A stretch of DNA of 64,000 nucleotides from an uncultured Gemmatimonadales bacterium (GTDB lineage: Bacteria > Gemmatimonadota > Gemmatimonadetes > Longimicrobiales > RSA9): contig CAVUKA010000005.1 in the NCBI GenBank assembly GCA_963741945.1, positions 522,557 to 586,556 on the forward strand. Reading direction: 5' to 3'. Below are positions 1 through 64,000 of this stretch, piece by piece. Both the position numbers and the translations under genes were made by a program. The notes below the pieces were generated by a model, which had not been told where the DNA came from, did no database searches, and saw only the letters and a program-made list of their open reading frames with translations. Numbering within the stretch: position 1 is the first letter of the stretch; each line of letters starts with the position of its first letter.

Positions 1-2
1 CC

Positions 3-212
3 TCACGGAGCGGGATCCTGCGGCGGCTCGCCGGGATCCCGCTCCTGCCATTTCACCCATTCGAACGCCGTGTGGCAGCGGTTGCACCAGTACGTGGAGA
101 CGGACAGCGCGCTGCCGAACGGAGCGTGCAGCTCGGTGTCGTCGCCCCCGCAGAACGTGCACGGAACGCGCTCGGGAAGACCATAATCGCGCGGGTCGAA
201 GCGGGGCGGCAT
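3..212 (-). CDS. small PaaD-like zinc-ribbon protein
   Basis: 69-aa ORF with two Cys pairs (CTFCGG ... CNRCH), as in the zinc ribbon at the C-terminus of PaaD. Its ATG overlaps the paaC stop by 1 nt (TGATG). Confidence 0.6.
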   Translation of the reverse strand: MPPRFDPRDYGLPERVPCTFCGGDDTELHAPFGSALSVSTYWCNRCHTAFEWVKWQERDPGEPPQDPAP

Positions 213-1006
213 CAGTCCAGCAGGAACGCGCGGTTCCGGTCGCCACGGATGCGGGCAATGGTCTCCTCGTCCGGTGCGCCGCCGCCGATCCGGCGGCGGA
301 CGGGGTCGAAGCCCGTCAGGTCCGGCGCCGGGTCCGGATGGCTCAGCCCCACGCGGTCCAGCAGCGGCGAGACGCGATCCAGGAAGCGACGCCGCAACTC
401 GCTCCCCGTCGCATCGGCCACGCCCGCATCCACCAGCATCGCGCCGGCGCCTTCATCGGTCCCGAACCATGCGAGGACCGGCTGGAGCATACGCTCGATG
501 GCCGCGCTCAGCGCCGCCCTCGAGCTGTCGCTCCCGTCCGCGAGGCGCCGCAGCCACGCCCCGCCATGCGCGGAGTGGAACCGCTCCTCGTCGAGCATCT
601 TCTCCACCCGCTGCCGGAGCGGCACGTACGACGACCCGCTCAGCGCCTCGAACTGGACACAGAGCGCGCCATCCGCCAGCACCATCAGCGCCACGACACC
701 GGGCCATCCATCCGGCGGAGTGTCGAGCGCGGCCATCGACCGGTACGCCGAAGCCGCGCGGCCGTGCTCCAGCGCCTCCACGTCCTCGTCGAAGTCCTTC
801 AGCAGCGCATAGAGGAGCCGTGCGTGGCCCCACTCGTCCTGGGCCATGGAGGAGCAGGCGATCCCCGTCTCCAGCTCCGGTGCGCCCAGCATCCACTCGG
901 CGTACCGGTAGCCGAGCAGGCGCTTGCTGTCGGCGAGCACGAGGATGAGGTCGCCGACGGCGGCGAGGGTGGCGTCATCCAGAGCGGCGCCGGGCTGCGT
1001 GCTCAT
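212..1006 (-). CDS. paaC: 1,2-phenylacetyl-CoA epoxidase subunit C
   Basis: 264 aa. ADSKRLLGYRYAEWMLGAPELETGIACSSMAQDEWGHARLLY matches the PaaC ferritin-like subunit. ATGA overlap with the paaB stop. Confidence 0.85.
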   Translation of the reverse strand: MSTQPGAALDDATLAAVGDLILVLADSKRLLGYRYAEWMLGAPELETGIACSSMAQDEWGHARLLYALLKDFDEDVEALEHGRAASAYRSMAALDTPPDGWPGVVALMVLADGALCVQFEALSGSSYVPLRQRVEKMLDEERFHSAHGGAWLRRLADGSDSSRAALSAAIERMLQPVLAWFGTDEGAGAMLVDAGVADATGSELRRRFLDRVSPLLDRVGLSHPDPAPDLTGFDPVRRRIGGGAPDEETIARIRGDRNRAFLLD

Positions 1007-1209
1007 CCGGCCTCCACGGGCTGGCCCCGGTCCGCGGTGAAGACTTCGTGCAGGTCGTCCCGCGCGACGACGTACATGTCGAACCAGCGCTCTTCATCGT
1101 ACGTGCTGAACGCGTAGACGCGCGCCAGCTCGGGCTCCGGCGCGTTCAGGTTGCCGATGTGCCGGAGCGGCTCACCCCGGGATTTCCTCGCGAAGACCTC
1201 GAAGATCAT
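1003..1209 (-). CDS. paaB: 1,2-phenylacetyl-CoA epoxidase subunit B
   Basis: 68 aa. FEVF..PLRHIGNLNAP..ERWFDMYVV is typical of PaaB. It lies between the DUF59 gene and paaC. Confidence 0.85.
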   Translation of the reverse strand: MIFEVFARKSRGEPLRHIGNLNAPEPELARVYAFSTYDEERWFDMYVVARDDLHEVFTADRGQPVEAG

Positions 1210-1236
1210 GGTCCCTTCCTGGCTTCGTGGCGGTTC

Positions 1237-1653
1237 CTATGCGGCCACGCCAAAGCGGCGGAGCGTGGCCCTGCCATCCTCGGTGATCATGGCGCGCGTC
1301 CACGGTGGATCCCATACCACTTCCACTTCGACCTCCCGCACCCCGCGCTGCCGCAGGAGGCGATCACGGACGTCCGCTTCCATCATCGTCATGCAGGGGC
1401 ACGCCGTTGCCGTGAACGTCATCGATACGGCCACTCGCCCGTCCGCCTCGCGGATGTCGTAGATCAGCCCCATGTCCACCACGCTGATGGGCAGCTCCGG
1501 GTCGATCACCTCTTTCAGCGCCCGCCAGTGCCGCTCCGTTCCGGGACGCACGATCACGTGATCGAGCAGCGGCGCGCCCACCACCGCATTGAGCGCGGGG
1601 CCGCGCACGCCGGGGGGCGCAGCAGCGGAGCGGTTCGACTCGGGCGGCATCAC
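1237..1653 (-). CDS. paaD: DUF59/MIP18-type Fe-S assembly domain protein (PaaD core domain)
   Basis: LKEVIDPELPISVVDMGLIYDI ... TATACPCM ... VEVVWDPPW is the DUF59 signature. GTG/ATG start overlaps the paaA stop (GTGATG). The exact start is uncertain. Confidence 0.75.
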   Translation of the reverse strand: MMPPESNRSAAAPPGVRGPALNAVVGAPLLDHVIVRPGTERHWRALKEVIDPELPISVVDMGLIYDIREADGRVAVSMTFTATACPCMTMMEADVRDRLLRQRGVREVEVEVVWDPPWTRAMITEDGRATLRRFGVAA

Positions 1654-2591
1654 GCGGCCAGGAGCCGGTTCACGTCCAGGTGGCTGCGGCGCACGGATTC
1701 CACGTACCGCTCGTTCATCGGGCCGCGCGCTTTCCAGCGGTCGAACACGTCGTCCCAGCTGATCTCACCGCCGCCGAAATCCCAGATTTTCGCCTCGGCG
1801 TCGTACTGGCAGGGGAACGGGTAATCCAGCACATACTGCTCCGTGCTCCCGTCGAAATGGGCGGGAACCTCGATGCCGATCGACTCGCACAGCGGAACGG
1901 TGGCGCTCATCCACGTCTGCCGCAGCTGGTCGTTGGTGAGCCCCTTGAGCCGGTAGTCGAGCTGATCGCTGTGGCGCTTGAGATCGTCCGGCAGCCCGAA
2001 CCACTCCACCGTCATCGGGAACATCCAGTCCACCGCGCGCTGCAGCCGTTCCTTGGCTTCACCACCGGCCGCCGACAGCCGCCGCATCCAGACTTCGCCG
2101 TGCCGCAGGTGGAAAGTCTCCTCCATGTCCACTTTCACCAGCGCCCGCTTCAGCGGCCCGTAGCTCGTGTTGTGGAACACGTCGGAAAGCAGCGTGATCC
2201 CCGCGCGGTCGAAGAAGCCGTTCGCCGTGACCAGCTCCGCCCAGTCCTCGAGCGGCTGGTCGAAGCCGTACGGGTGCTTGAACTCGTGGGGCTCGCGACC
2301 GTAGAGCAGGTGCTCCTTGTCATGCCCCATGTCCTCGAGGATCCGATACGCGATGTTCGCGTGCGCCAGCTCGTCCTGGATGATGGCGACCGCGCTCACC
2401 ATGGTGTTCGTCGATGGGGCGGCCTGCGCCGCGCCCCAGTAGGCGGGGGCGCTCATGAGCTCGGTGTCCCCCTGCACCAGCAGCTGGACACTCAGCGCCT
2501 TCCGGTATCCGGGCGTCATCTCGTCCGGAGACTCCAGGAGGTAGCCGTCCTGTACCTTCTGCTTGAGCTCTTCCTCGGTGTACCGGGTCAT
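1650..2591 (-). CDS. paaA: 1,2-phenylacetyl-CoA epoxidase catalytic subunit A
   Basis: Start moved to ATG at 2591 (MTRYTEEELK). Di-iron ExxH motifs present (QDELAHA, EETFHLRHG). Strong PaaA-like sequence throughout. Confidence 0.9.
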   Translation of the reverse strand: MTRYTEEELKQKVQDGYLLESPDEMTPGYRKALSVQLLVQGDTELMSAPAYWGAAQAAPSTNTMVSAVAIIQDELAHANIAYRILEDMGHDKEHLLYGREPHEFKHPYGFDQPLEDWAELVTANGFFDRAGITLLSDVFHNTSYGPLKRALVKVDMEETFHLRHGEVWMRRLSAAGGEAKERLQRAVDWMFPMTVEWFGLPDDLKRHSDQLDYRLKGLTNDQLRQTWMSATVPLCESIGIEVPAHFDGSTEQYVLDYPFPCQYDAEAKIWDFGGGEISWDDVFDRWKARGPMNERYVESVRRSHLDVNRLLAA

Positions 2592-2741
2592 GCGGGCTCC
2601 TGCGGGTAAGGTGAGGGCCATCAAAGCTAGTCGCGTCAATCGTGCTCCGCAAAACCCGGACGACCAGCCGTCCTCCACGGCCTGTTCCTTGCTCCTGCCC
2701 TCCATGACAGCGGAAGCATCGTACCCGGAACAGCGAGCATT

Positions 2742-5282
2742 GTGGCCACGGCAGACAAGCCTTCGGACGCGGGTCGGCGGAAGAAGAAGAGGGCCGGCCC
2801 ATTCTCATGGACCGCCGTCGTGGTGGCAGTGTTCGTGGTGACCCTCATCACCGCGGGTGTGTTCGTGGCCGCGTACGAGACCTGCTCGTTCCGGGGCTGC
2901 CCGTCCGTGGCGGGGATCAGTGGATTCATCCCCGATCAGGCTTCGGTGGTGCTCGATCGGAACGGGAAGGAGGTCGCGCACCTGTTCAAGGTGAACCGCG
3001 TGGTCGTGGCCCTCGACTCGCTCCCCGACTACGTACCCGAGGCCTTCGTCGCAACCGAGGACCAGGACTTCTACCACCACGGCGGCGTCGACTGGTCGCG
3101 CGTCCTCGGTGCGCTCTGGCAGAACATCAGGGCCGGCGGGATCGAGGAGGGATTCAGCACCATCACCATGCAGGTGGCGCGGAACGTCTTCCCGGAGCGA
3201 CTCCCGGTCCGCCAGCGGACGCTGAACCGGAAGATCTCCGAGATCAGGGTGGCCCGCGAGATCGAGAGCCGGTTTACCAAGGACGAGATACTCGAGCTCT
3301 ATCTCAACCAGATCTACTTCGGCAGCGGGGCGTGGGGGATCGAGGCGGCGTCCCAGGAGTACTTCGGCCACCCGGCGACGGAGCTCACGCTGGGCGAAGC
3401 GGCACTGCTCGCCGGACTGCCGCAGGCACCCTCCCGGCTCAGCCCGCGGGAGGACATGAAGGCCGCACTGGAGCGCCGGAAGACCGTGCTCCGCCGGATG
3501 GTGAGCAGCGGCTACATCACCCGCGAGAAAGCCAGCGAGGTGGAAGACACCGTGCCCGAGCTGGCGCGCGGCAGCATGGACTCCGAGAACCCGGCGCCGT
3601 ACTTCGTCGAGCATGTCCGCAGGCTCCTGGAAGACCGCCTGGGCGATGGCCTGTACACGGAGGGATACCAGATACACACCACCCTCGACCTGGATGCGCA
3701 GTCGGTGACCCGGCGAGAGCTGACCGATCAGCTCGACGCCATCGAGAAGGGGCGCTACGGGTACTACAATCACCCCGCCTTCAACGCGGACGAGGCCGAG
3801 GGCGCACAGCCGGACACAGCCGCCTCGGCCCCGTACCTCCAGGGGGCCGCCGTGGTGATGGCCGCGCACTCGGGCGATGTCCTGGCCATGGTCGGGGGCA
3901 GGGACTTCGAAGCGTCCAAGTTCAACCGCGCCACACAGGCGATGCGGCAGCCCGGGAGCGCGTTCAAGCCGTTCGTTTACGCCGCTGCCATCCAGGCCGG
4001 CTACCCGCCGACCACGATCCTCGAGGATACGCCCTACCGCCTCGTCCAGAACGGTCGCGTCTGGGAGCCGAAGAACTACGATGGGAGCTATTCCGGCGAG
4101 GTCACCATGCGGGAAGCCCTGGTCCACTCGAAGAACGTGGCCACCATCCGCCTCGCCCAGGAGGTGGGGCTCGACCGCGTCATCGACATGGCCCGGAACC
4201 TGGGCATCTCCGGGACCATCCCCCACTACCCGTCGATCGCCATTGGCGCGGCCGATGTCAACCTCGTCGAGATGGTGGCCGCCTACTCCACGTTCGCCAC
4301 GCTCGGAGACCGGCCCACCCCCCGATACATCACGAGCGTCACGGACCGCACTGGCCGTATCGTCCTCCAGGTCCCGCCGCGCACCCGCCACGTGCTGGCC
4401 TCGGATGTGGCTTTCGTCACCATGGACCTCATGCGCGGGGTGGTGGACCGCGGAACCGGGTACGCCGTCCGGCAGGTGGGCTTCACCCGGCCCGCCGCCG
4501 GAAAGACAGGCACCACCAACGAGTCCGCCGACGCCTGGTTCATCGGCTTCACACCCGACGTCACCACGGGCATCTGGATCGGGATGGACCGGCCGCAGCG
4601 GATCATGCACGGCGCCACCGGTGGCAGGCTGGCCGCGCCCGTCTGGGGAGGGATCATGCGCGCCGTGGACTCCCGCGGCGAAGACTGGACACCGCCGCCG
4701 GGCGTGGAGCGCTTCCTCGTCGACCCGCAAGGAGACATCTATTCCGAGAACTGCCCCGTGACCGCCAGCGTCCAGCAGGAGTATTTCCTCCGCGGCACCG
4801 TCCGCCCCCGGGACTGCAGCGGCTACGGCTATCCGTATGGCTACGACTCCCTCTATTACGATTCGACGTACCAGCGCGAATCCGAATCATCCTGGTGGGA
4901 CCGGCTCCGCCGCCGCGTCCTGGGTGGCGACGAGGAGCCGGAGCAGCCGACGCGGCCGCCGCGCCAACAACGGCCGGACACCATCATCCTCCGACAACCG
5001 CGGCAGCCCCACCGCGACACCGTCCGACTCCGACGCGACACGATCCGGCTCGAGCCGGACACCGGCCTCGTCCGCCACGACACGGCGAGCCCCGGCCAGG
5101 ACACGGTTCCACACGAGGGCCCCGGGCGTCCCGGGAGCCGCCCCGTCGAGCCGCGCCCGGACACTTCCGGCACGCCCCCCGGGCCTGCGGCCGCCGACAG
5201 CCCCTCCGGGGAACACATGTTGCACCCCTCCGCCTCCACCACGGCACGGCCGCAGGACGGCCGAACGGGCACCGGAGGGTGA
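2742..5282 (+). CDS. penicillin-binding protein 1A (bifunctional transglycosylase/transpeptidase) with long low-complexity C-terminal tail
   Basis: GTG start and N-terminal TM helix. GT51 motifs (EDQDFYHHGGVD, RKISE). Transpeptidase motifs SxxK (GSAFKP), SKN and KTG (GKTGTT). Confidence 0.9.
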   Translation: MATADKPSDAGRRKKKRAGPFSWTAVVVAVFVVTLITAGVFVAAYETCSFRGCPSVAGISGFIPDQASVVLDRNGKEVAHLFKVNRVVVALDSLPDYVPEAFVATEDQDFYHHGGVDWSRVLGALWQNIRAGGIEEGFSTITMQVARNVFPERLPVRQRTLNRKISEIRVAREIESRFTKDEILELYLNQIYFGSGAWGIEAASQEYFGHPATELTLGEAALLAGLPQAPSRLSPREDMKAALERRKTVLRRMVSSGYITREKASEVEDTVPELARGSMDSENPAPYFVEHVRRLLEDRLGDGLYTEGYQIHTTLDLDAQSVTRRELTDQLDAIEKGRYGYYNHPAFNADEAEGAQPDTAASAPYLQGAAVVMAAHSGDVLAMVGGRDFEASKFNRATQAMRQPGSAFKPFVYAAAIQAGYPPTTILEDTPYRLVQNGRVWEPKNYDGSYSGEVTMREALVHSKNVATIRLAQEVGLDRVIDMARNLGISGTIPHYPSIAIGAADVNLVEMVAAYSTFATLGDRPTPRYITSVTDRTGRIVLQVPPRTRHVLASDVAFVTMDLMRGVVDRGTGYAVRQVGFTRPAAGKTGTTNESADAWFIGFTPDVTTGIWIGMDRPQRIMHGATGGRLAAPVWGGIMRAVDSRGEDWTPPPGVERFLVDPQGDIYSENCPVTASVQQEYFLRGTVRPRDCSGYGYPYGYDSLYYDSTYQRESESSWWDRLRRRVLGGDEEPEQPTRPPRQQRPDTIILRQPRQPHRDTVRLRRDTIRLEPDTGLVRHDTASPGQDTVPHEGPGRPGSRPVEPRPDTSGTPPGPAAADSPSGEHMLHPSASTTARPQDGRTGTGG

Positions 5283-5888
5283 ATGCAGCATACCGACATC
5301 CGGAAGAAGCGACGGTCGTACTGGCCCTGGGTGCCCGGGGTGGTGGTGCTCGCGCTCCTGCTCTGGGGCGTCACCGGCCTGCTCAGCGACGACGGGCCCG
5401 CTGACAGCCCGACGGCCAGCGCGGACTCGGCTGCCGACTTCACCCGGCCGGCACGCATTCCCGCCCCGCCGCGCGCGCCGTTCCGCGGCCCGTCCTCGCC
5501 CAGCCTGGACCAGCTGGCGCCTCTCGATCAGAGCGCGGTCAACAAGCAGGCCCACGCCACCGGAAGGATCGTGGCCATCGACGATGATGGCGCCTGGTTG
5601 AGGACGGGGTCCCGCATCATCCGCGTAGCCCCGCCGCGGGGCCTCGGCCGCGGGGACAGCGTCACGGTGGAAGGCCGACTCCGAAGCGCGGCCGGAGAGG
5701 CGGCGGCCACTGCCATTGCAGGCGATACGGCGCTCCAGCAGGCCGTGGTGCGCCGGCTGAAGCTCGTGCCGGATTCCGCCGGGATCCGGCGAATCGGACC
5801 GGCCGCGGCCGTGAGCGCCGGGAGCGTGGCGGGTGACGAAGCCGGTCCCGCCCGGGAGCGGAACCCATCCGCCCGTCCGGGGCTATGA
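5283..5888 (+). CDS. hypothetical membrane-anchored protein
   Basis: ATG follows the PBP1A stop directly (TGAATG). One N-terminal TM helix (WVPGVVVLALLLWGVTGLL). No recognised domain. Confidence 0.5.
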   Translation: MQHTDIRKKRRSYWPWVPGVVVLALLLWGVTGLLSDDGPADSPTASADSAADFTRPARIPAPPRAPFRGPSSPSLDQLAPLDQSAVNKQAHATGRIVAIDDDGAWLRTGSRIIRVAPPRGLGRGDSVTVEGRLRSAAGEAAATAIAGDTALQQAVVRRLKLVPDSAGIRRIGPAAAVSAGSVAGDEAGPARERNPSARPGL

Positions 5889-6793
5889 TGACCTGGAGCA
5901 GAATGAAGGTGGACGCGATGAGATGGTACAGCGGAATAGCCCTGGCGGCACTGACGGCGGCATGCGTGGCCCGGCCGGCGAGCGCGCAGGAGTGGCAGGT
6001 GGCCCGACAGAGCTTCGCCTTCGCGGGCGCCTCCCTGAAGGTCCACGTGGACGTCGACGCCGCAGGATCGATCCAGATCCTGCGCGGCGCACCCGGCTCG
6101 GTGCACGTCGCCGCCCGCACGGAGCATGGCTTCACCGACGCCGGTCTCACGGCCACCGAGCTGCTCACCCTCGCCGCCTCCGGGCCCGGGCCTGTTGACT
6201 ACATTGTCAGCATCCCACAGGGCGTCTGGGTCTCCCTCCAGCTCCCGGGACGGGTCATGCCCGAGTCCATCGGCAGCTGGGACAGCGGCGGCACCTTCCA
6301 GTGGACTGGACGCGAAGCCCCCGCTGCGCCAGCTGCGAGCGCCGGCGCCGGCGCAGCGCTCCGGAGCACCCCGGCGGAGGGCGCCTTCGACACACAGCTC
6401 TTCACCACCTACACCGCACCCGCCCCCGCACGCACCGTCAGCGTCGACAACCTGACGGCCGTTCGGAGCATCACCGTCCGGCTCCACGGAAGCGATTTCC
6501 GCATCGGCTCCAGTCGGCCCCTGGCCGTGGAGCCCGGAGACCCCGAACGCATCGAGATTCGACCGGCCGGCGGACCCCTGGACCTCGTCGTCCAGCTGCC
6601 CGAGGGCGCCCTCGACTTCACCCTCATGGCCGGTGGCGACGCCGCCCTGGTGGTCCGCGGCGACCGCGCCGCGCCGCTCTGCTCCCCCTACACGGACCAG
6701 CAGTTGTCCGACGGCCAGCGATGGGTCACCTTTACCCCTGCCGACGGAACGCTCCGCTGTACCCGCGACCGCACGACACGGCACGAAGGTTGA
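5885..6793 (+). CDS. hypothetical secreted protein
   Basis: ATGA overlap with the upstream gene. Signal-peptide-like segment (MRWYSGIALAALTAACVARPASAQ). An alternative start is ATG 5918. No recognised domain. Confidence 0.55.
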   Translation: MMTWSRMKVDAMRWYSGIALAALTAACVARPASAQEWQVARQSFAFAGASLKVHVDVDAAGSIQILRGAPGSVHVAARTEHGFTDAGLTATELLTLAASGPGPVDYIVSIPQGVWVSLQLPGRVMPESIGSWDSGGTFQWTGREAPAAPAASAGAGAALRSTPAEGAFDTQLFTTYTAPAPARTVSVDNLTAVRSITVRLHGSDFRIGSSRPLAVEPGDPERIEIRPAGGPLDLVVQLPEGALDFTLMAGGDAALVVRGDRAAPLCSPYTDQQLSDGQRWVTFTPADGTLRCTRDRTTRHEG

Positions 6794-6838
6794 CCCCTTC
6801 ATTGCCATGACAGTACCCACCCCGCAGAGGAGGCTCTC

Positions 6839-7357
6839 ATAGCCAGGACCCGCACCCGCGTAAACGACGACATCCGCATCAGCCCCATCCGACTCATCGA
6901 CCCCGAGGGCGAGCAGCTCGGCATCGTACCGCTGGATCAGGCGCGACAGAAGGCCACCGAGCTCGGCCTCGACCTCGTGGAGGTCGCACCCCGCGCTCGT
7001 CCTCCCGTCGTCCGCATCATGGACTGGGGGAAATACCAGTACGAGCAGCAGAAAGCGGCCAAGGAAGCCAAGAAGAAGCAGCACACCTACGAGCTCAAGG
7101 AAGTGAAGTTCCGACCCAAGACGGACGAACACGACCTGGACTTCAAGGTGCGCAACGCACGACGCTTCCTGAAGAAGGGCCAGCACGTCCGCATCACCGT
7201 CCGCTTCCGCCGCCGCGAGATGCGGCGCCCCGAGAACGGCGCCCGCGTCCTCGACGAAGTGGCCGAGCGCCTCGACGATGTCGCCACCATCTCCAGTCGC
7301 GACCGCGGCCTCCAGGGGCGGGTCATGCAGATGACCCTCGAGCCCGAGGCCGATTAG
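6839..7357 (+). CDS. infC: translation initiation factor IF-3 (non-AUG ATA start)
   Basis: The frame is open from 6794 with no ATG/GTG/TTG before conserved IF-3 N-terminal sequence (RVNDDIRISPIRLIDPEGEQLGIVPLDQARQKATELGLDLVEVAP...VVRIMDWGKYQYEQ). ATA at 6839 lies 5 nt after GAGGAGG. Confidence 0.85.
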   Translation: MARTRTRVNDDIRISPIRLIDPEGEQLGIVPLDQARQKATELGLDLVEVAPRARPPVVRIMDWGKYQYEQQKAAKEAKKKQHTYELKEVKFRPKTDEHDLDFKVRNARRFLKKGQHVRITVRFRRREMRRPENGARVLDEVAERLDDVATISSRDRGLQGRVMQMTLEPEAD

Positions 7358-7663
7358 CCTCCTGGAGCCCCCGGGCCGCGCCGCTTCCAGCCCCCAGCTG
7401 AGCGGCGATCAGCGGCGCCACCCTGCGCGGCCGCCACCTCTTCGCCCCCCCGCATCTTGCGGCCCGGAACCGTTCTCCTTACATTTCAACGCGGATCGAA
7501 ACAGCCCTTGCGCGCAGGGGCACTCGACCCTATATTTCAATGTCGGTTGAAGGGACGGGCTCGGTTTTTCGCTGGCGGGCGAAGCCGGGCCCACCGCTTT
7601 GGCGGTACGGGAATTGACGGGGCGGCGGTCCCCTGGTGTGACTCAGAGGCGAAGGGGTTGTGA

Positions 7664-8281
7664 ATGGCCATTACGAAGTCTGGAGAGACGAAGCAGGTGT
7701 CGCTGTTGGAGATGAGTGACAGCGAGCTGGTCGCGGCTCACCTCGAGGGTCATCCGCTGGCCTTCTCCGAGCTGTACAACCGGTATCGGGACCGCCTGGT
7801 GCACTTCATCGCGCGCAAGACGGGGGACCGGGACCGGGCGGAAGACCTGGTGCAGGAGGCGTTCGTGCGCGTCACGCGGCACCTCCACCGTTTCGACCAG
7901 TCGAAGAAGTTCTCGACGTGGATCTACACGATCTGCTCGAACCTGTCGAAGAACGAGCTTCGGAACCGGTCGCGCAGCCCGCTGGTGCTGTTCCAGAAGC
8001 TGACCACGCGCTGGGAGCCGGATCACCGGCCGCTCCAGTTCGAGGATTCGGCGATGAAGCCGGACAAGCTGTACCGGAACCGGTACCTGGAAGAGATCGT
8101 GGAGAAGACGGTCTCGGAGCTGCCGGAGCACCATCAGCTGGTTTTCCGTCTGCGGGAGCTCGAGGGCAAGAGCTACGAGGAGATCGCGGAGATCACGGGT
8201 GTGAACCTGGGGACGGTGAAGAGCCGGCTGCACCGGGCGCGCACCAGCTTTGCCGAGATGATCGAGCCGCTGCTGAACTAG
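7664..8281 (+). CDS. RNA polymerase sigma-70 family, ECF-type sigma factor
   Basis: Region 2 (DRAEDLVQEAFVRV, STWIYTI) and region 4 HTH (YEEIAEITGVNLGTVKSRLHRAR). Confidence 0.85.
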   Translation: MAITKSGETKQVSLLEMSDSELVAAHLEGHPLAFSELYNRYRDRLVHFIARKTGDRDRAEDLVQEAFVRVTRHLHRFDQSKKFSTWIYTICSNLSKNELRNRSRSPLVLFQKLTTRWEPDHRPLQFEDSAMKPDKLYRNRYLEEIVEKTVSELPEHHQLVFRLRELEGKSYEEIAEITGVNLGTVKSRLHRARTSFAEMIEPLLN

Positions 8282-8327
8282 CCCGCTGAGCCGCGCTTCG
8301 CCCAGGGCCGCGCTCCTGCGTCCCATC

Positions 8328-8370
8328 GAACCCGTCCGGGCCACCCCGCCCGGACGGGTTCCTGGTTTCA
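8328..8370 (+). terminator. rho-independent terminator candidate after the first ECF sigma gene
   Basis: 13-bp perfect stem GAACCCGTCCGGG / CCCGGACGGGTTC (8328-8340 / 8349-8361), followed by CTGGTTTCA. Confidence 0.6.
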
Positions 8371-8550
8371 CGCCGTGGTTTCGCTCCGGTTCTTCGTGCG
8401 CTTCGCGATCGCCGTGATCTCCATGACACGGTGCGCTCCGTTGCTGTCCTCGGCGGGAATCGAGGGACCCTGACGTTCTTCATCCCGGAGCCAGGCCTTT
8501 CCATCTATCTTTCCAACCATTCCGGGCCTCGCCCTATCTCACACAACGGA

Positions 8551-9093
8551 ATGACTGAAACGGCCGAGATGCTCCGAACAACGGACGCCGACGACGTCGA
8601 GCTCGCGATCGCGGGGGACACCCGCGCGTTCGAGCGGCTGTACCGGCAGCACGTGGGACGAATCCATGGCCTGGCGGGGCGGATGGTCGGGAACGGACTG
8701 GCGGACGACGTGACGCAGGACGTTTTCGTTCGGGCCTGGGAGAAGCTGGAGCTGTTCGGTGGCCGGTCTTCGTTCGGGACGTGGCTGTACCGGCTCGCGA
8801 TCAACGTCTGCCTGGCGCGGCGCACGAAGGCGGGCAAGCGGCGGGAGCGGTTCCTCCCGGACGAGCTGGCGCTGCAGCGGGCGACGGCACCCCCGTCGCA
8901 CCCGGAGCACCGGCTGGATCTGGAGCGGGCAATGGATCGTCTGCCGGCCGGCATGAGGGAGGTGTTCGTGCTGCATGATGTGGAAGGGTTCAAGCACCGG
9001 GAGATCGGGGACATGCTGGGGATATCCGCCGGGACGTCGAAGTCGCAGCTGCATGAAGCGCGAATGGCGCTCCGGTCGCACCTGAGGGCCTGA
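8551..9093 (+). CDS. ECF sigma factor
   Basis: Start moved to ATG 8551 (MTETAEML). Region 2 (DVTQDVFVRAWE, GTWLYRLAINV) and region 4 (HREIGDMLGISAGTSKSQLHEAR). Confidence 0.85.
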   Translation: MTETAEMLRTTDADDVELAIAGDTRAFERLYRQHVGRIHGLAGRMVGNGLADDVTQDVFVRAWEKLELFGGRSSFGTWLYRLAINVCLARRTKAGKRRERFLPDELALQRATAPPSHPEHRLDLERAMDRLPAGMREVFVLHDVEGFKHREIGDMLGISAGTSKSQLHEARMALRSHLRA

Positions 9094-9094
9094 G

Positions 9095-9778
9095 ATGATG
9101 ACACGTGACGGCTGGACGGATCGCCTGTCCGAGTACATCGACGGCGAGCTGGTGGGCGAGGACCTCGAGGCCATGGAAGCCCACATCCTGGAATGCGGGG
9201 AGTGCGCGGCCACGGTGGACGAGCTGCGCGCCGTCGTGACCGCGGCGGGCACGCTGCCCGACTGCATCCCGGAGCGGGACCTCTGGCCGGGCATCGAGCA
9301 GCGGCTGACCCCGCGGGGCGCGCTCCGCCACCGGGAGCAGCCCGGCGTGGTCCCGCTCGAGTCGAGACGGCGGCGCGTGGTGTTCACGTTGCCGCAGCTG
9401 GCGGCAGCCGTGCTGGCGGTGGCGCTCCTCTCGGCGAGCGGCGTCTGGGCCGCCCTCCGCACGGCCGTGCCGGCGCCCGCGACCGGCGCCGTGGCGGCAG
9501 CGCCGGGGACCGGTGCGGCCGCGGCCACGCCCGTGTCGTTCACCACGGCGTACGATCGGGCGGTCACCGAGCTGGAGGCGGAGTTCCAGCGTCGACGGAC
9601 GGAGCTCGACCCCGAAACGATCATCGTGGTGGAGCGGAACCTCCAGATCATCGATGCGGCCATCGCGGAGGCGCGTGGTGCATTGCAGGCGGATCCGTCG
9701 AGCGCGTTCCTGAACGAGCATCTGGCCGAGACGATGCGGCGAAAGATGGACCTGCTCCGGCAGGCGGCGAGCATCTGA
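9095..9778 (+). CDS. anti-sigma factor, zf-HC2 (ZAS-like), single-pass membrane protein
   Basis: Starts 1 nt after the sigma stop. H-x3-C-x2-C motif (HILECGEC). Central TM helix (LPQLAAAVLAVALLSASGVWAAL). Confidence 0.75.
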   Translation: MMTRDGWTDRLSEYIDGELVGEDLEAMEAHILECGECAATVDELRAVVTAAGTLPDCIPERDLWPGIEQRLTPRGALRHREQPGVVPLESRRRRVVFTLPQLAAAVLAVALLSASGVWAALRTAVPAPATGAVAAAPGTGAAAATPVSFTTAYDRAVTELEAEFQRRRTELDPETIIVVERNLQIIDAAIAEARGALQADPSSAFLNEHLAETMRRKMDLLRQAASI

Positions 9779-9799
9779 GCACAAAGGCGGGATAGAGAC

Positions 9800-10645
9800 A
9801 TGCTGACGGCATTCTTGGCGGCGCTTCTGGCGCTGGGCAGTACGCAACCGGTGGCTCAGGACACGACCCTGCGTGTGTCCCGGGGCATGCGCCTGGAAGT
9901 GGGCGAGATCCGCGGCGAGGTGGTGATCTCGACGTGGAACCGCGACGCGGTGGGCGTGACCGGGGCCGAAAGCCGCGGTGCGCTGGAAATGACTCTGTCC
10001 AGCTCGGCGGTGCGGCTCCGCCCCGGCTCCCGGGCGGGTCGGAATGAGCTGGATCTCCGCATCACCGTTCCGGAGTGGATGAACGTGCGGGTGCAGGGCA
10101 ACCGCCTCGATGTCAGCGTGCGGGGCACGCGCGGCGAGATTTCCGTCGAGACGGTGGGCGGGGACGTGCAGGTGGACGGCGGAGCGGGGCTCGTGAGCGT
10201 CCGGAGCATCCAGGGCGACGTGGGCGTGAGCCACGCCCGGGGGCGGATCGAGGCCATCTCCGTGAACAAGGACATCACGCTGGACAAGGTGGAGGGCGAC
10301 ATCTACGTCGAGACCACGAACGGCGACATCGACATGACGGGCGTCCGATCCGGCAGCGTGCGGGCCACCACGGTGAACGGTGAGATCGGGTACCGCGGCA
10401 CGATCCAGGATGATGGGCGCTACGTCTTCTCCACCCACAACGGGGATGTGTCCGTCGCCGTCCCGGAGAACGCAAACGCCACTGTCATGGTGGCCACGTA
10501 CCAGGGCGACTTCGAGAGCGAGTTCCCGATTCGCCTGAGCGGCACTTCGAGGGACCGGCAGTTCAGCTTCACGCTCGGGTCGGGCAGCGCCCGGATCGAG
10601 CTGGAATCATTCAACGGTGAAATCCGGCTGACGCGCCCCCGCTGA
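9800..10645 (+). CDS. DUF4097 (putative adhesin / LiaG-YvlB-like) beta-repeat protein
   Basis: Signal peptide, then repeated strands of the type GGDVQVDG, QGDVGVS, TNGDIDMT, VNGEIGY, FNGEIRL. Confidence 0.8.
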   Translation: MLTAFLAALLALGSTQPVAQDTTLRVSRGMRLEVGEIRGEVVISTWNRDAVGVTGAESRGALEMTLSSSAVRLRPGSRAGRNELDLRITVPEWMNVRVQGNRLDVSVRGTRGEISVETVGGDVQVDGGAGLVSVRSIQGDVGVSHARGRIEAISVNKDITLDKVEGDIYVETTNGDIDMTGVRSGSVRATTVNGEIGYRGTIQDDGRYVFSTHNGDVSVAVPENANATVMVATYQGDFESEFPIRLSGTSRDRQFSFTLGSGSARIELESFNGEIRLTRPR

Positions 10646-10673
10646 GGGAGCGCGGAGCAGGGAGGGCAAGACC

Positions 10674-11453
10674 ATGAAGAGAACCATACTCCTCACCGCC
10701 GCCTTGCTGGCGGCCAGCAGTGCGGCGGCCGCCGCCCAGTCCCCGGACTTCCGCTGGGACGGGAAGCTCGCGGCGGGCAAGACGCTGGAGATCCGCGGCG
10801 TCAACGGTGACATCCGGGCGCAGGCCAGCGACGATGACGCCGTCCACGTGCTGGCCGATCGCCACGGCCGCCGCGACGATCCCTCGAGCGTGCGAATCGA
10901 AGTGGTCGAGCACGGCGATGGCGTGACCATCTGCGCCGTCTACCCGACCCCGCGGGGAGCGCGTCGGGAGAACGAGTGCCGGCCGGGCGGTGGCAGCAAC
11001 AACGTGCAGCGGAACGACGTGAAGGTGGACTTCACCGTGCAGGTCCCCCGCGGCGTGCGGCTCACGAGCGTCACCGTGAACGGGGACGTGGAGGCCAGCG
11101 GTATCCAGGCGGATGTGAATGCGAGCACCGTCAACGGCAGCGTGGACGTGCAGACCACGGGGTTCGCTGAAGCCAGCTCGGTCAATGGCGACATCACCTG
11201 CCGCATCGGCCGGAGCCAGCTGTCCGGGGACGTGGAGTTCCAGACCGTGAACGGGAGCATCACCATCGAGATGCCGGGTGATCTCAATGCCGAATTCCAC
11301 GCCACTACCGTGAACGGAGGCATCGATTCGGACTTCCCGATCACCGTGAGCGGAAAGATGAACCCGCGCAGCGTCCGCGGCCGCATCGGCGATGGCGGGC
11401 CCGAGCTCCGGCTGGCCACCGTGAACGGCAGCATCCGGCTCCGGAAGATCTGA
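10674..11453 (+). CDS. DUF4097 beta-repeat protein (second copy)
   Basis: Signal peptide plus repeated VNGDI/VNGSV/VNGSI strands. Ends VNGSIRLRKI, like the first copy. Confidence 0.8.
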   Translation: MKRTILLTAALLAASSAAAAAQSPDFRWDGKLAAGKTLEIRGVNGDIRAQASDDDAVHVLADRHGRRDDPSSVRIEVVEHGDGVTICAVYPTPRGARRENECRPGGGSNNVQRNDVKVDFTVQVPRGVRLTSVTVNGDVEASGIQADVNASTVNGSVDVQTTGFAEASSVNGDITCRIGRSQLSGDVEFQTVNGSITIEMPGDLNAEFHATTVNGGIDSDFPITVSGKMNPRSVRGRIGDGGPELRLATVNGSIRLRKI

Positions 11454-11474
11454 GTCGGCTCCGCCGAAGGGGGG

Positions 11475-11520
11475 GAGCCCCGCGCCGCTTCGAAGCGGCG
11501 CGGGGCTCCTCTTTCCGTTC
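11475..11520. terminator. bidirectional rho-independent terminator candidate between convergent genes
   Basis: 14-bp perfect stem GAGCCCCGCGCCGC / GCGGCGCGGGGCTC (11475-11488 / 11495-11508), followed by CTCTTTCCGTTC. Confidence 0.65.
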
Positions 11521-11544
11521 AACCCCGGGCTCGCGCCCGGCGGA

Positions 11545-12441
11545 TCAGCCCGCCAGCACCTTCCCCGCGTAGCCGTTGTCCGGGTTGCCTCCGCGCTTCA
11601 GGATCCGGTCCACCGTTCCCGGCCCGCGATTGTACGCAGTCAGCGCCGTCTCCACATCGCCCTTGTAACGGTCAATGAGCTTCCTGAGGTACTTGAACCC
11701 CACGTCCAGGTTCGTGGCCGGATCGTACAGGTCCTTCGCCGAAACCTGCGGGTCGAGCCAGCGCGCGGTGCGCGGGAGGACCTGCGTCAGCCCCCGCGCG
11801 CCCACGTTGCTCACGGCCCGCTCACGGAACGTGCTCTCGGTGAACACGAGCCCGTAGGCCACGTCCGGTTCGATCTCGTGGCGCGTCGCCGCGTCGTAGA
11901 TCTGTTGCGCCAGGCCGGTGTCGATGTTGTAGCGCATCACCGCGCCCCCGATCGTCTGCTCGCGGATCGCGGCCGCATTCGCTTCCGACCATGCCCTGGA
12001 CACGCTCGTGTCCAGGTCCTTCTCCGGCGCCGCCTGCTGGCTCGCCTCCTCCGGCTGCCCCGTGCGAGGCGCGTCGGAACTCACGCCCGCGTTGATCAGC
12101 GGCGCGGCAGCCCCCGCCAGCGTCAGCCCGATCAGAGGCTTCTGGAACCGGCGCACCAGCATGCGGCTCCGCCCCAGCAGGGATTCCCTCGCCGACGTCG
12201 ACAGGACATCGGACTTGCGACGACCCCAGCGGCGCCGACGCTCCGTCTCCGCCGGCTGCTCGCCGCCGCCGCCCTCGCCGCCCTCGCCCGACGCGAACGC
12301 GCGCCGATCGCCCGCGCGACGCCGCTCGAACGGGCCCCGCTCGATCTCCGTCGCCTCCCAGGCGTGGTCCCCCACCCGGTCACTCGGGAACGGCCCGGTC
12401 GATCCGTGCTGTCGTCGATCGTTCTGTTCCGCCACGCCCAT
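11545..12441 (-). CDS. lytic transglycosylase (SLT domain) protein
   Basis: VFTESTFRERAVSNVGARGLTQVLP (catalytic E-S) and AYNRGPG motifs. N-terminal charged region plus one TM helix. Confidence 0.8.
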   Translation of the reverse strand: MGVAEQNDRRQHGSTGPFPSDRVGDHAWEATEIERGPFERRRAGDRRAFASGEGGEGGGGEQPAETERRRRWGRRKSDVLSTSARESLLGRSRMLVRRFQKPLIGLTLAGAAAPLINAGVSSDAPRTGQPEEASQQAAPEKDLDTSVSRAWSEANAAAIREQTIGGAVMRYNIDTGLAQQIYDAATRHEIEPDVAYGLVFTESTFRERAVSNVGARGLTQVLPRTARWLDPQVSAKDLYDPATNLDVGFKYLRKLIDRYKGDVETALTAYNRGPGTVDRILKRGGNPDNGYAGKVLAG

Positions 12442-12557
12442 GTGTGGCCCCCCGGTATATGTAACCTCAATAAATCCAACACTTTAGGGTGCATCACCCG
12501 TGCCACGCGCCCGCCTCCCGCTTGGCTGGGACCCGGCGGACCGTATCTTCAGGGATC

Positions 12558-15188
<2,631 letters not shown>

Positions 15189-15199
15189 GTCCGAAGCGC

Positions 15200-16129
15200 C
15201 TACGGCTCGCGTCCCGCCGAGTCGGGCGGAGGGCGCAGGGGATCGCATGCCACGATATCCAGCAGCGCCGGAAGTGGCCCCTGGGACTCGCTGGTCAGGA
15301 GCAGGCGACCTGCGTCCACGAACGTCACGCCCTCACCCTGCAGCTGCGACGGCGCCACCACGTCGGCCTCGCGGCCCACGGGCGCCAGGGTGTCCCCCTG
15401 CAGCCTGAAGAACCGGATGGAGCCGTACGTCCGGACGGCCACCCGCCGGGTACCGGCATCGAACGCCGCGCCGGTCACCTGCGCCGATACGCTCGTGGGC
15501 GGTGGCGCCAGCTCCTGCACCGGCTCTGCCGTGCGCACCCGCGCCGCGGGGAACGGCGGCTTCAGCCGGTACATTTCGATGGCGCTGCTCCGGCCCTTGC
15601 TGATCACGTAGATCGCGCTGTCGGCCACGAACATCGCTTCGGCGTCGCGAGGCCTATCGGGATAGCGGAACCGGATGACCGTGGCGGGCGCGCTCACCGA
15701 GTCCGTGCGCGGGTCCGGTTCGGGGATCCGGTAGATCATGGAGGTGTCGTGGTGCTCGTTGTTGTCCCCGGTCTCGGCGATGTAGAGGCAGCTGCCCGCC
15801 CCCCCACCGTTGCACGGCGCCACCGCCACGTCCTCCCAGTCCCGGTTGGTGGCGCGCCGGACGGCGACCACTCCAACCACCTGGCCAGCCTGGTTGACGG
15901 CGTACACCACCGGCTGGCCGCCCGAGTCGTTGTGCGTCCAGTAGACCCCCGGCGCCACGCTGCTCGCGGCCGCGCCACTGCTCTCGCTCAGCGCCGCGGG
16001 AAGCGGGACTTCGACTTCCGGGGCGGAGCACACGCCGTTCCCCGGTGGAACCGCCGTCTCCCCCGGCGTGCACCCCGCCAGCACCACGACCAGCGCCGAT
16101 CCGCGCCGCCACCGCCGACCTCGTCTCAC
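15200..16129 (-). CDS. predicted lipoprotein, beta-propeller (SdiA-regulated/phytase-like) family
   Basis: GTG at 16129 forms a GTGA overlap with the MscS stop and gives a lipobox (ALVVVLAGC). WTHNDSGG and YIAETGDNN motifs. The longer ORF to 16375 overlaps the MscS gene. Confidence 0.6.
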   Translation of the reverse strand: MRRGRRWRRGSALVVVLAGCTPGETAVPPGNGVCSAPEVEVPLPAALSESSGAAASSVAPGVYWTHNDSGGQPVVYAVNQAGQVVGVVAVRRATNRDWEDVAVAPCNGGGAGSCLYIAETGDNNEHHDTSMIYRIPEPDPRTDSVSAPATVIRFRYPDRPRDAEAMFVADSAIYVISKGRSSAIEMYRLKPPFPAARVRTAEPVQELAPPPTSVSAQVTGAAFDAGTRRVAVRTYGSIRFFRLQGDTLAPVGREADVVAPSQLQGEGVTFVDAGRLLLTSESQGPLPALLDIVACDPLRPPPDSAGREP

Positions 16130-17436
16130 GTACCCTCCCTGTCGCTGTCCCGCGTCGCCCACTGCGGCGGCGGAACCGGCTGAACCTGCGATCGGTTGTA
16201 CGCCGGGAACACCGCCTCGCGCAACGATGGCTGCGCGAGCTCCGCGTTCACGGCGAGCAGCAGGCGCGTCGACCATTTCCGCATCTCGCGGGCGGGCACC
16301 AGGTACCGGACCACGAGGTCCGTCCACGAGTCCCGCGCGCTGACGTACACGGCCGGCCGCGTCGCCACGTCCCATGCCAGCCGGGCCCGCTCGAGGAGCG
16401 CGGCGTACTCCTGGGCGGCGGCCTCCATGCGCTCCCCGACTTCACGATCGGCCACGCGCTGCACTGCGGCCATGGCCAGCCCCAGGTCGCTCTCGTTCGC
16501 CACGCTCACCGTCAGCTCGTCCCACACGTACGGGAAGTCGCGCGTGTAGTTGACCACGTTCGATCGCAGGATCTCCGAGTTCGGGAACGTGATCAGCGCG
16601 CCCGTGGACTGCGCCGCCTGCACGCTCTTCTGCGGGCCGCCGGCTTCGAACACGGTGGTCGTGAGGAAATCGATGCGCGCCACATCGCCGAACACGTCGC
16701 CCACGGCCACACGGTCGCCGATCCGGTAGTAGGAACGGAAGGAGTTGAGCAGCCAGCCGGTGAAGCTCTCGATCGGACCCTGGAGCGCCCACGAGAGCGC
16801 CAGCCCGAAAAGCCCCACCGACCCCACCAGCGCGCGGGCGTCCCCGGCCACGATGCTCAGCGCGGCGCCGAGCGCGACCAGCCAGATGCCAATGGACACG
16901 AGGGCCGCCGTGGCCTGCGCCCGCTCCCAGCTGGCGAGCACCCGCCGCAGCACCATGCCCACCAGCTTCGCCAGCAGGCCGGCCGCCAGGAGGACGAGCA
17001 GCGCGATGCCGAGGGCGGGCAGCAGGTTGTAGGTCGTGCGCCCCAGCGCGCGCAGCGTGCCCGTGGCCCGCCGCGCCGACTCCGCAGGGGCGCGGGTCGG
17101 GACGGTGTCGCCGCCCATGGACGTATCGGACTGGGCCGCGCCGCCTCCCGACCCGGCCACGCTCAGGCCCGCGACAGCGGCGAGGGGCGATGCCCCCGCC
17201 TCCGACTCTCCGGGAACGGCACCGGGAGTGCCGACCAGCAGGAGCGTGAGCGCGGTGACGCCCAGGGCCAGCTTCGACGCGCGGCGGAACGGCGCCAGGC
17301 GGCGACCTGCCTCGCGCCTCGCCGTCCCGGCCGACACCGTGCGGCGCAGCCGCCTCGCCGGACCGCGGCCGGCGCCTCCGGGTGGCCGTGTCCCGACCGG
17401 GCGCCGCCGCACCCCGCGCCTCCCTGCCACCCGCAC
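16126..17436 (-). CDS. mechanosensitive ion channel (MscS family) protein
   Basis: TM helices followed by YRIGDRVAVGDVFGDVARIDFLTTTV...ITFPNSEILRSNVVNYT, typical of the MscS beta-domain. Start uncertain. Confidence 0.8.
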   Translation of the reverse strand: MRVAGRRGVRRRPVGTRPPGGAGRGPARRLRRTVSAGTARREAGRRLAPFRRASKLALGVTALTLLLVGTPGAVPGESEAGASPLAAVAGLSVAGSGGGAAQSDTSMGGDTVPTRAPAESARRATGTLRALGRTTYNLLPALGIALLVLLAAGLLAKLVGMVLRRVLASWERAQATAALVSIGIWLVALGAALSIVAGDARALVGSVGLFGLALSWALQGPIESFTGWLLNSFRSYYRIGDRVAVGDVFGDVARIDFLTTTVFEAGGPQKSVQAAQSTGALITFPNSEILRSNVVNYTRDFPYVWDELTVSVANESDLGLAMAAVQRVADREVGERMEAAAQEYAALLERARLAWDVATRPAVYVSARDSWTDLVVRYLVPAREMRKWSTRLLLAVNAELAQPSLREAVFPAYNRSQVQPVPPPQWATRDSDREGT

Positions 17437-17439
17437 GAC

Positions 17440-17937
17440 TCAGCCGGGGGTGTAGTCGAACTTGGCCAGGACGCGGATGTCCTTCACCGTGTTCGTGACC
17501 GGACAGTCCGTCTTCCCCTGGAGACGCCCCGTGCCGCCCTCGTTCAGTGCCGCCGTGACCGTGATCCGGCACGAAGTGAGCGGGCGGTACGTCGAGCCAT
17601 CCGGGGCCGTGAATGCGAAGTCCACGCCGTCATCGCTGGTGGTGAACACGCCCATGGTTCGCGTGTCCGGCAGCACCACCTGGAGCGCTGCCGTGGTGGA
17701 CTCCTGGATGTAGGTGAACCGGGGTGCCGGCGCGGGGACCAGCAGCGGGAAGAAGTACTCGCTCGTGGATGTCAGCACCACGGTGCCGAAGCCGTTGTCC
17801 AGGTCCTTCGTGACCGCGATGCCCGCGTGGTTACGAGGAGGATCGAGGAGATCGTCCAGCTTGACCTCCGTCGGACCCGTCGACGGATCGCATGCCGCCA
17901 GCGCGAGCGCGGCCAGAATCGGGAATAGTCTTCGCAT
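17440..17937 (-). CDS. hypothetical lipoprotein
   Basis: ATG at 17937 gives MRRLFPILAALALAAC (lipobox). The upstream part of the 280-aa ORF looks non-coding and runs toward the divergent PTP gene. Confidence 0.55.
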   Translation of the reverse strand: MRRLFPILAALALAACDPSTGPTEVKLDDLLDPPRNHAGIAVTKDLDNGFGTVVLTSTSEYFFPLLVPAPAPRFTYIQESTTAALQVVLPDTRTMGVFTTSDDGVDFAFTAPDGSTYRPLTSCRITVTAALNEGGTGRLQGKTDCPVTNTVKDIRVLAKFDYTPG

Positions 17938-18049
17938 CGGACCTGTCCATGTGGCGTCCATTCGCGTGGCAAGATAACACGTCGGCCGCTTGACGGCCCC
18001 GCCGGCGCGTCCACCTTGTCCATGCGACAGCACACCCGAAGCGAGGCTC

Positions 18050-18538
18050 ATGCCAGACCCCGACATCTCCGTTCTCTTCGTATGCCTCGGCAACATCTGC
18101 CGCTCCCCGCTCGCCGAGGCACTGTTCCGCGACGCCGTGACCGAAGCCGGGCTCCAGGACCGCTTCCGGGTCGATTCCGCCGGCACGTCCGGGTACCACG
18201 ACGGCGAGCCGCCGGACCGGCGCACCACGGCGGTGGCGGCGGCGAGAGGCGTGACCGTCCGCGGAGTCAGCCGCCGCGTCACGGAGCGCGACCTGGCCTC
18301 CTTCGACTACATCATCGCCATGGACGCCGACAACCGCCGGGAAGTGGAAGCGCTCCGCGGACGCTCCCGCCAGCCGCAGGTGCGCCTGCTCCGCGAGTTC
18401 GACCCGCGGGCGGACGGAGACCTCGATGTCCCGGACCCCTATTTCGGAGGCCCCCGGGGGTTCGAGGACGTCCACGACATGGTGGATCGCTCCGCTCGAG
18501 CCCTGCTGCGGCACATCCGCCAGGAACGGCGGCTGTGA
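18050..18538 (+). CDS. low-molecular-weight protein-tyrosine phosphatase
   Basis: CLGNICRS P-loop (CX5R-S) near the N-terminus and a DPYF aspartate loop. Start moved to ATG 18050. Confidence 0.9.
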   Translation: MPDPDISVLFVCLGNICRSPLAEALFRDAVTEAGLQDRFRVDSAGTSGYHDGEPPDRRTTAVAAARGVTVRGVSRRVTERDLASFDYIIAMDADNRREVEALRGRSRQPQVRLLREFDPRADGDLDVPDPYFGGPRGFEDVHDMVDRSARALLRHIRQERRL

Positions 18539-19452
18539 GCGCCCTCGCCCTCCCGCCGGCGGTTCGCGCCGCCGTCGAGGCCGCGCTCCGGGAGCGGAGC
18601 CCGGGCAGCCCCGACGACGGCGACATCGCCGACGCCTCGCCTGTGGCCGGCGGCTGCATCAGCCCCACGGCCCGACTCCGCACCCGTGCCGGGCGGCCGC
18701 TCTTCCTGAAGTGGCACGACGGCCGCCTCCCCGCGGGGATGCTGGAGGCGGAAGCGCGCGGGCTCCGGGCCCTGCGTTCGGCCGGCGACGTACGGGTGCC
18801 GGGCGTCGTGGCCCTCGGGCGCTCCCCCGAGTGGCTGCTGCTGGAATGGCTCGAGCCGGGGGCCGCCACACCCGGTTCCTGGAGCCGTCTCGGCCGGGAG
18901 CTCGCCGCCCTGCACCGCACCCGCGCCGACCGGTTCGGCGCCGACCACGACAACTTCATCGGCTCGCTCCCGCAGGAGAACGCGTGGCTCGATGCGTGGC
19001 CCGAGTTCTGGCAGCGGCGACGGCTCGAGCCGCAGCTGCGGCGGGCGGTCGACGCCGGCCTCCTCGGCGCCGCCGACCGGCGACGCTTCGACGCCCTGTT
19101 CGTCGCCCTCGAAGACATCCTCGGACCGGCGGCCGATGCGGACGGGGCCTCCCTCGTCCACGGCGACCTGTGGAGCGGCAACGTGCATGTGCTCGGCGAC
19201 GGCACGCCCGCCATCATCGACCCCGCGGCCTACCACGGACACCGCGAGGTGGACCTGGCCATGGCCGCCCTCTTCGGCGGGTTCGGACCCGGCTTCCGCA
19301 CCGCGTACGAGGAGGCCTGGCCGCTGCAGCCGGGGTTCGAGCCCGCGCGCCGTTCGATCTATCAGCTCTACTTCCTCCTCGTCCACGTGAACCTGTTCGG
19401 CGCCGGGTACGTAGGGGGGACGCGCAGGGCGCTGGAGGCGGCGGGCTTCTGA
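18535..19452 (+). CDS. fructosamine/ketosamine-3-kinase family protein
   Basis: GTG start in a GTGA overlap with the PTP stop. FGADHDNFIGSLPQ, LVHGDLWSGN, IDPA and REVDLAM motifs. Confidence 0.85.
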   Translation: MSALALPPAVRAAVEAALRERSPGSPDDGDIADASPVAGGCISPTARLRTRAGRPLFLKWHDGRLPAGMLEAEARGLRALRSAGDVRVPGVVALGRSPEWLLLEWLEPGAATPGSWSRLGRELAALHRTRADRFGADHDNFIGSLPQENAWLDAWPEFWQRRRLEPQLRRAVDAGLLGAADRRRFDALFVALEDILGPAADADGASLVHGDLWSGNVHVLGDGTPAIIDPAAYHGHREVDLAMAALFGGFGPGFRTAYEEAWPLQPGFEPARRSIYQLYFLLVHVNLFGAGYVGGTRRALEAAGF

Positions 19453-19544
19453 CGGGACTCCCCGAGCGCCGGATCCTCATCCATATTCCACCGTTCACGG
19501 CGCGGGCGCCGGGACTCCGGGGAGCACCAGCGGAAGGGGAAGTC

Positions 19545-20966
19545 ATGGGTTCAGGTCGGGCGGGGCGGGCGTGGACGGAGCGAGGGACGGCGATGGTCCT
19601 CCTGTCGCTCCTGCTGGCGGCAGGGTGCGGCGGACGGGCGGGGCCGACGCCGGCCGCCCCCGAGCCCGCCGAGAGCCCCGAGCCGGTCACACGGGAGATG
19701 GCGCTGGCGGTCTTCGACTCGGCGTGGAGCCGCGTGCTCCATACCTATTACGACACCACGTTCCACGGCCTGGACTGGCGGGCGATCGGAGACGAGTACC
19801 GCCCGGCGGCCGCGACTGCGGGGACGGCCGACTCCCTCCGAGCTGTGATCCAGCGGATGGTCGAGCGGCTGGGCGACAGCCACTTCCTCGTCATCCCCGC
19901 CGCGGCGGCAGACGCGCTGAATCCGGACTCGGCCGCCGGGAAGCGCGGGAACCCGGGCGATGTGGGGCTGGAGACGCGTGTAGTGGATGGCCGTGTGATC
20001 ACCTGGCGGGTGGACCCCGGGATGCCGGGGGCCGAGGCCGGGGTCCGGCCCGGGTGGGTGGTGCAGGAGATCGACTCCGTGCCTGCGTCCAGGCTCCTGT
20101 CCTTCCTCGAGCCGCTGTCGGAGCAGCGCCGGCTCGCCGAGGCGAGGGTCGCGGTCGCCGCGGACGCTCGCCTGGCCGGTCGCGTGGGCGACACCGTCGT
20201 CGTCCGGCTGACGGACGGAAGCGGGAAGCAGAGGACCGTGGCCCTGGTGCCCCGCCCGCTGCGTGGGACGCCGGTGCGTTTCGGCAACCTCCCCACCATG
20301 TTCGCCTCCCTGGAGGCGGCGCCCATGCCCGCGGGCGATGGCTGCGCGGGGGTGATCCGATTCAGCGTCTGGATGACCGCCATCCTCCCCGCCTTCGATG
20401 ATGCCGTGCAGTCGCTGCGTCACTGCCGGGGGTTCGTGCTGGACCTGCGCGGCAACCCGGGCGGTGTCGCCGGAATGGTCATGGGCGTGTCGGGGTACTT
20501 CATGGACGAGCAGAAGGAGCTCGGGGTGATGACCACGCGCCAGGGACAGATGCACATCCGGTCCATGCCGCGCACGGTGACCCGGGAGGGAGCGGCCATG
20601 CGGCCCTTTGCCGGCCCGCTGGCGCTGCTGGTGGACGGCGAGACCATGTCCACCAGCGAGATCTTCGCCGCCGGGCTGCAGGAGGTGGGCCGGGCGAGGG
20701 TGTTCGGGGACACGACGGGGGGGCAGGCGCTGCCCGCGGTGCTGGTCCGGCTGCCGAACCGCGACCTGCTGATGCACCCGATCGCCAACCTGGTCGGCCC
20801 GGACGGGAAGCGGGTGGAAGGGCGCGGCGTGATCCCGGACGTGGTCACACCGCTGACACGGAAGGACCTGCTGGCAGGGAAGGACGCGGCGCTGGACGCA
20901 GCGCTGCGCTGGATCGAGGACACAGGCACCACAGAGGCGAGCGCGCAGGCGCCCGCCCACCCATGA
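19545..20966 (+). CDS. S41 family peptidase (lipoprotein-like N-terminus)
   Basis: LLLAAGC lipobox. FVLDLRGNPGG and LVDGETMSTSEIFA (Ser region) motifs. An alternative start is ATG 19593. Confidence 0.8.
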   Translation: MGSGRAGRAWTERGTAMVLLSLLLAAGCGGRAGPTPAAPEPAESPEPVTREMALAVFDSAWSRVLHTYYDTTFHGLDWRAIGDEYRPAAATAGTADSLRAVIQRMVERLGDSHFLVIPAAAADALNPDSAAGKRGNPGDVGLETRVVDGRVITWRVDPGMPGAEAGVRPGWVVQEIDSVPASRLLSFLEPLSEQRRLAEARVAVAADARLAGRVGDTVVVRLTDGSGKQRTVALVPRPLRGTPVRFGNLPTMFASLEAAPMPAGDGCAGVIRFSVWMTAILPAFDDAVQSLRHCRGFVLDLRGNPGGVAGMVMGVSGYFMDEQKELGVMTTRQGQMHIRSMPRTVTREGAAMRPFAGPLALLVDGETMSTSEIFAAGLQEVGRARVFGDTTGGQALPAVLVRLPNRDLLMHPIANLVGPDGKRVEGRGVIPDVVTPLTRKDLLAGKDAALDAALRWIEDTGTTEASAQAPAHP

Positions 20967-20987
20967 ACAGATGAATAGGGGAGTTCG

Positions 20988-21770
20988 ATGATGAAGATTC
21001 CTGCACCGCGCCGCTTCCTGGCTGCGCTCACGCTCATCGCGGCCGCCCCGGTGGCCGTGGCCGCGCAGGCGGACCTCCCGCCGGCTTCGCAGCTGATCGA
21101 CCGGTACGTCGAGGCGGTCGGGGGCCGGGACGCCATCATGTCGCTGCCGGACAGCCGGACCGTCGGCACGTTCGCCATGCCGTCCATGGGGATCCAGGGC
21201 TCGCTGGAAGTGTTCGCCGCCAGGAATCCGACGCGGCTGCTGAGCGTGGTCGACATCCCCGGCCTCGGCGTGGTCCGCAACGGCTACACGGGTGAGGTCG
21301 GCTGGTCCCTGGACCCGAACATGGGTCCGCGTCTGCTCGATGGGAAGGAACTGGCGTCGATGGTGGAAGGGGCTTCGGATGCCGGCTCGCTCCGGGACGC
21401 TTCCATGTTCACCACCCGCGAGACGGTGGAGAAGACGGAAATGAACGGACAGCCGTGCTACAAGGTCCGGCTGGTGTGGAAGAGCGGCCGCGAGACGTTC
21501 GACTGCTACAGCGTGGACTCCGGCCTGCTGGTGGCGACCACGGCCAACCAGGAGACGCCCATGGGGAACGTCGAGGTGGTCAGCATGATGGACGGCTACA
21601 AGCGCTTCGGCGACGTCATGACCGCCACGAAGATCACGCAGCAGATGATGGGGCAGGAGCAGGTCATGACCGTCGACTCGGTGGTCTACGGGCCCATCGA
21701 CGCATCCAAATTCGTTCCGCCCCAGGAGATCCAGACGCTCATCAACCAGCAGAAGAGCGCCGGCCAGTAG
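20988..21770 (+). CDS. hypothetical secreted protein
   Basis: Signal peptide (RRFLAALTLIAAAPVAVAAQA). Non-repetitive, normal-looking composition. Family not recognised. Confidence 0.6.
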   Translation: MMKIPAPRRFLAALTLIAAAPVAVAAQADLPPASQLIDRYVEAVGGRDAIMSLPDSRTVGTFAMPSMGIQGSLEVFAARNPTRLLSVVDIPGLGVVRNGYTGEVGWSLDPNMGPRLLDGKELASMVEGASDAGSLRDASMFTTRETVEKTEMNGQPCYKVRLVWKSGRETFDCYSVDSGLLVATTANQETPMGNVEVVSMMDGYKRFGDVMTATKITQQMMGQEQVMTVDSVVYGPIDASKFVPPQEIQTLINQQKSAGQ

Positions 21771-22434
21771 CCGCGCCCCGCCCCCCGGCGACGGCCACGG
21801 CCAGGCCGTCGCCGACGGGGATGATCGTGGCCGTCAGCCGCGGGTCGGAAGCCAGCCGCTCGTTGAACGCGCGCAGCGCACGCGTGGCTTCCGATTCCGG
21901 GCTCTCCTCCAGGACACGCCCGCTCCAGAAGGCATTGTCCGCCACGATCAGCCCGCCGGGCCGAACCAGCCCGATCGCCATCTCCAGGTAGGCGCTGTAG
22001 CCCTCCTTGTCCGCATCGATGAACACGGCATCGAACGGCGGCTCGTCCCGGAGCAGGGGGAGCCGCTCCCGTGCATCGCCGACCTGGACCTCCACGATGT
22101 CGCCCAGACCGGCCCGTGCCGCGAACGTCCGCGCCAGATCGGCGCGCGCCGGGTCGATCTCCAGCGAGACCAGCCGGCCGTCCGCCGGCAGTGCGCGGGC
22201 CATCCAGATCGCGCTGTAGCCGCCCAGCGCCCCGATCTCCAGCACCCGGCGCGCACCGATGGCCACCATCAGGAACTGCAGCATGCGCCCGGCCTCGGCC
22301 GAGACGTAGATCTCCGGCAGCCCCCGTCGCGCGATCTCCGCCCGCACTTCCTCCAGCACGGCATCCTCGCGGGCGAACAGCCCGCTCACGTAGTCGGAGA
22401 GGCGGGCCGCCACGTCTTCCGGTGGACCGCTCAT
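21742..22434 (-). CDS. class I SAM-dependent O-methyltransferase (caffeoyl-CoA OMT-like)
   Basis: Start ATG 22434 in an ATGA overlap with the aminotransferase stop. VLEIGALGGYS SAM motif, FIDADK, LIVADN. Confidence 0.85.
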   Translation of the reverse strand: MSGPPEDVAARLSDYVSGLFAREDAVLEEVRAEIARRGLPEIYVSAEAGRMLQFLMVAIGARRVLEIGALGGYSAIWMARALPADGRLVSLEIDPARADLARTFAARAGLGDIVEVQVGDARERLPLLRDEPPFDAVFIDADKEGYSAYLEMAIGLVRPGGLIVADNAFWSGRVLEESPESEATRALRAFNERLASDPRLTATIIPVGDGLAVAVAGGRGAATGRRSSAG

Positions 22435-23642
22435 GCCGCACGCCCGAGGGCGGTGCGGATCCGCAGGAATGCTTCCTCGATGTCTTCCCGCGAAGCCGCG
22501 AACGAGAGCCGGACGTAGCGATCGTCGCCGAACGCGGAGCCCGGCACCAGCGCCACGCCGGCGTCCTCGAGCATCCGCTTGCAGAATGCGACGGAGTCGG
22601 CGCAGCCGTCGTCGTACCACTGGTCGGCGCGGATGAAGAGGTAGAAGGCGCCGTCCGGCACGAGCGCATCCGCGTCCGGCAGGTGCTTCTCGACCAGCGA
22701 CGCCACGAGGTCCCGCCTCATCCGGAACTCCGCCGCCATCGCTTCCAGCTCGCGCGCCTGCTCACGGGAGGCGGTGAACGCGGCTACGGCGGCGTACTGC
22801 GACGGCGTCGCCGCGTTCGACGTCATGTGGCTCTGCAGCGCCGCGATCTTGCTCGCCATGACGGCCGGCGTGTAGGAGTATCCGATCCGCCAGCCGGTCA
22901 TGGCGAACGCTTTCGACGCCCCGTTCACCACCACCACCTGCGCACGCAGCTCCGGCGGAAGGTCCAGCAGGCCGGGCGCTCGCGGGGCCACGTAGCAGAG
23001 GCGGGAATAGATCTCGTCGCTGATCAGCCACACGTTCCTGGAGCGCGCCCATTCGGCGATGCCGATCAGCTCGTCCCGCGAATAGACCGCACCCGACGGG
23101 TTGGAGGGCGAGTTCAGGAGCAGCGCCCGAACGGCCGGGGTCCATGCCGTTTCCAGCGTGTCCGGGCTCACTTTGTAGGCGCGTTCGCGCGGACCGGTGA
23201 CCCACACGGGCTCGGCACGGGCGAGGCGCACCAGCTCGGGATAGCTGGTCCAGTACGGGACCGGCACCATGACGGCGTCGCCCGGCCCCGTGAGCACGAA
23301 GATCGCATTGAACAGCGCCTGCTTCGCCCCCGCCGAGACCACCACACCCGCCGCCGTGGTGTCCGCGCCGTAGTCGCGGTTCAGCGCTTCGGCGATCGCC
23401 TCCCGCAGCGCCGGCAGCCCGGGCGCCGGCGTGTACCGCGTACGGCCGGCTTCGATCGCCGCGATGCCCGCTGCCGAGATGAACGAAGGCGTGGGGAAGT
23501 CCGGCTCCCCCGCGCTCAGGTTGAGGATGTCGCGCCCTTTCGCCTGGAGTTCCTTGGCGAGAGAGGAAACGGAGATCGTGGCAGACGGCTGCAACAGCCG
23601 TACGTTCTCGCTGAATTGTAGCGCTGTTTCCGTGGAGCTCAT
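22431..23642 (-). CDS. pyridoxal-phosphate-dependent aminotransferase (aspartate aminotransferase class I)
   Basis: Start moved to ATG 23642 (MSSTETAL). SAGEPDF, NSPSNPSG and SKAFAMTGWRIGY (PLP lysine) motifs. Confidence 0.9.
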   Translation of the reverse strand: MSSTETALQFSENVRLLQPSATISVSSLAKELQAKGRDILNLSAGEPDFPTPSFISAAGIAAIEAGRTRYTPAPGLPALREAIAEALNRDYGADTTAAGVVVSAGAKQALFNAIFVLTGPGDAVMVPVPYWTSYPELVRLARAEPVWVTGPRERAYKVSPDTLETAWTPAVRALLLNSPSNPSGAVYSRDELIGIAEWARSRNVWLISDEIYSRLCYVAPRAPGLLDLPPELRAQVVVVNGASKAFAMTGWRIGYSYTPAVMASKIAALQSHMTSNAATPSQYAAVAAFTASREQARELEAMAAEFRMRRDLVASLVEKHLPDADALVPDGAFYLFIRADQWYDDGCADSVAFCKRMLEDAGVALVPGSAFGDDRYVRLSFAASREDIEEAFLRIRTALGRAA

Positions 23643-23741
23643 GACCTTGACCGGTGCGAGTTCGCGTCGAGCAAGATGCCCCGCTGTGCGGCCCGCGGGC
23701 AAGGTGGCGCCCACCGCCGCGGCACCCGCTACATTGGCCGG

Positions 23742-24317
23742 ATGGAAGGCCTCGTGCTCTACCACGACTTCGTCAGCCCCTTCTGCCGGCTGGCGTTCGC
23801 TGCCGCCGTCGACGCCGCCGCCGCCGCGGGGGTGTCACTGCGCCTGCACCCGTTCGAGCTTCGCCCCCCCACCGCGCCGCTCACGCCCGACGATGCCGAT
23901 GCCGTGGCGGCGGAGCTGGAGGCGGCTCGCCCGCTGGCCGCGGAGTGGGGCGTCGCCCTCTCGGCCCCTCCCGGCGTCCCCAGGACCGCGAAAGCCCACG
24001 AGGCGGTGGCGTTCGCGGCGGGGCACGGCCGTGGTGTCGAGATGGCCGCTCGGATCTACGAAGCCTGCTGGACCCGCGGCTCCGACATCGGCCGGATCGA
24101 TGTCCTGGCCGGGCTCGGCGAGGGCGCCGGTGTGGACCCCCAGGCGCTCCACGTGGCCCTCGGCCTCGATGCCTGCGCCGCCGAAGTCCAGACGGCGCAA
24201 CGGGAGGCGGAGCGAGCCGGCGTGACCGCAGTGCCGCTGCTTCGGCACGGCGAGCGCTGGCTCCCGGGCGTGCTTCCCGCCGCCGAGATCCTCGCCTGGC
24301 TCCGGGATGCGTCGTGA
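23742..24317 (+). CDS. DsbA/FrnE-like thioredoxin-fold protein
   Basis: Start ATG 23742. LYHDFVSPFC near the N-terminus and a C-terminal GVTAVPLL motif resemble DsbA-family oxidoreductases or isomerases. Confidence 0.7.
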   Translation: MEGLVLYHDFVSPFCRLAFAAAVDAAAAAGVSLRLHPFELRPPTAPLTPDDADAVAAELEAARPLAAEWGVALSAPPGVPRTAKAHEAVAFAAGHGRGVEMAARIYEACWTRGSDIGRIDVLAGLGEGAGVDPQALHVALGLDACAAEVQTAQREAERAGVTAVPLLRHGERWLPGVLPAAEILAWLRDAS

Positions 24318-24396
24318 CCCCTTGCGACACGGGACCTCAGACGTTCTCCTTCAGCGGCCTTCGCCCGGAGAAACGGAACAGGAGCACGGAATCATC

Positions 24397-24681
24397 ATGG
24401 CCGCGTATCAGAGATTGACTGCCATGAGCGGGAAGCGCGCCGTCGCGGTGGCGGCGGAGTACCTCAGGGAGCGGATCCCGCTCGAGGTGGTCTCGTCCAG
24501 TGACCACTCGGTCACCCTGGAGGGTGGCGATGGAACGGTCACCGTTTCGGCGCACCCGCACGGGATGGAAACGGCTGTGACCGCTTCCACCGACCAGCTG
24601 CGGACCTCCCGGATCGACCTGGAAGCGCAGAACTACATGAATCAGCTGCCCTACCAGCCGGAAGACCGGCAGCGGCGGTAG
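24397..24681 (+). CDS. hypothetical small protein
   Basis: 94-aa ORF from ATG 24397, preceded by GGAGCACGGA. No recognised domain. Confidence 0.4.
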   Translation: MAAYQRLTAMSGKRAVAVAAEYLRERIPLEVVSSSDHSVTLEGGDGTVTVSAHPHGMETAVTASTDQLRTSRIDLEAQNYMNQLPYQPEDRQRR

Positions 24682-24703
24682 AGCCCCGGTTCAGGGCCCC
24701 GGT

Positions 24704-25447
24704 TCAGCGGCTGGTCGGGATACGGAGGTCCTGGCCGGCGTAGATCCGGTTCCCGGGCAGGTCGTTCACGGCCTTCAGCTCCTCGACGCCGATCCCGTAG
24801 TTGCGGGCGATGCTCCAGAGGCTGTCGCCCCGGCGCACACGGTAGCGCGTGTCGTCGCCCGGTGCCGACGGCGGCGGCGAATCCGACAGCGCGGCCACGT
24901 AGCGCGTGTACGACTTCGGGAACACGGCAATGTGGTAGTGTGGCGGCCAGCGCTCGCGCGTCGCCTCGATGACCCGCGCCTTCTCCAGCGACAGCAGCGT
25001 GCGCTCGATCCACTTCCGGCAGCTCAACCGGTTGGTCCGGCGCACATCCAGCGCCATCCCCGTGGGGTGCACCGATCGCCTCGATGCGTTGTCCGGCTGG
25101 TCGTTCCGCGGCCGCGTCAGGCTCGTCACCACCAGCGGCTCCCCGCAGGCGGCCCTGTACTGCGCCGCCAGGCGCTCGATGAACACCTTCGTCTGGGGCC
25201 TCGCGTACGGATACGAGACGTTCGCCAGGGAGTAGTCCCCGTTCCCCTCCAGCTTCACGAGATACCCCTTCTCCACGAAGTCCAGGATCTGGCGTCCGCT
25301 GCGGAGGAAGGTGAAGTCGTTGGCCTGCGCTGTCCGGTACATCCGCGACACCGAGGCCGGTGACCCGCGCAAGCTCTGCGCGGCCAGGGGGGCGGCCGGG
25401 AGAACGCAAAACATCACTATGCCGAGCTGTCGGAGCATGGTCTGCAT
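24704..25447 (-). CDS. secreted LysM domain protein (DUF5715-like N-terminal domain)
   Basis: Signal peptide. C-terminal LysM (YRVRRGDSLWSIARNYGIGVEELKAVNDL). Confidence 0.75.
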   Translation of the reverse strand: MQTMLRQLGIVMFCVLPAAPLAAQSLRGSPASVSRMYRTAQANDFTFLRSGRQILDFVEKGYLVKLEGNGDYSLANVSYPYARPQTKVFIERLAAQYRAACGEPLVVTSLTRPRNDQPDNASRRSVHPTGMALDVRRTNRLSCRKWIERTLLSLEKARVIEATRERWPPHYHIAVFPKSYTRYVAALSDSPPPSAPGDDTRYRVRRGDSLWSIARNYGIGVEELKAVNDLPGNRIYAGQDLRIPTSR

Positions 25448-25551
25448 CGACCGCTTGTGTTCCGTACTACGGTGGGCACCTTCCCTGCCGCCGAGGCAGG
25501 GCCAAGCTCATGTGAGACGCCGACTAAGCTGGTCCGGCTTCACACCGGCTG

Positions 25552-26028
25552 TCAAGGCCTCCGTTCGCGACTACCCGCCGCGCCCGGGTCGCGCCCGCCG
25601 CCCAGCTCCACCTCGTCACCCCGGACCAGCGCCGGGTCGAAGCGAAGGCGAGGAATGGGAATCAGGACCGGCCACGCCTCCTCCGGCGCCTCGTGGTTCT
25701 CCGCCACCAGGTGCCGGCAAACCGCCGCGTGCTCCAGGAGACCGTCCACATCGAACCCGAGGTAGCGGGGGCGCCGCGACTCGAGCAGCGGCATGGCCTT
25801 GCCCAGCTGCGCCGAGATCCCGTGGCGGTTTCCCCGCGCCACGTGCACGAACGCGCTCGCGAACAGGATCAGCGCGTGGTAAAACTCGCTCCCCGTCCGC
25901 CGCCACGCCTCCTCCAGCGCCTCGTGGCTCTCCCAGAACGCGCCCCGGTTGAACCGCCGCAGGAACTCCCCCAGTGCCGCGTCGATCTGCTCCGGTGATT
26001 CGGGGCCGGCCGCCTCTGTCTCCGTCAT
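25552..26028 (-). CDS. DUF309 domain protein
   Basis: Start ATG 26028. FNRGAFWESHEALEEAWR...YHALILFASAFVHVARGN is typical of DUF309. Confidence 0.7.
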   Translation of the reverse strand: MTETEAAGPESPEQIDAALGEFLRRFNRGAFWESHEALEEAWRRTGSEFYHALILFASAFVHVARGNRHGISAQLGKAMPLLESRRPRYLGFDVDGLLEHAAVCRHLVAENHEAPEEAWPVLIPIPRLRFDPALVRGDEVELGGGRDPGAAGSRERRP

Positions 26029-26080
26029 GTCCAAGTCAATAAGGGCGACGGCCCGGCCGAGCAAGGGGATCGCCCACCGG

Positions 26081-26803
26081 TCAACCGAGCGCCCGCCCGG
26101 CTTTCCGGAGCAGGCGCCGCAACTCGTCACGCTCCGGAACCGTGAGGCCGGACACCATCTGGTCGTCCGCCGCCCGCCACGCCCGCGACGCACGCTCCAT
26201 GGCCGCTCGCCCGGCCGCAGTGGCGGTGAGCCGACTGGTGCGACCGTCGCTTCCCGACAATTCACGGGCCATCAGCCCCCGGGCCTCACACCGTCGCACC
26301 AGCCCGGAAACGGACGCGGATGCCAACCCGAGCCGTCGCCGCAAGCGACCGGGAGACGTTCCGCCCGGCCGCGCGGCATCCACCAGTGCCAGGTCGCGCC
26401 GGACTGCGTCACCCCGCTCGAGACGGCCCCGTCGCCCATGCCCGAGGCGCGCTTCCAGCCGCGATGCCGCCCTGAGCAGAAGCAGCGGTGTGCTCTCCCA
26501 CGGGTCCCACTGCCGCGGCTCCACCGCCTCCACTCCGGAATCGCGGCGATCCTCGGCCCCGCTGCGCTGCCGCCTGGCGCACCCGATGTCCACGCCCCTC
26601 CGCGCCACGTCCACCAGGATCTCCCGCGCAACCGCAGCCACTTCACGCCGGAACTCCGCCGCCGGCCCCGATTCCTCCGGCGACGCCCCCACCCACGGTC
26701 CGAGGTCGATATCCGCCTCCGTCACGCCACCGTCCTGCCCCCCCGGCTGGACGGGTTCGGGAGGGGTCGGCGTCTCGCCCGGCGACCCCGGCTGCCTCGT
26801 CAT
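26081..26803 (-). CDS. MarR family transcriptional regulator with N-terminal extension
   Basis: C-terminal winged helix (LRRRLGLASASVSGLVRRCEARGLMARELSGSDGRTSRLTATAAG). Start ATG 26803, preceded by GGAGAGAG. Confidence 0.7.
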   Translation of the reverse strand: MTRQPGSPGETPTPPEPVQPGGQDGGVTEADIDLGPWVGASPEESGPAAEFRREVAAVAREILVDVARRGVDIGCARRQRSGAEDRRDSGVEAVEPRQWDPWESTPLLLLRAASRLEARLGHGRRGRLERGDAVRRDLALVDAARPGGTSPGRLRRRLGLASASVSGLVRRCEARGLMARELSGSDGRTSRLTATAAGRAAMERASRAWRAADDQMVSGLTVPERDELRRLLRKAGRALG

Positions 26804-26809
26804 CGAAAC

Positions 26810-26827
26810 TCTCTCCACCTGGAGAGA
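26810..26827. promoter_or_regulatory. palindromic motif TCTCTCCA-CC-TGGAGAGA overlapping the marR ribosome-binding region
   Basis: 8-bp inverted repeat with a 2-nt spacer, 7 nt upstream of the marR ATG. The 15-nt core CTCCACCTGGAGAGA recurs at 26903. Confidence 0.4.
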
Positions 26828-26902
26828 TCCCCGGGCTGGTCGAAAATCCGCAACTCACTGTCTCCCTTGATGATGGGGCCCGGATGCGCGCGGTCGAGAT
26901 CG

Positions 26903-26917
26903 CTCCACCTGGAGAGA
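26903..26917. promoter_or_regulatory. second copy of CTCCACCTGGAGAGA motif
   Basis: Exact 15-nt repeat of the core at 26813-26827, 90 bp away, in the marR upstream region. Confidence 0.4.
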
Positions 26918-26950
26918 ATTCCTGCGCGAGGGCCATCCACGCGCCGCCAG

Positions 26951-26999
26951 CGCATGGCGCGACCCCGGCCGCCGCCCGCATGGCGCGACCCCGGCCGCC
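26951..26999. repeat. 23-bp perfect tandem direct repeat (period 26)
   Basis: CGCATGGCGCGACCCCGGCCGCC occurs at 26951-26973 and 26977-26999, separated by GCC. Confidence 0.85.
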
Positions 27000-27068
27000 C
27001 CCTGAGTAGCGCAGCGGCCGGGGCGCCGCCATAGGCGCACGGGACGACTTGCGTCGGGCGGCGCGGGA

Positions 27069-28943
27069 TCAGAACCCGCCGCCCCCGCCGCCACCGCCGC
27101 CGCCGCCCACGCTGCCCCCGCCGCCGGAGCCCGAGGAGCCGGGGGAGGAGGAGAGGGTGGAGCTGGCCGCGGACGAGAGCTTGCCGAGGTCGCTGGCGAA
27201 CGCGGACGGGTGGAAGGCGATGAAGCCGGTCCGGGTGCCGCGGTACCAGTTGGGAGGCTCCGTGATGAGATCGTCGAACGCGGCGGCCCAGCGGTCTTCA
27301 CACTGGAAGGCCATGGCATAGGGGAGGAAGCGCTCGAACTGGTCGGGGGACGTGACCATCCGGCGGTAGCGTGGCGCCTCGACCCGCTCGAGGAACCGCT
27401 TGAAGCCGAGGGACGCCTCGCGGGCGCGGGCGCCGGATTCGGTCCGTCTGGGCATGAGCCAGCCGAAGATGCCGATGATGAGCGCGCTGGCGAGCGCGGC
27501 CGCCACGAGGAACGGCCCGCTGGCGTAGGCGGAGAGCGCGAAGCCCCCGGCGCTTGTGGCGGCGACCACGGCGGCGAGCCCCAGGTAGCGCCCGCGGACC
27601 TTGTCGGGTCGTCGCTCGTAGTACCCGCGGGCCACGAGCTGGTGGTAGATGGCGTCCTTGATGGGCGGGATCTTCTTGTAGAACTGGTTCTGGAGGTCGG
27701 AGAGCCGCACGGTGTCCAGTGCTTCCGGGGGTGCGTCGGCGGAAGCGTCCTGCACGCCGAGGTTGGCCAGCAGGCTTCGCAGGCCCACCGTCTTCGACGT
27801 GACGCCGGCCAGGACCTCGGCTGGCGTGGTGGTCTCGAAGAGCGCATCGAGGAAGCGGACCTCGTGAACGGCGAGCCCGTCCCATTCGGTGCGGGGGCGG
27901 ACCAGGTGGAAGTGGTAGTCGCGGCCGAACTGGAGGAATCCCGTCTTCTCGTGCTCCTCGATGACGATGTACCCGCGCACGGCCAGGTCCACGAGGGTGG
28001 AAACGATGTCGCGCATCCCTGCATCGTTGTCGATGAGCGTGCCGGCCTCGGCGGGAGAAAGCCCTTCCACGGGCTCCCACTGCACGGTGATGGCGCGCTC
28101 CTCCGGGTCGCGGCCGCGCTCGTTCCAGGCGCCGGCCATCCACCAGAGCACCAGGAGCGGGATCAGCAGCGGCCAGAGAGCCATGGGATGGAAGCTCCAG
28201 CCGCCGTCCAGCGGCGGCAGCGCTTCCGCCGCGGCGCGGTCCACCACCCCGGCGGGCCAGCCGACGGCCAGCGTCAGCCCCTCACCGGGGCGGAGCGGCC
28301 CCACCGGTGCCACGTCCACCGTGCCGGGCCCGGTGGCGCGGATGTCCGCGCGCCGCTGCGAGCCGGCGGTCCCCACGTACGCGGCCATCTGGCGCGGCTC
28401 GGTCTCACCCGGGAACACCACGCGGGCGCTGGCACGCTGGATCGGCACCTCCCACTCGGTACCGGTCACCTGCCAGTTGAGCTCGTCCATCGGCTGCCAG
28501 TCCTGTCCCTGCTCCGGGCGGAAGAAGCCGAGGGCGTTGCGGACGCGGTAGGTCAGAATCACGGTGGCGGCGCGATCCCGGGCGTCGGGGACCCAGACCT
28601 TGAACTGGCGCTGGGTGCGCGAGATCCGCTCCGTCTGCGTGCGCAGCGCGTGCCCGGCGCCATCGGTGGCGGAGAGCAGACGCACGCCGAGCAGGTAATC
28701 GGCGTGGTAGTCCTTCGGCGGCTCCAGCGAGATCCTGCGCAGGATCCCGTTCCACTCGCCCGTGAAGCGCGGGCGCAGGGTCTCCGTGATCGTGAGGTCG
28801 CCATTGCGGCCCACCACGATGTCGGCGTGCAGCTGCTCGAAGACCAGGGACCGCTGCGCGGCCGCGACCGTGGGCAGCGCCACCACCAGGGCGAGCAGGA
28901 GCGCGGCGGCCGCTCCCCGCGCGAGCCAGCGCGGCCCCCTCAT
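27069..28943 (-). CDS. DUF2207 domain membrane protein with poly-Gly C-terminus
   Basis: Signal peptide, a large extracytoplasmic domain and several TM helices. The C-terminal SSSPGSSGSGGGGSVGGGGGGGGGGGF is typical of DUF2207. It lies directly downstream of lemA. Confidence 0.8.
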   Translation of the reverse strand: MRGPRWLARGAAAALLLALVVALPTVAAAQRSLVFEQLHADIVVGRNGDLTITETLRPRFTGEWNGILRRISLEPPKDYHADYLLGVRLLSATDGAGHALRTQTERISRTQRQFKVWVPDARDRAATVILTYRVRNALGFFRPEQGQDWQPMDELNWQVTGTEWEVPIQRASARVVFPGETEPRQMAAYVGTAGSQRRADIRATGPGTVDVAPVGPLRPGEGLTLAVGWPAGVVDRAAAEALPPLDGGWSFHPMALWPLLIPLLVLWWMAGAWNERGRDPEERAITVQWEPVEGLSPAEAGTLIDNDAGMRDIVSTLVDLAVRGYIVIEEHEKTGFLQFGRDYHFHLVRPRTEWDGLAVHEVRFLDALFETTTPAEVLAGVTSKTVGLRSLLANLGVQDASADAPPEALDTVRLSDLQNQFYKKIPPIKDAIYHQLVARGYYERRPDKVRGRYLGLAAVVAATSAGGFALSAYASGPFLVAAALASALIIGIFGWLMPRRTESGARAREASLGFKRFLERVEAPRYRRMVTSPDQFERFLPYAMAFQCEDRWAAAFDDLITEPPNWYRGTRTGFIAFHPSAFASDLGKLSSAASSTLSSSPGSSGSGGGGSVGGGGGGGGGGGF

Positions 28944-29527
28944 CAGAACTTCACCTCCGGAACCTCCCGCTCCTCGGGCGTCTCGATCTCGAAGAACTCA
29001 CGGGATGTCACGCCGGCCAGGCCGGCCACGATGTTGGACGGGAACTGGGCCACGCGCGTGTTCAGCTCCCGCACCGTGGCGTTGTAGTACCGCCTCGCCT
29101 GCTGCAGGTCCTCCTCGACGGTGTTCAGCGAGCGCTGCAGCTCCTGGAACGGCTCCGCCGCCCGCAGCTGCGGGTAGCTCTCGCTCAGCGCGAACAGCCG
29201 CCCCAGCGCCCCCGTCAACATGTTCTCCGCGCCGGCCCGCTCGGCCGGCGGCGCACCGCGCGCGTCCACCGCCCGGGTTCGCGCGGCGGTCACGGACTCC
29301 AGCGTTTCACGCTCGTGTCCCGCGTATCCCTTCACCGTCTCCACCAGGTTCGGGATCAGGTCGTGCCGCCGCTTGAGCTGCACGTCGATGTCGGACCACG
29401 CGGTGTCCGTCTCGACGCGCAGCGCCATGAGGCGGTTGTAGATCAGGACGCCGATCGCCAGCGGGATCAGGATGAGCAGCAGGAATACGCCGGCGAAGAT
29501 GAGCAGGGAGGTGACGACGGTGCCCAT
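28943..29527 (-). CDS. LemA family protein
   Basis: Start ATG 29527. N-terminal TM helix, then YNRL...AWSDIDVQLKRRHDLIPNLVETVKGYA.HE...ESYPQLRA...ARRYYNA. Confidence 0.9.
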   Translation of the reverse strand: MGTVVTSLLIFAGVFLLLILIPLAIGVLIYNRLMALRVETDTAWSDIDVQLKRRHDLIPNLVETVKGYAGHERETLESVTAARTRAVDARGAPPAERAGAENMLTGALGRLFALSESYPQLRAAEPFQELQRSLNTVEEDLQQARRYYNATVRELNTRVAQFPSNIVAGLAGVTSREFFEIETPEEREVPEVKF

Positions 29528-29673
29528 GAACGCTCCTTCGGTTGGGGGACGCCTCAAGCTAGGCGGGTACGGACACGAGGCCAAGATCCTTCGAACGCGA
29601 GGGTGCGAGTTTGCCGGGCTCCGCTCCTTCTCCGTATCATCCGCTTCCACCTCCCACAACGGAGCATACCGCC

Positions 29674-32600
29674 ATGCGACGACGCCTTCGCCTCCCCTCA
29701 CCGGTCCTCACGGCGCTCTTCGCCGCGGTGGCCGCCGCAGCCGTCAGCGCGCCGCTGTCGGCGCCGCTGTCGGCGCAGAGCGCCAGAGTGCGCGCGCCCG
29801 CAGCGGTGACCATCGACAGCACGTTCAACGGAATGGACGCCCGTGAGATCGGGCCGGCCGGCACCTCGGGTCGCGTGGCGGCGCTCGCCGTGTCGCCGCG
29901 CGACGAGCGGGTGATCTACGTGGGCGGGGCGACGGGCGGGGTGTGGAAGTCGCTGGATGGCGGGTACACGTGGACTTCCACGATGGACTCGGTGGCCGTG
30001 AACTCCATCGGCGCCATCGGGATCGCGCCATCGGCGCCGGACGTGGTCTACGTGGGCACGGGCGAAGCGAACGCGCGCAACAGCATGGGCGTGGGCCGGG
30101 GCGTGTGGAAGTCCACGGACGGTGGACGGACGTGGTCGTATCTGGGGCTGCCGGAGACGGAGCACACGGAGGCCATCGTCGTCCACCCGACCGACCCGCG
30201 CACGGTGTGGGTGACCGCCCTCGGCCCGGCGTGGAGCGATGGTACGGAGCGGGGGGTGTTCAAGTCCACGGACGGCGGGAAGACGTGGAGGAAAGTGCTG
30301 TACGTGGACGAGCGGACGGGGGCGTTCGAGCTGGTCATGGACCCGTCGAACCCCGAGCACCTGCTGGCCTCCACGTGGACGTTCCGCCGGTGGCCGTGGT
30401 TCTTCGAGAGCGGCGGGAGCGGGAGCGGCCTGTGGGCGAGCTGGGATGGCGGGGAGACCTGGCGTCGCCAGACGGAGAAGGACGGGCTCCCGGCGGGCGA
30501 GCTGGGCCGGATCGGGCTGGCGTTCGCCACCAACGACCCGACGGTGGCGTACGCGCTGGTGGAAGCGGAGAACAGCGCGCTGCTGCGGAGCGATGATGGC
30601 GGAGTGAGCTGGAAGTCGGTGAACGCGGAGACGAACGTCAACGAACGGGCGTTCTACTACAGCCGGATCTACGTGGACCCGACCAACGAGAACCGGGTGT
30701 ACCGGGTCTCGGGCGACCTGTCGCGCAGCGATGACGGCGGCCGCACGTTCGCGGTGATCGCGCCCTGGTCCAGCGTGCACGTGGACCACCACGCGTTCTG
30801 GGCGTTCGCCGACGGGAAGCGCATCGCTACCGGGAACGATGGCGGCGTGTTCATCTCGAACGATCGGGGCGGCTCCTGGCGGTTCGTGGAGAACCTGCCG
30901 CTGGCGCAGTTCTACCACATCAGCGTGGACAACCAGGTCCCGTTCCACGTCTATGGCGGTCTGCAGGACAACGGCTCCTGGACGGCGCCGAGCCAGAGCT
31001 GGGTCATGCCCTCGTTCGCCGGCTCGAACATCGTGAACGAGGACTGGCAGACCATCGGCTTCGGCGACGGCTTTGCCGCTCTCGCCGACCCGAACGACCC
31101 GACGCTCGGCTACAGCATGAGCCAGGAAGGCTACCTCATGCGCTTCGACCTGAAGACGGGCGAGACCGCCAGCATCCGCCCGCCGGCACCCGACAGCGCG
31201 ACGAAGCTGCGCTTCAACTGGAACGCCGCCATCGCCATGGACCCGTTCGACCCCGGCGTGGTCTACTTCGGCAGCCAGTTCGTGCACGTGACCCGCGACT
31301 TCGGGGAGACGTGGAGCATCATCAGCCCCGACCTGACCACGAACAACCCGGAATACCAGAAGCAGAACGAGTCGGGCGGGCTGACCACGGACGCCACGGG
31401 GGCGGAGAACTACACCACGATCCTGACCCTCTCCCCATCGCCGGTCGAGCAGGGCGTGCTCTGGGTCGGCACCGATGACGGCAACGTCCAGCTCACCCGC
31501 GACGGCGGGAAGACGTGGACGAACGTGGTGGACCGGATCAAAGGCGTGCCCCGTGGGACGTGGGTCCCCCACGTGGAGGCATCGAAGCACGCGGCCGGCA
31601 CCGCGTACGTGGTGTTCGACAACCACCGCCGCGGCGACTGGACGCCATACGTGTATCGCACCACCGACTACGGCCGGAGCTGGCAGGCGCTCTCCCCCGG
31701 CCAGATCGACGGCTTCGTCCACACCATCGAGGAGGACCCGGTCGAGCCGAACCTCCTCTTCCTCGGCACGGAGTTCGGACTCTACTTCAGCCTCGACGCC
31801 GGCCAGCACTGGGGCAAGTGGACCCACGGCGGCTTCCCCGCGGGCGTCCCGGTGCGCGCCCTCGTGGTCCACCCCCGCGACGGCGACCTGGTGGCGGGCA
31901 CCCACGGCCGCGGCGCGTGGATCATCGACGACGTCCGGCCGCTCCGCGCCATGGCCCACGACGCGGCCGTGGCCGCTTCGGACCTCCACCTCTTCGACAT
32001 CCCGCAGGCGTACAAGCACACCGTGGGCATCACCGGACCGTTCTACTTCCCCGGCGACACCCGATTCCAGGGGGAGAACCGCCCGTACGGCGCGTTGATC
32101 TCCTACTACGTCTCGCCGGACGCCGCCGCCGATACCGCGGCCGCGAAGGGCGGGGCGGGTGCCGGAACCGGCGGCGAAGCGGCCGCGGAGGGTGGCGAGC
32201 CCGAGCAGGAAGGGCCGCCCTGGGAACAGGCCGGGCGGCCGTCGGGCGGCCCCGTGACCATCGAGATCCTGAAGGCGGACTCCGTCATCCGGACCTTGAA
32301 AGGCCCTGCGGAGGCGGGCGTGAACCGCGTCGCCTGGGGGCTCGAGCGCAGCGGCGTGCGCGTCCCCGGCTCCGACACCACCTCGCCGGAGCCACGCGGG
32401 CCGGAAGTGGTCCCGGGGACGTACGGCGTGCGCGTCACGTTCGGAGACCACGTGGCGAACGGCGAAGTGGACGTGGCGCCGGATCCGCGGCGCGAGAAGC
32501 CCGTGGAGGCCACGCTCGCCAGCACTGCCATCTACTACCGCGGGCAGACGCGCCTGGCCGACCTGCGCGCCACCACCCGGAAGCTCAATGAGACGAGGGA

Positions 32601-32973
32601 AACCCTGGCGCTGGTGCAGAAGAAGCTGAAGACCTGGCGTGGCGCCGACGCCGACACCCGCGACTCACTGACGGAGCGGACCCGCGACATCACGAAGAGC
32701 GTGGACCGGCTTCTCGATCGGCTGCGGCTCCCCGAGGACACGAAGGGGATCGTCGCGGACTCCACCGTCACGGCGAAGCTCAGCCAGGCGCTGGGCGAGG
32801 CCACCGGCACCCCCTACGCCCCATCGCCGCAGCGGGTGCAGCAGCTGGAGTGGGCCCTCGCCAGGGTGGACGGCGCCATGGCGGACATCGAACAGTTCTA
32901 CACCGTCGAGCTGCCGCGCTACCGCGACGCGCTCCACGACGCCGGCTTCGAGCTATTGGGCGGCGCCCCCTAG
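29674..32973 (+). CDS. secreted BNR/Asp-box repeat protein (sortilin/VPS10-like beta-propellers)
   Basis: Signal peptide. At least 10 Asp-boxes (SLDGGYTW, STDGGRTW, STDGGKTW, SWDGGETW, SDDGGVSW, SDDGGRTF, TRDGGKTW, TTDYGRSW ...). Confidence 0.85.
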   Translation: MRRRLRLPSPVLTALFAAVAAAAVSAPLSAPLSAQSARVRAPAAVTIDSTFNGMDAREIGPAGTSGRVAALAVSPRDERVIYVGGATGGVWKSLDGGYTWTSTMDSVAVNSIGAIGIAPSAPDVVYVGTGEANARNSMGVGRGVWKSTDGGRTWSYLGLPETEHTEAIVVHPTDPRTVWVTALGPAWSDGTERGVFKSTDGGKTWRKVLYVDERTGAFELVMDPSNPEHLLASTWTFRRWPWFFESGGSGSGLWASWDGGETWRRQTEKDGLPAGELGRIGLAFATNDPTVAYALVEAENSALLRSDDGGVSWKSVNAETNVNERAFYYSRIYVDPTNENRVYRVSGDLSRSDDGGRTFAVIAPWSSVHVDHHAFWAFADGKRIATGNDGGVFISNDRGGSWRFVENLPLAQFYHISVDNQVPFHVYGGLQDNGSWTAPSQSWVMPSFAGSNIVNEDWQTIGFGDGFAALADPNDPTLGYSMSQEGYLMRFDLKTGETASIRPPAPDSATKLRFNWNAAIAMDPFDPGVVYFGSQFVHVTRDFGETWSIISPDLTTNNPEYQKQNESGGLTTDATGAENYTTILTLSPSPVEQGVLWVGTDDGNVQLTRDGGKTWTNVVDRIKGVPRGTWVPHVEASKHAAGTAYVVFDNHRRGDWTPYVYRTTDYGRSWQALSPGQIDGFVHTIEEDPVEPNLLFLGTEFGLYFSLDAGQHWGKWTHGGFPAGVPVRALVVHPRDGDLVAGTHGRGAWIIDDVRPLRAMAHDAAVAASDLHLFDIPQAYKHTVGITGPFYFPGDTRFQGENRPYGALISYYVSPDAAADTAAAKGGAGAGTGGEAAAEGGEPEQEGPPWEQAGRPSGGPVTIEILKADSVIRTLKGPAEAGVNRVAWGLERSGVRVPGSDTTSPEPRGPEVVPGTYGVRVTFGDHVANGEVDVAPDPRREKPVEATLASTAIYYRGQTRLADLRATTRKLNETRETLALVQKKLKTWRGADADTRDSLTERTRDITKSVDRLLDRLRLPEDTKGIVADSTVTAKLSQALGEATGTPYAPSPQRVQQLEWALARVDGAMADIEQFYTVELPRYRDALHDAGFELLGGAP

Positions 32974-32998
32974 CCCCCGGGGGCTGCCCCCGGGGGGC
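32972..32998 (+). terminator. two consecutive GC palindromes at the stop codon of the BNR gene (possible terminator hairpins)
   Basis: AGCCCCCGGGGGCT (32972-32985) is a perfect palindrome. GCCCCCGGGGGGC (32986-32998) is a near-palindrome. No T-tract follows. Confidence 0.35.
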
Positions 32999-33010
32999 GG
33001 GCGGGCCCGC

Positions 33011-33089
33011 GGGGGCTGCGGGGGCTGCGGGGGCTGCGGGGGCTGCGGGGGGTGCGGGGGCTGCGGGGGGTGCGGGGGGTGCGGGGGCG
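33011..33089 (+). repeat. 9-bp minisatellite (GGGGGCTGC / GGGGGGTGC), about 8.7 copies, G-quadruplex-prone
   Basis: Units counted at 33011, 33020, 33029, 33038, 33047, 33056, 33065 and 33074, plus a partial unit at 33083. Each unit carries a G5-G6 run. Confidence 0.9.
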
Positions 33090-33350
33090 ATTGAACGATT
33101 CACGGCAAATATCGCCGGCGATCGTTCAGCGGGATACGGCGCCGGGGTCGAGTGAACGATCATCGGCACATAGTGCCGTTCTTCGTACAGCCGCCGATTC
33201 CGCGCTGCCCACTGCGCGATCGCCGCCGGCCACCCCCGCCCGGCGGCCACCCCCGCCCGGCCGCCCAGCCACCCCACCCCCCCCGGGCCGCCCCGCCCCC
33301 CTCCCCCCCGGGGCACTGGCCCCCCGCCGGGCGGCCCGTAGCTTGTCGGC

Positions 33351-34895
33351 ATGACGAGCCGCCGCGACCCCGCCCTCCCTTCCTCCTCGGACCCGACCCC
33401 GCCCCTCGTCGGCGTCTACAAGGCGCGCTGGGAGGACTTCGTGGTCGAGGAGATCCTGGCGCGGGAGCCGGACGGCCGCGGTGACCACCTGTGGCTGGAG
33501 GTGGAGAAGCGCGGGCTGACCACTGCGCGCGCGGCCGGAGACCTGGCGCGAGCCCTCGGCGTGAAGGCGTCGTCCGTGGGATACGCCGGCATGAAGGACG
33601 CCCGGGCGGTCGCCCGGCAATGGATGAGCGTGGAGCACGTGGCGCCCGAGCGGGCGCTGGCGCTGGCGATCCCCCGCATCCGGGTGCTGCGGGCCGTCCG
33701 TCACCCGCGGAAGCTGCGCCGGGGCTGGCACGCGGGGAACCGCTTCGCCATCCGGCTCCGCGGCTCTTCGGCGCCGGCGCGGGGTTCGGAGGCGGAGCTG
33801 GCTTCGCGCGGCGGGGCCGACGCCGGGGGCGGCGGGGGCGGCGGGGGCGGCGGGGCCGCCGCGGGCGGTGGGGGCGGTGGGGGCGGTGGGGGCGGTGCGG
33901 GCGCCGCGGGCGGCGGGGCCGCCGGGGGCTCCGGGGGCTCCGGGGGCTCCGGGGGCTCCGGGGGCTCCGGGGGCTCCGGGGGCGGCGGGGGCGGTGGGCT
34001 GTCGGTGGAGACACCGGAGGCGCTGGAGTGTGCCGAGCGGCGGCTGGAGGTCCTCGTCGCCCGGGGCGTTGCGAACCGGTACGGGCCGCAGCGCTTCGGA
34101 ACGCGCGGGGATACGTGGCGCGTGGGGCGGGCGCTGGCGCGGGATCGCTGGGCCGAGGCGGCTGCGCTCATCGCCGGTCGCCCGCTCCGGCCGGCTGACC
34201 CGGACGTGGACCCGGCCGCCGGCGTCTTTCCGGATGTGGGGGACGTCCTCCGTGCCCGGGAGCTGTTCGACGCCGGCCGGTTCGGGGATGCCGCGGCCGC
34301 CTGGCCGCGCGGCTTTGACCAGTGCGCGCGCCTGGCCCGGGCGATGGAGCGCACGGGTGGCGACGCCGGTCGCGCCCTGGCCGTGGTCGGCAAGCGCATG
34401 CTCCGCCTCTACGCGTCCGCCTACCAGTCGTGGCTGTTCAACCGTGTGCTCGACGAGCGCCTGTCCGCGCTCGACCGGCTCCTGCCGGGCGATCTGGCGT
34501 GGAAGCACGACACGGAAGCGCTCTTCCTGGTGGAGGACGCCGCGGCCGAGCAGCCCCGGTCGGACGCGTTCGAGATCTCGCCCACCGGCCCCCTGGTGGG
34601 CCGCCGCATGCGGGCGCCGGCCGGGCAGGCGGCGGCGCTGGAAGCCCGCGTTCTCGAAGGCGCCGGGTTCGAACGCTCCGAACTCGACTCCCGCGCCATG
34701 GCGCCGTTGAGCGGCGGGCGCCGGCCCCTCCGGTTCCCCCTCGTCGAAGCGGGACTCGGGCGAGGCGACGACGGGCTCGGCCCCTTCCTCGAGATCCGCT
34801 TCGCCCTGCCGCCGGGCTGCTACGCCACCACCGTGCTGGCGGAGCTGGGCGGCGGCGGGATCGTGGAAGCGGCCGGGGCGGACGACGGGGGCTGA
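33351..34895 (+). CDS. truD: tRNA pseudouridine(13) synthase TruD with a Gly-rich insertion
   Basis: FVVEE, YAGMKDARAVARQWMSV, GNRFAIRLR and NRYGPQRFG motifs. About 60 aa of poly-Gly/GGS lies between GNRF and NRYGPQRFG. Confidence 0.85.
   Translation: MTSRRDPALPSSSDPTPPLVGVYKARWEDFVVEEILAREPDGRGDHLWLEVEKRGLTTARAAGDLARALGVKASSVGYAGMKDARAVARQWMSVEHVAPERALALAIPRIRVLRAVRHPRKLRRGWHAGNRFAIRLRGSSAPARGSEAELASRGGADAGGGGGGGGGGAAAGGGGGGGGGGGAGAAGGGAAGGSGGSGGSGGSGGSGGSGGGGGGGLSVETPEALECAERRLEVLVARGVANRYGPQRFGTRGDTWRVGRALARDRWAEAAALIAGRPLRPADPDVDPAAGVFPDVGDVLRARELFDAGRFGDAAAAWPRGFDQCARLARAMERTGGDAGRALAVVGKRMLRLYASAYQSWLFNRVLDERLSALDRLLPGDLAWKHDTEALFLVEDAAAEQPRSDAFEISPTGPLVGRRMRAPAGQAAALEARVLEGAGFERSELDSRAMAPLSGGRRPLRFPLVEAGLGRGDDGLGPFLEIRFALPPGCYATTVLAELGGGGIVEAAGADDGG
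33825..33998 (+). repeat. in-frame 9-nt periodic G5-run repeat block inside truD (about 19 units)
   Basis: GGGGGCGGC x3 (33825-33851), GGGGGCGGT x3 (33870-33896), GGGGGCTCC x6 (33924-33977), then GGGGGCGGC and GGGGGCGGT. Encodes GGG/GGS runs. Confidence 0.9.
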
Positions 34896-34998
34896 GGCGC
34901 GCCCCGAGGTCGGCTCGCCGCGGCGTCGCTGGCACCCGCGTTGCACCGGTGTATGCGGAACATGCACGTGGCTCGATCAGAATCCGGAGAGGACAGCA

Positions 34999-35637
34999 AT
35001 GAAACAAGCGTGGACGCGCGTCGTTCCCGCCCTCGCGCTCACGATCGCTGCGGCGGGGTGCAGCGGCAATACGCTCGGCGCCATCGGCGACATCCTGAAC
35101 ACGCCCATCGGCGGCAGCGGCCAGGCGCAGTCCGGGAACGTGACCGTGGAGATCCAGCAGGTCCAGGAGTCGCAGCAGCAGATCATCGTGAACACCCAGG
35201 ACGGCCAGCAGGGGGCGGTGCTCTACGACCAGAACACGCAGGTGGTCTACCAGAACCAGCAGTACCCGGTCACGTCGCTGGAGCAGGGCGACGTCGTGAA
35301 CATGCACGTCCAGCAGGTGCAGCAGGGCTATTACACGGACGTCATCGAGGTCCAGACGCCGGTGCAGCAGCGGCAGGGCGGCACCACCACGGGGCCGGCC
35401 TCGGGCGTGCTCCAGATCGAGGGGACCATCGGCCAGGTGAACGCCAGCCAGGCCTGGTTCACCCTGAACATGACGCAGGGCGGCACGGTCACCATCACCA
35501 TCCCGAGCACCGCCAGCAGCGCCGCCCGGGCACGCCTGAGCGACTACCGCGCCGGCGACTACGTGCGGGTCGAGGTCCGGCAGACCGGCAGCGACACGGC
35601 CACCCTGGTGCAGTGGGGGTGGGAGAACTACCCGTAG
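34999..35637 (+). CDS. Gln-rich hypothetical lipoprotein
   Basis: Lipobox LTIAAAGC. The mature part appears to be two similar beta-rich halves. No recognised family. Confidence 0.65.
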   Translation: MKQAWTRVVPALALTIAAAGCSGNTLGAIGDILNTPIGGSGQAQSGNVTVEIQQVQESQQQIIVNTQDGQQGAVLYDQNTQVVYQNQQYPVTSLEQGDVVNMHVQQVQQGYYTDVIEVQTPVQQRQGGTTTGPASGVLQIEGTIGQVNASQAWFTLNMTQGGTVTITIPSTASSAARARLSDYRAGDYVRVEVRQTGSDTATLVQWGWENYP

Positions 35638-35670
35638 GCGGGCACGCGCTCACGCCCTATCTTGGCGGGC

Positions 35671-36897
35671 ATGGCCAACCGCACCGATGACCCGGCGAAG
35701 CGCGCCGCGGGACGCCCCGGGCGCACCCCCGTGAGCGCCGCGGCCGCCATTCCCCGAACGGTCGCTTCGACCGCGCGCTGGAGCGCGCTGCGCATCCGGC
35801 GGGGGCTGAAACGGGCCGGCGTCCCCCTCCCGCGGCTGCACACGTTCCGCCGCCGCTCTCCCGTCGGGTCCGCGCCCGGCACGCTCATCTCCCACCCCGA
35901 CGCCAAGCCGCCGGTCATCCGGGTGATGGGCTACGGCCCCGACCAGCTGGAGGAGCTGGAGGTGGCGTCGGCCGCCGAGCTGAACGCGTTGCGGCACCGC
36001 TGGCCCGTGCTCTGGGTGGACGTGGAAGGCGTGGGGGACGCGGACGCCATGGCGGCCATCGGCGAGGAGTTCGGGCTGCACCGCCTGGCGCTGGAAGACG
36101 TGATCAACACGCACCAGCGGCCGAAGGTGGAGGAGTACCCGGACTACCTGTTCATGGCCGCCCGGATGGCTTCCATCCGCGACCGCGTGGACACGGAGCA
36201 GATATCACTGTTCCTCGGGTCCGGCTGGGTGCTCACGTTCCAGGAGCACGAGGGCGACCCGTTCGGCCCCGTCCGCGACCGGCTGAAGGCAGGACGGGGG
36301 CGGATCCGGACCGACGGCGCGGACTACCTGTTCTATGCGCTGATCGACGCCATCGTCGACGGCTTCTACCCCGTTCTCGAGGAGTTCGGCGATCGCCTGG
36401 AAGACCTGGAGGAGTACGTCATTGCCGACCCCAGCGAGGGACTTGTGGGCGTCATCCACGGCGCCCGGCGCGACGCGCTCTCCCTCCGCCACGCGCTCTG
36501 GCCGATGCGCGAGGCCATGGCCCAGCTTTACCGCGATCCGCACCCCCTCATCACCGAGACCACCCACCTCTATCTGCGCGACGCCTACGACCACACCATC
36601 CAGGTCCTGGACCTGCTCGACAACTTCCGCGAGATGGGCAGCGCGCTGCTCGACGTCTACCTTTCGAGCGTCAGCCAGAAGATGAACGAGGTGATGAAGG
36701 TCCTCACCATCATCGCCACCATCTTCATTCCCCTGACGTTCATCGTGGGTGTGTACGGGATGAACTTCAAGACGGAGGTCAGCCCCTGGAACATGCCCGA
36801 GCTCGGCTGGTACTGGGGCTACCCCGCGGTGATGGCCTTCATGTTCGTCATTGCCCTCGCGCTCGTGGGCTACTTTCGCTGGAAGCGCTGGCTGTGA
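35671..36897 (+). CDS. corA: magnesium/cobalt transporter CorA
   Basis: YGMNF signature followed by the last TM helix and a C-terminal KRWL. Start set at ATG 35671 (a TTG at 35662 is also possible). The N-terminal region is basic and its start is uncertain. Confidence 0.85.
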   Translation: MANRTDDPAKRAAGRPGRTPVSAAAAIPRTVASTARWSALRIRRGLKRAGVPLPRLHTFRRRSPVGSAPGTLISHPDAKPPVIRVMGYGPDQLEELEVASAAELNALRHRWPVLWVDVEGVGDADAMAAIGEEFGLHRLALEDVINTHQRPKVEEYPDYLFMAARMASIRDRVDTEQISLFLGSGWVLTFQEHEGDPFGPVRDRLKAGRGRIRTDGADYLFYALIDAIVDGFYPVLEEFGDRLEDLEEYVIADPSEGLVGVIHGARRDALSLRHALWPMREAMAQLYRDPHPLITETTHLYLRDAYDHTIQVLDLLDNFREMGSALLDVYLSSVSQKMNEVMKVLTIIATIFIPLTFIVGVYGMNFKTEVSPWNMPELGWYWGYPAVMAFMFVIALALVGYFRWKRWL

Positions 36898-37361
36898 GAG
36901 CCGCGCTCGGTCTCCTCGGGTTCCTCGCCCTCACGTTCGCCGTGGCGGGGATCGGCGGGTGGTTCACCTCCATGGGCGTCGGCGACTGGTACGCGACGAT
37001 CCGGAAGCCCTCGTTCAACCCGCCCTCCGCCGTCTTCGGCCCCGTCTGGACCGTCCTCTACGCCCTCATGGCCGTGGCCGCGTGGCTCGTGTGGCGCCGC
37101 GCCGGCTTCCACGGCGCTTCCGCCGCCCTCGCCCTCTTCTTCATCCAGCTCGCCCTCAACCTGGCGTGGTCCGGGCTCTTCTTCGCCCTGCGCTCACCCG
37201 GGCTGGCGCTCCTGGACATCGCCGCGCTCTGGGTGGCGATCCTCGCCACCGTGGTGCTCTTCTTCCAGCACTCCACCTGGGCCGGCGCCCTGCTCGTCCC
37301 GTACCTGCTCTGGGTCTCCTTCGCCGCGCTCCTGAACGGGGCCATCTGGCGCCTGAACTGA
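36894..37361 (+). CDS. tspO: TspO/MBR tryptophan-rich sensory protein
   Basis: GTG start in a GTGA overlap with the corA stop. WY..I.KPSFNPP..VFGPVWTVLY and Trp-rich TM helices. Confidence 0.85.
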   Translation: MRAALGLLGFLALTFAVAGIGGWFTSMGVGDWYATIRKPSFNPPSAVFGPVWTVLYALMAVAAWLVWRRAGFHGASAALALFFIQLALNLAWSGLFFALRSPGLALLDIAALWVAILATVVLFFQHSTWAGALLVPYLLWVSFAALLNGAIWRLN

Positions 37362-37516
37362 CCCCCGCCGGTTCCCGACGGCCGGGACCGAGCCACGCCA
37401 GCCGCCGGGAGGCGCCACAACGCTCACCCCGCTCCGCGCGTCCTACTCCCAGCCTCCGAAGCCCCACCCCCGCCCGAGCCGGGCGGTGCGCACAACGTCG
37501 ATCGCCGGAGAACGTC

Positions 37517-39055
37517 ATGAAGCGCATGATCCTGAGCGCCGCAGCCGCCGCCGTGCTGGCCTGCGGTGCCGTACCCCTGTCCGCGCAGGTCGCCCGGGAG
37601 CGGGTGGACCTGGATGTCGTCGCCCGGATCCGGGACGAGGGGCTGAGCCGGTCGCAGATCCCCGAGATGGCCAGCTACCTGACCGATGTCGTCGGCCCCC
37701 GCCTCACGGGCTCCCCCGGGATCCGGCGGGCGTACGACTGGACCGCGTCCACCATGCGCGGCTGGGGGCTGGAGAACGTGGCCGTGGAGCCGTGGGGCGA
37801 GTTCGGGCGCGGGTGGGAGAACCTCTCCGTATCCATGCGCGCGCTCACGCCGTACGCGCAGCCGCTGGAAGCGTGGCCGGTAGGCTGGTCCGGGAGCACG
37901 CGCGGGACGGTGAAAGGTCGCGCGGTGATCGTGGACGCGCAGTCCGCCGAGGATCTCGCGGCGTACCGCGGCAAGCTGAAGGGCGCGTTCGTCCTGCTCC
38001 AGCCGTTCCAGCCCATCGAGCCCGAATGGCAGTCGCCGGACCGGCGCGCGTCGCTGGACGAGCTCCTGGCCCCGCCGGCGCAGACCGGCGCGGCCGACGC
38101 CGATGCGGCAGCCAGCCGGGAGCGCATGCGGGCGGAGTGGCAGAAGCGGCGCGAGCTGCGCGCCGCCATGGACGAGCTGTTCATCGGTGAGAAAGTGGCC
38201 GCCATCCTCCAGCCGTCGCGCTGGACGTACGGCATGATGCTGGTCGGCGGGACCCGCGCCTACGCGAAGGATGCGCCGGTGGGCCCGCCGGAGCTGGTGC
38301 TCGCCCACGAGGACTACGGCCAGATCTGGCGCAACGTCGAGCGCGGGGAGCCCGTGGAGCTGGAGCTGAACGTCGCCAACCGGTGGTACGACGACGACCT
38401 CCAGGGCTACAACGTCCTGGCCGACATCCCGGGCACCGACCTGGCCGACCAGTACGTCATGATCGGCGGGCACATCGACTCCTGGCACCCGGGCACCGGC
38501 GCCACCGACAACGCCGCCGGCACCGTGGTCATGATGGAGGCCATGCGCATCCTCAAGACGCTCGGGCTGCCCATGCGCCGGACCGTCCGCATCGGCCTGT
38601 GGAGCGCCGAGGAGCAGGGGCTCATCGGGTCGCGCCGGTGGGTCGAGAACCACCCGGAGCTCCACGACCGCATCTCCGCGTACCTGAACTTCGACAACGG
38701 CACCGGCCGGATCCGCGGCATCCACACCCAGAGCAACGCCGCCGTGGTCCCCGTCTTCGAGCAGCTGCTCTGGCCGTTCCGCGACCTGGGCGTCGTGGCC
38801 GTCCGCAACGACGACACCGGTGGCACCGACCACCTTTCGTTCGACCGCGCGGGCATCCCCGGCTTCCAGTTCATCCAGGACCCCATCGAGTACTCGTTCC
38901 GCACCCACCACAGCAACATCGACACGTACGAGCGCCTGGTGATCGATGACCTCGAGCAGTCCGCCGTGGTGGTGGCCGCGCTCGTCTACCACCTGGCCAA
39001 CCGCGACGAGATGCTGCCGCGGAAGCCCGCCGAGGCGACGGCGGCCGCACGGTAG
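37517..39055 (+). CDS. M28 family metallopeptidase (secreted aminopeptidase-like)
   Basis: Signal peptide from ATG 37517. HIDSWHPGTGATDNAAG and WSAEEQGLIGS metal-ligand motifs. Confidence 0.85.
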   Translation: MKRMILSAAAAAVLACGAVPLSAQVARERVDLDVVARIRDEGLSRSQIPEMASYLTDVVGPRLTGSPGIRRAYDWTASTMRGWGLENVAVEPWGEFGRGWENLSVSMRALTPYAQPLEAWPVGWSGSTRGTVKGRAVIVDAQSAEDLAAYRGKLKGAFVLLQPFQPIEPEWQSPDRRASLDELLAPPAQTGAADADAAASRERMRAEWQKRRELRAAMDELFIGEKVAAILQPSRWTYGMMLVGGTRAYAKDAPVGPPELVLAHEDYGQIWRNVERGEPVELELNVANRWYDDDLQGYNVLADIPGTDLADQYVMIGGHIDSWHPGTGATDNAAGTVVMMEAMRILKTLGLPMRRTVRIGLWSAEEQGLIGSRRWVENHPELHDRISAYLNFDNGTGRIRGIHTQSNAAVVPVFEQLLWPFRDLGVVAVRNDDTGGTDHLSFDRAGIPGFQFIQDPIEYSFRTHHSNIDTYERLVIDDLEQSAVVVAALVYHLANRDEMLPRKPAEATAAAR

Positions 39056-39129
39056 CCCGCCGTCGACGCCGCGACGGCGGCAGCCGACACCCGGGTGGCG
39101 CGGCCCGGAGCGGGCGGGCGACCCATCGC

Positions 39130-39163
39130 GAAGGGGCGTGGGATTTACGTTCCACGCCCCTTC
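39130..39163 (+). terminator. hairpin terminator candidate after the M28 peptidase gene
   Basis: 12-bp perfect stem GAAGGGGCGTGG / CCACGCCCCTTC with a 10-nt loop. The downstream T-tract is weak (GTCGTCCTCTGG). Confidence 0.5.
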
Positions 39164-39229
39164 GTCGTCCTCTGGATGAAGCGCCGGCCCGGTGCCGGCT
39201 CACCGGACCACCCATCGATCGAGGATCAC

Positions 39230-39844
39230 ATGACCACGCGACGCCTCCTGCCCGTTCTCGCACTCCTCGCCATTGCCGCGTGCGACGACCCGACGCCCCC
39301 GGACGCCGGACGCCTGACCGACCCCGAGCTTGCGAACCTCTCCGACGCCATGGTCGGCGACGACTTCGCCAACACCACGGCGGCCGCCGAGATCGGCGTC
39401 GCGCCGGCCGCCACGTCCACCTTCAGCGCGAGCCCCAGGAGCGGGACCATGGACTTCACCGCCACGTGGACCTGCCCGCTCGGCGGCCAGATCAGTGTGG
39501 CGGGAACGCGGACGCGCGAATGGGACTTCGAGGCGGGCACCGGGTCCATGGACCTGTCCGTGACCAAGACGCACCTGGACTGCGCCCGGCAGCTCCCGGC
39601 CACCACGATCACGTTGAACGGCGATGTGGCGCTCCTGGCACACCACGAATGGGAGCGGCACGCACGCCGGGGCGCCCAGACCATGTCGCTCGACGGGGAG
39701 CTCGGATGGGTCACCGCCGACGGCCGCGAGGGCACCTGCACCATCGATGTGGACGCGGTCTACGACCCGGCCACCGCCACCCGCACCGTCTCCGGCACCT
39801 TCTGCGACCGCGAGATCAGCATCACCCGCAGCTGGAGCTGGTAG
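39230..39844 (+). CDS. hypothetical lipoprotein
   Basis: ATG 39230 gives MTTRRLLPVLALLAIAAC (lipobox). Four further Cys residues. No recognised family. Confidence 0.6.
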   Translation: MTTRRLLPVLALLAIAACDDPTPPDAGRLTDPELANLSDAMVGDDFANTTAAAEIGVAPAATSTFSASPRSGTMDFTATWTCPLGGQISVAGTRTREWDFEAGTGSMDLSVTKTHLDCARQLPATTITLNGDVALLAHHEWERHARRGAQTMSLDGELGWVTADGREGTCTIDVDAVYDPATATRTVSGTFCDREISITRSWSW

Positions 39845-39850
39845 CGGCCG

Positions 39851-40642
39851 TCAGCGCGGCCAGCTCGCCTCCAGGACGGCGGGGATGACCCGGTGCCCGC
39901 CGGGGTACCGGGTCACCTCCGCCGCCAACCCCCGCCCCGACAGCCACTCCATTCCCACCCGCGACCGCTCCCCCGCCCACGCATCATCGGCTCCCACCAC
40001 GAACCGGATCCGGCTGCCCCGCAGCGCTGCCGCCGCGCTCTCCGGCAGATCGTGCGCCAGCCCGCCCGCCCAGAGGATCAGCTCCGCCGGACGGATCCGC
40101 CCCAGTGACACCCAGCGCGATGCCGCCGCCGCGCCCTGCGAGAAGCCCAGCACCCGGACGCTGCGCCCTTCCGGGGGGAGCAGCCCGGCCGCGTCGCCGC
40201 CACGAGCGGGATCCCGCGGCGGCTCGGAGGGGGGCGGCTCCAGCAGCGCCCCGGCCAGGCGGTCGAGGTACTCCACGGTGTCGCGGATCTCGTGCTCCCG
40301 GTCCTCGCGCGTCATCCACGTGGCACCCACCCGCGACGCCGGGCCGTGCTCGCCCTCGCCCTCGCCCTCGCCCTCGCCCGCATCGATGTAGAAACGGGAC
40401 AGCGCTTCGGGCGCTACCACCGCCCGCGCACCATCCCGTACTCCCGGCAGCCGCGCGAACCGACCGATGAACCGCCCCGCCAGCTGACCGTAGCCGTGCA
40501 GGACGAACCAGACCTCGCTCGCCCGCGCAGGGTCCCCCAGCACCTGGTAGCGCGCCGTTCGCGACACCCGGATCCACCCCGCCCGCGACTCCCCCACCGG
40601 CCCGGACGGCGCGGGGGGAGAGCCGTCCCCGCGCCCGCCCAT
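39851..40642 (-). CDS. alpha/beta hydrolase (phospholipase/carboxylesterase-like) with (GE)5 insertion
   Basis: Start ATG 40642, 14 nt after the ferritin stop. VWFVLHGYG and the nucleophile elbow GFSQGA. The long ORF to 40789 overlaps ferritin. Confidence 0.7.
   Translation of the reverse strand: MGGRGDGSPPAPSGPVGESRAGWIRVSRTARYQVLGDPARASEVWFVLHGYGQLAGRFIGRFARLPGVRDGARAVVAPEALSRFYIDAGEGEGEGEGEHGPASRVGATWMTREDREHEIRDTVEYLDRLAGALLEPPPSEPPRDPARGGDAAGLLPPEGRSVRVLGFSQGAAAASRWVSLGRIRPAELILWAGGLAHDLPESAAAALRGSRIRFVVGADDAWAGERSRVGMEWLSGRGLAAEVTRYPGGHRVIPAVLEASWPR
40349..40378. repeat. hexanucleotide microsatellite (CTCGCC)5
   Basis: Five perfect tandem units, in frame on the minus strand, encoding GEGEGEGEGE within the hydrolase. 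Confidence 0.9.
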
Positions 40643-40656
40643 CCCGATGCCGCTCA

Positions 40657-41148
40657 CTACTCCGCCGACCGGCTCCCGAACTTCGAGTCCAGCATCAGCA
40701 GCGCGGCCTTGTTCTCCCCGGCCATCGCCAACTGGTCCACTGCCCTGCCCGTGCTGTCCTCCTCCTCCACCTGCTCCGTGATGAACCACTGGAGCATCAC
40801 CTGCGTGGGGTAGTCGCTCGCCTTCTGCGCCGCCTCGTAGATCTTCCCGATCAGACCCGTCACCTTCCGCTCGTGCTCCAGCGCCGCCTTGAACGCCTCG
40901 TGCGGCGTGCCGAAATCGTGCGGCGGCTCGTCGATCTGCTTCAGCGACACGGCCTCGCCACGCTCCACCAGATAGTCGAACAGCCGCATCGCGTGCCCCG
41001 TCTCCTCCTTCGCCTGCGCCCGCATCCAGCTCGCGAACCCGTCGTAGTTGTGCGCCTCGAAGTGCGCCGCCATCGAGAGATAGAGGTAGCCGGCGTAGAA
41101 CTCGTGGGCCACCTGGTCGTTGATCAGCTCCTTCACCTTGCTGTCCAT
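40657..41148 (-). CDS. ftn: bacterial non-heme ferritin
   Basis: 163 aa. ELINDQVAHEFYAGYLYLSMAAHF, EETGHAMRLFDYL and ALEHERKVT ferroxidase-centre motifs. Confidence 0.9.
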   Translation of the reverse strand: MDSKVKELINDQVAHEFYAGYLYLSMAAHFEAHNYDGFASWMRAQAKEETGHAMRLFDYLVERGEAVSLKQIDEPPHDFGTPHEAFKAALEHERKVTGLIGKIYEAAQKASDYPTQVMLQWFITEQVEEEDSTGRAVDQLAMAGENKAALLMLDSKFGSRSAE

Positions 41149-41168
41149 GCTCGCTCCGTCCTCTTTCC

Positions 41169-41193
41169 GTAAGTAAGAATCATTATTGTTAAC
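41169..41193. promoter_or_regulatory. Fur-box-like AT-rich operator candidate upstream of ferritin
   Basis: GTAAGTAAGAATCATTATTGTTAAC lies 21-45 nt upstream of the ftn ATG. AATCATTAT and its complement ATAATGATT match the core of the Fur consensus GATAATGATAATCATTATC. It is the only AT-rich patch in this GC-rich spacer. Confidence 0.5.
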
Positions 41194-41232
41194 CTACCCG
41201 CCTCGCGCCCCCGGGTCAAGCCCGCAGGTGCA

Positions 41233-41367
41233 CAGGGCCAGGCTCCACAATCCACATTCTGGCCGTATGAACGCATCCTGTTCCCCTTCCGCCAGGGGGC
41301 AACGGCGTCATAGTGGGACAGCCGCATGACGGAAGTGGCCATTTGTGGATTGTGGAGCCTGGCCCTG
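41233..41367. repeat. 135-bp element bounded by a perfect 24-bp inverted repeat (MITE-like or structured RNA/operator)
   Basis: CAGGGCCAGGCTCCACAATCCACA (41233-41256) is the exact reverse complement of 41344-41367. The spacer is 87 nt. CCCGCAG is present on both flanks (41221-41227 and 41369-41375). Confidence 0.85.
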
Positions 41368-41442
41368 GCCCGCAGCATGGCGCGGGCCATGGGCGTCTGG
41401 TAACATAGGGCGCCGCGAAACCGGACAGGGGGGAACCGAGGT

Positions 41443-43827
41443 ATGTCGCACCTGCTGCTTGCGTTAGCCATAGCCATTCCGGCCGGGGGCGTTGCGCCCG
41501 GTGCGGGCGCTGAGCCGCCGTCGGCCTGGCCGGCGCTCCAGGCCCCGGCGGACAGCGCCGAGTACCGGGGGGACCGGGGTGAGCTGTCCGTCCGGGTGCC
41601 TCGCCTGCCGGAAGCCGGTATCCGCGTGGACGGTCGGCTGGACGAGGCCGCGTGGGGGGAGGCCGCGCGGCTGACCGGCTTCACGCAGTACCAGCCGGTG
41701 GAGGGGATCGCGGCGTCGCAGCCCACGGAAGTGCGGGTGCTGTACACGTCGGAAGCCATGTACTTCGGCATCCGCGCGTACGACTCGGACCCGTCGGCCA
41801 TCCGGGCCACGCTGACGGACCGGGATGGCGGCGTGGAGTCGGATGACTGGGTCCGGATCATCCTGGACACGTTCCACGACAACACGCAGGCGTACGTCTT
41901 CTATGTCAATCCGCTGGGAATCCAGGCGGACGGGCTGTGGGTGGAGGGTGCGGAGCAGCATTTCGGCCCGCCGATCGACTTCAACCCGGACTTCCTGTGG
42001 GAATCGGCGGGCGAGGTCACGGCCGACGGCTGGGTGGCGGAGATCCGGATCCCGTACGTGGGGCTCCGCTTCCGCGACCTGGCGGAGCAGAGCTGGGGCA
42101 TCAACGTGGCGCGCTCGATCCAGCGGTCGGAGTACCAGTCGTCGTGGGCACCGCTGACGCAGGACGCGGCGAACCAGCTGGAGCTCAACGGCGCGCTGGT
42201 GGGGCTGACGGGGCTGCACCCTCGTCGCCTGGTGGAGATCAACCCGGTGGCCACGGGGAAGCGAACGGGGGAGCGCGTGGCGACGGGCGCGTTCGAGCGC
42301 GACTCCTTCTCGCCGGAGCTCGGCGTGAACGCGCGGCTGGGGCTGAGCAGCAACCTGATCCTCGACGCCACGGTGAATCCCGACTTCTCGCAGGTGGAGG
42401 CGGACGCGGACCAGGTGTCGGTGAACGAGCGGTTCGCCCTCTACTTCCCCGAGAAGCGGCCGTTCTTCCTGGATGGCACGGAAGTCTTCAACACGCCCCA
42501 GCAGCTGGTCTACACGCGAGCGATCGTCGACCCGGTGGGCGGGGCGAAGCTCACGGGGAAGACGGGCGCGTTCAAGATGGGCTACCTGGGGGCACTGGAC
42601 CGGAGCCCGGTCACGTTCGGGAGCGCGTCGCAGGACGCCCTCTTCAACCTCGTGCGGGTCCGCGGGGACCTGGGCTCGGGGTCCAGCGTGGGCGCGCTGT
42701 ACACGGACCGGACGCTCCTGGGCGGCGAGGGGTTCAACCGCGTGGGCTCGCTCGACAGCCGCCTCATCCTGGCCGGGCGCTACACGCTCACGGCGCAGCT
42801 CGCGGGCGCCTGGTCGAAGGAGGAAGACGACGCCGGGACCCCGTCCACCCTGTTCGGCCCCCTCTTCTACGCCCAGCTCGCGCGCAGCGGCTGGGGGTTG
42901 TCCTGGGATGTCTCCGCCGAGGACGTGCACCCGGACTTCCGCGCCCGCAGCGGGTTCATCCGCCGCATCGGAGACGCCCGGCTGGCGGCCGAGGCCCAGT
43001 ACACGTTCCACAACCAGGCGGGCGCGTTCCTGGAGGACTGGAGCCCGCAGGTCGAGGCGGAAGCCTACTTCGATCACGAGGACCTGTGGGCGGGCCGCCG
43101 CTACCAGGAGGCCAGCGTGCAGGCGGGCCTCGACATCAGCCTGCGCGGTCCGAACGGCGGCCAGGGCGAGGTGTCGTACGGCTACTTCGCGTTCGATCCG
43201 GCCGACTACGCCGGCTACGAGCGTCCGGCCGCGGGCGCCGGCTACATCCCCATGGAAGCGCGCGCTCCCCTGTCCGGCCTCCTCCGCCTCCACGCCTTCG
43301 GCCGGTCGCAGCCCGTGTCCTGGCTCTCGCTCCACCTGGACGGCTCCTACGGCGAGGTGCCCATCTACGCGGAAGCCTCCCGCGGCGTGGAGCTGGGGCT
43401 CGAGCCGAGCGCCAACATCAGTTTCCGCAACGGGCTCTCCGCCGACCTCTCCTTCACCTACTCCCGCATCCGCCGGGCTGGCGGCGGCGGCCGCTTCAGC
43501 GTGGCCCAGATCCCGCGCGTCAAGATCCGGTATCAGCTCACGCGTGCGCTCTTCACGCGCGCCATCCTGCAGTACAACCTGGAGGAGCGCGATGCCCTGC
43601 GCTGGTCGGACGGGCTGCCGCTCCGCGTCAATGGCGACATCAGCACCCCCGACGACCGTGGCGAAGTCCAGTACGACCTCCTCGTGGGCTACGAGCCGTC
43701 GCCGGGCACCGTGGTCTACGCCGGCTGGACCCGTACGCGCGTGGGGCCGAACACCTACCGGTTCGGCCGGCTCGAGCCCTCGGCCGAAGGGCTGTTCCTG
43801 AAAGTCAGCTACCTCTTCCGCCTCTGA
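41443..43827 (+). CDS. DUF5916 / CBM9-like domain outer-membrane protein
   Basis: IRVDGRLDEAAWGEAARLTGFTQYQP...YFGIRAYD...DWVRIILDTFHD (CBM9-like N-terminus), then a long beta-rich region ending LFLKVSYLFRL. Confidence 0.75.
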   Translation: MSHLLLALAIAIPAGGVAPGAGAEPPSAWPALQAPADSAEYRGDRGELSVRVPRLPEAGIRVDGRLDEAAWGEAARLTGFTQYQPVEGIAASQPTEVRVLYTSEAMYFGIRAYDSDPSAIRATLTDRDGGVESDDWVRIILDTFHDNTQAYVFYVNPLGIQADGLWVEGAEQHFGPPIDFNPDFLWESAGEVTADGWVAEIRIPYVGLRFRDLAEQSWGINVARSIQRSEYQSSWAPLTQDAANQLELNGALVGLTGLHPRRLVEINPVATGKRTGERVATGAFERDSFSPELGVNARLGLSSNLILDATVNPDFSQVEADADQVSVNERFALYFPEKRPFFLDGTEVFNTPQQLVYTRAIVDPVGGAKLTGKTGAFKMGYLGALDRSPVTFGSASQDALFNLVRVRGDLGSGSSVGALYTDRTLLGGEGFNRVGSLDSRLILAGRYTLTAQLAGAWSKEEDDAGTPSTLFGPLFYAQLARSGWGLSWDVSAEDVHPDFRARSGFIRRIGDARLAAEAQYTFHNQAGAFLEDWSPQVEAEAYFDHEDLWAGRRYQEASVQAGLDISLRGPNGGQGEVSYGYFAFDPADYAGYERPAAGAGYIPMEARAPLSGLLRLHAFGRSQPVSWLSLHLDGSYGEVPIYAEASRGVELGLEPSANISFRNGLSADLSFTYSRIRRAGGGGRFSVAQIPRVKIRYQLTRALFTRAILQYNLEERDALRWSDGLPLRVNGDISTPDDRGEVQYDLLVGYEPSPGTVVYAGWTRTRVGPNTYRFGRLEPSAEGLFLKVSYLFRL

Positions 43828-44141
43828 TCCGGCGGCCCCGCCGCCGCTCCCCGGGCTCCGCGTCGCCACCGTGTTGTGGGCCGGACCGGGGATCGTCCCA
43901 TCCCGCTACAAAGTTGCCGGTCGCACCCTGTCGCAACGGCCCGCGCTGACCCCGTAACACGAGGTCCGCCAGAGACTTGGGGGGCGGCCCCCTCCGGGGC
44001 ACAGGCATTGCCCTTCTGCCGGGTCAGCATTGAACTCCCATACCGCTCCGCCGATGCTGGCGGGCTCCGGTGCGTTCACAGACGCTCGCCGGGCGGCCCG
44101 GACGGCCTCGCAATGAAGCGCAGGAAGGGCTGACGGGAACG

Positions 44142-45299
44142 ATGAACCAGGCCTCGGGAACGCAGGGGAGCGCAGGGGCTCGGCCTCACGGGGGCGGCCC
44201 GGCGCTGGCGGTGCTCGCACTCCAGGGGGGCGCCCCGTTCTGGCGGAAGCTGCAGCCGGACTGGCCGATGGTCGCGATGGAAGTGACCATCGTGCTGCTC
44301 ATGCTGACGCTGGTCGGGTTCCTCATTGCCGCGCTGCTGCTGCGGCGGCGGAACAACCGCAAGGCGGAGCACTGGGGGTCCCTCGAGCGAACCTGGAGCT
44401 CGCTGCTCCGCGCCGTGTGCGACGGCTCGGCGGACAGCGCGGCGATCCGCTCGACGATCGCGCCGCGCGAAGAGCTGTTCTTCGTCGACTTCCTCTACAA
44501 GCGGGCGCTTCAGACCGACGACCCGGAGGACCGGGCCACGCTTTCACGGCTGGCGACGCCGTACCTGCCGCGCATCGCGTCGCGCACCCGCGGGGGCGAC
44601 CCCGAGCGGCGGGCCCGGGCGGTGAAAACGCTGGCGGAGCTGGGCGGGAAGAGCCACGGGCACCTGCTGGTGGCGGCGCTCGATGACCCCTCGCCGCTGG
44701 TGGCCATGAGCGCGGCCCGCGGACTGGCGCAGTCGGCGGGGGCGAGCAGCGTGCGCGAGATCGTGAGCCGCATCGGCCGTTTCAGCGACTGGAACCGCCG
44801 CTTTCTGCGGGCGACGCTCACGCAGCTCGGGCCGCCGGCGATCCCGGCGCTCCGCGACATCGTGCGCGAGCGGCCGCTGGCGCCCGGCGTTCGGGCGGTA
44901 TGCATGGACGCGCTGGCGGAGCTGGACGACCGCGGCGCCGCGGAGCTGGCGGAGCTGGCGCTGTGGACGGAAGAGGACGTGGACCTGCGCGCTGCGGCGC
45001 TCCGGCTGCTCCGGCGGTGCGGCGGGCCGGAGCACGCGGAAGTGGTGCGCCCGCTGTGCGCGCACGAGGACCCGGTGATCCGGGCGCAGGCGGTGGGGAC
45101 GCTGGCGACGATCGGAGAGGAGAGGGACATGGCCGTGCTCGAAAGAGCGGTGCACGACCCGTCCGCGTGGGTGGCGCTGCACGCGGCGCGGGGGCTGAAG
45201 TCCCGGGGCCGTTCGGGGTTCCTGCGGCGCGCCATGGAATCGGAGGACGCGTCGGCCCCGGCCGGGCTCGCCCTCCAGGTGCTGCTGGAGGAGGGCTGA
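44142..45299 (+). CDS. membrane-anchored HEAT-repeat protein
   Basis: One TM helix (VTIVLLMLTLVGFLIAALLL, followed by RRRNNRK), then repeated HEAT_2-like units (DPSPLVAMSAARGLAQ, DPVIRAQAVGTLATIG, DPSAWVALHAARGLK). Start uncertain (44070, 44142 or later). Confidence 0.7.
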   Translation: MNQASGTQGSAGARPHGGGPALAVLALQGGAPFWRKLQPDWPMVAMEVTIVLLMLTLVGFLIAALLLRRRNNRKAEHWGSLERTWSSLLRAVCDGSADSAAIRSTIAPREELFFVDFLYKRALQTDDPEDRATLSRLATPYLPRIASRTRGGDPERRARAVKTLAELGGKSHGHLLVAALDDPSPLVAMSAARGLAQSAGASSVREIVSRIGRFSDWNRRFLRATLTQLGPPAIPALRDIVRERPLAPGVRAVCMDALAELDDRGAAELAELALWTEEDVDLRAAALRLLRRCGGPEHAEVVRPLCAHEDPVIRAQAVGTLATIGEERDMAVLERAVHDPSAWVALHAARGLKSRGRSGFLRRAMESEDASAPAGLALQVLLEEG

Positions 45300-45300
45300 C

Positions 45301-46851
45301 ATGGGCGCGCACATCCTGCTGCTGGCGCTGATCGTCCTGAACGTGGTGGTGTTCGGGTACTTCCTGATCCTTAACGGCTACTACCTGGTCACCAGCCTCA
45401 CGTCCTTCCGCGCGCTGCGGCGCTACGCCCGGCGGCTCAACTCGCTGGACATCGAGGACATCATGCAGGCGGGTGGCGCGCCGCCCGTGTCGCTGATGGT
45501 GCCGGCGTACAACGAGTCGGTGGGGATCGCGGACTCCGTCCGCTCGCTCCTGGACCTGCGCTACCCGGACTACGAGATCCTGGTCATCAACGACGGCTCC
45601 ACCAATGACACCCTCGACGTTCTGCGGAGCGCGTTCGACCTGCGCCCGTCCGCGCGCGTCCCGACGGCGGAGCTCGGGCACGGCAAGGTCCGCGGGCTCT
45701 ATCGCAGCCGCAGCCACCCGTTCCTCTGGGTGATCGACAAGGAGAACGGTGGCAAGGCGGACGCCCTGAACGTGGCGCTCGACTACTGCCAGGCGCCGTT
45801 CTTCTGCTCGCTCGACGCGGACAGCGCGCTCGAGCGGGATGCGCTGCTCCGGCTGATCCGCCCGTTCCTGGAGAACGCGAACACCGTGGCGGCCGGCGGC
45901 ATCGTCCGGGTGGCCAACGGCTCGACGTTCGAGGATGGCAGGGTGGTGGACATCCGCCTGCCCCGGAAGCTCCTGCCGCAGCTGCAGGTGGTGGAGTACC
46001 TGCGCGCTTTCCTGGCCGGGCGCATGGGGTGGTCCAGCCTCAACGTCATGCTCATCGTCTCGGGCGCGTTCGGCATGTTCCGCCGCGCCGCCGTGGTGGA
46101 CGTGGGCGGCTACGCAAGCGACACGGTGGGCGAGGACATGGAGCTGACGCTCCGGCTCCACCGCCGCTTCCGCGAGGCGGGCGAGCCGTACGAGATCGCG
46201 TTCGTCCCCGACCCGGTGGCGTGGACGGAAGTCCCCGAGCGCCTGGGCGACCTGGGCCGCCAGCGCGACCGGTGGCAGCGCGGGCTGATCCAGAGCCTGG
46301 CCAAGCACCGGAAGATGCTCTTCCGCCCCAAGTACGGACGCATCGGCATGGTGGCCTTCCCCTACTTCTGGTTCATGGAAGGCTTCGGCCCGGTGGTCGA
46401 GCTGGTGGGCTACGTCGCATTCATCACCGCCGTCCTCCTCGGCTGGGCGTCCACCACGTACGTGGCCGCCTTCCTCATCGTGGCCGTGATCTTCGGCGTC
46501 CTGCTCTCCGTGGCCGCCGTGGCGCTCGAGGAGCTCGTGTTCCGGCGCTACCAGCACCCGGCGGACTTCAGGCGCATGCTGGTCCTCTCCGTCATCGAGA
46601 GCTTCGGCTTCCGCCAGCTGCTCACGTTGTGGCGCTTCCGCGGCGTGCTCTCCGCATTCCTGGGCAGCCAGGAGTGGGGCCACAAGCAGCGGCACGGCGT
46701 CATCCATCACCGCGAGGACCGCGAGGACCGCGAAGCGGGCGATGTGGTCGGGGAGCGGGACGGGCGCGCGCAGGATGAAGCACACGAGGAGAGTGGAGGC
46801 CGCGGCGTCCGGCCGGTGGAGCCGCTCGTGGCCGTGGAGCGATCGGCATGA
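45301..46851 (+). CDS. processive family-2 glycosyltransferase (PgaC/IcaA/NodC-like polysaccharide synthase)
   Basis: Starts 1 nt after the HEAT gene stop. N-terminal TM helices, VPAYNE, INDGSTNDT, DADS, GEDMELT and QRDRWQRG (QxxRW), then C-terminal TM helices. Confidence 0.85.
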   Translation: MGAHILLLALIVLNVVVFGYFLILNGYYLVTSLTSFRALRRYARRLNSLDIEDIMQAGGAPPVSLMVPAYNESVGIADSVRSLLDLRYPDYEILVINDGSTNDTLDVLRSAFDLRPSARVPTAELGHGKVRGLYRSRSHPFLWVIDKENGGKADALNVALDYCQAPFFCSLDADSALERDALLRLIRPFLENANTVAAGGIVRVANGSTFEDGRVVDIRLPRKLLPQLQVVEYLRAFLAGRMGWSSLNVMLIVSGAFGMFRRAAVVDVGGYASDTVGEDMELTLRLHRRFREAGEPYEIAFVPDPVAWTEVPERLGDLGRQRDRWQRGLIQSLAKHRKMLFRPKYGRIGMVAFPYFWFMEGFGPVVELVGYVAFITAVLLGWASTTYVAAFLIVAVIFGVLLSVAAVALEELVFRRYQHPADFRRMLVLSVIESFGFRQLLTLWRFRGVLSAFLGSQEWGHKQRHGVIHHREDREDREAGDVVGERDGRAQDEAHEESGGRGVRPVEPLVAVERSA

Positions 46852-48503
46852 GAACGCGAGCGTGGATGCGCGAACGAGCGATGCGCGAAGGAGCTGCAGC
46901 CGTGAAGAAGCTTGTCCTGGCCGCCTGCTTCCTGGCCGTGGCGGCCCCCGCCACCGGGCAGGTCGGGGACTCGGCCAACACCGCCTGGATCCGCGGCGAC
47001 GTGCAGGCCGCCGCGCGGCTGTACGAGCAGCGCCTGGCGCAGGATTCCAGCGACATCAGCGCGCTGCACCGGCTGGCGCTGGCGAAAGCGTGGAACCGGC
47101 AGTTCGACGAGAGCCTGCCCCTGTTCGAGCGCCTGCTCCGCATGGACCCGGGCAACACGGAAGTTCGCCTCCACGAGGCCAACGCCCTGGCCTGGGCGGG
47201 GCGGCTGGACGACGCCCGCCGCCAGGCGGAAGCGGTGCTGCGGGAGCAGCCGGGTGACACGGCGGCCATCTCGGCCCTCGCCCGCTTCAGCGGGTGGGCC
47301 GGGCGCTACGAGGACTCCCGCCGCTACTACCGCCAGGTGCTGCGGCTGGACCCGGACAACGTGGAAGCGGCGAAAGGGCTCGCCCGCGTCGCGGCGTGGA
47401 GCGGACACCTGCGTGAAAGCGAGCGCCGCTGGCGCGAGGTGCTCGCCGCACAGCCCGGCGACGTGGACGCGCTGGTGGGGCTCGCGGCCACGCTCCGCTG
47501 GCAGGGGCGGACTTCCGCGGGGCTCGACGTCCTGGACCGGGCGGAGCGGCTGGCGCCCGAGAATGCCGACGTGGAAGCGCAGCGCCGCTGGCTGCTCGCC
47601 GCGGCGGGGCCGAGCCTGGCCCCCGGCTACCTGTACGAGAGCGACTCCGACGGCAACCGGGCGGAGACGTTCCGCCTGGCCGGCTCGTGGCTGGTGGCGC
47701 GCCGCGTGGGGCTGCGCTTCACGGCCGACACCCGCGACTTCACCCAGGAGACGGGGCTCGCCCGCGAGAGCTCGGCGCGCCGCGCCGACCTGGTGCTCAG
47801 CCTGGGGCTCGGCGCCGGCTGGACCCTCTCGGGGGGCGGCGGGGTGAGGACCGGGGACGGGGCCACGCAGGAGTCCATGGGGCTCTGGCAGGCGGCCCTG
47901 TCGTCGCCCACGTACCTCCCGGTGAGCGCGTCGCTGAGCGCGAGCCGCAGCGCGTTCGACTACACGGCGCAGCTGGCGCAGAACAACGTGGCGGTGGAGG
48001 AGGCGTCGCTGGGCCTGAGCTCGGTGCTGCTGGCGCGGCGCCTGCGCCTGAGCGCGCGCGGAGGCATCGCCCGCTTCCTGGCCGCCGAGGACAACACCCG
48101 CTGGCTGGCCAATGCCCGGGTCTCGTTCCATCCCGTCCCCGTCTTCTCGGTGGGCGTGAACGGCCGCGGCTTCGGCTTCGAGAAGGACCTGGCGGAAGGC
48201 TACTGGGACCCGACGTTCTACGGCCTCGTCGAAGTGCCGCTCGGGCTTTCGCTGGAAACGGACCACTTCTTCGGCGGCGCCGAAGTGGCGCCCGGCTACC
48301 AGACCGTGGACCACCCGGTCATCCAGGTGGACCACGGCGCGCTCCGGGCCGATGCCCGCATCGGATTCCGCTTCGCTCCCGGCCGGCAGATCGCCATCTC
48401 GGGCACCGTGGCCAACTCCGGCGTCCAGAGAGTCTCCCCCGTCCCGGACGCGCAGTACGAGTACCGGGCCGTGAACGTCATGCTCAGCTGGTCGCTCCGC
48501 TGA
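46848..48503 (+). CDS. TPR-repeat plus beta-rich C-terminal domain protein (PgaA/BcsC-like export candidate)
   Basis: ATGA overlap with the GT2 stop. Signal peptide. About 6 TPR-like units (LDPGN, LDPDNVEA ...). The C-terminal half has alternating beta-strand patterns. Confidence 0.7.
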   Translation: MRTRAWMRERAMREGAAAVKKLVLAACFLAVAAPATGQVGDSANTAWIRGDVQAAARLYEQRLAQDSSDISALHRLALAKAWNRQFDESLPLFERLLRMDPGNTEVRLHEANALAWAGRLDDARRQAEAVLREQPGDTAAISALARFSGWAGRYEDSRRYYRQVLRLDPDNVEAAKGLARVAAWSGHLRESERRWREVLAAQPGDVDALVGLAATLRWQGRTSAGLDVLDRAERLAPENADVEAQRRWLLAAAGPSLAPGYLYESDSDGNRAETFRLAGSWLVARRVGLRFTADTRDFTQETGLARESSARRADLVLSLGLGAGWTLSGGGGVRTGDGATQESMGLWQAALSSPTYLPVSASLSASRSAFDYTAQLAQNNVAVEEASLGLSSVLLARRLRLSARGGIARFLAAEDNTRWLANARVSFHPVPVFSVGVNGRGFGFEKDLAEGYWDPTFYGLVEVPLGLSLETDHFFGGAEVAPGYQTVDHPVIQVDHGALRADARIGFRFAPGRQIAISGTVANSGVQRVSPVPDAQYEYRAVNVMLSWSLR

Positions 48504-48525
48504 GGACGTGAGGGAAAGGGCGACG

Positions 48526-51208
48526 ATGATGACCGGCAGGATCCACCTCCGCGTGGCCCGGCGCACCGTCTGGCTGACGGCCACGGTCCTCGTCCTCGGC
48601 TCCATGATGCTGGTGAACGCCGGTGCGGGCGCCCAGTACGTCTGCCCGCGCGCCGCCGACCCGGAAGTCCAGGCTGGCTGGGCCGCGTACCGGCAGGGCG
48701 ACATGGCCGCCGCGCGCGACCACTTCGACGAAGCCGTGGGCCGCTGCCCCCGTCACGTGGGCGGACGGACCGGGCTGGCCTACGTCGAGCTACGGAGCGG
48801 CAACACCGTCGCCGCCAGCCGCCTGTTCGACGCCGTCCTGTCCGGGCACCCGAACGCCGTCGACGCGCTGGTGGGGCGGGGCATCGTGGCCTGGCGCCAG
48901 GACGAGCTCGCGCTGGTGGGCGACCGTGTTCCAGCGCGTGCGACGACTCGATCCGGGCAACGCCGAAGCCGACCGCTACCTCGGGCTCCTGCAGGCCCGC
49001 GAGCCCGCCCCCCGTCCCGCCCCGCCCCGCCCGCCGCTGACGCGGCCGGACACCCTCGAGCTGCCGGCCCGCGCCTTCGGCGACCACCTCGAAGTGCGCA
49101 CCGACACCGGCTGGGCCCGTCTCTACATCAAGGCCATCGACCTCGGCGCGGCGCTCCCCGGCCACTTCGCCACCCAGTTCCCGGACTCCGCCACCTACGC
49201 CCGCTGGCTGGACGGGATGGCGGCCACGGGAGCCAACGCCGTGCGCGTGTACACGCGCCACCCGCCCGCGTTCTACGAAGCGCTCGCCGACCACGACGCG
49301 CGCCACCCCGACCACCCGCTCTGGCTCATGCAGGGGGTGTGGGCGGACCTGCCGCCGGACGGCACCCGCTACGCCGATCCGGCCTGGCAGGGCGAGTTCC
49401 TCGCCGACGTCGGCCGCGCCATCGACATCATCCACGGCCGCGCCGACATCGCGCCGAAGCCCGGCATGGCCTCCGGCCACTACGCCGCCGACGTGTCGCG
49501 CTGGACGCTGGCCATCATCCTGGGGCGCGAGTGGGAGGCCACGTCGGTGATCGGCTTCGACCGGCTGCGCCCCGACTTCACCGCCTGGGCCGGCACCTAC
49601 GCCACCGCCACCGGCGCGTCGCCCATGGAAGCGTGGCTCACCATGGTCGTGGACTCCACCGTGGCCATCGAGACGCGCAGGTACAACACGCAGCGGCCGG
49701 TCTCCTACACCAACTGGCCCACCACCGACCCGCTGCGCCACCCGACGGAAGCAACCAGCCTCGAGGAAGCCGCCATCCTCCGCGGCCTGGGTGACGGCAT
49801 CGACCTCGGACAGGTGATGCTGGAAGGCGAGGACGCGGTCACCATCGACCCGGGGCACACGCGCGCCACCGGCCGCTTCCCGGCCGGGTTCTTCGCCACC
49901 TACCACGTCTACCCGTACTACCCGGACTTCATGACCCGCGAGCCGGCGTACCTGCACGCCGTCTCGCCCTGGGGCCCCTCCAACTACTTCGGCTACCTCA
50001 CCGCCCTGAAGCGCTACCACCGCGACATCCCCGTCTTCATCGGCGAGTACGGGCTGCCCCCGAGCATCGGCGTGTCCCACGTCGCCCCCTTCGGCTGGCA
50101 CCACGGCGGCCTCACCGAGGCGCGGGCCGCCGCGGGCACCGCACGCCTCACCCGCGAGATCGCCGCCGCGGGCATGGCCGGGGGCGGCGTGTTCGAGTGG
50201 ATCGACGAGTGGTTCAAGAAGACGTGGGTGACCCAGCAGTTCGAGTCGCCGCCGGAACGGGACCGCATGTGGTACAACCGCCTCGACTCCGAGGAGCACT
50301 TCGGCCTCAACGCCGTGGAGCCGGAGCCCCGCATCCGCGGCGAGACCCTCGCCGAGCGGGTGAACGGCGGCTGGCTCATGGTGCGGCCGGCATACGACGA
50401 TTCCACCCGGGGCACCCTCCGCCTCCTGGCCGACGAGGCCTACCTCCGCGTGCTCTACGTCGCGCCGCGGCGCGTCGACGAGGTCCTGCTCGGCTTCGAC
50501 GTCATCGACCCCCGCCGCGGCGACAGCCGCTGGCCCGGCAAGGTGGGCCCCCGCCTGCCCGTGGGCCTCGAGGTCGTCCTGCGCGCCCGCGGCGACACCG
50601 CCCGCATCCTGAAGGACACCCACTCGCAGCCGATCCGGATCCGCGAGCTGCCCGCCGCGCCCATCGATTCCGGACCCGACATCGCGTCGCCGCCGCCAGG
50701 GTTCTTCCGCGGCCGATTCGTCACGGTCGGCAGGCTGCGCATCCACTCCCGCCTCAACGACGACGGCGTCTACGAACCGCCTCGCCTGGTCTTCTCGCGA
50801 CGCATGTTCGCCCGCGACTCCACCGAGTTCGCCGCCCTCGGCTACGACGCCGGCCTGCTGCCGAACGGCCCCGGGCCCGACGGCCTGTGGCAGACCAATG
50901 GCACCGCCTGGGAGTTCCGCATCCCCTGGCAGCTCCTGGACGTGGGCGACCCCAGCCAGCTCCTCGTGCTCCAGGACACGCTCCAGCGCTGGCGCGGCGG
51001 CCCCCTGGAGACCGTGCCCGTGGACGCCATCCGCGTCCTGGCCGCCGCCCGCACCCGCTCCGGCGACTGGCTCCAGCTCCCGGCCTCCAACCGCCTCGAG
51101 GACGTCGCCTCCTTCTCCTGGGCCACCTGGGAAGAGCCGAAGTGGCAGGCCAGGCCCCGGCCGGTCCTCGATTCCCTGCGCGAGGCGTGGAGCGGGATAC
51201 CGGAATGA
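48526..51208 (+). pseudogene. frameshifted CDS: signal peptide + TPR + clan GH-A-like TIM-barrel glycosidase domain
   Basis: Frame 1 (48526 to about 48927) encodes a signal peptide and TPR sequence. Frame 2 (about 48926 to 51208) continues the same TPR (VFQRVRRLDPGNAEADRYLG) and a TIM-barrel-like domain (VRVYTRHPP, ILGREWE, FIGEYG, FEWIDEWFKKTW). After the junction, frame 1 becomes R/P-rich nonsense. Confidence 0.65.
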
Positions 51209-51406
51209 CGGAGCCGTTGCGGGAACGCTGCGCACCGTAGACGGGGTTCGATGAGCGGAGGTTCATCTCCGGCTGGGGTGGCATCTCCACCTCCCGAACA
51301 CCAATCTTTAGTGGGCACCGTTTGGGCCGCGGTTCGCGCAGCGTCGAGTATTCCCAACGTCCACTTTAGCGAAAGACATTGCAAAATCCTACTCAATGAC
51401 ACCCGG

Positions 51407-52375
51407 TTATCGGACCGCATTTACGGCCAGAGACTGGTCAGATATCGCTCGGGGATGATGGCTGGAAACGAAGACCGCGATGGGCACCAGCGCCAGCGGG
51501 AGATAGGGGATCAAAACGTACGGCGATGCGAATACTCCCGCCACGAGGACGCAGGCCACTTGCAGCCGTGGCGAACGATGCCGCAGCATGACACCCACCA
51601 CTACGGGAGCCAGCACTCCCAGGAACACCGGGATCCATGGAAGGCCGAGCCAATCGCCAATAGGGGTGGTGGGCGAAAGGTTGAGACCCGCCCACCCTTG
51701 CGCCACGTGCGGCAACACCTCGGTGAGCCAATGAAGCGACGCGCGAACGAACCCGCCCGGTGAAAGTGCCGCCATTCCCACGAGGACCGACCCGGCCAAG
51801 GCGGCTGCGGCGCCAGCAAACGCGCGGCGGTCCCGAGCTGCGGCAAAGGCGAGGGGAAAAACAGCATACGGCTTGACCACGGCGACGAGGGCAAGGAGTG
51901 CGCCGCGTCGTGCGCCGGAAAGAGCCACACCCCATCCCGCCAGCGCCCAAAGCACCGGGTCTACATTGGCGAAACCCAGGCCCACGGCTGCACCGGGGAA
52001 CGCCCCCGCGATGAATACCCAGGCGGCCCATCCTGATGGCGTGGCCCGCCCATGGGCGATCCTGGCCAGTGCCGCGGCAAAGGCCCAGAACGAGGCGAAC
52101 AGCAGCACGGACCAGCACCGGCTGAAAGTCACGAAGGACATCCGCGGAGCCAGGGACAGCGCAGGGGCGAGCACCGGGGGATAGAGGTACCAGAAGTCCC
52201 CGTGTTCGACGACCTTGCCCTTCGACATGGGCGGATACAGCGGCTCGCCGTCCTGGATCCTCCGTTGCGCCAGCCAGTTGCTGGGGACGTCCCGATCGCT
52301 CCAGGACGGATTCATCATTTCCCGCGGCAGCATGACAACGGCGGTTGCCGCGGTGAATGCCCACGCTACCATCAT
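51407..52375 (-). CDS. DUF2029/GT87-like polytopic membrane protein (copy A)
   Basis: Start set at ATG 52375 (uncertain). LYPP...FWYLYPPVLAPAL motif and 8 or more TM helices. Paralog of 57128-58273 (FSRCWSVLLFASFWAFAAALARIAHGR vs FQRAWFLVVAFSFWAFAALLARIARGR; VKPYAV in both). Confidence 0.65.
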   Translation of the reverse strand: MMVAWAFTAATAVVMLPREMMNPSWSDRDVPSNWLAQRRIQDGEPLYPPMSKGKVVEHGDFWYLYPPVLAPALSLAPRMSFVTFSRCWSVLLFASFWAFAAALARIAHGRATPSGWAAWVFIAGAFPGAAVGLGFANVDPVLWALAGWGVALSGARRGALLALVAVVKPYAVFPLAFAAARDRRAFAGAAAALAGSVLVGMAALSPGGFVRASLHWLTEVLPHVAQGWAGLNLSPTTPIGDWLGLPWIPVFLGVLAPVVVGVMLRHRSPRLQVACVLVAGVFASPYVLIPYLPLALVPIAVFVSSHHPRAISDQSLAVNAVR

Positions 52376-52479
52376 GGCCCGGCGGGCGAGCCATTCCGTG
52401 TTCAGCTTCAACTTGACTCCAGTGACCAAACGAGAAGGCTCCCGCTCGCGGATCGCGGGTGCGGACGCTCCATGGCGGA

Positions 52480-54027
52480 TCAGGTGCCGGCGCGGACCAG
52501 CAGCACAGCCACCGAATCCTCGTGGGCCACCCGCCACTGTGGTGTTTCCTTGAGGGCTTCCACCAGCGGCGCATCCGGCCGGACCAGCACCAGGGAAAAG
52601 CCGTAGTGATCCATCAATTCTTTCCAGCCCCGTTCCGCGCTGACGATCGTGCCGTACTCCTTCACCAGATCGTCGCCGAAGAAGTCTGCCATGCTGTCGA
52701 CGAACAGGCGCTGCCCCGGCCAGGCATACAGCACGTACCCACCCCAGCTGTACTGGCTGAACAGGCGTCCGCCCAGACGCGCCTCCCTGGCATATCGCAC
52801 GGCCGCGGCCGGAAAGACATCCGGTGAGGGCTGGTCGGGTACGATCGTGATCCGCTGCGTCCTTCCGTCCGTCAGCAGCAGCGCCACCAGGAGCGTCCCG
52901 ACGCCGAGTCCCAGCCGCCAGCCCCGCGTGTCGGAGCGTGCGAACTCCTCGCGCATCCGCCCCACCAGGCCGGCGTGCAGCTGCCGCACCAAGGGCGTGA
53001 GCGCGCGCGCCATCACGGGGAGCGCGAAGAGGGCGAACATCGCCGTGTTGCGACGGGCGGAGAGCGCCCCCATGAACGCCGCGGCGGTGACCAGGAGCGG
53101 CCGCCACCCGGGCCACTCCTTCTGCGCCGCCAGGCCGAGCACCAGGAGGCCGCAAACGGCCATGAACGGCAGTCCCTCGGGGGAGAAGGCGATGAGCGCC
53201 TGGAACTCGTTCACCTGCGCCACGGTCTGGCTCCCCATCCACGTCATGGCGTGCACGTGCAGCGCCCAGCCGAACGGGTTGAGGAGCGACGCCGCGAGCG
53301 CGACGACGAAAGGGGCGGCAGACGTGCGCAGCGCCGACAGCCGGGGACGTCCGGCCCTGATCTCGTCGATCCATTCCCCCGCTCCCCATGCTCCGACCAT
53401 CACGGCCCCGTAAAGGAATCCGGGATGCAGGTTGGCCCAGAACGCGAACAGGAGCGAAGTCCAAAGCAGCCGGCGGCGCGACAGCAGGGCGTGAGGCAGG
53501 GCGGCGAGCGCGAGATAGGAGAACAGGTGGGGCCGCGCGATCCAGTGCGACTGGTTCAGCACGACCGCCGCGGCGCCCGTGACCAGCGCCAGCCAGGGGT
53601 CGCCGCCATCCCGCCGCACGTATGCAACCACCAGCGCCACGGCCCCGCCGATGAGCAGCGCGGCCAGCGCCACCACGCCGGCGAATCCAGCCGCCGCATG
53701 GGCCCCGGCGTATGCCACCTGGCTGAGCCATTCATAGGCGAGGAACGGCTCTCCGGCCCGGGAGAAGGAGAACGGGTCCGCGAACCTCGGCCCATGCCCG
53801 AGGATGTAGCGGCCGATGAGGATGTGCCGGAGGAGGTCGCCGTCACCATTGACCAGCCGCCCGTGGGCCAGGAATGCCGCTGAAGCCGAGGTCAGGGCGA
53901 ACGCCATACCTACCACGGATGCCTGCTGGGGCTCACGGGCCGGCACAGCGGCACCGGCCGGCGGTTGCGAAACGGGTGAAGCCTCCTGGCCCGCCCGGGC
54001 GGTTTCCGTCGCGCCGGGGCCGCTCAC
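52480..54027 (-). CDS. large polytopic membrane protein with C-terminal soluble domain, GT-C-like architecture (copy B)
   Basis: GTG 54027 in a GTGA overlap with the GT2 stop. VNGDGDLLRHILIGRYILGHGPRFADPFSF..FLAYEWLSQ, WANLHPGFLYG and YSWGGYVLYAWPGQRLFVDSMADFFG. Close paralog of 55608-57131. Confidence 0.75.
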   Translation of the reverse strand: MSGPGATETARAGQEASPVSQPPAGAAVPAREPQQASVVGMAFALTSASAAFLAHGRLVNGDGDLLRHILIGRYILGHGPRFADPFSFSRAGEPFLAYEWLSQVAYAGAHAAAGFAGVVALAALLIGGAVALVVAYVRRDGGDPWLALVTGAAAVVLNQSHWIARPHLFSYLALAALPHALLSRRRLLWTSLLFAFWANLHPGFLYGAVMVGAWGAGEWIDEIRAGRPRLSALRTSAAPFVVALAASLLNPFGWALHVHAMTWMGSQTVAQVNEFQALIAFSPEGLPFMAVCGLLVLGLAAQKEWPGWRPLLVTAAAFMGALSARRNTAMFALFALPVMARALTPLVRQLHAGLVGRMREEFARSDTRGWRLGLGVGTLLVALLLTDGRTQRITIVPDQPSPDVFPAAAVRYAREARLGGRLFSQYSWGGYVLYAWPGQRLFVDSMADFFGDDLVKEYGTIVSAERGWKELMDHYGFSLVLVRPDAPLVEALKETPQWRVAHEDSVAVLLVRAGT

Positions 54028-54848
54028 GGCTCCCTTCCCGCCGTCATCGGCTCCGTTCCTTTCGATGCGGGCCGGCCGGTTGGCCCGGCCACCAGGCGGC
54101 GCCCGGGCCGCTGCACCCACAGGCGAAGAAGAAAAAGGAAAGCGCGGGCGCCCGCCAGCATGGAGACCTTCGACTCGCCCACGTCGCGCCAGGCGGGAAG
54201 CGGCACCTCTACGATCCTGTCGATCCCGCTGTCCCCCCACCCCTCCTGGAGGCGGCGCAGCAGCTCGATGTCGAACGCCCAGCGCGATTTGAACGGCCGC
54301 TGGAGTGCGTGCTCCAGGGCCGATGACTTCCGCAGGAGCTTGGCACCGCACTGTGTGTCGTATACGGGCACGCCGAGCGCCAGCGACGCCAGTGTGCCAT
54401 AGGCACGCCCGGCCAGGTGGCGCAGGCCGGACCGCTGGATCTCGCGGCCCAGCATTCGAACGCGCGCGCCCATGACCACGTCCACCCCACGGCGCTCATC
54501 CAGGAGTTGATCGAACGCTTCGATCATGTCCAGCGGCGTGGCGAGATCAGCGTCCCAGTAGCCCACGCGCGACGCGCCCGCGTCGAGCGCCGTCCTGAGG
54601 CCGGCCCGAACCGCCTCTGCCTTCCCCACGTTCTGCTCCAGCGCCAGCACGCGGCAGCCGCCGGCACGGAGGCGCCCGATCCCGACGGCAAGGGCGTCCA
54701 GCGACCGGCGCGTGCCATCGGTGCTTCCGTCGTCCACGAAGATGAACGTGGGCGCGCGGGAGCCAGCGGCCGCCGCCAGGAATGCGGACGCATCCAGGCG
54801 AAGCGCCTCGTTGTAGCACGGCACGACCACCCAAGCATCACTCGCCAT
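54024..54848 (-). CDS. family-2 glycosyltransferase, polyprenyl/dolichyl-phosphate hexose synthase-like
   Basis: VVVPCYNE, FVDDGSTDGT, YWDADL (DxD), YDTQCGAKLL and RWAFDIELL resemble Alg5/GtrB-type lipid-phosphate sugar synthases. Confidence 0.8.
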   Translation of the reverse strand: MASDAWVVVPCYNEALRLDASAFLAAAAGSRAPTFIFVDDGSTDGTRRSLDALAVGIGRLRAGGCRVLALEQNVGKAEAVRAGLRTALDAGASRVGYWDADLATPLDMIEAFDQLLDERRGVDVVMGARVRMLGREIQRSGLRHLAGRAYGTLASLALGVPVYDTQCGAKLLRKSSALEHALQRPFKSRWAFDIELLRRLQEGWGDSGIDRIVEVPLPAWRDVGESKVSMLAGARAFLFLLRLWVQRPGRRLVAGPTGRPASKGTEPMTAGREP

Positions 54849-55611
54849 CGGCCTGGCTCCGCCTCAGAATCGCCAACAGACTCAGCCCATGCCCCGGGAG
54901 ATCGCGGCGTCCCCGCTTCAGCGCATCCACGAGCCCTGGAACCTCGCCCGTGAACACCCGTTCCAGGGCGCGGTTCACCGGCGCCCATGGCAGCCCCATA
55001 TCGCTTCCTTCGCGCCCCGTGCCGCTCCCCCGCCACGCCCCGAGACGCCGGACCATCCGCGCCAGCGGGTACAGCCGGCGATTGAATGGCGCCAGCAGGC
55101 GGACTTCTGCCGGGACGCCCGACCAGGCGTCCCAGAGCATCTCGCGGGTGTATCGCCGGTAGTGTCCGTACACCTCGTCGTGGGGGCTCCAGAGCCAGGG
55201 CCCGAACGGCACGGTCATCAGCAGGTGCGCCTCCGGGCGCATGCTGCCGATCAACCGCTCCAGGAAAGCGTGGTCATGCTCGACGTGCTCCAGGACATCG
55301 CAGAGGAGGACCAGGTCGGCCCGGCCGATCATTTCCCTGCCGGCCTCCGGAGCGGCGCCTGTTTCGAAGCTGACGCCCGGATGGGCCCGTCGCGCCAGCT
55401 GGATTGCCGTGGGCGAGCTGTCGATCCCGTGGCGGTCGTGCCTCTCGGGGAACGCACCGATATCCGCGCCCGTGCCGCACCCGACATCCACCACCACACC
55501 CCGTTCGGGCAACAGCCGCGTCCCGAGTTCCAGGATGGCCCTGCGCCGCCCCCGGAACCACCAGTGGCGCGCCTCGAGCGCGTGGTGCGTGCTGAACAGC
55601 TGTTCCTTCAT
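54838..55611 (-). CDS. class I SAM-dependent methyltransferase
   Basis: ATG 55611 in an ATGA overlap with the upstream stop. HWWFRGRR, VVDVGCGTG and LLCDVLEHVE motifs. 11-nt overlap with the GT2 start. Confidence 0.85.
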   Translation of the reverse strand: MKEQLFSTHHALEARHWWFRGRRRAILELGTRLLPERGVVVDVGCGTGADIGAFPERHDRHGIDSSPTAIQLARRAHPGVSFETGAAPEAGREMIGRADLVLLCDVLEHVEHDHAFLERLIGSMRPEAHLLMTVPFGPWLWSPHDEVYGHYRRYTREMLWDAWSGVPAEVRLLAPFNRRLYPLARMVRRLGAWRGSGTGREGSDMGLPWAPVNRALERVFTGEVPGLVDALKRGRRDLPGHGLSLLAILRRSQADGE

Positions 55612-57131
55612 CCGCCCTCCCCGTTCTTCGCCAGCAGGACCGCCACGCCGTCCTCGTGCACAACGCGCCAGCCGTCGGCCCCGCGGAGCGCCTCCACGAT
55701 GGGCGTTCCCGGCGGGAAAAGCACGACGGAGATCCGGTTCCGGGCCAGCAGATTGCGCCAGCCGGGCCGGGCGTCCCTCAGCACGACGTAGTCGCCGATG
55801 AGCTCCGGGCCGAAGAAGTCGGCCATGCTGTCCACGAACACGCGCTGCCCCGGCCACGCGTAGAGGACGTAGCCGCCCCATGTGTACTCGCTGATCAGGC
55901 GACCGTCCAGTTGTTGACTCATGGCCACCCGGACCGCCGCCTCGGGAAACACGTGGGGCGAGAACCGGTCCGGCAGCAGCCCGGGTCCCCCGACCCGGCC
56001 CACCACGAGAAGCAGTGCCAGACCGGCCGCGGCCATCGAACCATGGCGCGATCCTGGTCGATCCGATCGGGCGAACTCCGCGCGCATCCGGCCCAGCAGC
56101 CAGTGCGGGAGCGCCGCCATGGCGGGCGCCAGCGCGCGGGCCGCGAGGGGGAGCGCGAACAACGGAAGCAGCGTCGTGTACCGGCGTCCCATGAACGATA
56201 CGGCCACCGCAATGGTGAACGGGAGCACCGCCGGCCACGGCCTGGCAGGCCGGGCGAGGGCGAGTCCGGCGGCGGCCGTTCCGGCAACAGCAAGGAACAC
56301 CAGTCCGTTGATAGACAACAGGGGGAGCGGCAGGAACTCCGAGACCCCCATGGCCGAGCCGCCTCCGCCGAGCGCAAGCGCGTGGACGTGGAGCGCCGCG
56401 CCGAAGGGGTTCAGCAGCGTGGCGGCGGAAGCGACCAGCACGGGCACGCCCCACCGCACGACGGCGCGCCCGGTCCCATCCCCGGAGCGGACGTCCTCCA
56501 CGGCCATGCCCGACGACCATGCGCCGAGCATCACCAGTCCATAGAGAAACCCCGGGTGGAGGTTGGCCCACAGCGCGAACAACACCCCGAGCCACAGCGT
56601 CCGACGCGGGGACTCGATTGCGTACAGCAGCGCCGCGAGACCAAGGAAGCTGAACAGGTGGGGGCGCGCCAGCCAGTGCGGGTACGTCAGCACCACGGCA
56701 GCCGTCCCGACCATGAACGCGAGCCACGGGTCCCCCGCAGCCCGGACCCAGCGCACCACCAGCGCGAAGGATGTGGCCAGGAGCAGCGACGAGAGGACGA
56801 CCACGCCAGCGAGCCCCAGCCAGCCATGGACGGCCGCAAGCAACGCCTGACTCAGCCATTCGTACGCCAGAAACGGGTCTCCCCCTCGCGTGAATGAAAA
56901 CGGATCCGCGAAGCGCGGCCCGTGCGCCAGGATATACCGGCCGGTCACGAGGTGACGGGCCAGGTCACCGTCCCCATTCACCAGCATTCCGCCGAAGCCC
57001 AGCGGGATCACGAGCGCCCAGAGAGCGAACGTGAGATCGACCACCGACGCGCGGCCGCGCTCGCCATGGGCCGCGCCCAGCTCGGCACCGCCACGCGTGG
57101 ACACGGCGGCCTCCACCGGTCCGTGCATCAC
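55608..57131 (-). CDS. large polytopic membrane protein, GT-C-like architecture (copy B')
   Basis: GTG 57131 (GTGA overlap) or ATG 57128. VNGDGDLARHLVTGRYILAHGPRFADPFSF..FLAYEWLSQ, WANLHPGFLYG and YTWGGYVLYAWPGQRVFVDSMADFFG. Confidence 0.8.
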   Translation of the reverse strand: MMHGPVEAAVSTRGGAELGAAHGERGRASVVDLTFALWALVIPLGFGGMLVNGDGDLARHLVTGRYILAHGPRFADPFSFTRGGDPFLAYEWLSQALLAAVHGWLGLAGVVVLSSLLLATSFALVVRWVRAAGDPWLAFMVGTAAVVLTYPHWLARPHLFSFLGLAALLYAIESPRRTLWLGVLFALWANLHPGFLYGLVMLGAWSSGMAVEDVRSGDGTGRAVVRWGVPVLVASAATLLNPFGAALHVHALALGGGGSAMGVSEFLPLPLLSINGLVFLAVAGTAAAGLALARPARPWPAVLPFTIAVAVSFMGRRYTTLLPLFALPLAARALAPAMAALPHWLLGRMRAEFARSDRPGSRHGSMAAAGLALLLVVGRVGGPGLLPDRFSPHVFPEAAVRVAMSQQLDGRLISEYTWGGYVLYAWPGQRVFVDSMADFFGPELIGDYVVLRDARPGWRNLLARNRISVVLFPPGTPIVEALRGADGWRVVHEDGVAVLLAKNGEGG

Positions 57132-58273
57132 GGTCCTGCAGAGGCGCTTGCAGTGGCACCGACCGCAGCCTCAGCCGCGGCCGCGCTCCCCCCGCCCGTC
57201 GCCCGTCCCTTCTTCCGCCCGACCAGCACGGCCGCGAACACCAGCCCGATGGCCAGATATCCGTTCCAGCAGAGCGGCGAGAACAGCAGCGACGCCAGCA
57301 ATACCGCGGTCAGGTGCAGCCGGGTGTCCCACCGCCGCGTGAGCCACCAGGCGCCGAATGGCGCCGCCACGGAGGCGGCAGTCAACCACACCCTCCACCC
57401 CGGCGACAGCGGCCCTGACTCGTAGTGCGAGACGCCCGTCCAGCGGGCCACCCGCAGCACCAGGAACGATAGCGACCAGTTCGTGGACAGGAACGCGCCC
57501 TGGCCGAGCGCCGGCGGGATCGCGGTGAACCACTGCTGCGACACGCGGAAAAGCCGCGCCGGACCCAGTGCGGCGACACTCACCAGCACCACGCCCACCG
57601 CGGCCCAGACGGCTCCTCGCACCACCCGCCACCGCTCCCGCCACACCGCCGCGATCACCGCCCATACGGCGTACGGTTTCACCGCCGTCGTGAGGACCAG
57701 CCCCGCCCCGCGGAACCGCGGATACGCGATGGCCCCGGCGAAGAACACCCACAGAAGGGGATCGATGTTGAACAGCAGGAAGAACAGCAGGGCTCCCGGC
57801 ATCAGCACAACCAGGCCATGCCAAAAGAAGAATCCTCCGACGCTCCACCGCCCCCGTGCAATCCGCGCCAGGAGCGCCGCGAACGCCCAGAAGGAGAACG
57901 CCACCACGAGGAACCACGCTCGCTGGAAGGTGACCAGCTCCGTGCGGGGCAGCAGTGCCACCACGGACGCCAGGGGAGGCAGGTACGGGCTGTTGTCCAT
58001 CGGGTATCCGGTCGAGCCGGACCCCCCCATCACATCCGGTCCGAACCCCGGCATCCGCCGGTACAGCTCCTCCGCTCCTGCACGTACCCGCTCCGACTGG
58101 TACCATACCTGTGGCGAGTCCACATTGTCCGGACCGGGGTGGCGGATGCTGTCCGCCAGCCACCACGCTTGAAAGGGGATGATCAGGGCGCCGACCAACA
58201 GAAAAGGAAGGCGCACATAAAATGAAGGCGTTCTGGACCTGCTTCCGTTGACGGTGCCTGCACGGATGATCAT
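57128..58273 (-). CDS. DUF2029/GT87-like polytopic membrane protein (copy A')
   Basis: 381 aa, multi-TM. SPYLPPLASVVALLP motif. Paralog of 51407-52375. Confidence 0.75.
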   Translation of the reverse strand: MIIRAGTVNGSRSRTPSFYVRLPFLLVGALIIPFQAWWLADSIRHPGPDNVDSPQVWYQSERVRAGAEELYRRMPGFGPDVMGGSGSTGYPMDNSPYLPPLASVVALLPRTELVTFQRAWFLVVAFSFWAFAALLARIARGRWSVGGFFFWHGLVVLMPGALLFFLLFNIDPLLWVFFAGAIAYPRFRGAGLVLTTAVKPYAVWAVIAAVWRERWRVVRGAVWAAVGVVLVSVAALGPARLFRVSQQWFTAIPPALGQGAFLSTNWSLSFLVLRVARWTGVSHYESGPLSPGWRVWLTAASVAAPFGAWWLTRRWDTRLHLTAVLLASLLFSPLCWNGYLAIGLVFAAVLVGRKKGRATGGGSAAAAEAAVGATASASAGP

Positions 58274-58279
58274 TGCCGG

Positions 58280-59491
58280 TCAGGAGGTCTTCCGTGGGGC
58301 GCCGCTGATCGACCGGGAACGCCAGCCGCCACCAAGGTCAAGTCGGGGCCGACCCGTACCGGGGATGGCGTCCGGCCGCCCCCACCCGGTTCGCTCCCGC
58401 GTAGCTCGGCCGGCAAGTGCCCACCCGAGGAGCCCGACCAGGATGCCCGCCAGGGCGTCCGCAGCATAGTGCTCACCAAGAAAGACCACGGCCACGCTCA
58501 TCAAGGCGACATAGCCCATTCCTAGCCACTTCAGAGAACGGTGCAGATTGGTCAGGGCAAATGCCGTCACCGTTGCGAGCACGAGGTGGACGGAAGGCAT
58601 TGCCGCCACGTCATTCGAGGAAGCGCGATAACCTGCCTCCATGATCTGGGGCACGCTCGGGTACATGACGTCCCAAAGTATCCGGCGCACGGGCGCTATT
58701 GCGCCGGCGTTCGCGGCCATCCACGGCGGCACGGTTGGGAACGCGGTGTGCCACACCAGGGCGATCCCGAAACCCGACAACAGGGCCAAAACCACGCGGG
58801 TCGCCGACCTGTTCAGAGCAAGTGACGCGGCAAGCACAAGAGGGAAGGCAAAATGAAACGAAAGATACGTGATGCTCATCAGCACGTCCAACAACCTGGC
58901 CTGGAAGTGCTCCTGAAGCAGCACCGTCGGGACTGTCCCGAGCCCCAGCACCCGATCCACGAAGATCGGATACTGCGTGCGCCACGGCGCCACCGCGTCC
59001 GCCAGCCCGCGCAGTGAAGCGAAGGCCGCATATCCGAGAGCCCACAGCCCGAACAGCTTCACGCGGATCGAACGCGTCCACAGGAGCCATAGGCCCAAGG
59101 GGACGAGCAGAATGGCGTTCCCCGGACTCAGCACGAAGAACAGGGGGCTGATGCCGATGACGAGAAGGACGAAGAGCCCGATGGCGGCCCCGAGCGCGCC
59201 GAGGACGCTTCGCAGGGCCGCCAGCAATCCCGCCCCGGTCACACTACGCCCGCGGCCACCGGGGACGAATCGGGCGACCACGCTCCCCCGGGAAGGAGGC
59301 TCTGAACCGGGCCTTTCAGATCGGTATCGGCCGCCGGCAGCGTTCTCAAGCGGAGTTGTTGGGTGCAAAGCCATGCCGGCCGCGTTTGCTGCCCCCCTCC
59401 GTTGCCTGGCGCCAGGCGCGCACGGATCCTCTCGATTTGCTGACATAAGATCACTGATGGCCGGCGTCCCACCGCGAATACTCGGGCACAA
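58280..59491 (-). CDS. PAP2-superfamily membrane protein (AUR1/PAP2_C-like phosphotransferase/phosphatase)
   Basis: Multi-TM. AMPSVH ... GEHYAADALAG matches the C2/C3 PAP2 motifs (SxH, HxxxD). Start uncertain (59491, 59446 or 59374). Confidence 0.65.
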   Translation of the reverse strand: MCPSIRGGTPAISDLMSANREDPCAPGARQRRGAANAAGMALHPTTPLENAAGGRYRSERPGSEPPSRGSVVARFVPGGRGRSVTGAGLLAALRSVLGALGAAIGLFVLLVIGISPLFFVLSPGNAILLVPLGLWLLWTRSIRVKLFGLWALGYAAFASLRGLADAVAPWRTQYPIFVDRVLGLGTVPTVLLQEHFQARLLDVLMSITYLSFHFAFPLVLAASLALNRSATRVVLALLSGFGIALVWHTAFPTVPPWMAANAGAIAPVRRILWDVMYPSVPQIMEAGYRASSNDVAAMPSVHLVLATVTAFALTNLHRSLKWLGMGYVALMSVAVVFLGEHYAADALAGILVGLLGWALAGRATRERTGWGRPDAIPGTGRPRLDLGGGWRSRSISGAPRKTS

Positions 59492-59670
59492 TTCGAAGCC
59501 GAGTCACAACAGAGAAGCGGAAACCAGGTCACGGTGGAGCCCCGCCGCGCTCTCCAACAAGCTTACATTGACAGGCCCCGGGAACCAGCCAAACCACGCG
59601 CACCCGAAGCCGTACAGGAAGGCCAGTATGGCCAGAGACCCGGCAAACGCATATCTCTCAGGGCGGCTCT

Positions 59671-61266
59671 TCATCTACTCTGTCCTGCGCGTCCTGTTAT
59701 ATCCGGGGGCGGATCTGGCGTACGGACGCGTGTGGCCTGCTGGCACAGTTGCCATACGGTTATTTTCGGCTGACGCTGACCTGCGTCCGTAACACGCACC
59801 GGTTCATCACACGCTCGCCCGGGCGCTAGAGATCTACGTAGCCAGAATGACCTCCCGGCACGTTCCGCACAGAAGATGTACTCGGCTTCGAGAGCGCGCT
59901 TGAAGCGGTTGGCGAAGTCACGACGCTGCAGCCTCAGCGCCACTGAGTCGACGATCACGACGAGAGCCGGCCGCCCAGTCTGGAGCCGTGAAACTACTGT
60001 ATCCTGAACGGACGGCACGGACACAAGCTGCATCACGTACAATTGCTCGGGGACGGCGGGTGCCCGCTCGGCAACGAAGTAATCCTCGGGTTCAGAGGCG
60101 GCGATGTAGATCGACTCGGATGGCAGCGTGAGTTGCTGGATCTTGCTGGCGACCGTGTCGAGCGCTGCGGCCCTGCCTTCGTGCCACCAGTAGTCCTGCC
60201 ACTGGCGATCGCCGCGCCACCACTTTGCTTCCAGCGGGAGCAGGCCGCAGGCGAGCACGACGACAATGGCTACCCCAGGGCGAATGCGCCTGAGATCCGC
60301 CAGGGCCATGATGCCGAAGGCGCCCAGGATTGCCAGGGGCGGCACGAATGTGATGAAGTAATGAGGGTACCACTTCGAACCAATGAGGCCCCCAGCCAAG
60401 GAGGACAGGATCCACAGTGACGCAAACCACCGGATTTCGGCGGAAGACGTGCGTTCGTCCGCAGGAAGGGTCGCGCGGGGGAGAACGCCGAGAGCCAGCG
60501 GAAGCAGTAACGCGGGAGCAGCCCGGAGGGCTCCGTAGATGAAACGCCCTATTTGCAGTGTGGGGGGGGCGGTCATGCCCGAGTCGACCAGAAGGCGCTG
60601 ACTTACCAGCGAGTACCAGTAGCCCTGCCAGTCCGCCGCGGCCCCCGCGAGCATGGAAAAGGCTGGCCACACAGCAAACGTCCACAAAGAGGTCAGCGCT
60701 TCTCGCGCTTCGCGCCGCCTCGCGGCCCATGCGAAGAGGAGGACGAACTGGCCGGCCCCCACGGGCTTGATGAATGCCGCCAGGCCTATCCAGAAACCGG
60801 CTCGCTTCCACTGGCCGGCCCAGATGGCGGCCGCCGAGAGCACGAGCGGCAGGTTGACCCATGTTTCGGCGTTCGCCGAGAAGCCTTCCACGCTCGCCGT
60901 GGTGGAAAGCACGGCGAACAACGCGGCTGCGAGCCAACCCCCGGCGCACCCCAGTACCGGCCGGGTGGTCCAACCGAGAAGGACTGATGTGGCCGCTACC
61001 CACAGCGCTGCACCCACCCGGAACCCCGTAACGGAATCGCCGAACAGGCGCATGGCAGCCGTGAAGAGCCAGAAAATGCCTTGCGGGCGATCGAACGGAA
61101 AGGTGGAATAGAGCCCGCCGTGCCGGACGACCAACGCGTAAGCCGCAGCGTCCGGGGAGGGAGGGGCGTCAAGAAACAACATCCGCAGCGCAACGGCGAG
61201 AGCGAACACGCCACCCGCCAACCAGAAGTCCCCGGCGCTCCAACGCCGTTCCCGGAGCACCGTCAC
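59671..61266 (-). CDS. ArnT/PMT-like GT-C glycosyltransferase (family 39/83-like)
   Basis: GTG 61266 in a GTGA overlap with the GtrA stop. About 11 TM helices and a C-terminal soluble domain. Visibly lower GC than its surroundings. Confidence 0.65.
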   Translation of the reverse strand: MTVLRERRWSAGDFWLAGGVFALAVALRMLFLDAPPSPDAAAYALVVRHGGLYSTFPFDRPQGIFWLFTAAMRLFGDSVTGFRVGAALWVAATSVLLGWTTRPVLGCAGGWLAAALFAVLSTTASVEGFSANAETWVNLPLVLSAAAIWAGQWKRAGFWIGLAAFIKPVGAGQFVLLFAWAARRREAREALTSLWTFAVWPAFSMLAGAAADWQGYWYSLVSQRLLVDSGMTAPPTLQIGRFIYGALRAAPALLLPLALGVLPRATLPADERTSSAEIRWFASLWILSSLAGGLIGSKWYPHYFITFVPPLAILGAFGIMALADLRRIRPGVAIVVVLACGLLPLEAKWWRGDRQWQDYWWHEGRAAALDTVASKIQQLTLPSESIYIAASEPEDYFVAERAPAVPEQLYVMQLVSVPSVQDTVVSRLQTGRPALVVIVDSVALRLQRRDFANRFKRALEAEYIFCAERAGRSFWLRRSLAPGRACDEPVRVTDAGQRQPKITVWQLCQQATRVRTPDPPPDITGRAGQSR

Positions 61267-61721
61267 CCTTCCCCTGCAACAAGCGGCCGTGCCCACGTGA
61301 AGGCGTTGTTAAGAACAAAGTTGAGGACCAGCATGGCTGCGATCGCAGTGGCATTGGCCAACATCAGCCAACCCATGCCCCACCACGCGGTGAGTGTCGT
61401 GACAGTTGCGACAGTTCCGGTGAGCGTGAGCAAGGATATGGACTGAAACCGAAGGAGCCGCTGAGCCCAGCCGTTCCGGGTAGTGCGCCCTCTGAACGTG
61501 AACGTATCGTTGCCGACGAAATTGAACAGGATCGCAGTCTCCGTGGCGGTGGCGGAACTCAGAATGACCGGCCATCCGACAGCGTGCACGCAGACCCAGA
61601 GAACGGCCATGTTGACAGTTGTCCCAGTCCCGCCCACCAGAGCATAGCGAACGAAAGTCCGAAGATCCTCAAAGCTGTGAGGGAGCCGGTATTTGGTCGG
61701 GGTATTACACGCGACAGTCAT
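61263..61721 (-). CDS. GtrA family protein (lipid-linked sugar translocation-associated)
   Basis: 152 aa, 4 TM helices. FVRYALVGGTGTTVNMAVLW and NFVLNNAFTW are typical of GtrA. ATGA overlap with the upstream stop. Confidence 0.85.
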   Translation of the reverse strand: MTVACNTPTKYRLPHSFEDLRTFVRYALVGGTGTTVNMAVLWVCVHAVGWPVILSSATATETAILFNFVGNDTFTFRGRTTRNGWAQRLLRFQSISLLTLTGTVATVTTLTAWWGMGWLMLANATAIAAMLVLNFVLNNAFTWARPLVAGEG

Positions 61722-63208
61722 GACGCTGGAGCAGCAAGGTCAACCGGGTGAATATTCTCCTGTTCGCGCCAGCCATCACAAGCCGGTTCCCCCAGCCGCA
61801 TCTCCTCGTGGTATTCCATGTCGCTGTTCACTGCCCAAACGTCATGGTGCGCGCCGAAGATGTTTTCGACCGCGAGCATGGCCGTGAGCATGGAGTGGTC
61901 CTGGTTGTTGTACTTGTGCATCCCGTTTCGGCCGGCCACCTGCAGGTTCGCTACCTCGTCGAGGAAAGCGCGCACCTCTCCGAGGTGGTGTTGATACGCC
62001 CCATCATAGACGGGGTACGCTTTCGTCATACGAACGACGTGCCCGCGGACGACCGTGGCGTCCCCCGACAGCCCGAGCTGCCGCAGCTCGCGCGTGGCCT
62101 GCTCGATCAAAGCGCCGTCATCGCTGCTCCAGAGACCATCGCCCTCGAAGCAGAAGTACTCCATTCCGAGGCAGGTGCGCCCCGCCTCCGGGACCATGGC
62201 GCGGCTCCAGTTGTTGAAGTTCTGGATCCGGCCCACCTGGACATCGGGGGAGTGCACGTACACCCAGTTGTCCGGGAACAGCGGCTCGTCATCCAGAATC
62301 AGGGCAACCACCAGGAAGTCGCGGTAGCGGAGGCTCCGGCCCGACTCCCGCGCGGTCGCCGGCGCGCTGTCGCCGAACGCGCGCACCAGCGCCCGCAATG
62401 GCATGGTGGAGATCACGTGGTCCGCCTCGAGCGTGACCCCACCGTCCGGGCCCTGGGCCTCCACGCCGGTCACGCTCCCGTTCTTGCGCAGGAAACCCAC
62501 GGCACGGTGACCCATGAGGATCCGCCCGCCGAACTCCTCGACGCGCGCCGCCGCCTTCTCCCACATCTGGCCGGGCCCGAGGCGCGGGTACTGGAACTCC
62601 TCGATCAGGCTCTTGATGTCGTCGGAGCGGCGCTGGATCGGGAGCGCCCGCAGGATGGCCTTCCCGAGCGACAGGTTCTGGATCCGCTGCGCGGCCCACT
62701 CCGCCCGGATCTCCGTGCACGGCATCCCCCAGACCTTCTCGGTGTACGTCTTGAAGAACGTCCGGTACAGCGCGCGTCCGAAACGGTTCGTCACCCACTG
62801 CTGGAAAGTGTCCTCATCCTTTGACGGGAAGAGCCTGGCCCATGCATAGCTCAGGACCATGCCGGCGGCGCGGAAGAGTCCCAGACCCCGGAGCGCGTTG
62901 CCGGCCTTGAGCGGGTAATCGAAGAAGCGGCCCCGATAGTAGATTCGCGACAGTCGGGGTACGGAGATCATCTCCTCGCCCAGCCACTCGTGCCAGAGCG
63001 CCTGCACTTCCGGGATCTTCGTGAAGAAGCGATGCCCGCCGATGTCAAAGCGATAGCCGTCGCGCACGACGGTACGCGAGATGCCGCCCACCTGGTCGTC
63101 CGCCTCCAGCACCGTCACGGCCACCCCACGCTTCGCCAGCATGTAGGCGGCCGTGAGTCCGGCGGGGCCGGCGCCGATGATGACGACTTGCTGGCTGCGT
63201 GGATCCAT
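61718..63208 (-). CDS. FAD/NAD(P)-binding oxidoreductase (amine-oxidase / UDP-galactopyranose-mutase-like)
   Basis: VVIIGAGPAGLTAAYML dinucleotide fold, then VLEA.DQVGGISRT and FDIGGHRFF. Confidence 0.8.
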   Translation of the reverse strand: MDPRSQQVVIIGAGPAGLTAAYMLAKRGVAVTVLEADDQVGGISRTVVRDGYRFDIGGHRFFTKIPEVQALWHEWLGEEMISVPRLSRIYYRGRFFDYPLKAGNALRGLGLFRAAGMVLSYAWARLFPSKDEDTFQQWVTNRFGRALYRTFFKTYTEKVWGMPCTEIRAEWAAQRIQNLSLGKAILRALPIQRRSDDIKSLIEEFQYPRLGPGQMWEKAAARVEEFGGRILMGHRAVGFLRKNGSVTGVEAQGPDGGVTLEADHVISTMPLRALVRAFGDSAPATARESGRSLRYRDFLVVALILDDEPLFPDNWVYVHSPDVQVGRIQNFNNWSRAMVPEAGRTCLGMEYFCFEGDGLWSSDDGALIEQATRELRQLGLSGDATVVRGHVVRMTKAYPVYDGAYQHHLGEVRAFLDEVANLQVAGRNGMHKYNNQDHSMLTAMLAVENIFGAHHDVWAVNSDMEYHEEMRLGEPACDGWREQENIHPVDLAAPAS

Positions 63209-63564
63209 GGCGGTTCAGCTCAATGTTGCGGTCCGGGGGCCGGAAAGAGAGCAGTGGCCATGCCGAGCGTCGACGCGTCGGGCTGACCCCCCGATGCCGC
63301 TGCAAATTCAGGGAAAACCCACAGTTGGCGCGGGCTTGCCGGCGTCACCCGGTGTTCCACCGCGGAACCGAGGCAGTGCCGACCCGGAACAGCGGCGCCA
63401 TGCCCGCTTCGGGGTCCTGAGCCTCGCCTTCGAACTTCCGGGCGCAGACCCGAGCCGCCGAAGAGCCGGGGATCGAGAAGCTTGCGCGTGCAGGCGAGAA
63501 AGGGAACGATTACTTTGTGTTTCGAAACTTCATACGCGCCACAGCGAAATTGCCGGAGCCCAGC

Positions 63565-64000
63565 ATGGTGCTGCCCCTGATCATCGCGGTCGTGTTGATT
63601 GCGGCCCTCGTGGCGGCCCTCGTCCTTTTCCTCGGCGGGGGCGACCGCCGGCGCGGGCGGCTCCGTCTCGTCCGCCGGATCCGCTCGCTTCGCCGGCGGC
63701 GCCTGTGGTCGCTGCTCCGGCGTCTGGGCCGGGGGCTGGGCATGGCGTCGCAGCGGCCGGGGCGGCGTTCGGTGGCCACGCAGCTGCGGCGGGTGGCGCA
63801 GCGGCTGGAGGGCGCGCACCGGGCGGGGCGGGATTTCGAGAGCGCGCAGCGCGAGCTCGCGCAGGGGGTGGAGCGGGTGCGGCGGGTGGTGGAGGCGCGG
63901 TCGCTGCGCTCCGAGAGCGCCCGCCGTCCGGGCACCCCGTCCGGGGTGACCACGGCCGGGCTGGTCCTGGGGCTGCTCATCGGCATGGCGGCGCTGGCGC
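63565..64000 (+). CDS. hypothetical Arg-rich membrane protein (partial, runs off the window)
   Basis: ATG 63565 opens a frame that stays open to the window end. N-terminal TM helix (VLPLIIAVVLIAALVAALVLFL), an Arg-rich helical region and a second hydrophobic segment. It is absent from the ORF track because no stop lies in the window. Confidence 0.45.
   Translation, partial: MVLPLIIAVVLIAALVAALVLFLGGGDRRRGRLRLVRRIRSLRRRRLWSLLRRLGRGLGMASQRPGRRSVATQLRRVAQRLEGAHRAGRDFESAQRELAQGVERVRRVVEARSLRSESARRPGTPSGVTTAGLVLGLLIGMAALA

Follow-up and report, generated by a model that had tools for sequence, protein, structure and literature searches.

A four-gene locus from an uncultured Gemmatimonadales bacterium predicted to encode a synthase-dependent exopolysaccharide system with a HEAT-repeat membrane protein beside the synthase

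Four co-directional genes on the plus strand (positions 44142 to 51208) of the 64-kb stretch of DNA analyzed here (the window) probably encode a machine for the synthesis and export of a sugar polymer. Judged from sequence and structural models, this machine would be built like those for cellulose and PNAG, with HEAT-repeat and glycosidase-like parts that are uncharacterized. The locus is a real, uncharacterized variant of the synthase-dependent exopolysaccharide systems. Searches of the accessible literature gave no matching system, in keeping with the original prediction that this is not an already characterized operon. Searches on HEAT proteins together with GT2 or exopolysaccharide, and on Gemmatimonadota exopolysaccharide systems, found nothing relevant, and in the 2020 census of synthase-dependent operons neither Gemmatimonadetes nor HEAT comes up. 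The genes are as tightly linked as had been described, with a single nucleotide between genes 1 and 2, an ATGA overlap of 4 nt between genes 2 and 3, and 22 nt between gene 3 and the ATG at 48526, and the motifs quoted for the synthase (DADS, GEDMELT, and QRDRWQRG) and the hydrolase (ILGREWE, FIGEYG, and FEWIDEWF) are present in the translations. Pfam assigns gene 1 to HEAT_2, gene 2 to GT2 families, gene 3 to TPRs, and the gene upstream of the locus to DUF5916. The four genes were also said to lack a PgaD/BcsB-type partner and a CE4 deacetylase, and indeed contain no such Pfam domains; Polysacc_deac_1 and PgaD-like models have no match in the locus in Pfam or NCBIfam, and tblastn with CE4 domains as the query found no match in the whole 64-kb window.

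Gene 2 (45301 to 46851, plus strand) encodes a 516-residue putative membrane-embedded processive synthase resembling PgaC/IcaA. The protein matches the Pfam families Glyco_tranf_2_3, Glycos_transf_2, and Glyco_trans_2_3 and shows similarity to Chitin_synth_2. Its best NCBIfam match is PgaC_IcaA (1e-42), followed by an XrtG-associated glycosyltransferase, CelA, and NodC (5e-11, 42 bits). At 146.5 bits it falls far below the cutoff of 422.3 for the PgaC_IcaA equivalog TIGR03937 and is not a member of it; therefore, the polymer need not be PNAG. The scores for two CelA models are 61 and 34 bits, where the cutoffs are 699 and 992. An alignment with BcsA from the PDB spans the equivalents of the DDG, DxD, FFCGS, TED, and QxxRW motifs, with the GED of gene 2 in place of TED and with DxD and QRDRW aligned, and continues into the transmembrane (TM) region. 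Hydropathy places TM segments at residues 1 to 33 and 361 to 415. Together, the motifs, TM segments, and NCBIfam matches point to an inner-membrane processive glycosyltransferase that polymerizes and translocates its product, and gene 2 groups, as anticipated, with the processive membrane synthases rather than with non-processive or lipid-modifying GT2s.

Gene 3 (46848 to 48503, plus strand) encodes 551 residues; the deposited product, P0121, has 533 and is 18 residues short of the open reading frame (ORF). Hydropathy indicates a signal-peptide-like N terminus, and about seven TPRs follow, with the Pfam TPR matches confined to the N-terminal half. The AlphaFold2 (AF2) model (pLDDT, 92.6) has helices over residues 35 to 253 and strands over residues 256 to 549, the latter forming a C-terminal beta-barrel. 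The top Foldseek match is BcsC (9b8a; 1e-17), followed by 6tzk and PelBC (9h80). This bears out the PgaA/BcsC/PelB layout proposed for the protein, and gene 3, confidently modeled as TPRs joined to a beta-barrel, is assigned as an outer-membrane export porin of the BcsC/PelB/PgaA type with a periplasmic TPR scaffold.

Gene 1 (44142 to 45299, plus strand) lies directly upstream of the synthase gene and, as originally described, encodes a single-pass membrane protein with a predicted cytoplasmic HEAT-repeat domain (385 residues; HEAT_2, 3e-20), identical to the deposited product P0223 (385 residues). Hydropathy places its one TM helix at about residues 43 to 67, followed by the segment RRRNNRK. 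In at least 35 of the 36 cases examined, the family GT2 gene is directly preceded by an ORF for a HEAT homologue. The HEAT gene occupies the slot of a co-polymerase or c-di-GMP receptor, the place held in known systems by PgaD, BcsB/BcsE, Alg44, or PelD; we infer that its product forms a complex with the synthase, as an obligate inner-membrane partner that would link the synthase to regulatory input.

In about 19 related loci, as well as in loci L085, L087, and L089, a gene for an Hpt-REC-GGDEF-REC or REC-GGDEF-REC protein lies directly upstream of the HEAT gene, and L087 additionally carries a REC-EAL gene. The order GGDEF-HEAT-GT2 recurs across three phyla. Exopolysaccharide production is probably under second-messenger control in most lineages, and the regulatory input of the HEAT protein in most relatives would be this adjacent response-regulator/GGDEF protein. 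Neither the window nor its closest relative has a GGDEF gene adjoining the HEAT gene or a c-di-GMP riboswitch, and an Rfam scan of the window and of the region upstream of the operon detected no Rfam family, so second-messenger control in the window is suggested by analogy only. Scans for sigma-70 promoters and intrinsic terminators were uninformative in this DNA, which is 70% GC.

Gene 4 contains the signal peptide, TPR, and TIM barrel ascribed to it, but not in a single ORF running from 48526 to 51208. Its coding sequence is split between an ORF in frame 1 (48526 to 49794), which carries the signal peptide and TPR, and an ORF in frame 2 (48623 to 51208), which carries the TIM barrel. The N-terminal part (48526 to 48915, frame 1, plus strand; TPR_16/TPR_14 in Pfam, signal peptide from hydropathy) is homologous to the N termini of full-length relatives of about 900 residues. 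Aligned with the intact homologues in loci L002 and L081, the DNA of the window shows a surplus base within GCGCTGGTGGGCGACC, at about 48912 to 48921. The deposited annotation of this gene consists only of P0001, a 760-residue product without a signal peptide. Programmed frameshifting was rejected, because the reading frame of the homologues continues unbroken here and no slippery motif was seen. The insertion reflects a sequencing error or else truly inactivates the gene, and the frameshift may leave the system defective in the host organism.

The catalytic part of gene 4 (48914 to 51208, frame 2, plus strand; 764 residues) is modeled as a clan GH-A-like TIM barrel followed by C-terminal beta-sandwich domains (pLDDT, 89.3; pTM, 0.90). 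Foldseek matches it best to GH157 (1.8e-13) and then to GH2, GH5, and GH1; GH153 structures are absent from the top matches. Searches of Pfam, NCBIfam, and PDB sequences with this part gave no match, the PDB sequences having been searched with a single sequence and with a profile. The PDB profile search used catalytic columns only; with the TPR columns included, all matches were TPR proteins. In the model, a strand at residues 198 to 203 (fragment numbering) is followed by Glu206 and Glu208, and a strand at residues 374 to 379 contains Glu378. Glu206 and Glu378 are conserved across phyla and are candidates for the acid/base and the nucleophile that clan GH-A enzymes carry after strands 4 and 7 of a (beta/alpha)8 barrel. 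The barrel proposed by the original prediction is therefore supported at the fold level, and gene 4 is a candidate glycosidase, corresponding in fold to the periplasmic polymer-cleaving enzyme found in such operons, though frameshifted in the window.

The locus recurs across Gemmatimonadota, and its core is found in other phyla, in line with the conserved synteny that had been expected. The hydrolase and porin genes are adjacent in 58 of 62 loci, with hydrolase before porin as the conserved order outside the window, which has the reverse. A GT2 gene lies immediately upstream of 22 of these 58 pairs. A family GT2 occurs within 10 kb of the pair in 20 of 32 loci and is absent from the other 12. 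Further, Rosetta-stone fusions tie the GT2, GH, HEAT, CE4, and porin parts together. P0425 joins GT2 and GH, P0328 joins hydrolase and porin (loci L066 and L070 show long single stop-free frames), and P0444 consists of an exported GH, a TM segment, and a cytoplasmic HEAT domain. GH domains fused to a CE4 deacetylase occur in P0378, P0372, and P0391, from Bacteroidales and Eisenbacteria. The Firmicute isolate Gorillibacterium sp. (GCA_051594765.1) has GGDEF-HEAT-GT2-GH and lacks the porin, which fits a porin whose sole role is export through an outer membrane. A 395-residue gene product encoded after the porin in a Fidelibacterota-labeled locus was considered as a hydrolase homologue and rejected for lack of similarity to the hydrolase.

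The gene upstream of the locus (41443 to 43827, plus strand) encodes a 794-residue protein with a signal-peptide-like N terminus. Its description as DUF5916/CBM9-like held in part: a partial Pfam match supports DUF5916 (5e-13), and CBM9 is absent from the Pfam matches. Of 32 related loci with complete flanks, only 3 have a DUF5916 homologue within 10 kb, so DUF5916 was excluded as a general component of the system, and a DUF5916 gene directly upstream of the HEAT gene occurs only in the closest relative (L001/L002). This gene is probably a lineage-specific neighbor and not a core component. At the other end, a 170-residue ORF (51251 to 51763) was rejected as a fifth gene; it matches no family and overlaps the 3' end of an opposite-strand GT87 gene that has Pfam support.

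In the mechanism that we propose, the PgaC-like GT2 would use a nucleotide sugar to build a beta-linked polymer and pass the chain through its own membrane channel. The TPR-barrel protein would take up the polymer in the periplasm and export it across the outer membrane, and the TPR-tethered GH-A-like enzyme would trim or clear periplasmic polymer in the manner of BcsZ, PslG, PelA, or the C-terminal domain of PgaB. Two observations hint at the type of polymer, which would probably contain N-acetylhexosamine: the GT2 is nearest to the PgaC/IcaA model, and in some relatives the GH is joined to a CE4 deacetylase, the domain pairing of PgaB and PelA. It is highly improbable that the product, instead of being a secreted matrix polysaccharide, is a glycan of the cell envelope or periplasm or a signaling oligosaccharide, such as NodC-like chito-oligomers or periplasmic glucans. 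The resemblance of the GT2 to NodC and Chitin_synth_2 would fit such a product, but its PgaC_IcaA score far exceeds its NodC score, and the closely linked porin, elsewhere even fused to the hydrolase, is of the BcsC/PelB type that typifies outer-membrane export. A competing view of the HEAT protein carries more weight, although we hold it to be somewhat less than an even prospect: it may be a passive scaffold or stabilizer of the synthase that senses no ligand, with regulation acting through response-regulator phosphorylation or transcription. HEAT repeats are generic modules for protein-protein interaction, no known c-di-GMP-binding motif was recognized in the HEAT alignment, the active sites of GGDEF domains encoded next to HEAT genes of the window type are degenerate, and the window has no GGDEF neighbor at all. 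Against passivity stand the tight GGDEF-HEAT-GT2 order in three phyla, the EAL gene in one locus, and the intact GGEEF motif with an RxxD I-site in type-B, Fidelibacterota-labeled, and related loci.

Typical clan GH-A enzymes have a conserved Asn before the acid/base Glu (the NE motif), whereas gene 4 has G-R-E-W-E, so that the candidate Glu follows an Arg or a Trp and the hydrolytic activity of gene 4 is putative. The missing Asn, and the failure of sequence profiles to yield a known GH, would suit another use of the GH-A scaffold, as a chaperone that binds polysaccharide, a transglycosylase, or some other modifying enzyme, and the C-terminal barrel of PgaB was likewise long regarded as a binding domain (PMC5933820). 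We consider a non-hydrolytic role unlikely, since every one of the leading fold matches is an active retaining glycosidase and an Arg, Glu, Tyr, Glu, and Trp are conserved across phyla after strands 2, 4, 6, 7, and 8, respectively. The putative hydrolase could also be part of a locus that is decaying or inactive in this organism, with a real insertion separating it from its signal peptide and TPR and leaving the system impaired or the polymer unprocessed in the periplasm. The frameshift is missing from intact homologues, the truncated product appears in the deposited annotation as well, and in known systems polymer production is impaired when the periplasmic hydrolase or lyase (BcsZ, AlgL, or PelA) is lost. 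Genes 1 to 3 are intact, however, and both halves of gene 4 retain full-length similarity and a high third-position GC (0.94 in the catalytic frame), so the gene, if inactivated at all, would have become so very recently. This assembly and its siblings contain contigs of 651 kb and 1.36 Mb, which suggest long-read assembly, in which single-base indels in G-runs are a known type of error; we regard decay as rather doubtful.

Gemmatimonadota rank among the most abundant soil phyla, and to our knowledge little is known of how they build a matrix; for their exopolysaccharide machinery, this locus is a concrete candidate that spans the phylum. Its HEAT domain, situated where known systems place the c-di-GMP receptor or co-polymerase, represents a testable new type of synthase partner. 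The TIM-barrel family of gene 4, without a sequence match among the profiles and solved structures tested, could become a new GH family and possibly a matrix-degrading reagent. More speculatively, the HEAT protein might define a new class of cofactor, a c-di-GMP sensor or a docking partner of a (pseudo-)diguanylate-cyclase response regulator that thereby switches on a PgaC-like synthase, and gene 4 a new GH family devoted to this polymer. If so, the two would make this a fifth major synthase-dependent exopolysaccharide system, ranging across Gemmatimonadota and into other FCB-group bacteria and Firmicutes. The presence of the same core in a cultured Firmicute makes genetics and biochemistry feasible.

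Among known systems, PgaABCD of E. coli and IcaADBC of Staphylococcus share with this locus the best named match of the GT2, a small-to-medium membrane partner encoded beside the synthase, a TPR and beta-barrel exporter (PgaA), and a periplasmic TIM-barrel glycosidase-type domain, CE4-fused in some relatives as in PgaB. They differ in that the GT2 here reaches 146 bits of a 422-bit cutoff, its partner is a HEAT protein with one TM helix rather than PgaD with two, and the hydrolase has its own TPR and the fold of GH-A families. Pfam, NCBIfam, tblastn, and fold searches found neither PgaD nor a PgaB-type CE4 deacetylase with GH153, in the locus or, for the deacetylase, in the window. Similarly, the GT2 aligns with BcsA of the BcsABCZ system from the catalytic core into the first C-terminal TM helices, BcsC is the best structural match of gene 3, and a periplasmic glycosidase belongs to that operon. 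However, the synthase here has no C-terminal PilZ domain by Pfam and falls below the CelA cutoffs, BcsB is absent, the hydrolase is GH-A-like rather than GH8, and the TPRs of the porin number about 7, against about 19. The Pel system (PelA to PelG) offers a similar TPR-porin (9h80), a hydrolase-deacetylase pairing in PelA like that of distant relatives, and, in PelD, a parallel to the degenerate GGDEF protein beside the synthase in window-type relatives; its synthase is the GT4 PelF rather than a GT2, and the locus here lacks PelC, PelD (GAF-GGDEF), PelE, and PelG.

The ydaJKLMN operon of Bacillus subtilis, which directs c-di-GMP-dependent exopolysaccharide production (PMC13274460), follows the logic of the Gorillibacterium version: it lacks a porin and combines a GT2 synthase, a hydrolase, and large membrane-anchored extracellular accessory proteins with a GGDEF-type regulator. 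In contrast, its receptor is YdaK, a membrane protein with a degenerate GGDEF domain, a HEAT partner is not described, and the glycosyl hydrolase YdaJ is presented as a separate protein. PslG (GH39) of Pseudomonas belongs to the Wzx/Wzy-dependent Psl system, has no TPR, and shows no sequence similarity to gene 4; it nevertheless provides a precedent for a clan GH-A endoglycosidase that is encoded in an exopolysaccharide locus and acts on the self-made polymer.

Five closely packed genes lie on the forward strand of the window, which has a GC content of ~70%, and share a third-position GC of 0.91 to 0.94: a DUF5916 gene (41443-43827), gene 1 for the HEAT membrane protein (44142-45299), gene 2 for the GT2 synthase (45301-46851), gene 3 for a protein with TPRs and a beta-rich half (46848-48503), and, last, gene 4 for the TPR-hydrolase (ATG at 48526, end at 51208). 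The spacing given for genes 1 to 4 in the original prediction (a 1-nt gap, an ATGA overlap, and 22 nt before the ATG at 48526) is right, and every motif string it quoted is found in the translations. The genes that flank the locus upstream, for TruD, CorA, an M28 peptidase, and ferritin, are unremarkable chromosomal ones. On the downstream side, a convergent minus-strand cluster (51407-58279) comprises two GT87 genes, including a membrane glycosyltransferase gene identified by Pfam (51407-52606), a small Dpm1-like GT2 (54024-54848), and an unassigned 507-aa open reading frame (ORF); a similar GT87/GT2 set also follows the locus in the closest relative, L001. A 170-aa forward-strand ORF after gene 4 (51251-51763) overlaps the 3' end of the GT87 gene and is probably spurious. 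Elsewhere in the window, a 904-aa protein (12474-15188) has weak matches to GH116/MGH1-like glycoside hydrolases and appears unrelated to the exopolysaccharide locus.

Gene 1 matches the Pfam family HEAT_2 (3e-20), and hydropathy analysis places a single transmembrane (TM) helix before the sequence RRRNNRK. By the positive-inside rule, these residues suggest that the HEAT domain is cytoplasmic. Gene 2 matches GT2 families in Pfam. Its top NCBIfam model is PgaC_IcaA (1e-42), yet the score of 146 bits is below the cut-off of 422 bits; an XrtG-associated glycosyltransferase model, then CelA and NodC, rank next. Alignment with BcsA by phmmer pairs NDG with DDG, LDADS with FDADH, IVSGA with FFCGS, GEDME with TEDAE, and RQRDRW with QQRGRW, and extends into the membrane helices. 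A search of gene 2 for a PilZ domain found none.

The beta-barrel predicted for gene 3 is supported by an AlphaFold2 (AF2) model built from a 40-sequence alignment (pLDDT 92.6), in which about seven TPRs are followed by long antiparallel strands. The top Foldseek match is E. coli BcsC (1e-17), followed by the BcsC barrel structure 6tzk; PelBC is matched as well, with a TM-score of 0.68 on the target. Gene 4, originally read as a single ORF, is instead split, with the signal peptide and TPR in frame 1 and the remainder in frame 2. When aligned with the uninterrupted genes of two relatives, the window has one extra base within GCGCTGGTGGGCGACC, at ~48912-48921, reading GGG where the intact homologues imply GG; this may be an assembly error. 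The deposited product, P0001, is the 760-aa C-terminal part without signal peptide or TPR; homologues are ~900 aa long and retain the N-terminal TPR.

The catalytic part of gene 4 has no sequence matches in Pfam, NCBIfam, or the PDB, including with a catalytic-only profile. In its AF2 model (pLDDT 89.3, pTM 0.90), an alpha/beta barrel of eight strands precedes beta-sandwich domains, and Foldseek returns GH157 (1.8e-13), then GH2, GH5, and GH1, all of clan GH-A. Conserved residues occupy GH-A positions: an Arg after strand 2, Glu206 (with Glu208) after strand 4, the Tyr of YHxYPYYPDF after strand 6, Glu378 of EYG after strand 7, and DEW after strand 8. The Asn that normally precedes the GH-A acid/base Glu is absent.

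Relatives were sought in one genome per GTDB species, yielding 527 confirmed relatives of gene 4. The best 80 are all from Gemmatimonadota save one contig binned as Fibrobacteraceae, and at 58 of 62 such loci the porin gene comes after the hydrolase gene. This order is reversed in the window and its closest relative, where the porin gene comes first. The hydrolase-porin pair has a family GT2 immediately upstream in 22/58 cases and within 10 kb in 20/32. Upstream sequence was sufficient for 36 family GT2 genes, and at least 35 of these are directly preceded by a HEAT gene (a HEAT profile detects 33; tblastn or Pfam adds two); DUF5916 is near the locus in only 3 of 32 loci. The Fibrobacteraceae-labeled locus, on the 308-kb contig CAZGEC010000002.1, carries a full REC-GGDEF-REC, HEAT, GT2, hydrolase, and porin set, with 48 to 54% identity to the window for GT2 and hydrolase, 39% for HEAT, and 34% for the porin; either the contig is misbinned or the system is present in Fibrobacterota. 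L001 also has a second, convergent TPR-hydrolase paralogue directly after the first (12693-15380, minus strand), which the window lacks.

Searching 1.84 billion cluster representatives gave 150 clusters with an E value of ≤~1e-130, nearly all matched over the catalytic region but differing in architecture. Pfam scans and hydropathy analysis of the cluster proteins identified four fusion types: GT2, TM helices, and then the GH domain (P0425); signal/TM, GH domain, TM, and then HEAT (P0444); the GH domain with a CE4 polysaccharide deacetylase (the Bacteroidales protein P0378, the Candidatus Eisenbacteria protein P0391, and P0372); and TPR-GH-TPR-porin (P0328, and likewise loci L066 and L070, as single stop-free frames). 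The fusions link all four genes of the window's locus to a single process and fix its topology, with GH outside and HEAT inside. Taking sequence, structural models, and gene context together, we infer that the HEAT-GT2 pair would act as an inner-membrane synthase, the polymer passing the periplasm under the TPRs and leaving via the barrel, while the GH-A-like enzyme, docked through its own TPR, may trim or clear it.

The proximity of the GT2 to the PgaC/IcaA model and the fusion of the GH domain to CE4 in other phyla, as in PgaB and PelA, hint at a polymer containing N-acetylhexosamine. The window has no CE4 domain, and none occurs in the Gemmatimonadota loci. Locus L087 encodes a 901-aa PIG-L (LmbE-type de-N-acetylase) protein with an NPCBM-associated domain (17496-20201, minus strand), ~5 kb from a HEAT-GT2 pair without a nearby hydrolase or porin; this could be an alternative deacetylase or a coincidence.

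Many relatives have a response-regulator/GGDEF gene directly upstream of HEAT, including where the HEAT protein is labeled Fidelibacterota and in one locus carrying a REC-EAL gene. In the cultured Firmicute Gorillibacterium sp. (GCA_051594765.1), a host in which the system is amenable to experiment, consecutive genes encode Hpt-REC-GGDEF-REC, HEAT, GT2, and a membrane-anchored 1064-aa GH-like protein, without a porin (L089, 3770-11195). Next to the more divergent type-B HEAT/GT2 pairs, the GGDEF protein has GGEEF and an RxxD I-site (L062 13810-15255, L065 13906-15282, L060 13866-15221, and L087 8319-10004). The GGDEF proteins beside window-type pairs carry degenerate versions of the motif (RDDEF, REDEF, QEDEF, SQDVF, and others; L082 4462-6933, L083 2195-4615, and L085 1296-3155), which suggests that they serve as receptors or adaptors and not as cyclases. 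Second-messenger control of the family is thus well supported by gene context. At the window's own locus it would be only an analogy, since neither the window nor its closest relative has a GGDEF gene upstream of HEAT and the window contains no c-di-GMP riboswitch.

We found no account in the literature searched of a HEAT-partnered synthase or of the gene 4 hydrolase family, and neither Gemmatimonadetes nor HEAT is mentioned in a 2020 census of synthase-dependent operons. In architecture the locus qualifies as a synthase-dependent system, but it falls outside Pga, Bcs, and Pel: its synthase scores under the Pga cut-off and PgaB and PgaD are absent; unlike Bcs, it has no PilZ or BcsB and its hydrolase is not GH8; and its synthase is a GT2, whereas that of Pel is a GT4. 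The GH-deacetylase pairing of PgaB and PelA is mirrored by the GH-CE4 fusions of other phyla. The overall logic of the locus is familiar, whereas its HEAT partner protein and hydrolase family are not.

Follow-up and report, generated by a model that had tools for sequence, protein, structure and literature searches.

Tad/Flp pili rank with the most widely distributed adhesion organelles of bacteria and are thought to be derived from an archaeal-type pilus machinery. DPMS, ArnC, and GtrB are all polyisoprenyl-phosphate glycosyltransferases. The mycobacterial arabinogalactan/LAM cluster contains Glf, the GtrA-like protein Rv3789, the PAP2 protein Rv3807c, and GT-C enzymes of the Emb/Aft type. 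Multi-component transmembrane glycosylation is already known in general and is represented by GtrA/GtrB/GtrC (Shigella, Salmonella phages), CsbB/GtcA/YfhO, ArnC/ArnT, and the GT136 pentofuranose system (PMC11127046, PMC8035078). In Pseudomonas aeruginosa group IV, the GT-C enzyme TfpW is encoded beside the pilin gene and glycosylates type IVa pilins with a furanose from a polyprenyl-phosphate-linked donor (bioRxiv 10.1101/2020.04.19.049825). The GT87 mannosyltransferases PimE and Rv2181 of the Corynebacterineae use polyprenyl-phosphate-mannose, and PimE and its relatives, the characterised GT87 enzymes, act on PIM/LM (PMC12041525). For Tad pili, Flp1 of A. actinomycetemcomitans has been reported to be glycosylated, according to the statement in PMC6182317 that cites Inoue 2000, and the structure of the Caulobacter Tad pilus has no glycan density (PMC10710030). 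No enzyme for the glycosylation of Flp is described in the searchable literature.

In this report, we describe an island of 10 co-oriented minus-strand genes at positions 51407-63208 of the window, by which we mean the whole 64-kb stretch of DNA that was analysed. We place at about one in two the probability that this island is an operon-like unit for polyprenyl-phosphate-sugar-dependent glycosylation at the periplasmic side of the inner membrane, which would descend from a gene set associated with Tad/Flp and would probably have a protein as its substrate. Established here are the genes of the island, the folds and families of their products, and their associations in other genomes. All ten functional assignments of the original prediction were borne out by Pfam/NCBIfam, profile, and Foldseek comparisons, more tentatively for the ArnT-like fold; its title counted 11 genes, but its own list also holds 10. 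As it had supposed, no described pathway with this gene combination was found in the searchable literature. The island has in common with the multi-component systems a cytoplasmic GT2 for the formation of a polyprenyl-phosphate sugar, a small GtrA-type protein, and predicted GT-C transfer outside the cytoplasm. Unlike those systems, it encodes five GT-C enzymes of three types rather than one, contains a methyltransferase, a PAP2_3 protein, and a mutase in addition, and includes a B-type GT-C that falls outside the described families; its acceptor is likely a protein rather than O-antigen or teichoic acid. What is new is the extent of the B family and its adjacency to Tad/Flp genes.

The open reading frames were found at their predicted coordinates and are backed by codon-position GC (GC3 of 0.70-0.86). 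For seven genes the public gene calls give identical products, namely the flavoenzyme (496 aa), GtrA (152 aa), A′ (381 aa), B′ (506 aa), the methyltransferase (257 aa), GT2 (274 aa), and B (515 aa). The start codon is correctly placed at each of the five predicted 4-nt start/stop overlaps: 61721 ATG over 61718 (flavoenzyme/GtrA), 61266 GTG over 61263 (GtrA/ArnT-like GT-C), 57131 GTG over 57128 (A′/B′), 55611 ATG over 55608 (B′/methyltransferase), and 54027 GTG over 54024 (GT2/B). The methyltransferase and GT2 genes overlap by 11 nt, a 6-nt gap separates PAP2 from A′, and the B/A junction is 50-105 nt, depending on whether A starts at 52537 (GTG), 52429 (TTG), or 52375 (ATG). Within A, positions 51500-52100 give a weak coding signal; the GT87 Pfam match nonetheless covers most of the protein. 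A survey of start codons leaves a single sizeable intergenic gap inside the island, which separates the ArnT-like GT-C gene from PAP2 and measures at least 179 nt (59492..59670). An internal promoter may possibly lie in this gap, where a consensus scan found none. Co-transcription of the island is predicted because the genes overlap. No sigma-70-like promoter was found by simple scans, and terminator-like sites do not exceed their frequency in shuffled sequence. Plus-strand flanks on both sides set the island apart as a discrete unit: an open reading frame that diverges from 63421 and, facing its 3′ end, a convergent locus at 44070-51208 that encodes HEAT, processive GT2, and TPR proteins and a protein of 861 aa. 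The latter is the synthase-type EPS locus next to which the island had been placed. The adjacency stands, but the EPS locus is convergent and therefore lies outside the transcription unit of the island, and a linkage between the two is not demonstrable.

The GT2 (54024..54848; 274 aa; PF00535) is without a transmembrane domain of its own. The closest solved relatives of its profile are DPMS (5mlz, 5e-38), ArnC (4e-34), and GtrB (2e-26), in agreement with the polyprenyl-phosphate type originally proposed, and by this homology the enzyme is a predicted polyprenyl-phosphate-monosaccharide synthase. The small membrane protein at 61263..61721 (152 aa) matches PF04138 (GtrA_DPMS_TM) with 84.2 bits against a cutoff of 26.1, as expected for its assignment to the GtrA family, and may be either a flippase or the membrane partner of the GT2. 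A class I SAM-dependent methyltransferase is encoded at 54838..55611 (257 aa; Methyltransf_23/12/25/11); methyltransferase cluster 39 adjoins B in Gemmatimonadales. The flavoenzyme at 61718..63208 (496 aa) is a homolog of the eukaryote-type UDP-galactopyranose mutase. It matches NF005548 (PRK07208.1-4) with 703 bits as well as Pfam Amino_oxidase, and its alignment with the T. cruzi enzyme (4dsg; E 5.7e-21, residues 6-454) is full-length, so that the Glf-like assignment holds over the whole protein. The bacterial Glf model TIGR00031 was rejected (35.1 bits against a cutoff of 303.75, with the Rossmann part only). The aligned motifs are GGH, EW..QR, GR, KAYP, and GR..KY..NQDHS; the GGH (histidine) loop and the equivalents of R182, R327, Y419, R447, Y453, and N457, which include the Arg and Tyr residues for substrate binding, are kept, with residue roles assigned after AfUGM and TcUGM. 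Its homologs occur in gene clusters for glycans, and a GT2 domain is fused to some of them. From its sequence, the protein is a probable NDP-sugar pyranose/furanose mutase, and the same role would be probable for the very abundant PRK07208-type flavoproteins annotated as hypothetical.

B′ (55608..57131; 506/507 aa) and its paralog B (52480..54027; 515 aa, 51% identity) have no match in Pfam or NCBIfam. The AF2 model of B′ (pLDDT 91.6, pTM 0.90) shows a GT-C(A) fold and, at its C-terminus, a globular domain. All 22 Foldseek matches at E ≤ 1e-3 are GT-C enzymes; STT3, AglB, and DPY19 lead, AftA, ArnT, and PglB are also among the top matches, and the best 14 are oligosaccharyltransferases (E 1.6e-7 to 4e-6). 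The C-terminal domain weakly matches the globular domain of AglB-S2. With STT3, AglB, and PglB, the best structural matches (TM 0.52-0.59), B′ has in common a DxD that follows TM1 and a small C-terminal domain of the alpha/beta type, although that of B/B′ is far shorter. Among 107 family members the residues D54/D56, R156, N190, H192, E265, R317, and W418 are invariant or nearly so, and B contains them as well; D54 and D56 of the acidic D-x-D directly after TM1, in the first external loop, are found in 106 and 102 of the 107 sequences, respectively. The W-x-D/G-Y motif right after the last transmembrane helix is common to the oligosaccharyltransferases and the B family, but B and B′ carry WGGY instead of WWDYG; WGDY or WADY is found in 31 of the 107 relatives. 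None of 63 family members matched the STT3 Pfam model, even at E ≤ 1, and the family profile had no match among PDB sequences. The WGGY motif and the lack of an STT3 sequence match run counter to the reading as a protein glycosylation system. The DPMS-like GT2 encoded with B/B′ suggests monosaccharide donors, in contrast to the en bloc transfer by oligosaccharyltransferases. The family comprises about 34,600 clusters at 50% identity and is unannotated.

The proteins A (51407..52429; 322-376 aa) and A′ (57128..58273; 381 aa) are 33% identical to one another and match the GT87 model PF09594 with 50.3 and 30.8 bits, respectively, both above the Pfam gathering threshold of 25; neither matched the solved PimE at the sequence level. 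A and the PimE-like A′ differ from PimE-type enzymes in phylum and gene context, and there is no sign of a phosphatidylinositol acceptor. The near-orphan protein at 59671..61266 (531 aa) is below threshold for both PMT_2 (19.6 bits against 26.1) and GT87. Only six homologs were found, four of which match PMT_2 (PF13231). Its AF2 model, from a 7-sequence alignment and with a pLDDT of only 70.7, has ArnT (5f15) as the best Foldseek match (E 6.5e-8, TM 0.57). The Foldseek and HMM classification that had been proposed thus gave a GT-C fold for B′ and GT87 membership for A and A′. The two GT87 proteins, together with the GT-C fold of B/B′ and the putative one of the ArnT-like protein, therefore make five GT-C enzymes of three types, where up to five had been predicted. 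The remaining membrane protein (58280..59491; ≤403 aa) belongs to PAP2_3 (PF14378, 83 bits against 27) and resembles AUR1 and sphingomyelin synthase. Its candidate starts are 59491, 59446, and 59374; its H-H-D motifs read PSVH and HYAAD, and KX6RP was not seen.

The genomic neighbors of B were examined in a synteny census of 84 related loci, which had been suggested with the original prediction, and the recurrent neighbors were found to be Tad/Flp genes. Tad genes are beside B in 56 of the 84 loci and in 42 of the 52 that are at least 15 kb long. In 33 of the 84 loci, a Flp-type prepilin reading frame is no more than 300 nt away from B, and in 40 it is no more than 1 kb away, with a median distance of 150 nt; its identity is confirmed by the Flp1_like Pfam annotation in locus L085. 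This adjacency is found in Acidobacteriota, Gemmatimonadota, Chloroflexota, Bacteroidota, and others, and three Tad-adjacent loci (L004, L085, and L087) contain close relatives of the B and B′ of the window (54-60% identity). The order in Gemmatimonadales is Flp followed by B, PAP2_3, methyltransferase, a PMT_2-type GT-C, and GT2, such that methyltransferase, GT2, and PAP2_3 proteins of the same types as those of the island accompany the Flp-adjacent B genes; in L006, L009, L011, and L057, PAP2_3 immediately follows B beside Flp. Serine, threonine, and asparagine make up 40% of the Flp C-termini, and 21 of 40 end with serine. None of the Tad-linked loci examined contains GtrA or the mutase, and the GT87 partner of B is limited to close relatives. 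Neither a tad gene nor a Flp-like reading frame was found in the 64-kb window, and the link of the island to a pilus is solely one of homology and synteny in other genomes. The B family, large and without a Pfam or NCBIfam model, with an oligosaccharyltransferase-like fold and Flp-adjacent genes, is therefore a concrete and testable candidate for the Flp-glycosylating enzyme. It differs from TfpW, which acts on type IVa pilins with a donor made via DprE1/E2-type genes, in its GT-C family and in its association with Flp (Tad, type IVc). The donor route predicted for the island would be GT2 plus a UGM-like mutase.

How the pathway runs, which sugar it uses, what each GT-C does, and where the sugar goes are inferred as follows. 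In the cytoplasm, the UGM-like flavoenzyme would probably convert an NDP-pyranose to an NDP-furanose, and the DPMS/ArnC/GtrB-type GT2 would load a sugar on polyprenyl phosphate. The sugar or the product would be methylated by the SAM-dependent methyltransferase, which is always paired with this type of GT2, and the lipid-linked sugar would be presented or flipped with the help of GtrA. Sugar transfer in the periplasm would then fall to five GT-C enzymes, namely the oligosaccharyltransferase-like pair B/B′, the GT87 pair A/A′, and the ArnT-like enzyme. Here B may attach the initial sugar, which the GT87 proteins and the ArnT-like enzyme may extend. The AUR1/SMS-like PAP2_3 protein would add a phospho-head-group or recycle the lipid carrier. 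The acceptor, for which the original prediction made no choice, is most likely a protein, either a Flp/Tad pilin encoded elsewhere in the genome or another surface protein, because B genes normally adjoin Flp pilin genes and resemble protein-modifying GT-Cs.

A conserved core operon of methyltransferase, GT2, B, and GT87 is seen in loci L088/L089 and L002, and the methyltransferase and GT2 of L088/L089 score 363 and 321 bits against those of the window. The island shows the expansion of such a system to a five-GT-C pathway around this core and offers a defined gene set for heterologous reconstitution. In this reading, A′-B′ arose by duplication of the GT-C pair, and the genes that run from the mutase through PAP2 form an accessory module. 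Some close relatives (L088 and L002) adjoin polysaccharide genes, and the island itself adjoins the EPS locus, which runs counter to a pilus reading, as do the missing glycan density in the Caulobacter Tad pilus and the lack of GtrA and the mutase in the Tad-linked loci. The GT2, GtrA, and GT-Cs could instead decorate an O-antigen, capsule, or EPS polymer already exported to the periplasm, with the GT-Cs adding different branches. We regard this classical three-component side-chain modification as a tentative possibility. The concept is well established (PMC11127046, PMC8035078), and its three defining parts, GT2, GtrA, and a GT-C fold, are all present. The core operon of L088/L089 is divergent from a Wzx/Wzy_C/WecG/Bac_transf cluster, dTDP-sugar genes adjoin L002, and dTDP-sugar and Wzx genes are near L002 and L090; mutase homologs also lie inside polysaccharide clusters, and the island abuts a synthase-type EPS locus. 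However, over the 84 loci B is flanked predominantly by Flp pilin and Tad genes rather than polysaccharide genes, its nearest structural relatives are protein-modifying enzymes, and five GT-Cs far exceed the number in known side-chain systems; the EPS locus of the window, moreover, is a separate transcription unit.

The protein glycosylation reading can be carried further, to a conjecture that we consider unlikely as a whole. The B family would be an unrecognised and highly diverged descendant of AglB/STT3, a dedicated glycosyltransferase of Flp (Tad) pilins that was possibly inherited with the archaeal-type pilus machinery. The island would then be a relocated, duplicated, and elaborated version, in which the B-GT87 pair occurs twice and is joined by a mutase that forms furanose and by methylation. 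With it, Gemmatimonadota would build a methylated glycan of several sugars on their pilins or on other proteins of the cell surface.

It is doubtful that the island assembles a lipid-anchored glycan outside the cytoplasm, such as a PIM/LM/LAM-like lipoglycan or a glycosyl-phospholipid, in which the AUR1-like PAP2_3 protein would make the phospho-lipid anchor and the GT87 and other GT-Cs would elongate it from polyprenyl-phosphate sugars. Two GT87 proteins are present, and the characterised GT87 enzymes have glycolipids and lipoglycans as acceptors and are not known to act on proteins, which also speaks against a protein acceptor here. The PAP2_3 protein has AUR1/SMS-type motifs, but its match to the bacterial phosphoinositol dihydroceramide synthase model (NF052609) is weak, with 21.8 bits against an equivalog cutoff of 480, and that identity was rejected. 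Glf-like, GtrA, PAP2, and several GT-C genes co-occur in the mycobacterial arabinogalactan/LAM cluster; the island is without DprE1/E2, UbiA, and GlfT, and the individual proteins are only distantly related. Among its ten proteins there is also no UbiA-type DPPR synthase and no PimA/B-type or inositol gene. The conserved partner of B is Flp/Tad, whereas GT87 accompanies only its close relatives, and no such lipoglycan is known in Gemmatimonadota. The actinobacterial arabinogalactan/LAM/PIM logic originally invoked for the island has only the GT87 family in common with it; DprE1/E2, UbiA-type genes, and a PI-anchored starter are missing from the island, and the analogy is weak.

Least probable of all is a simple juxtaposition of two or three modules, each with a target of its own (mutase-GtrA-ArnT-like GT-C, PAP2-A′-B′, and methyltransferase-GT2-B-A), as the gap between the ArnT-like and PAP2 genes, the lower G+C (0.63-0.64 versus ~0.70) and GC3 over GtrA, the ArnT-like GT-C, and PAP2, the absence of GtrA, the ArnT-like GT-C, and the mutase from most related loci, and the solitary methyltransferase-GT2-B-GT87 operon of L088 might suggest, since a single polyprenyl-phosphate sugar synthase and a single GtrA serve five GT-Cs and the modules must therefore share their donor supply. 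The ten genes are also co-oriented with five overlaps, and in L002 a mutase homolog (80% identity) again adjoins B-GT87-methyltransferase-GT2-B.

The ten genes of the island most probably specify a periplasmic pathway that depends on lipid-linked sugars, a reading to which we assign a probability of about 0.85. That logic was already proposed in the original prediction, and it stands together with the functional assignments of all of the island genes; the accompanying analogy to actinobacterial arabinogalactan/LAM/PIM assembly is weak. The genes are consecutive and co-oriented on the minus strand between 51407 and 63208, and they number ten, not the eleven first announced in a title whose own list also contained ten. 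Seven of the ten products are identical to public gene predictions. Each of the five predicted 4-nt start/stop overlaps (61718, 61263, 57128, 55608, and 54024) has a correctly positioned start codon. The methyltransferase and GT2 genes overlap by 11 nt, the gene for the PAP2_3 protein is separated from that for A′ by 6 nt, and the sole real internal gap, of at least 179 nt, is found at 59492–59670. The start codon of gene A is uncertain (52537, 52429, or 52375), and the GC3 coding signal within this gene is weak between 51500 and 52100 and ambiguous between two frames. The island yielded no promoter consensus, and terminator-like sites occur there at background frequency, so that co-transcription is inferred from the gene packing. 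Rfam families and tRNAs were searched for, and none was found.

The window has a G+C content of ∼70%, and the relatives of its proteins are found in the Gemmatimonadota, mostly in the Longimicrobiales. A divergent ORF starts at 63421, and the 3′ end of the island faces a convergent plus-strand locus (44070–51208) that encodes a HEAT-repeat protein, a processive GT2 (516 aa), a TPR protein, and a protein of 861 aa that Pfam does not match. This locus resembles a synthase-type exopolysaccharide locus, and upstream of it is the gene for a 794-aa DUF5916 protein (41443–43827).

The enzymes on the donor side were assigned with Pfam and NCBIfam models, which confirmed the GT2, identified the methyltransferase as a class I SAM methyltransferase, and matched the GtrA and PAP2_3 proteins with 84 and 83 bits, respectively. 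Using a profile built from the GT2 and its orthologs, the best solved relatives were found to be dolichol-phosphate-mannose synthase (5e-38), ArnC (4e-34), and GtrB (2e-26). All of these are polyisoprenyl-phosphate glycosyltransferases, which at the sequence level supports the predicted polyprenyl-phosphate type. Single-sequence searches of the PDB with the GT2, the ArnT-like protein, and A returned nothing; only the GT2 profile gave matches. The GT2 lacks a transmembrane domain of its own, and one may be supplied by a separate protein of the GtrA/DPMS-TM type.

For the flavoenzyme, the match to NF005548 (PRK07208.1-4, "hypothetical protein") reaches 703 bits. Residues 6–454 align with the UDP-galactopyranose mutases (UGM) from Trypanosoma and Aspergillus with an E value of 5.7e-21, and the GGH histidine loop, the EW..(Q/E)R flap arginine, and the F-x-(F/Y)-P..G.G flap are all retained, as are the elements Y..GR, K(G/A)YP, and GR.G..(R/K)Y..NQDHS. 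We take the roles of these conserved residues to be those of their counterparts in AfUGM and TcUGM. From the alignment and the retained elements, the flavoenzyme is a probable NDP-sugar pyranose/furanose mutase. It lies outside bacterial Glf, whose model TIGR00031 does not recognize it. Its homologs are very abundant, 65–70% identical across phyla, and located in Wzx/glycosyltransferase clusters. Many homologs of the PRK07208 type (P0282, P0304, P0324, and P0319) are ∼650 aa in length with an N-terminal extension of ∼165 aa. The extension of P0324 matches Glycos_transf_2, and the resulting GT2–mutase fusion ties the flavoenzyme family to glycan synthesis. A reading of these longer homologs as GtrA fusions was rejected since the extension is N-terminal and, where recognizable, GT2-like. 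The PAP2_3 protein contains the motifs PSVH and HYAAD and lacks KX6RP, a combination that we take to look more like the phosphotransferases of the AUR1/sphingomyelin-synthase type than simple phosphatases.

Five GT-C enzymes had been predicted, and this count stands, with B and B′ carrying a GT-C(A) fold according to structural modeling and Foldseek. The GT87 scores of A and A′ are 50.3 and 30.8 bits, respectively, against a cutoff of 25. The 531-aa membrane protein encoded at 59671–61266 gives only subthreshold matches to PMT_2 and GT87, and its predicted structure (pLDDT 70.7) is closest to that of ArnT (E 6.5e-8, TM 0.57). This protein is a near-orphan with six homologs among 5.8 billion proteins; one of these is 97% identical and is found on a 3.7-kb contig. 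B and B′ are paralogs (51% identical) for which Pfam and NCBIfam returned no match; a Pfam search with 63 members of the family was also empty at the relaxed threshold of E ≤ 1, and the family profile found no sequence-level match in the PDB. The model of B′, built from an alignment of 63 sequences, has a pLDDT of 91.6 and a pTM of 0.90, and at E ≤ 1e-3 its Foldseek matches in the PDB are exclusively GT-C enzymes. The STT3 and AglB oligosaccharyltransferases (OST) occupy the top ranks (E 1.6e-7, TM ∼0.58), followed by DPY19, AftA, ArnT, and PglB, and the small C-terminal α/β domain weakly matches the globular domain of AglB-S2. On the modeled structure, B belongs to an undescribed family of enzymes with the GT-C(A) fold; by sequence, both B and B′ fall outside the STT3/AglB/PglB family.

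Across 107 members of the B family, the essentially invariant residues are D54 and D56 (directly after TM1), H60, E91, R156-P157-H158, W188-x-N190-x-H192, E265, R317, and a W-G-(G/D)-Y motif directly after the last TM helix. This last motif corresponds to residues 418–421 of B′ (window ∼55869–55880). The Gemmatimonadota, including B and B′ of the window, have the WGGY variant, and the OST motif WWDYG is absent from B and B′. The WGDY/WADY variant, present in 31 of the 107 relatives (the Flp-adjacent Bryobacterales), occupies the topological position of WWDYG and recalls it. The B family is large and is represented by 34,612 sequences at 50% identity with E ≤ 1e-3, and by 9,603 with E ≤ 1e-30.

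Scanning a single genome for each species recovered at least 567 relatives of B from the Gemmatimonadota, Acidobacteriota (many of them Bryobacterales), Chloroflexota, and Verrucomicrobiota, and also from the Desulfuromonadales, Pedobacter, an anammox bacterium, and the Acidimicrobiia. All ORFs from the best 80 loci of the scan and from four additional loci were clustered. Of these 84 loci, 56 have the machinery for Tad pili (RcpC, secretin, CpaE, TadA, TadB/C, prepilin peptidase, and TadE, identified by Pfam) beside B; among the 52 that are at least 15 kb long, 42 do. In 33 of the 84 loci, B has an ORF for a Flp-type prepilin (G/XXXXEY followed by a hydrophobic stretch) no more than 300 nt away, a number that rises to 40 at a limit of 1 kb; the median distance is 150 nt. 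In the Acidobacteriota the Flp gene is on the same strand and directly downstream of B (27 loci); in the Gemmatimonadales it is upstream and divergent (12 loci). The last 15 residues of Flp are 40% Ser/Thr/Asn, and Ser is the final residue in 21 of the 40 nearest Flp genes. N-X-S/T sequons were not consistently present in the Flp C-termini on inspection, and N-linkage is therefore not claimed.

The closest relatives of B and B′ from the window are 54–75% identical. At two of the related loci (L088 and L089), methyltransferase, GT2, B, and GT87 genes form a stand-alone operon, with the methyltransferase and GT2 matching those of the window with 363 and 321 bits, respectively. These four genes are the conserved core operon. 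A third locus, L002, has the order mutase and then B-GT87-methyltransferase-GT2-B; its second B-type gene (13926–15813) is split into two ORFs of 219 and 306 aa, which may reflect a frameshift, a pseudogene, or an assembly error. B-GT87 follows the Tad genes in L004 and L087, and in L085 B adjoins a two-component system, Flp, and Tad. The Gemmatimonadales order is Flp, B, PAP2_3 (1–138 nt after B), methyltransferase, a PMT_2-type GT-C, and GT2. From these arrangements, nearly all of the island gene types recur beside Flp/Tad, the exceptions being GtrA, the mutase, and GT87. Counterparts of the GtrA, ArnT-like GT-C, and mutase of the window were sought in the 84 loci with tblastn and HMMs, and the mutase of L002 was the only one found. 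The additional GT-C-like proteins of the Gemmatimonadales Tad loci (clusters 40, 45, and 54) have no detectable kinship to A, A′, or the ArnT-like protein, and the window encodes no homolog of the ∼620-aa protein that comes after B-GT87 in L004 and L087.

In the pathway that we propose, the mutase would supply an NDP-furanose and the GT2 would make a polyprenyl-phosphate sugar, with GtrA aiding its presentation or flipping. B or B′ would start the glycan by placing its first sugar on an acceptor in the periplasm, and the GT87 proteins and the ArnT-like enzyme would extend it. The tightly coupled methyltransferase would methylate the sugar or the product, and the PAP2_3 protein would catalyze phospho-head-group transfer or recycle the carrier. 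Such a scheme works like the multicomponent transmembrane glycosylation systems (PMC11127046, PMC8035078), and the island has all three of their testable defining features. The Actinoplanes gsf GtrA cluster (PMC13390465) was considered and is unlike the island in content.

The acceptor, left open in the original prediction, can now be tentatively proposed for this genome at somewhat less than even odds: a protein is the most likely candidate, either a Flp pilin whose gene lies elsewhere in the genome or a different surface protein. The 64-kb window contains no tad genes and no Flp-like ORFs, and looser scans for pilin-like ORFs were also empty. A protein is favored by the pilin adjacency of the B family, by the fact that the nearest structural relatives of B (OST and DPY19) modify proteins, and by precedent. 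Flp1 of A. actinomycetemcomitans has been reported to be glycosylated (PMC6182317), and the GT-C enzyme TfpW decorates type IVa pilins with a furanose (bioRxiv 10.1101/2020.04.19.049825). The structure of the Caulobacter Tad pilus has no glycan density (PMC10710030), and thus Flp glycosylation is not universal. It is less likely, at well under even odds, that the island decorates the side chains of a polysaccharide; EPS, Wzx/Wzy, or dTDP-sugar genes do adjoin in the window and in the related loci L088, L002, and L090, but the association of B with Flp extends across the family. Tad pili have an archaeal origin, and it is conceivable, if rather unlikely, that B derives from AglB, acts as a glycosyltransferase on Flp pilins, and was passed down along with the archaeal-type ancestor of these pili.

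The assembly of a PIM/LM-like lipoglycan, toward which the actinobacterial analogy pointed, is improbable. GT87 proteins and an AUR1-like PAP2_3 protein are consistent with it, but the island lacks genes for DprE1/E2, UbiA, or inositol lipids, no similarity to PimE was detected at the sequence level, and the island is not the mycobacterial arabinan/LAM pathway. Least probable is a mosaic of separate modules, for which the internal gap, a G+C content of 0.63–0.64 over the GtrA, GT-C, and PAP2 genes, and the patchy distribution of GtrA, the ArnT-like GT-C, and PAP2 would speak, since one GT2 and one GtrA serve five GT-C enzymes and the mutase is again beside the core in L002. The lower G+C content spans window positions 58000–62000 (∼0.70 elsewhere), and the GC3 of these three genes is 0.70–0.75 versus 0.84–0.86 for their neighbors; this segment may have been gained in a separate event.

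The gene combination of the island is undescribed, the component family B is itself unannotated, and the strong genomic link of this family to Flp pilins is previously unreported. No paper was found in the searchable literature that ties Tad/Flp loci to a GT-C enzyme or to pilin glycosylation genes.

Several features of individual B loci were also observed. In L013, three tandem Flp paralogs are encoded on the minus strand (9185–9687); one has a C-terminal Gly/Asn-rich tail of ∼70 aa, and two have N-X-T sequons near the C-terminus. Four Verrucomicrobia loci (L063, L066, L076, and L083) contain tandem arrays of four to five B-family paralogs; L076 and L083 have just two detectable Tad-type neighbor genes (RcpC- and secretin-type clusters) beside the arrays, and no such neighbor was detected for L063 or L066. 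The Tad locus beside B ends in 16 loci (L001, L008, L010, L026, L040, and 11 others) with a gene pair for a ∼300-aa protein resembling squalene-hopene cyclase/prenyltransferase and a DUF362 protein. In the Bryobacterales loci (for example, L027–L029, L032, L049, and L067), the genes for a PilZ-domain protein and a LuxR-type response regulator are located just upstream of B/Flp, which suggests c-di-GMP-linked control of this gene group.
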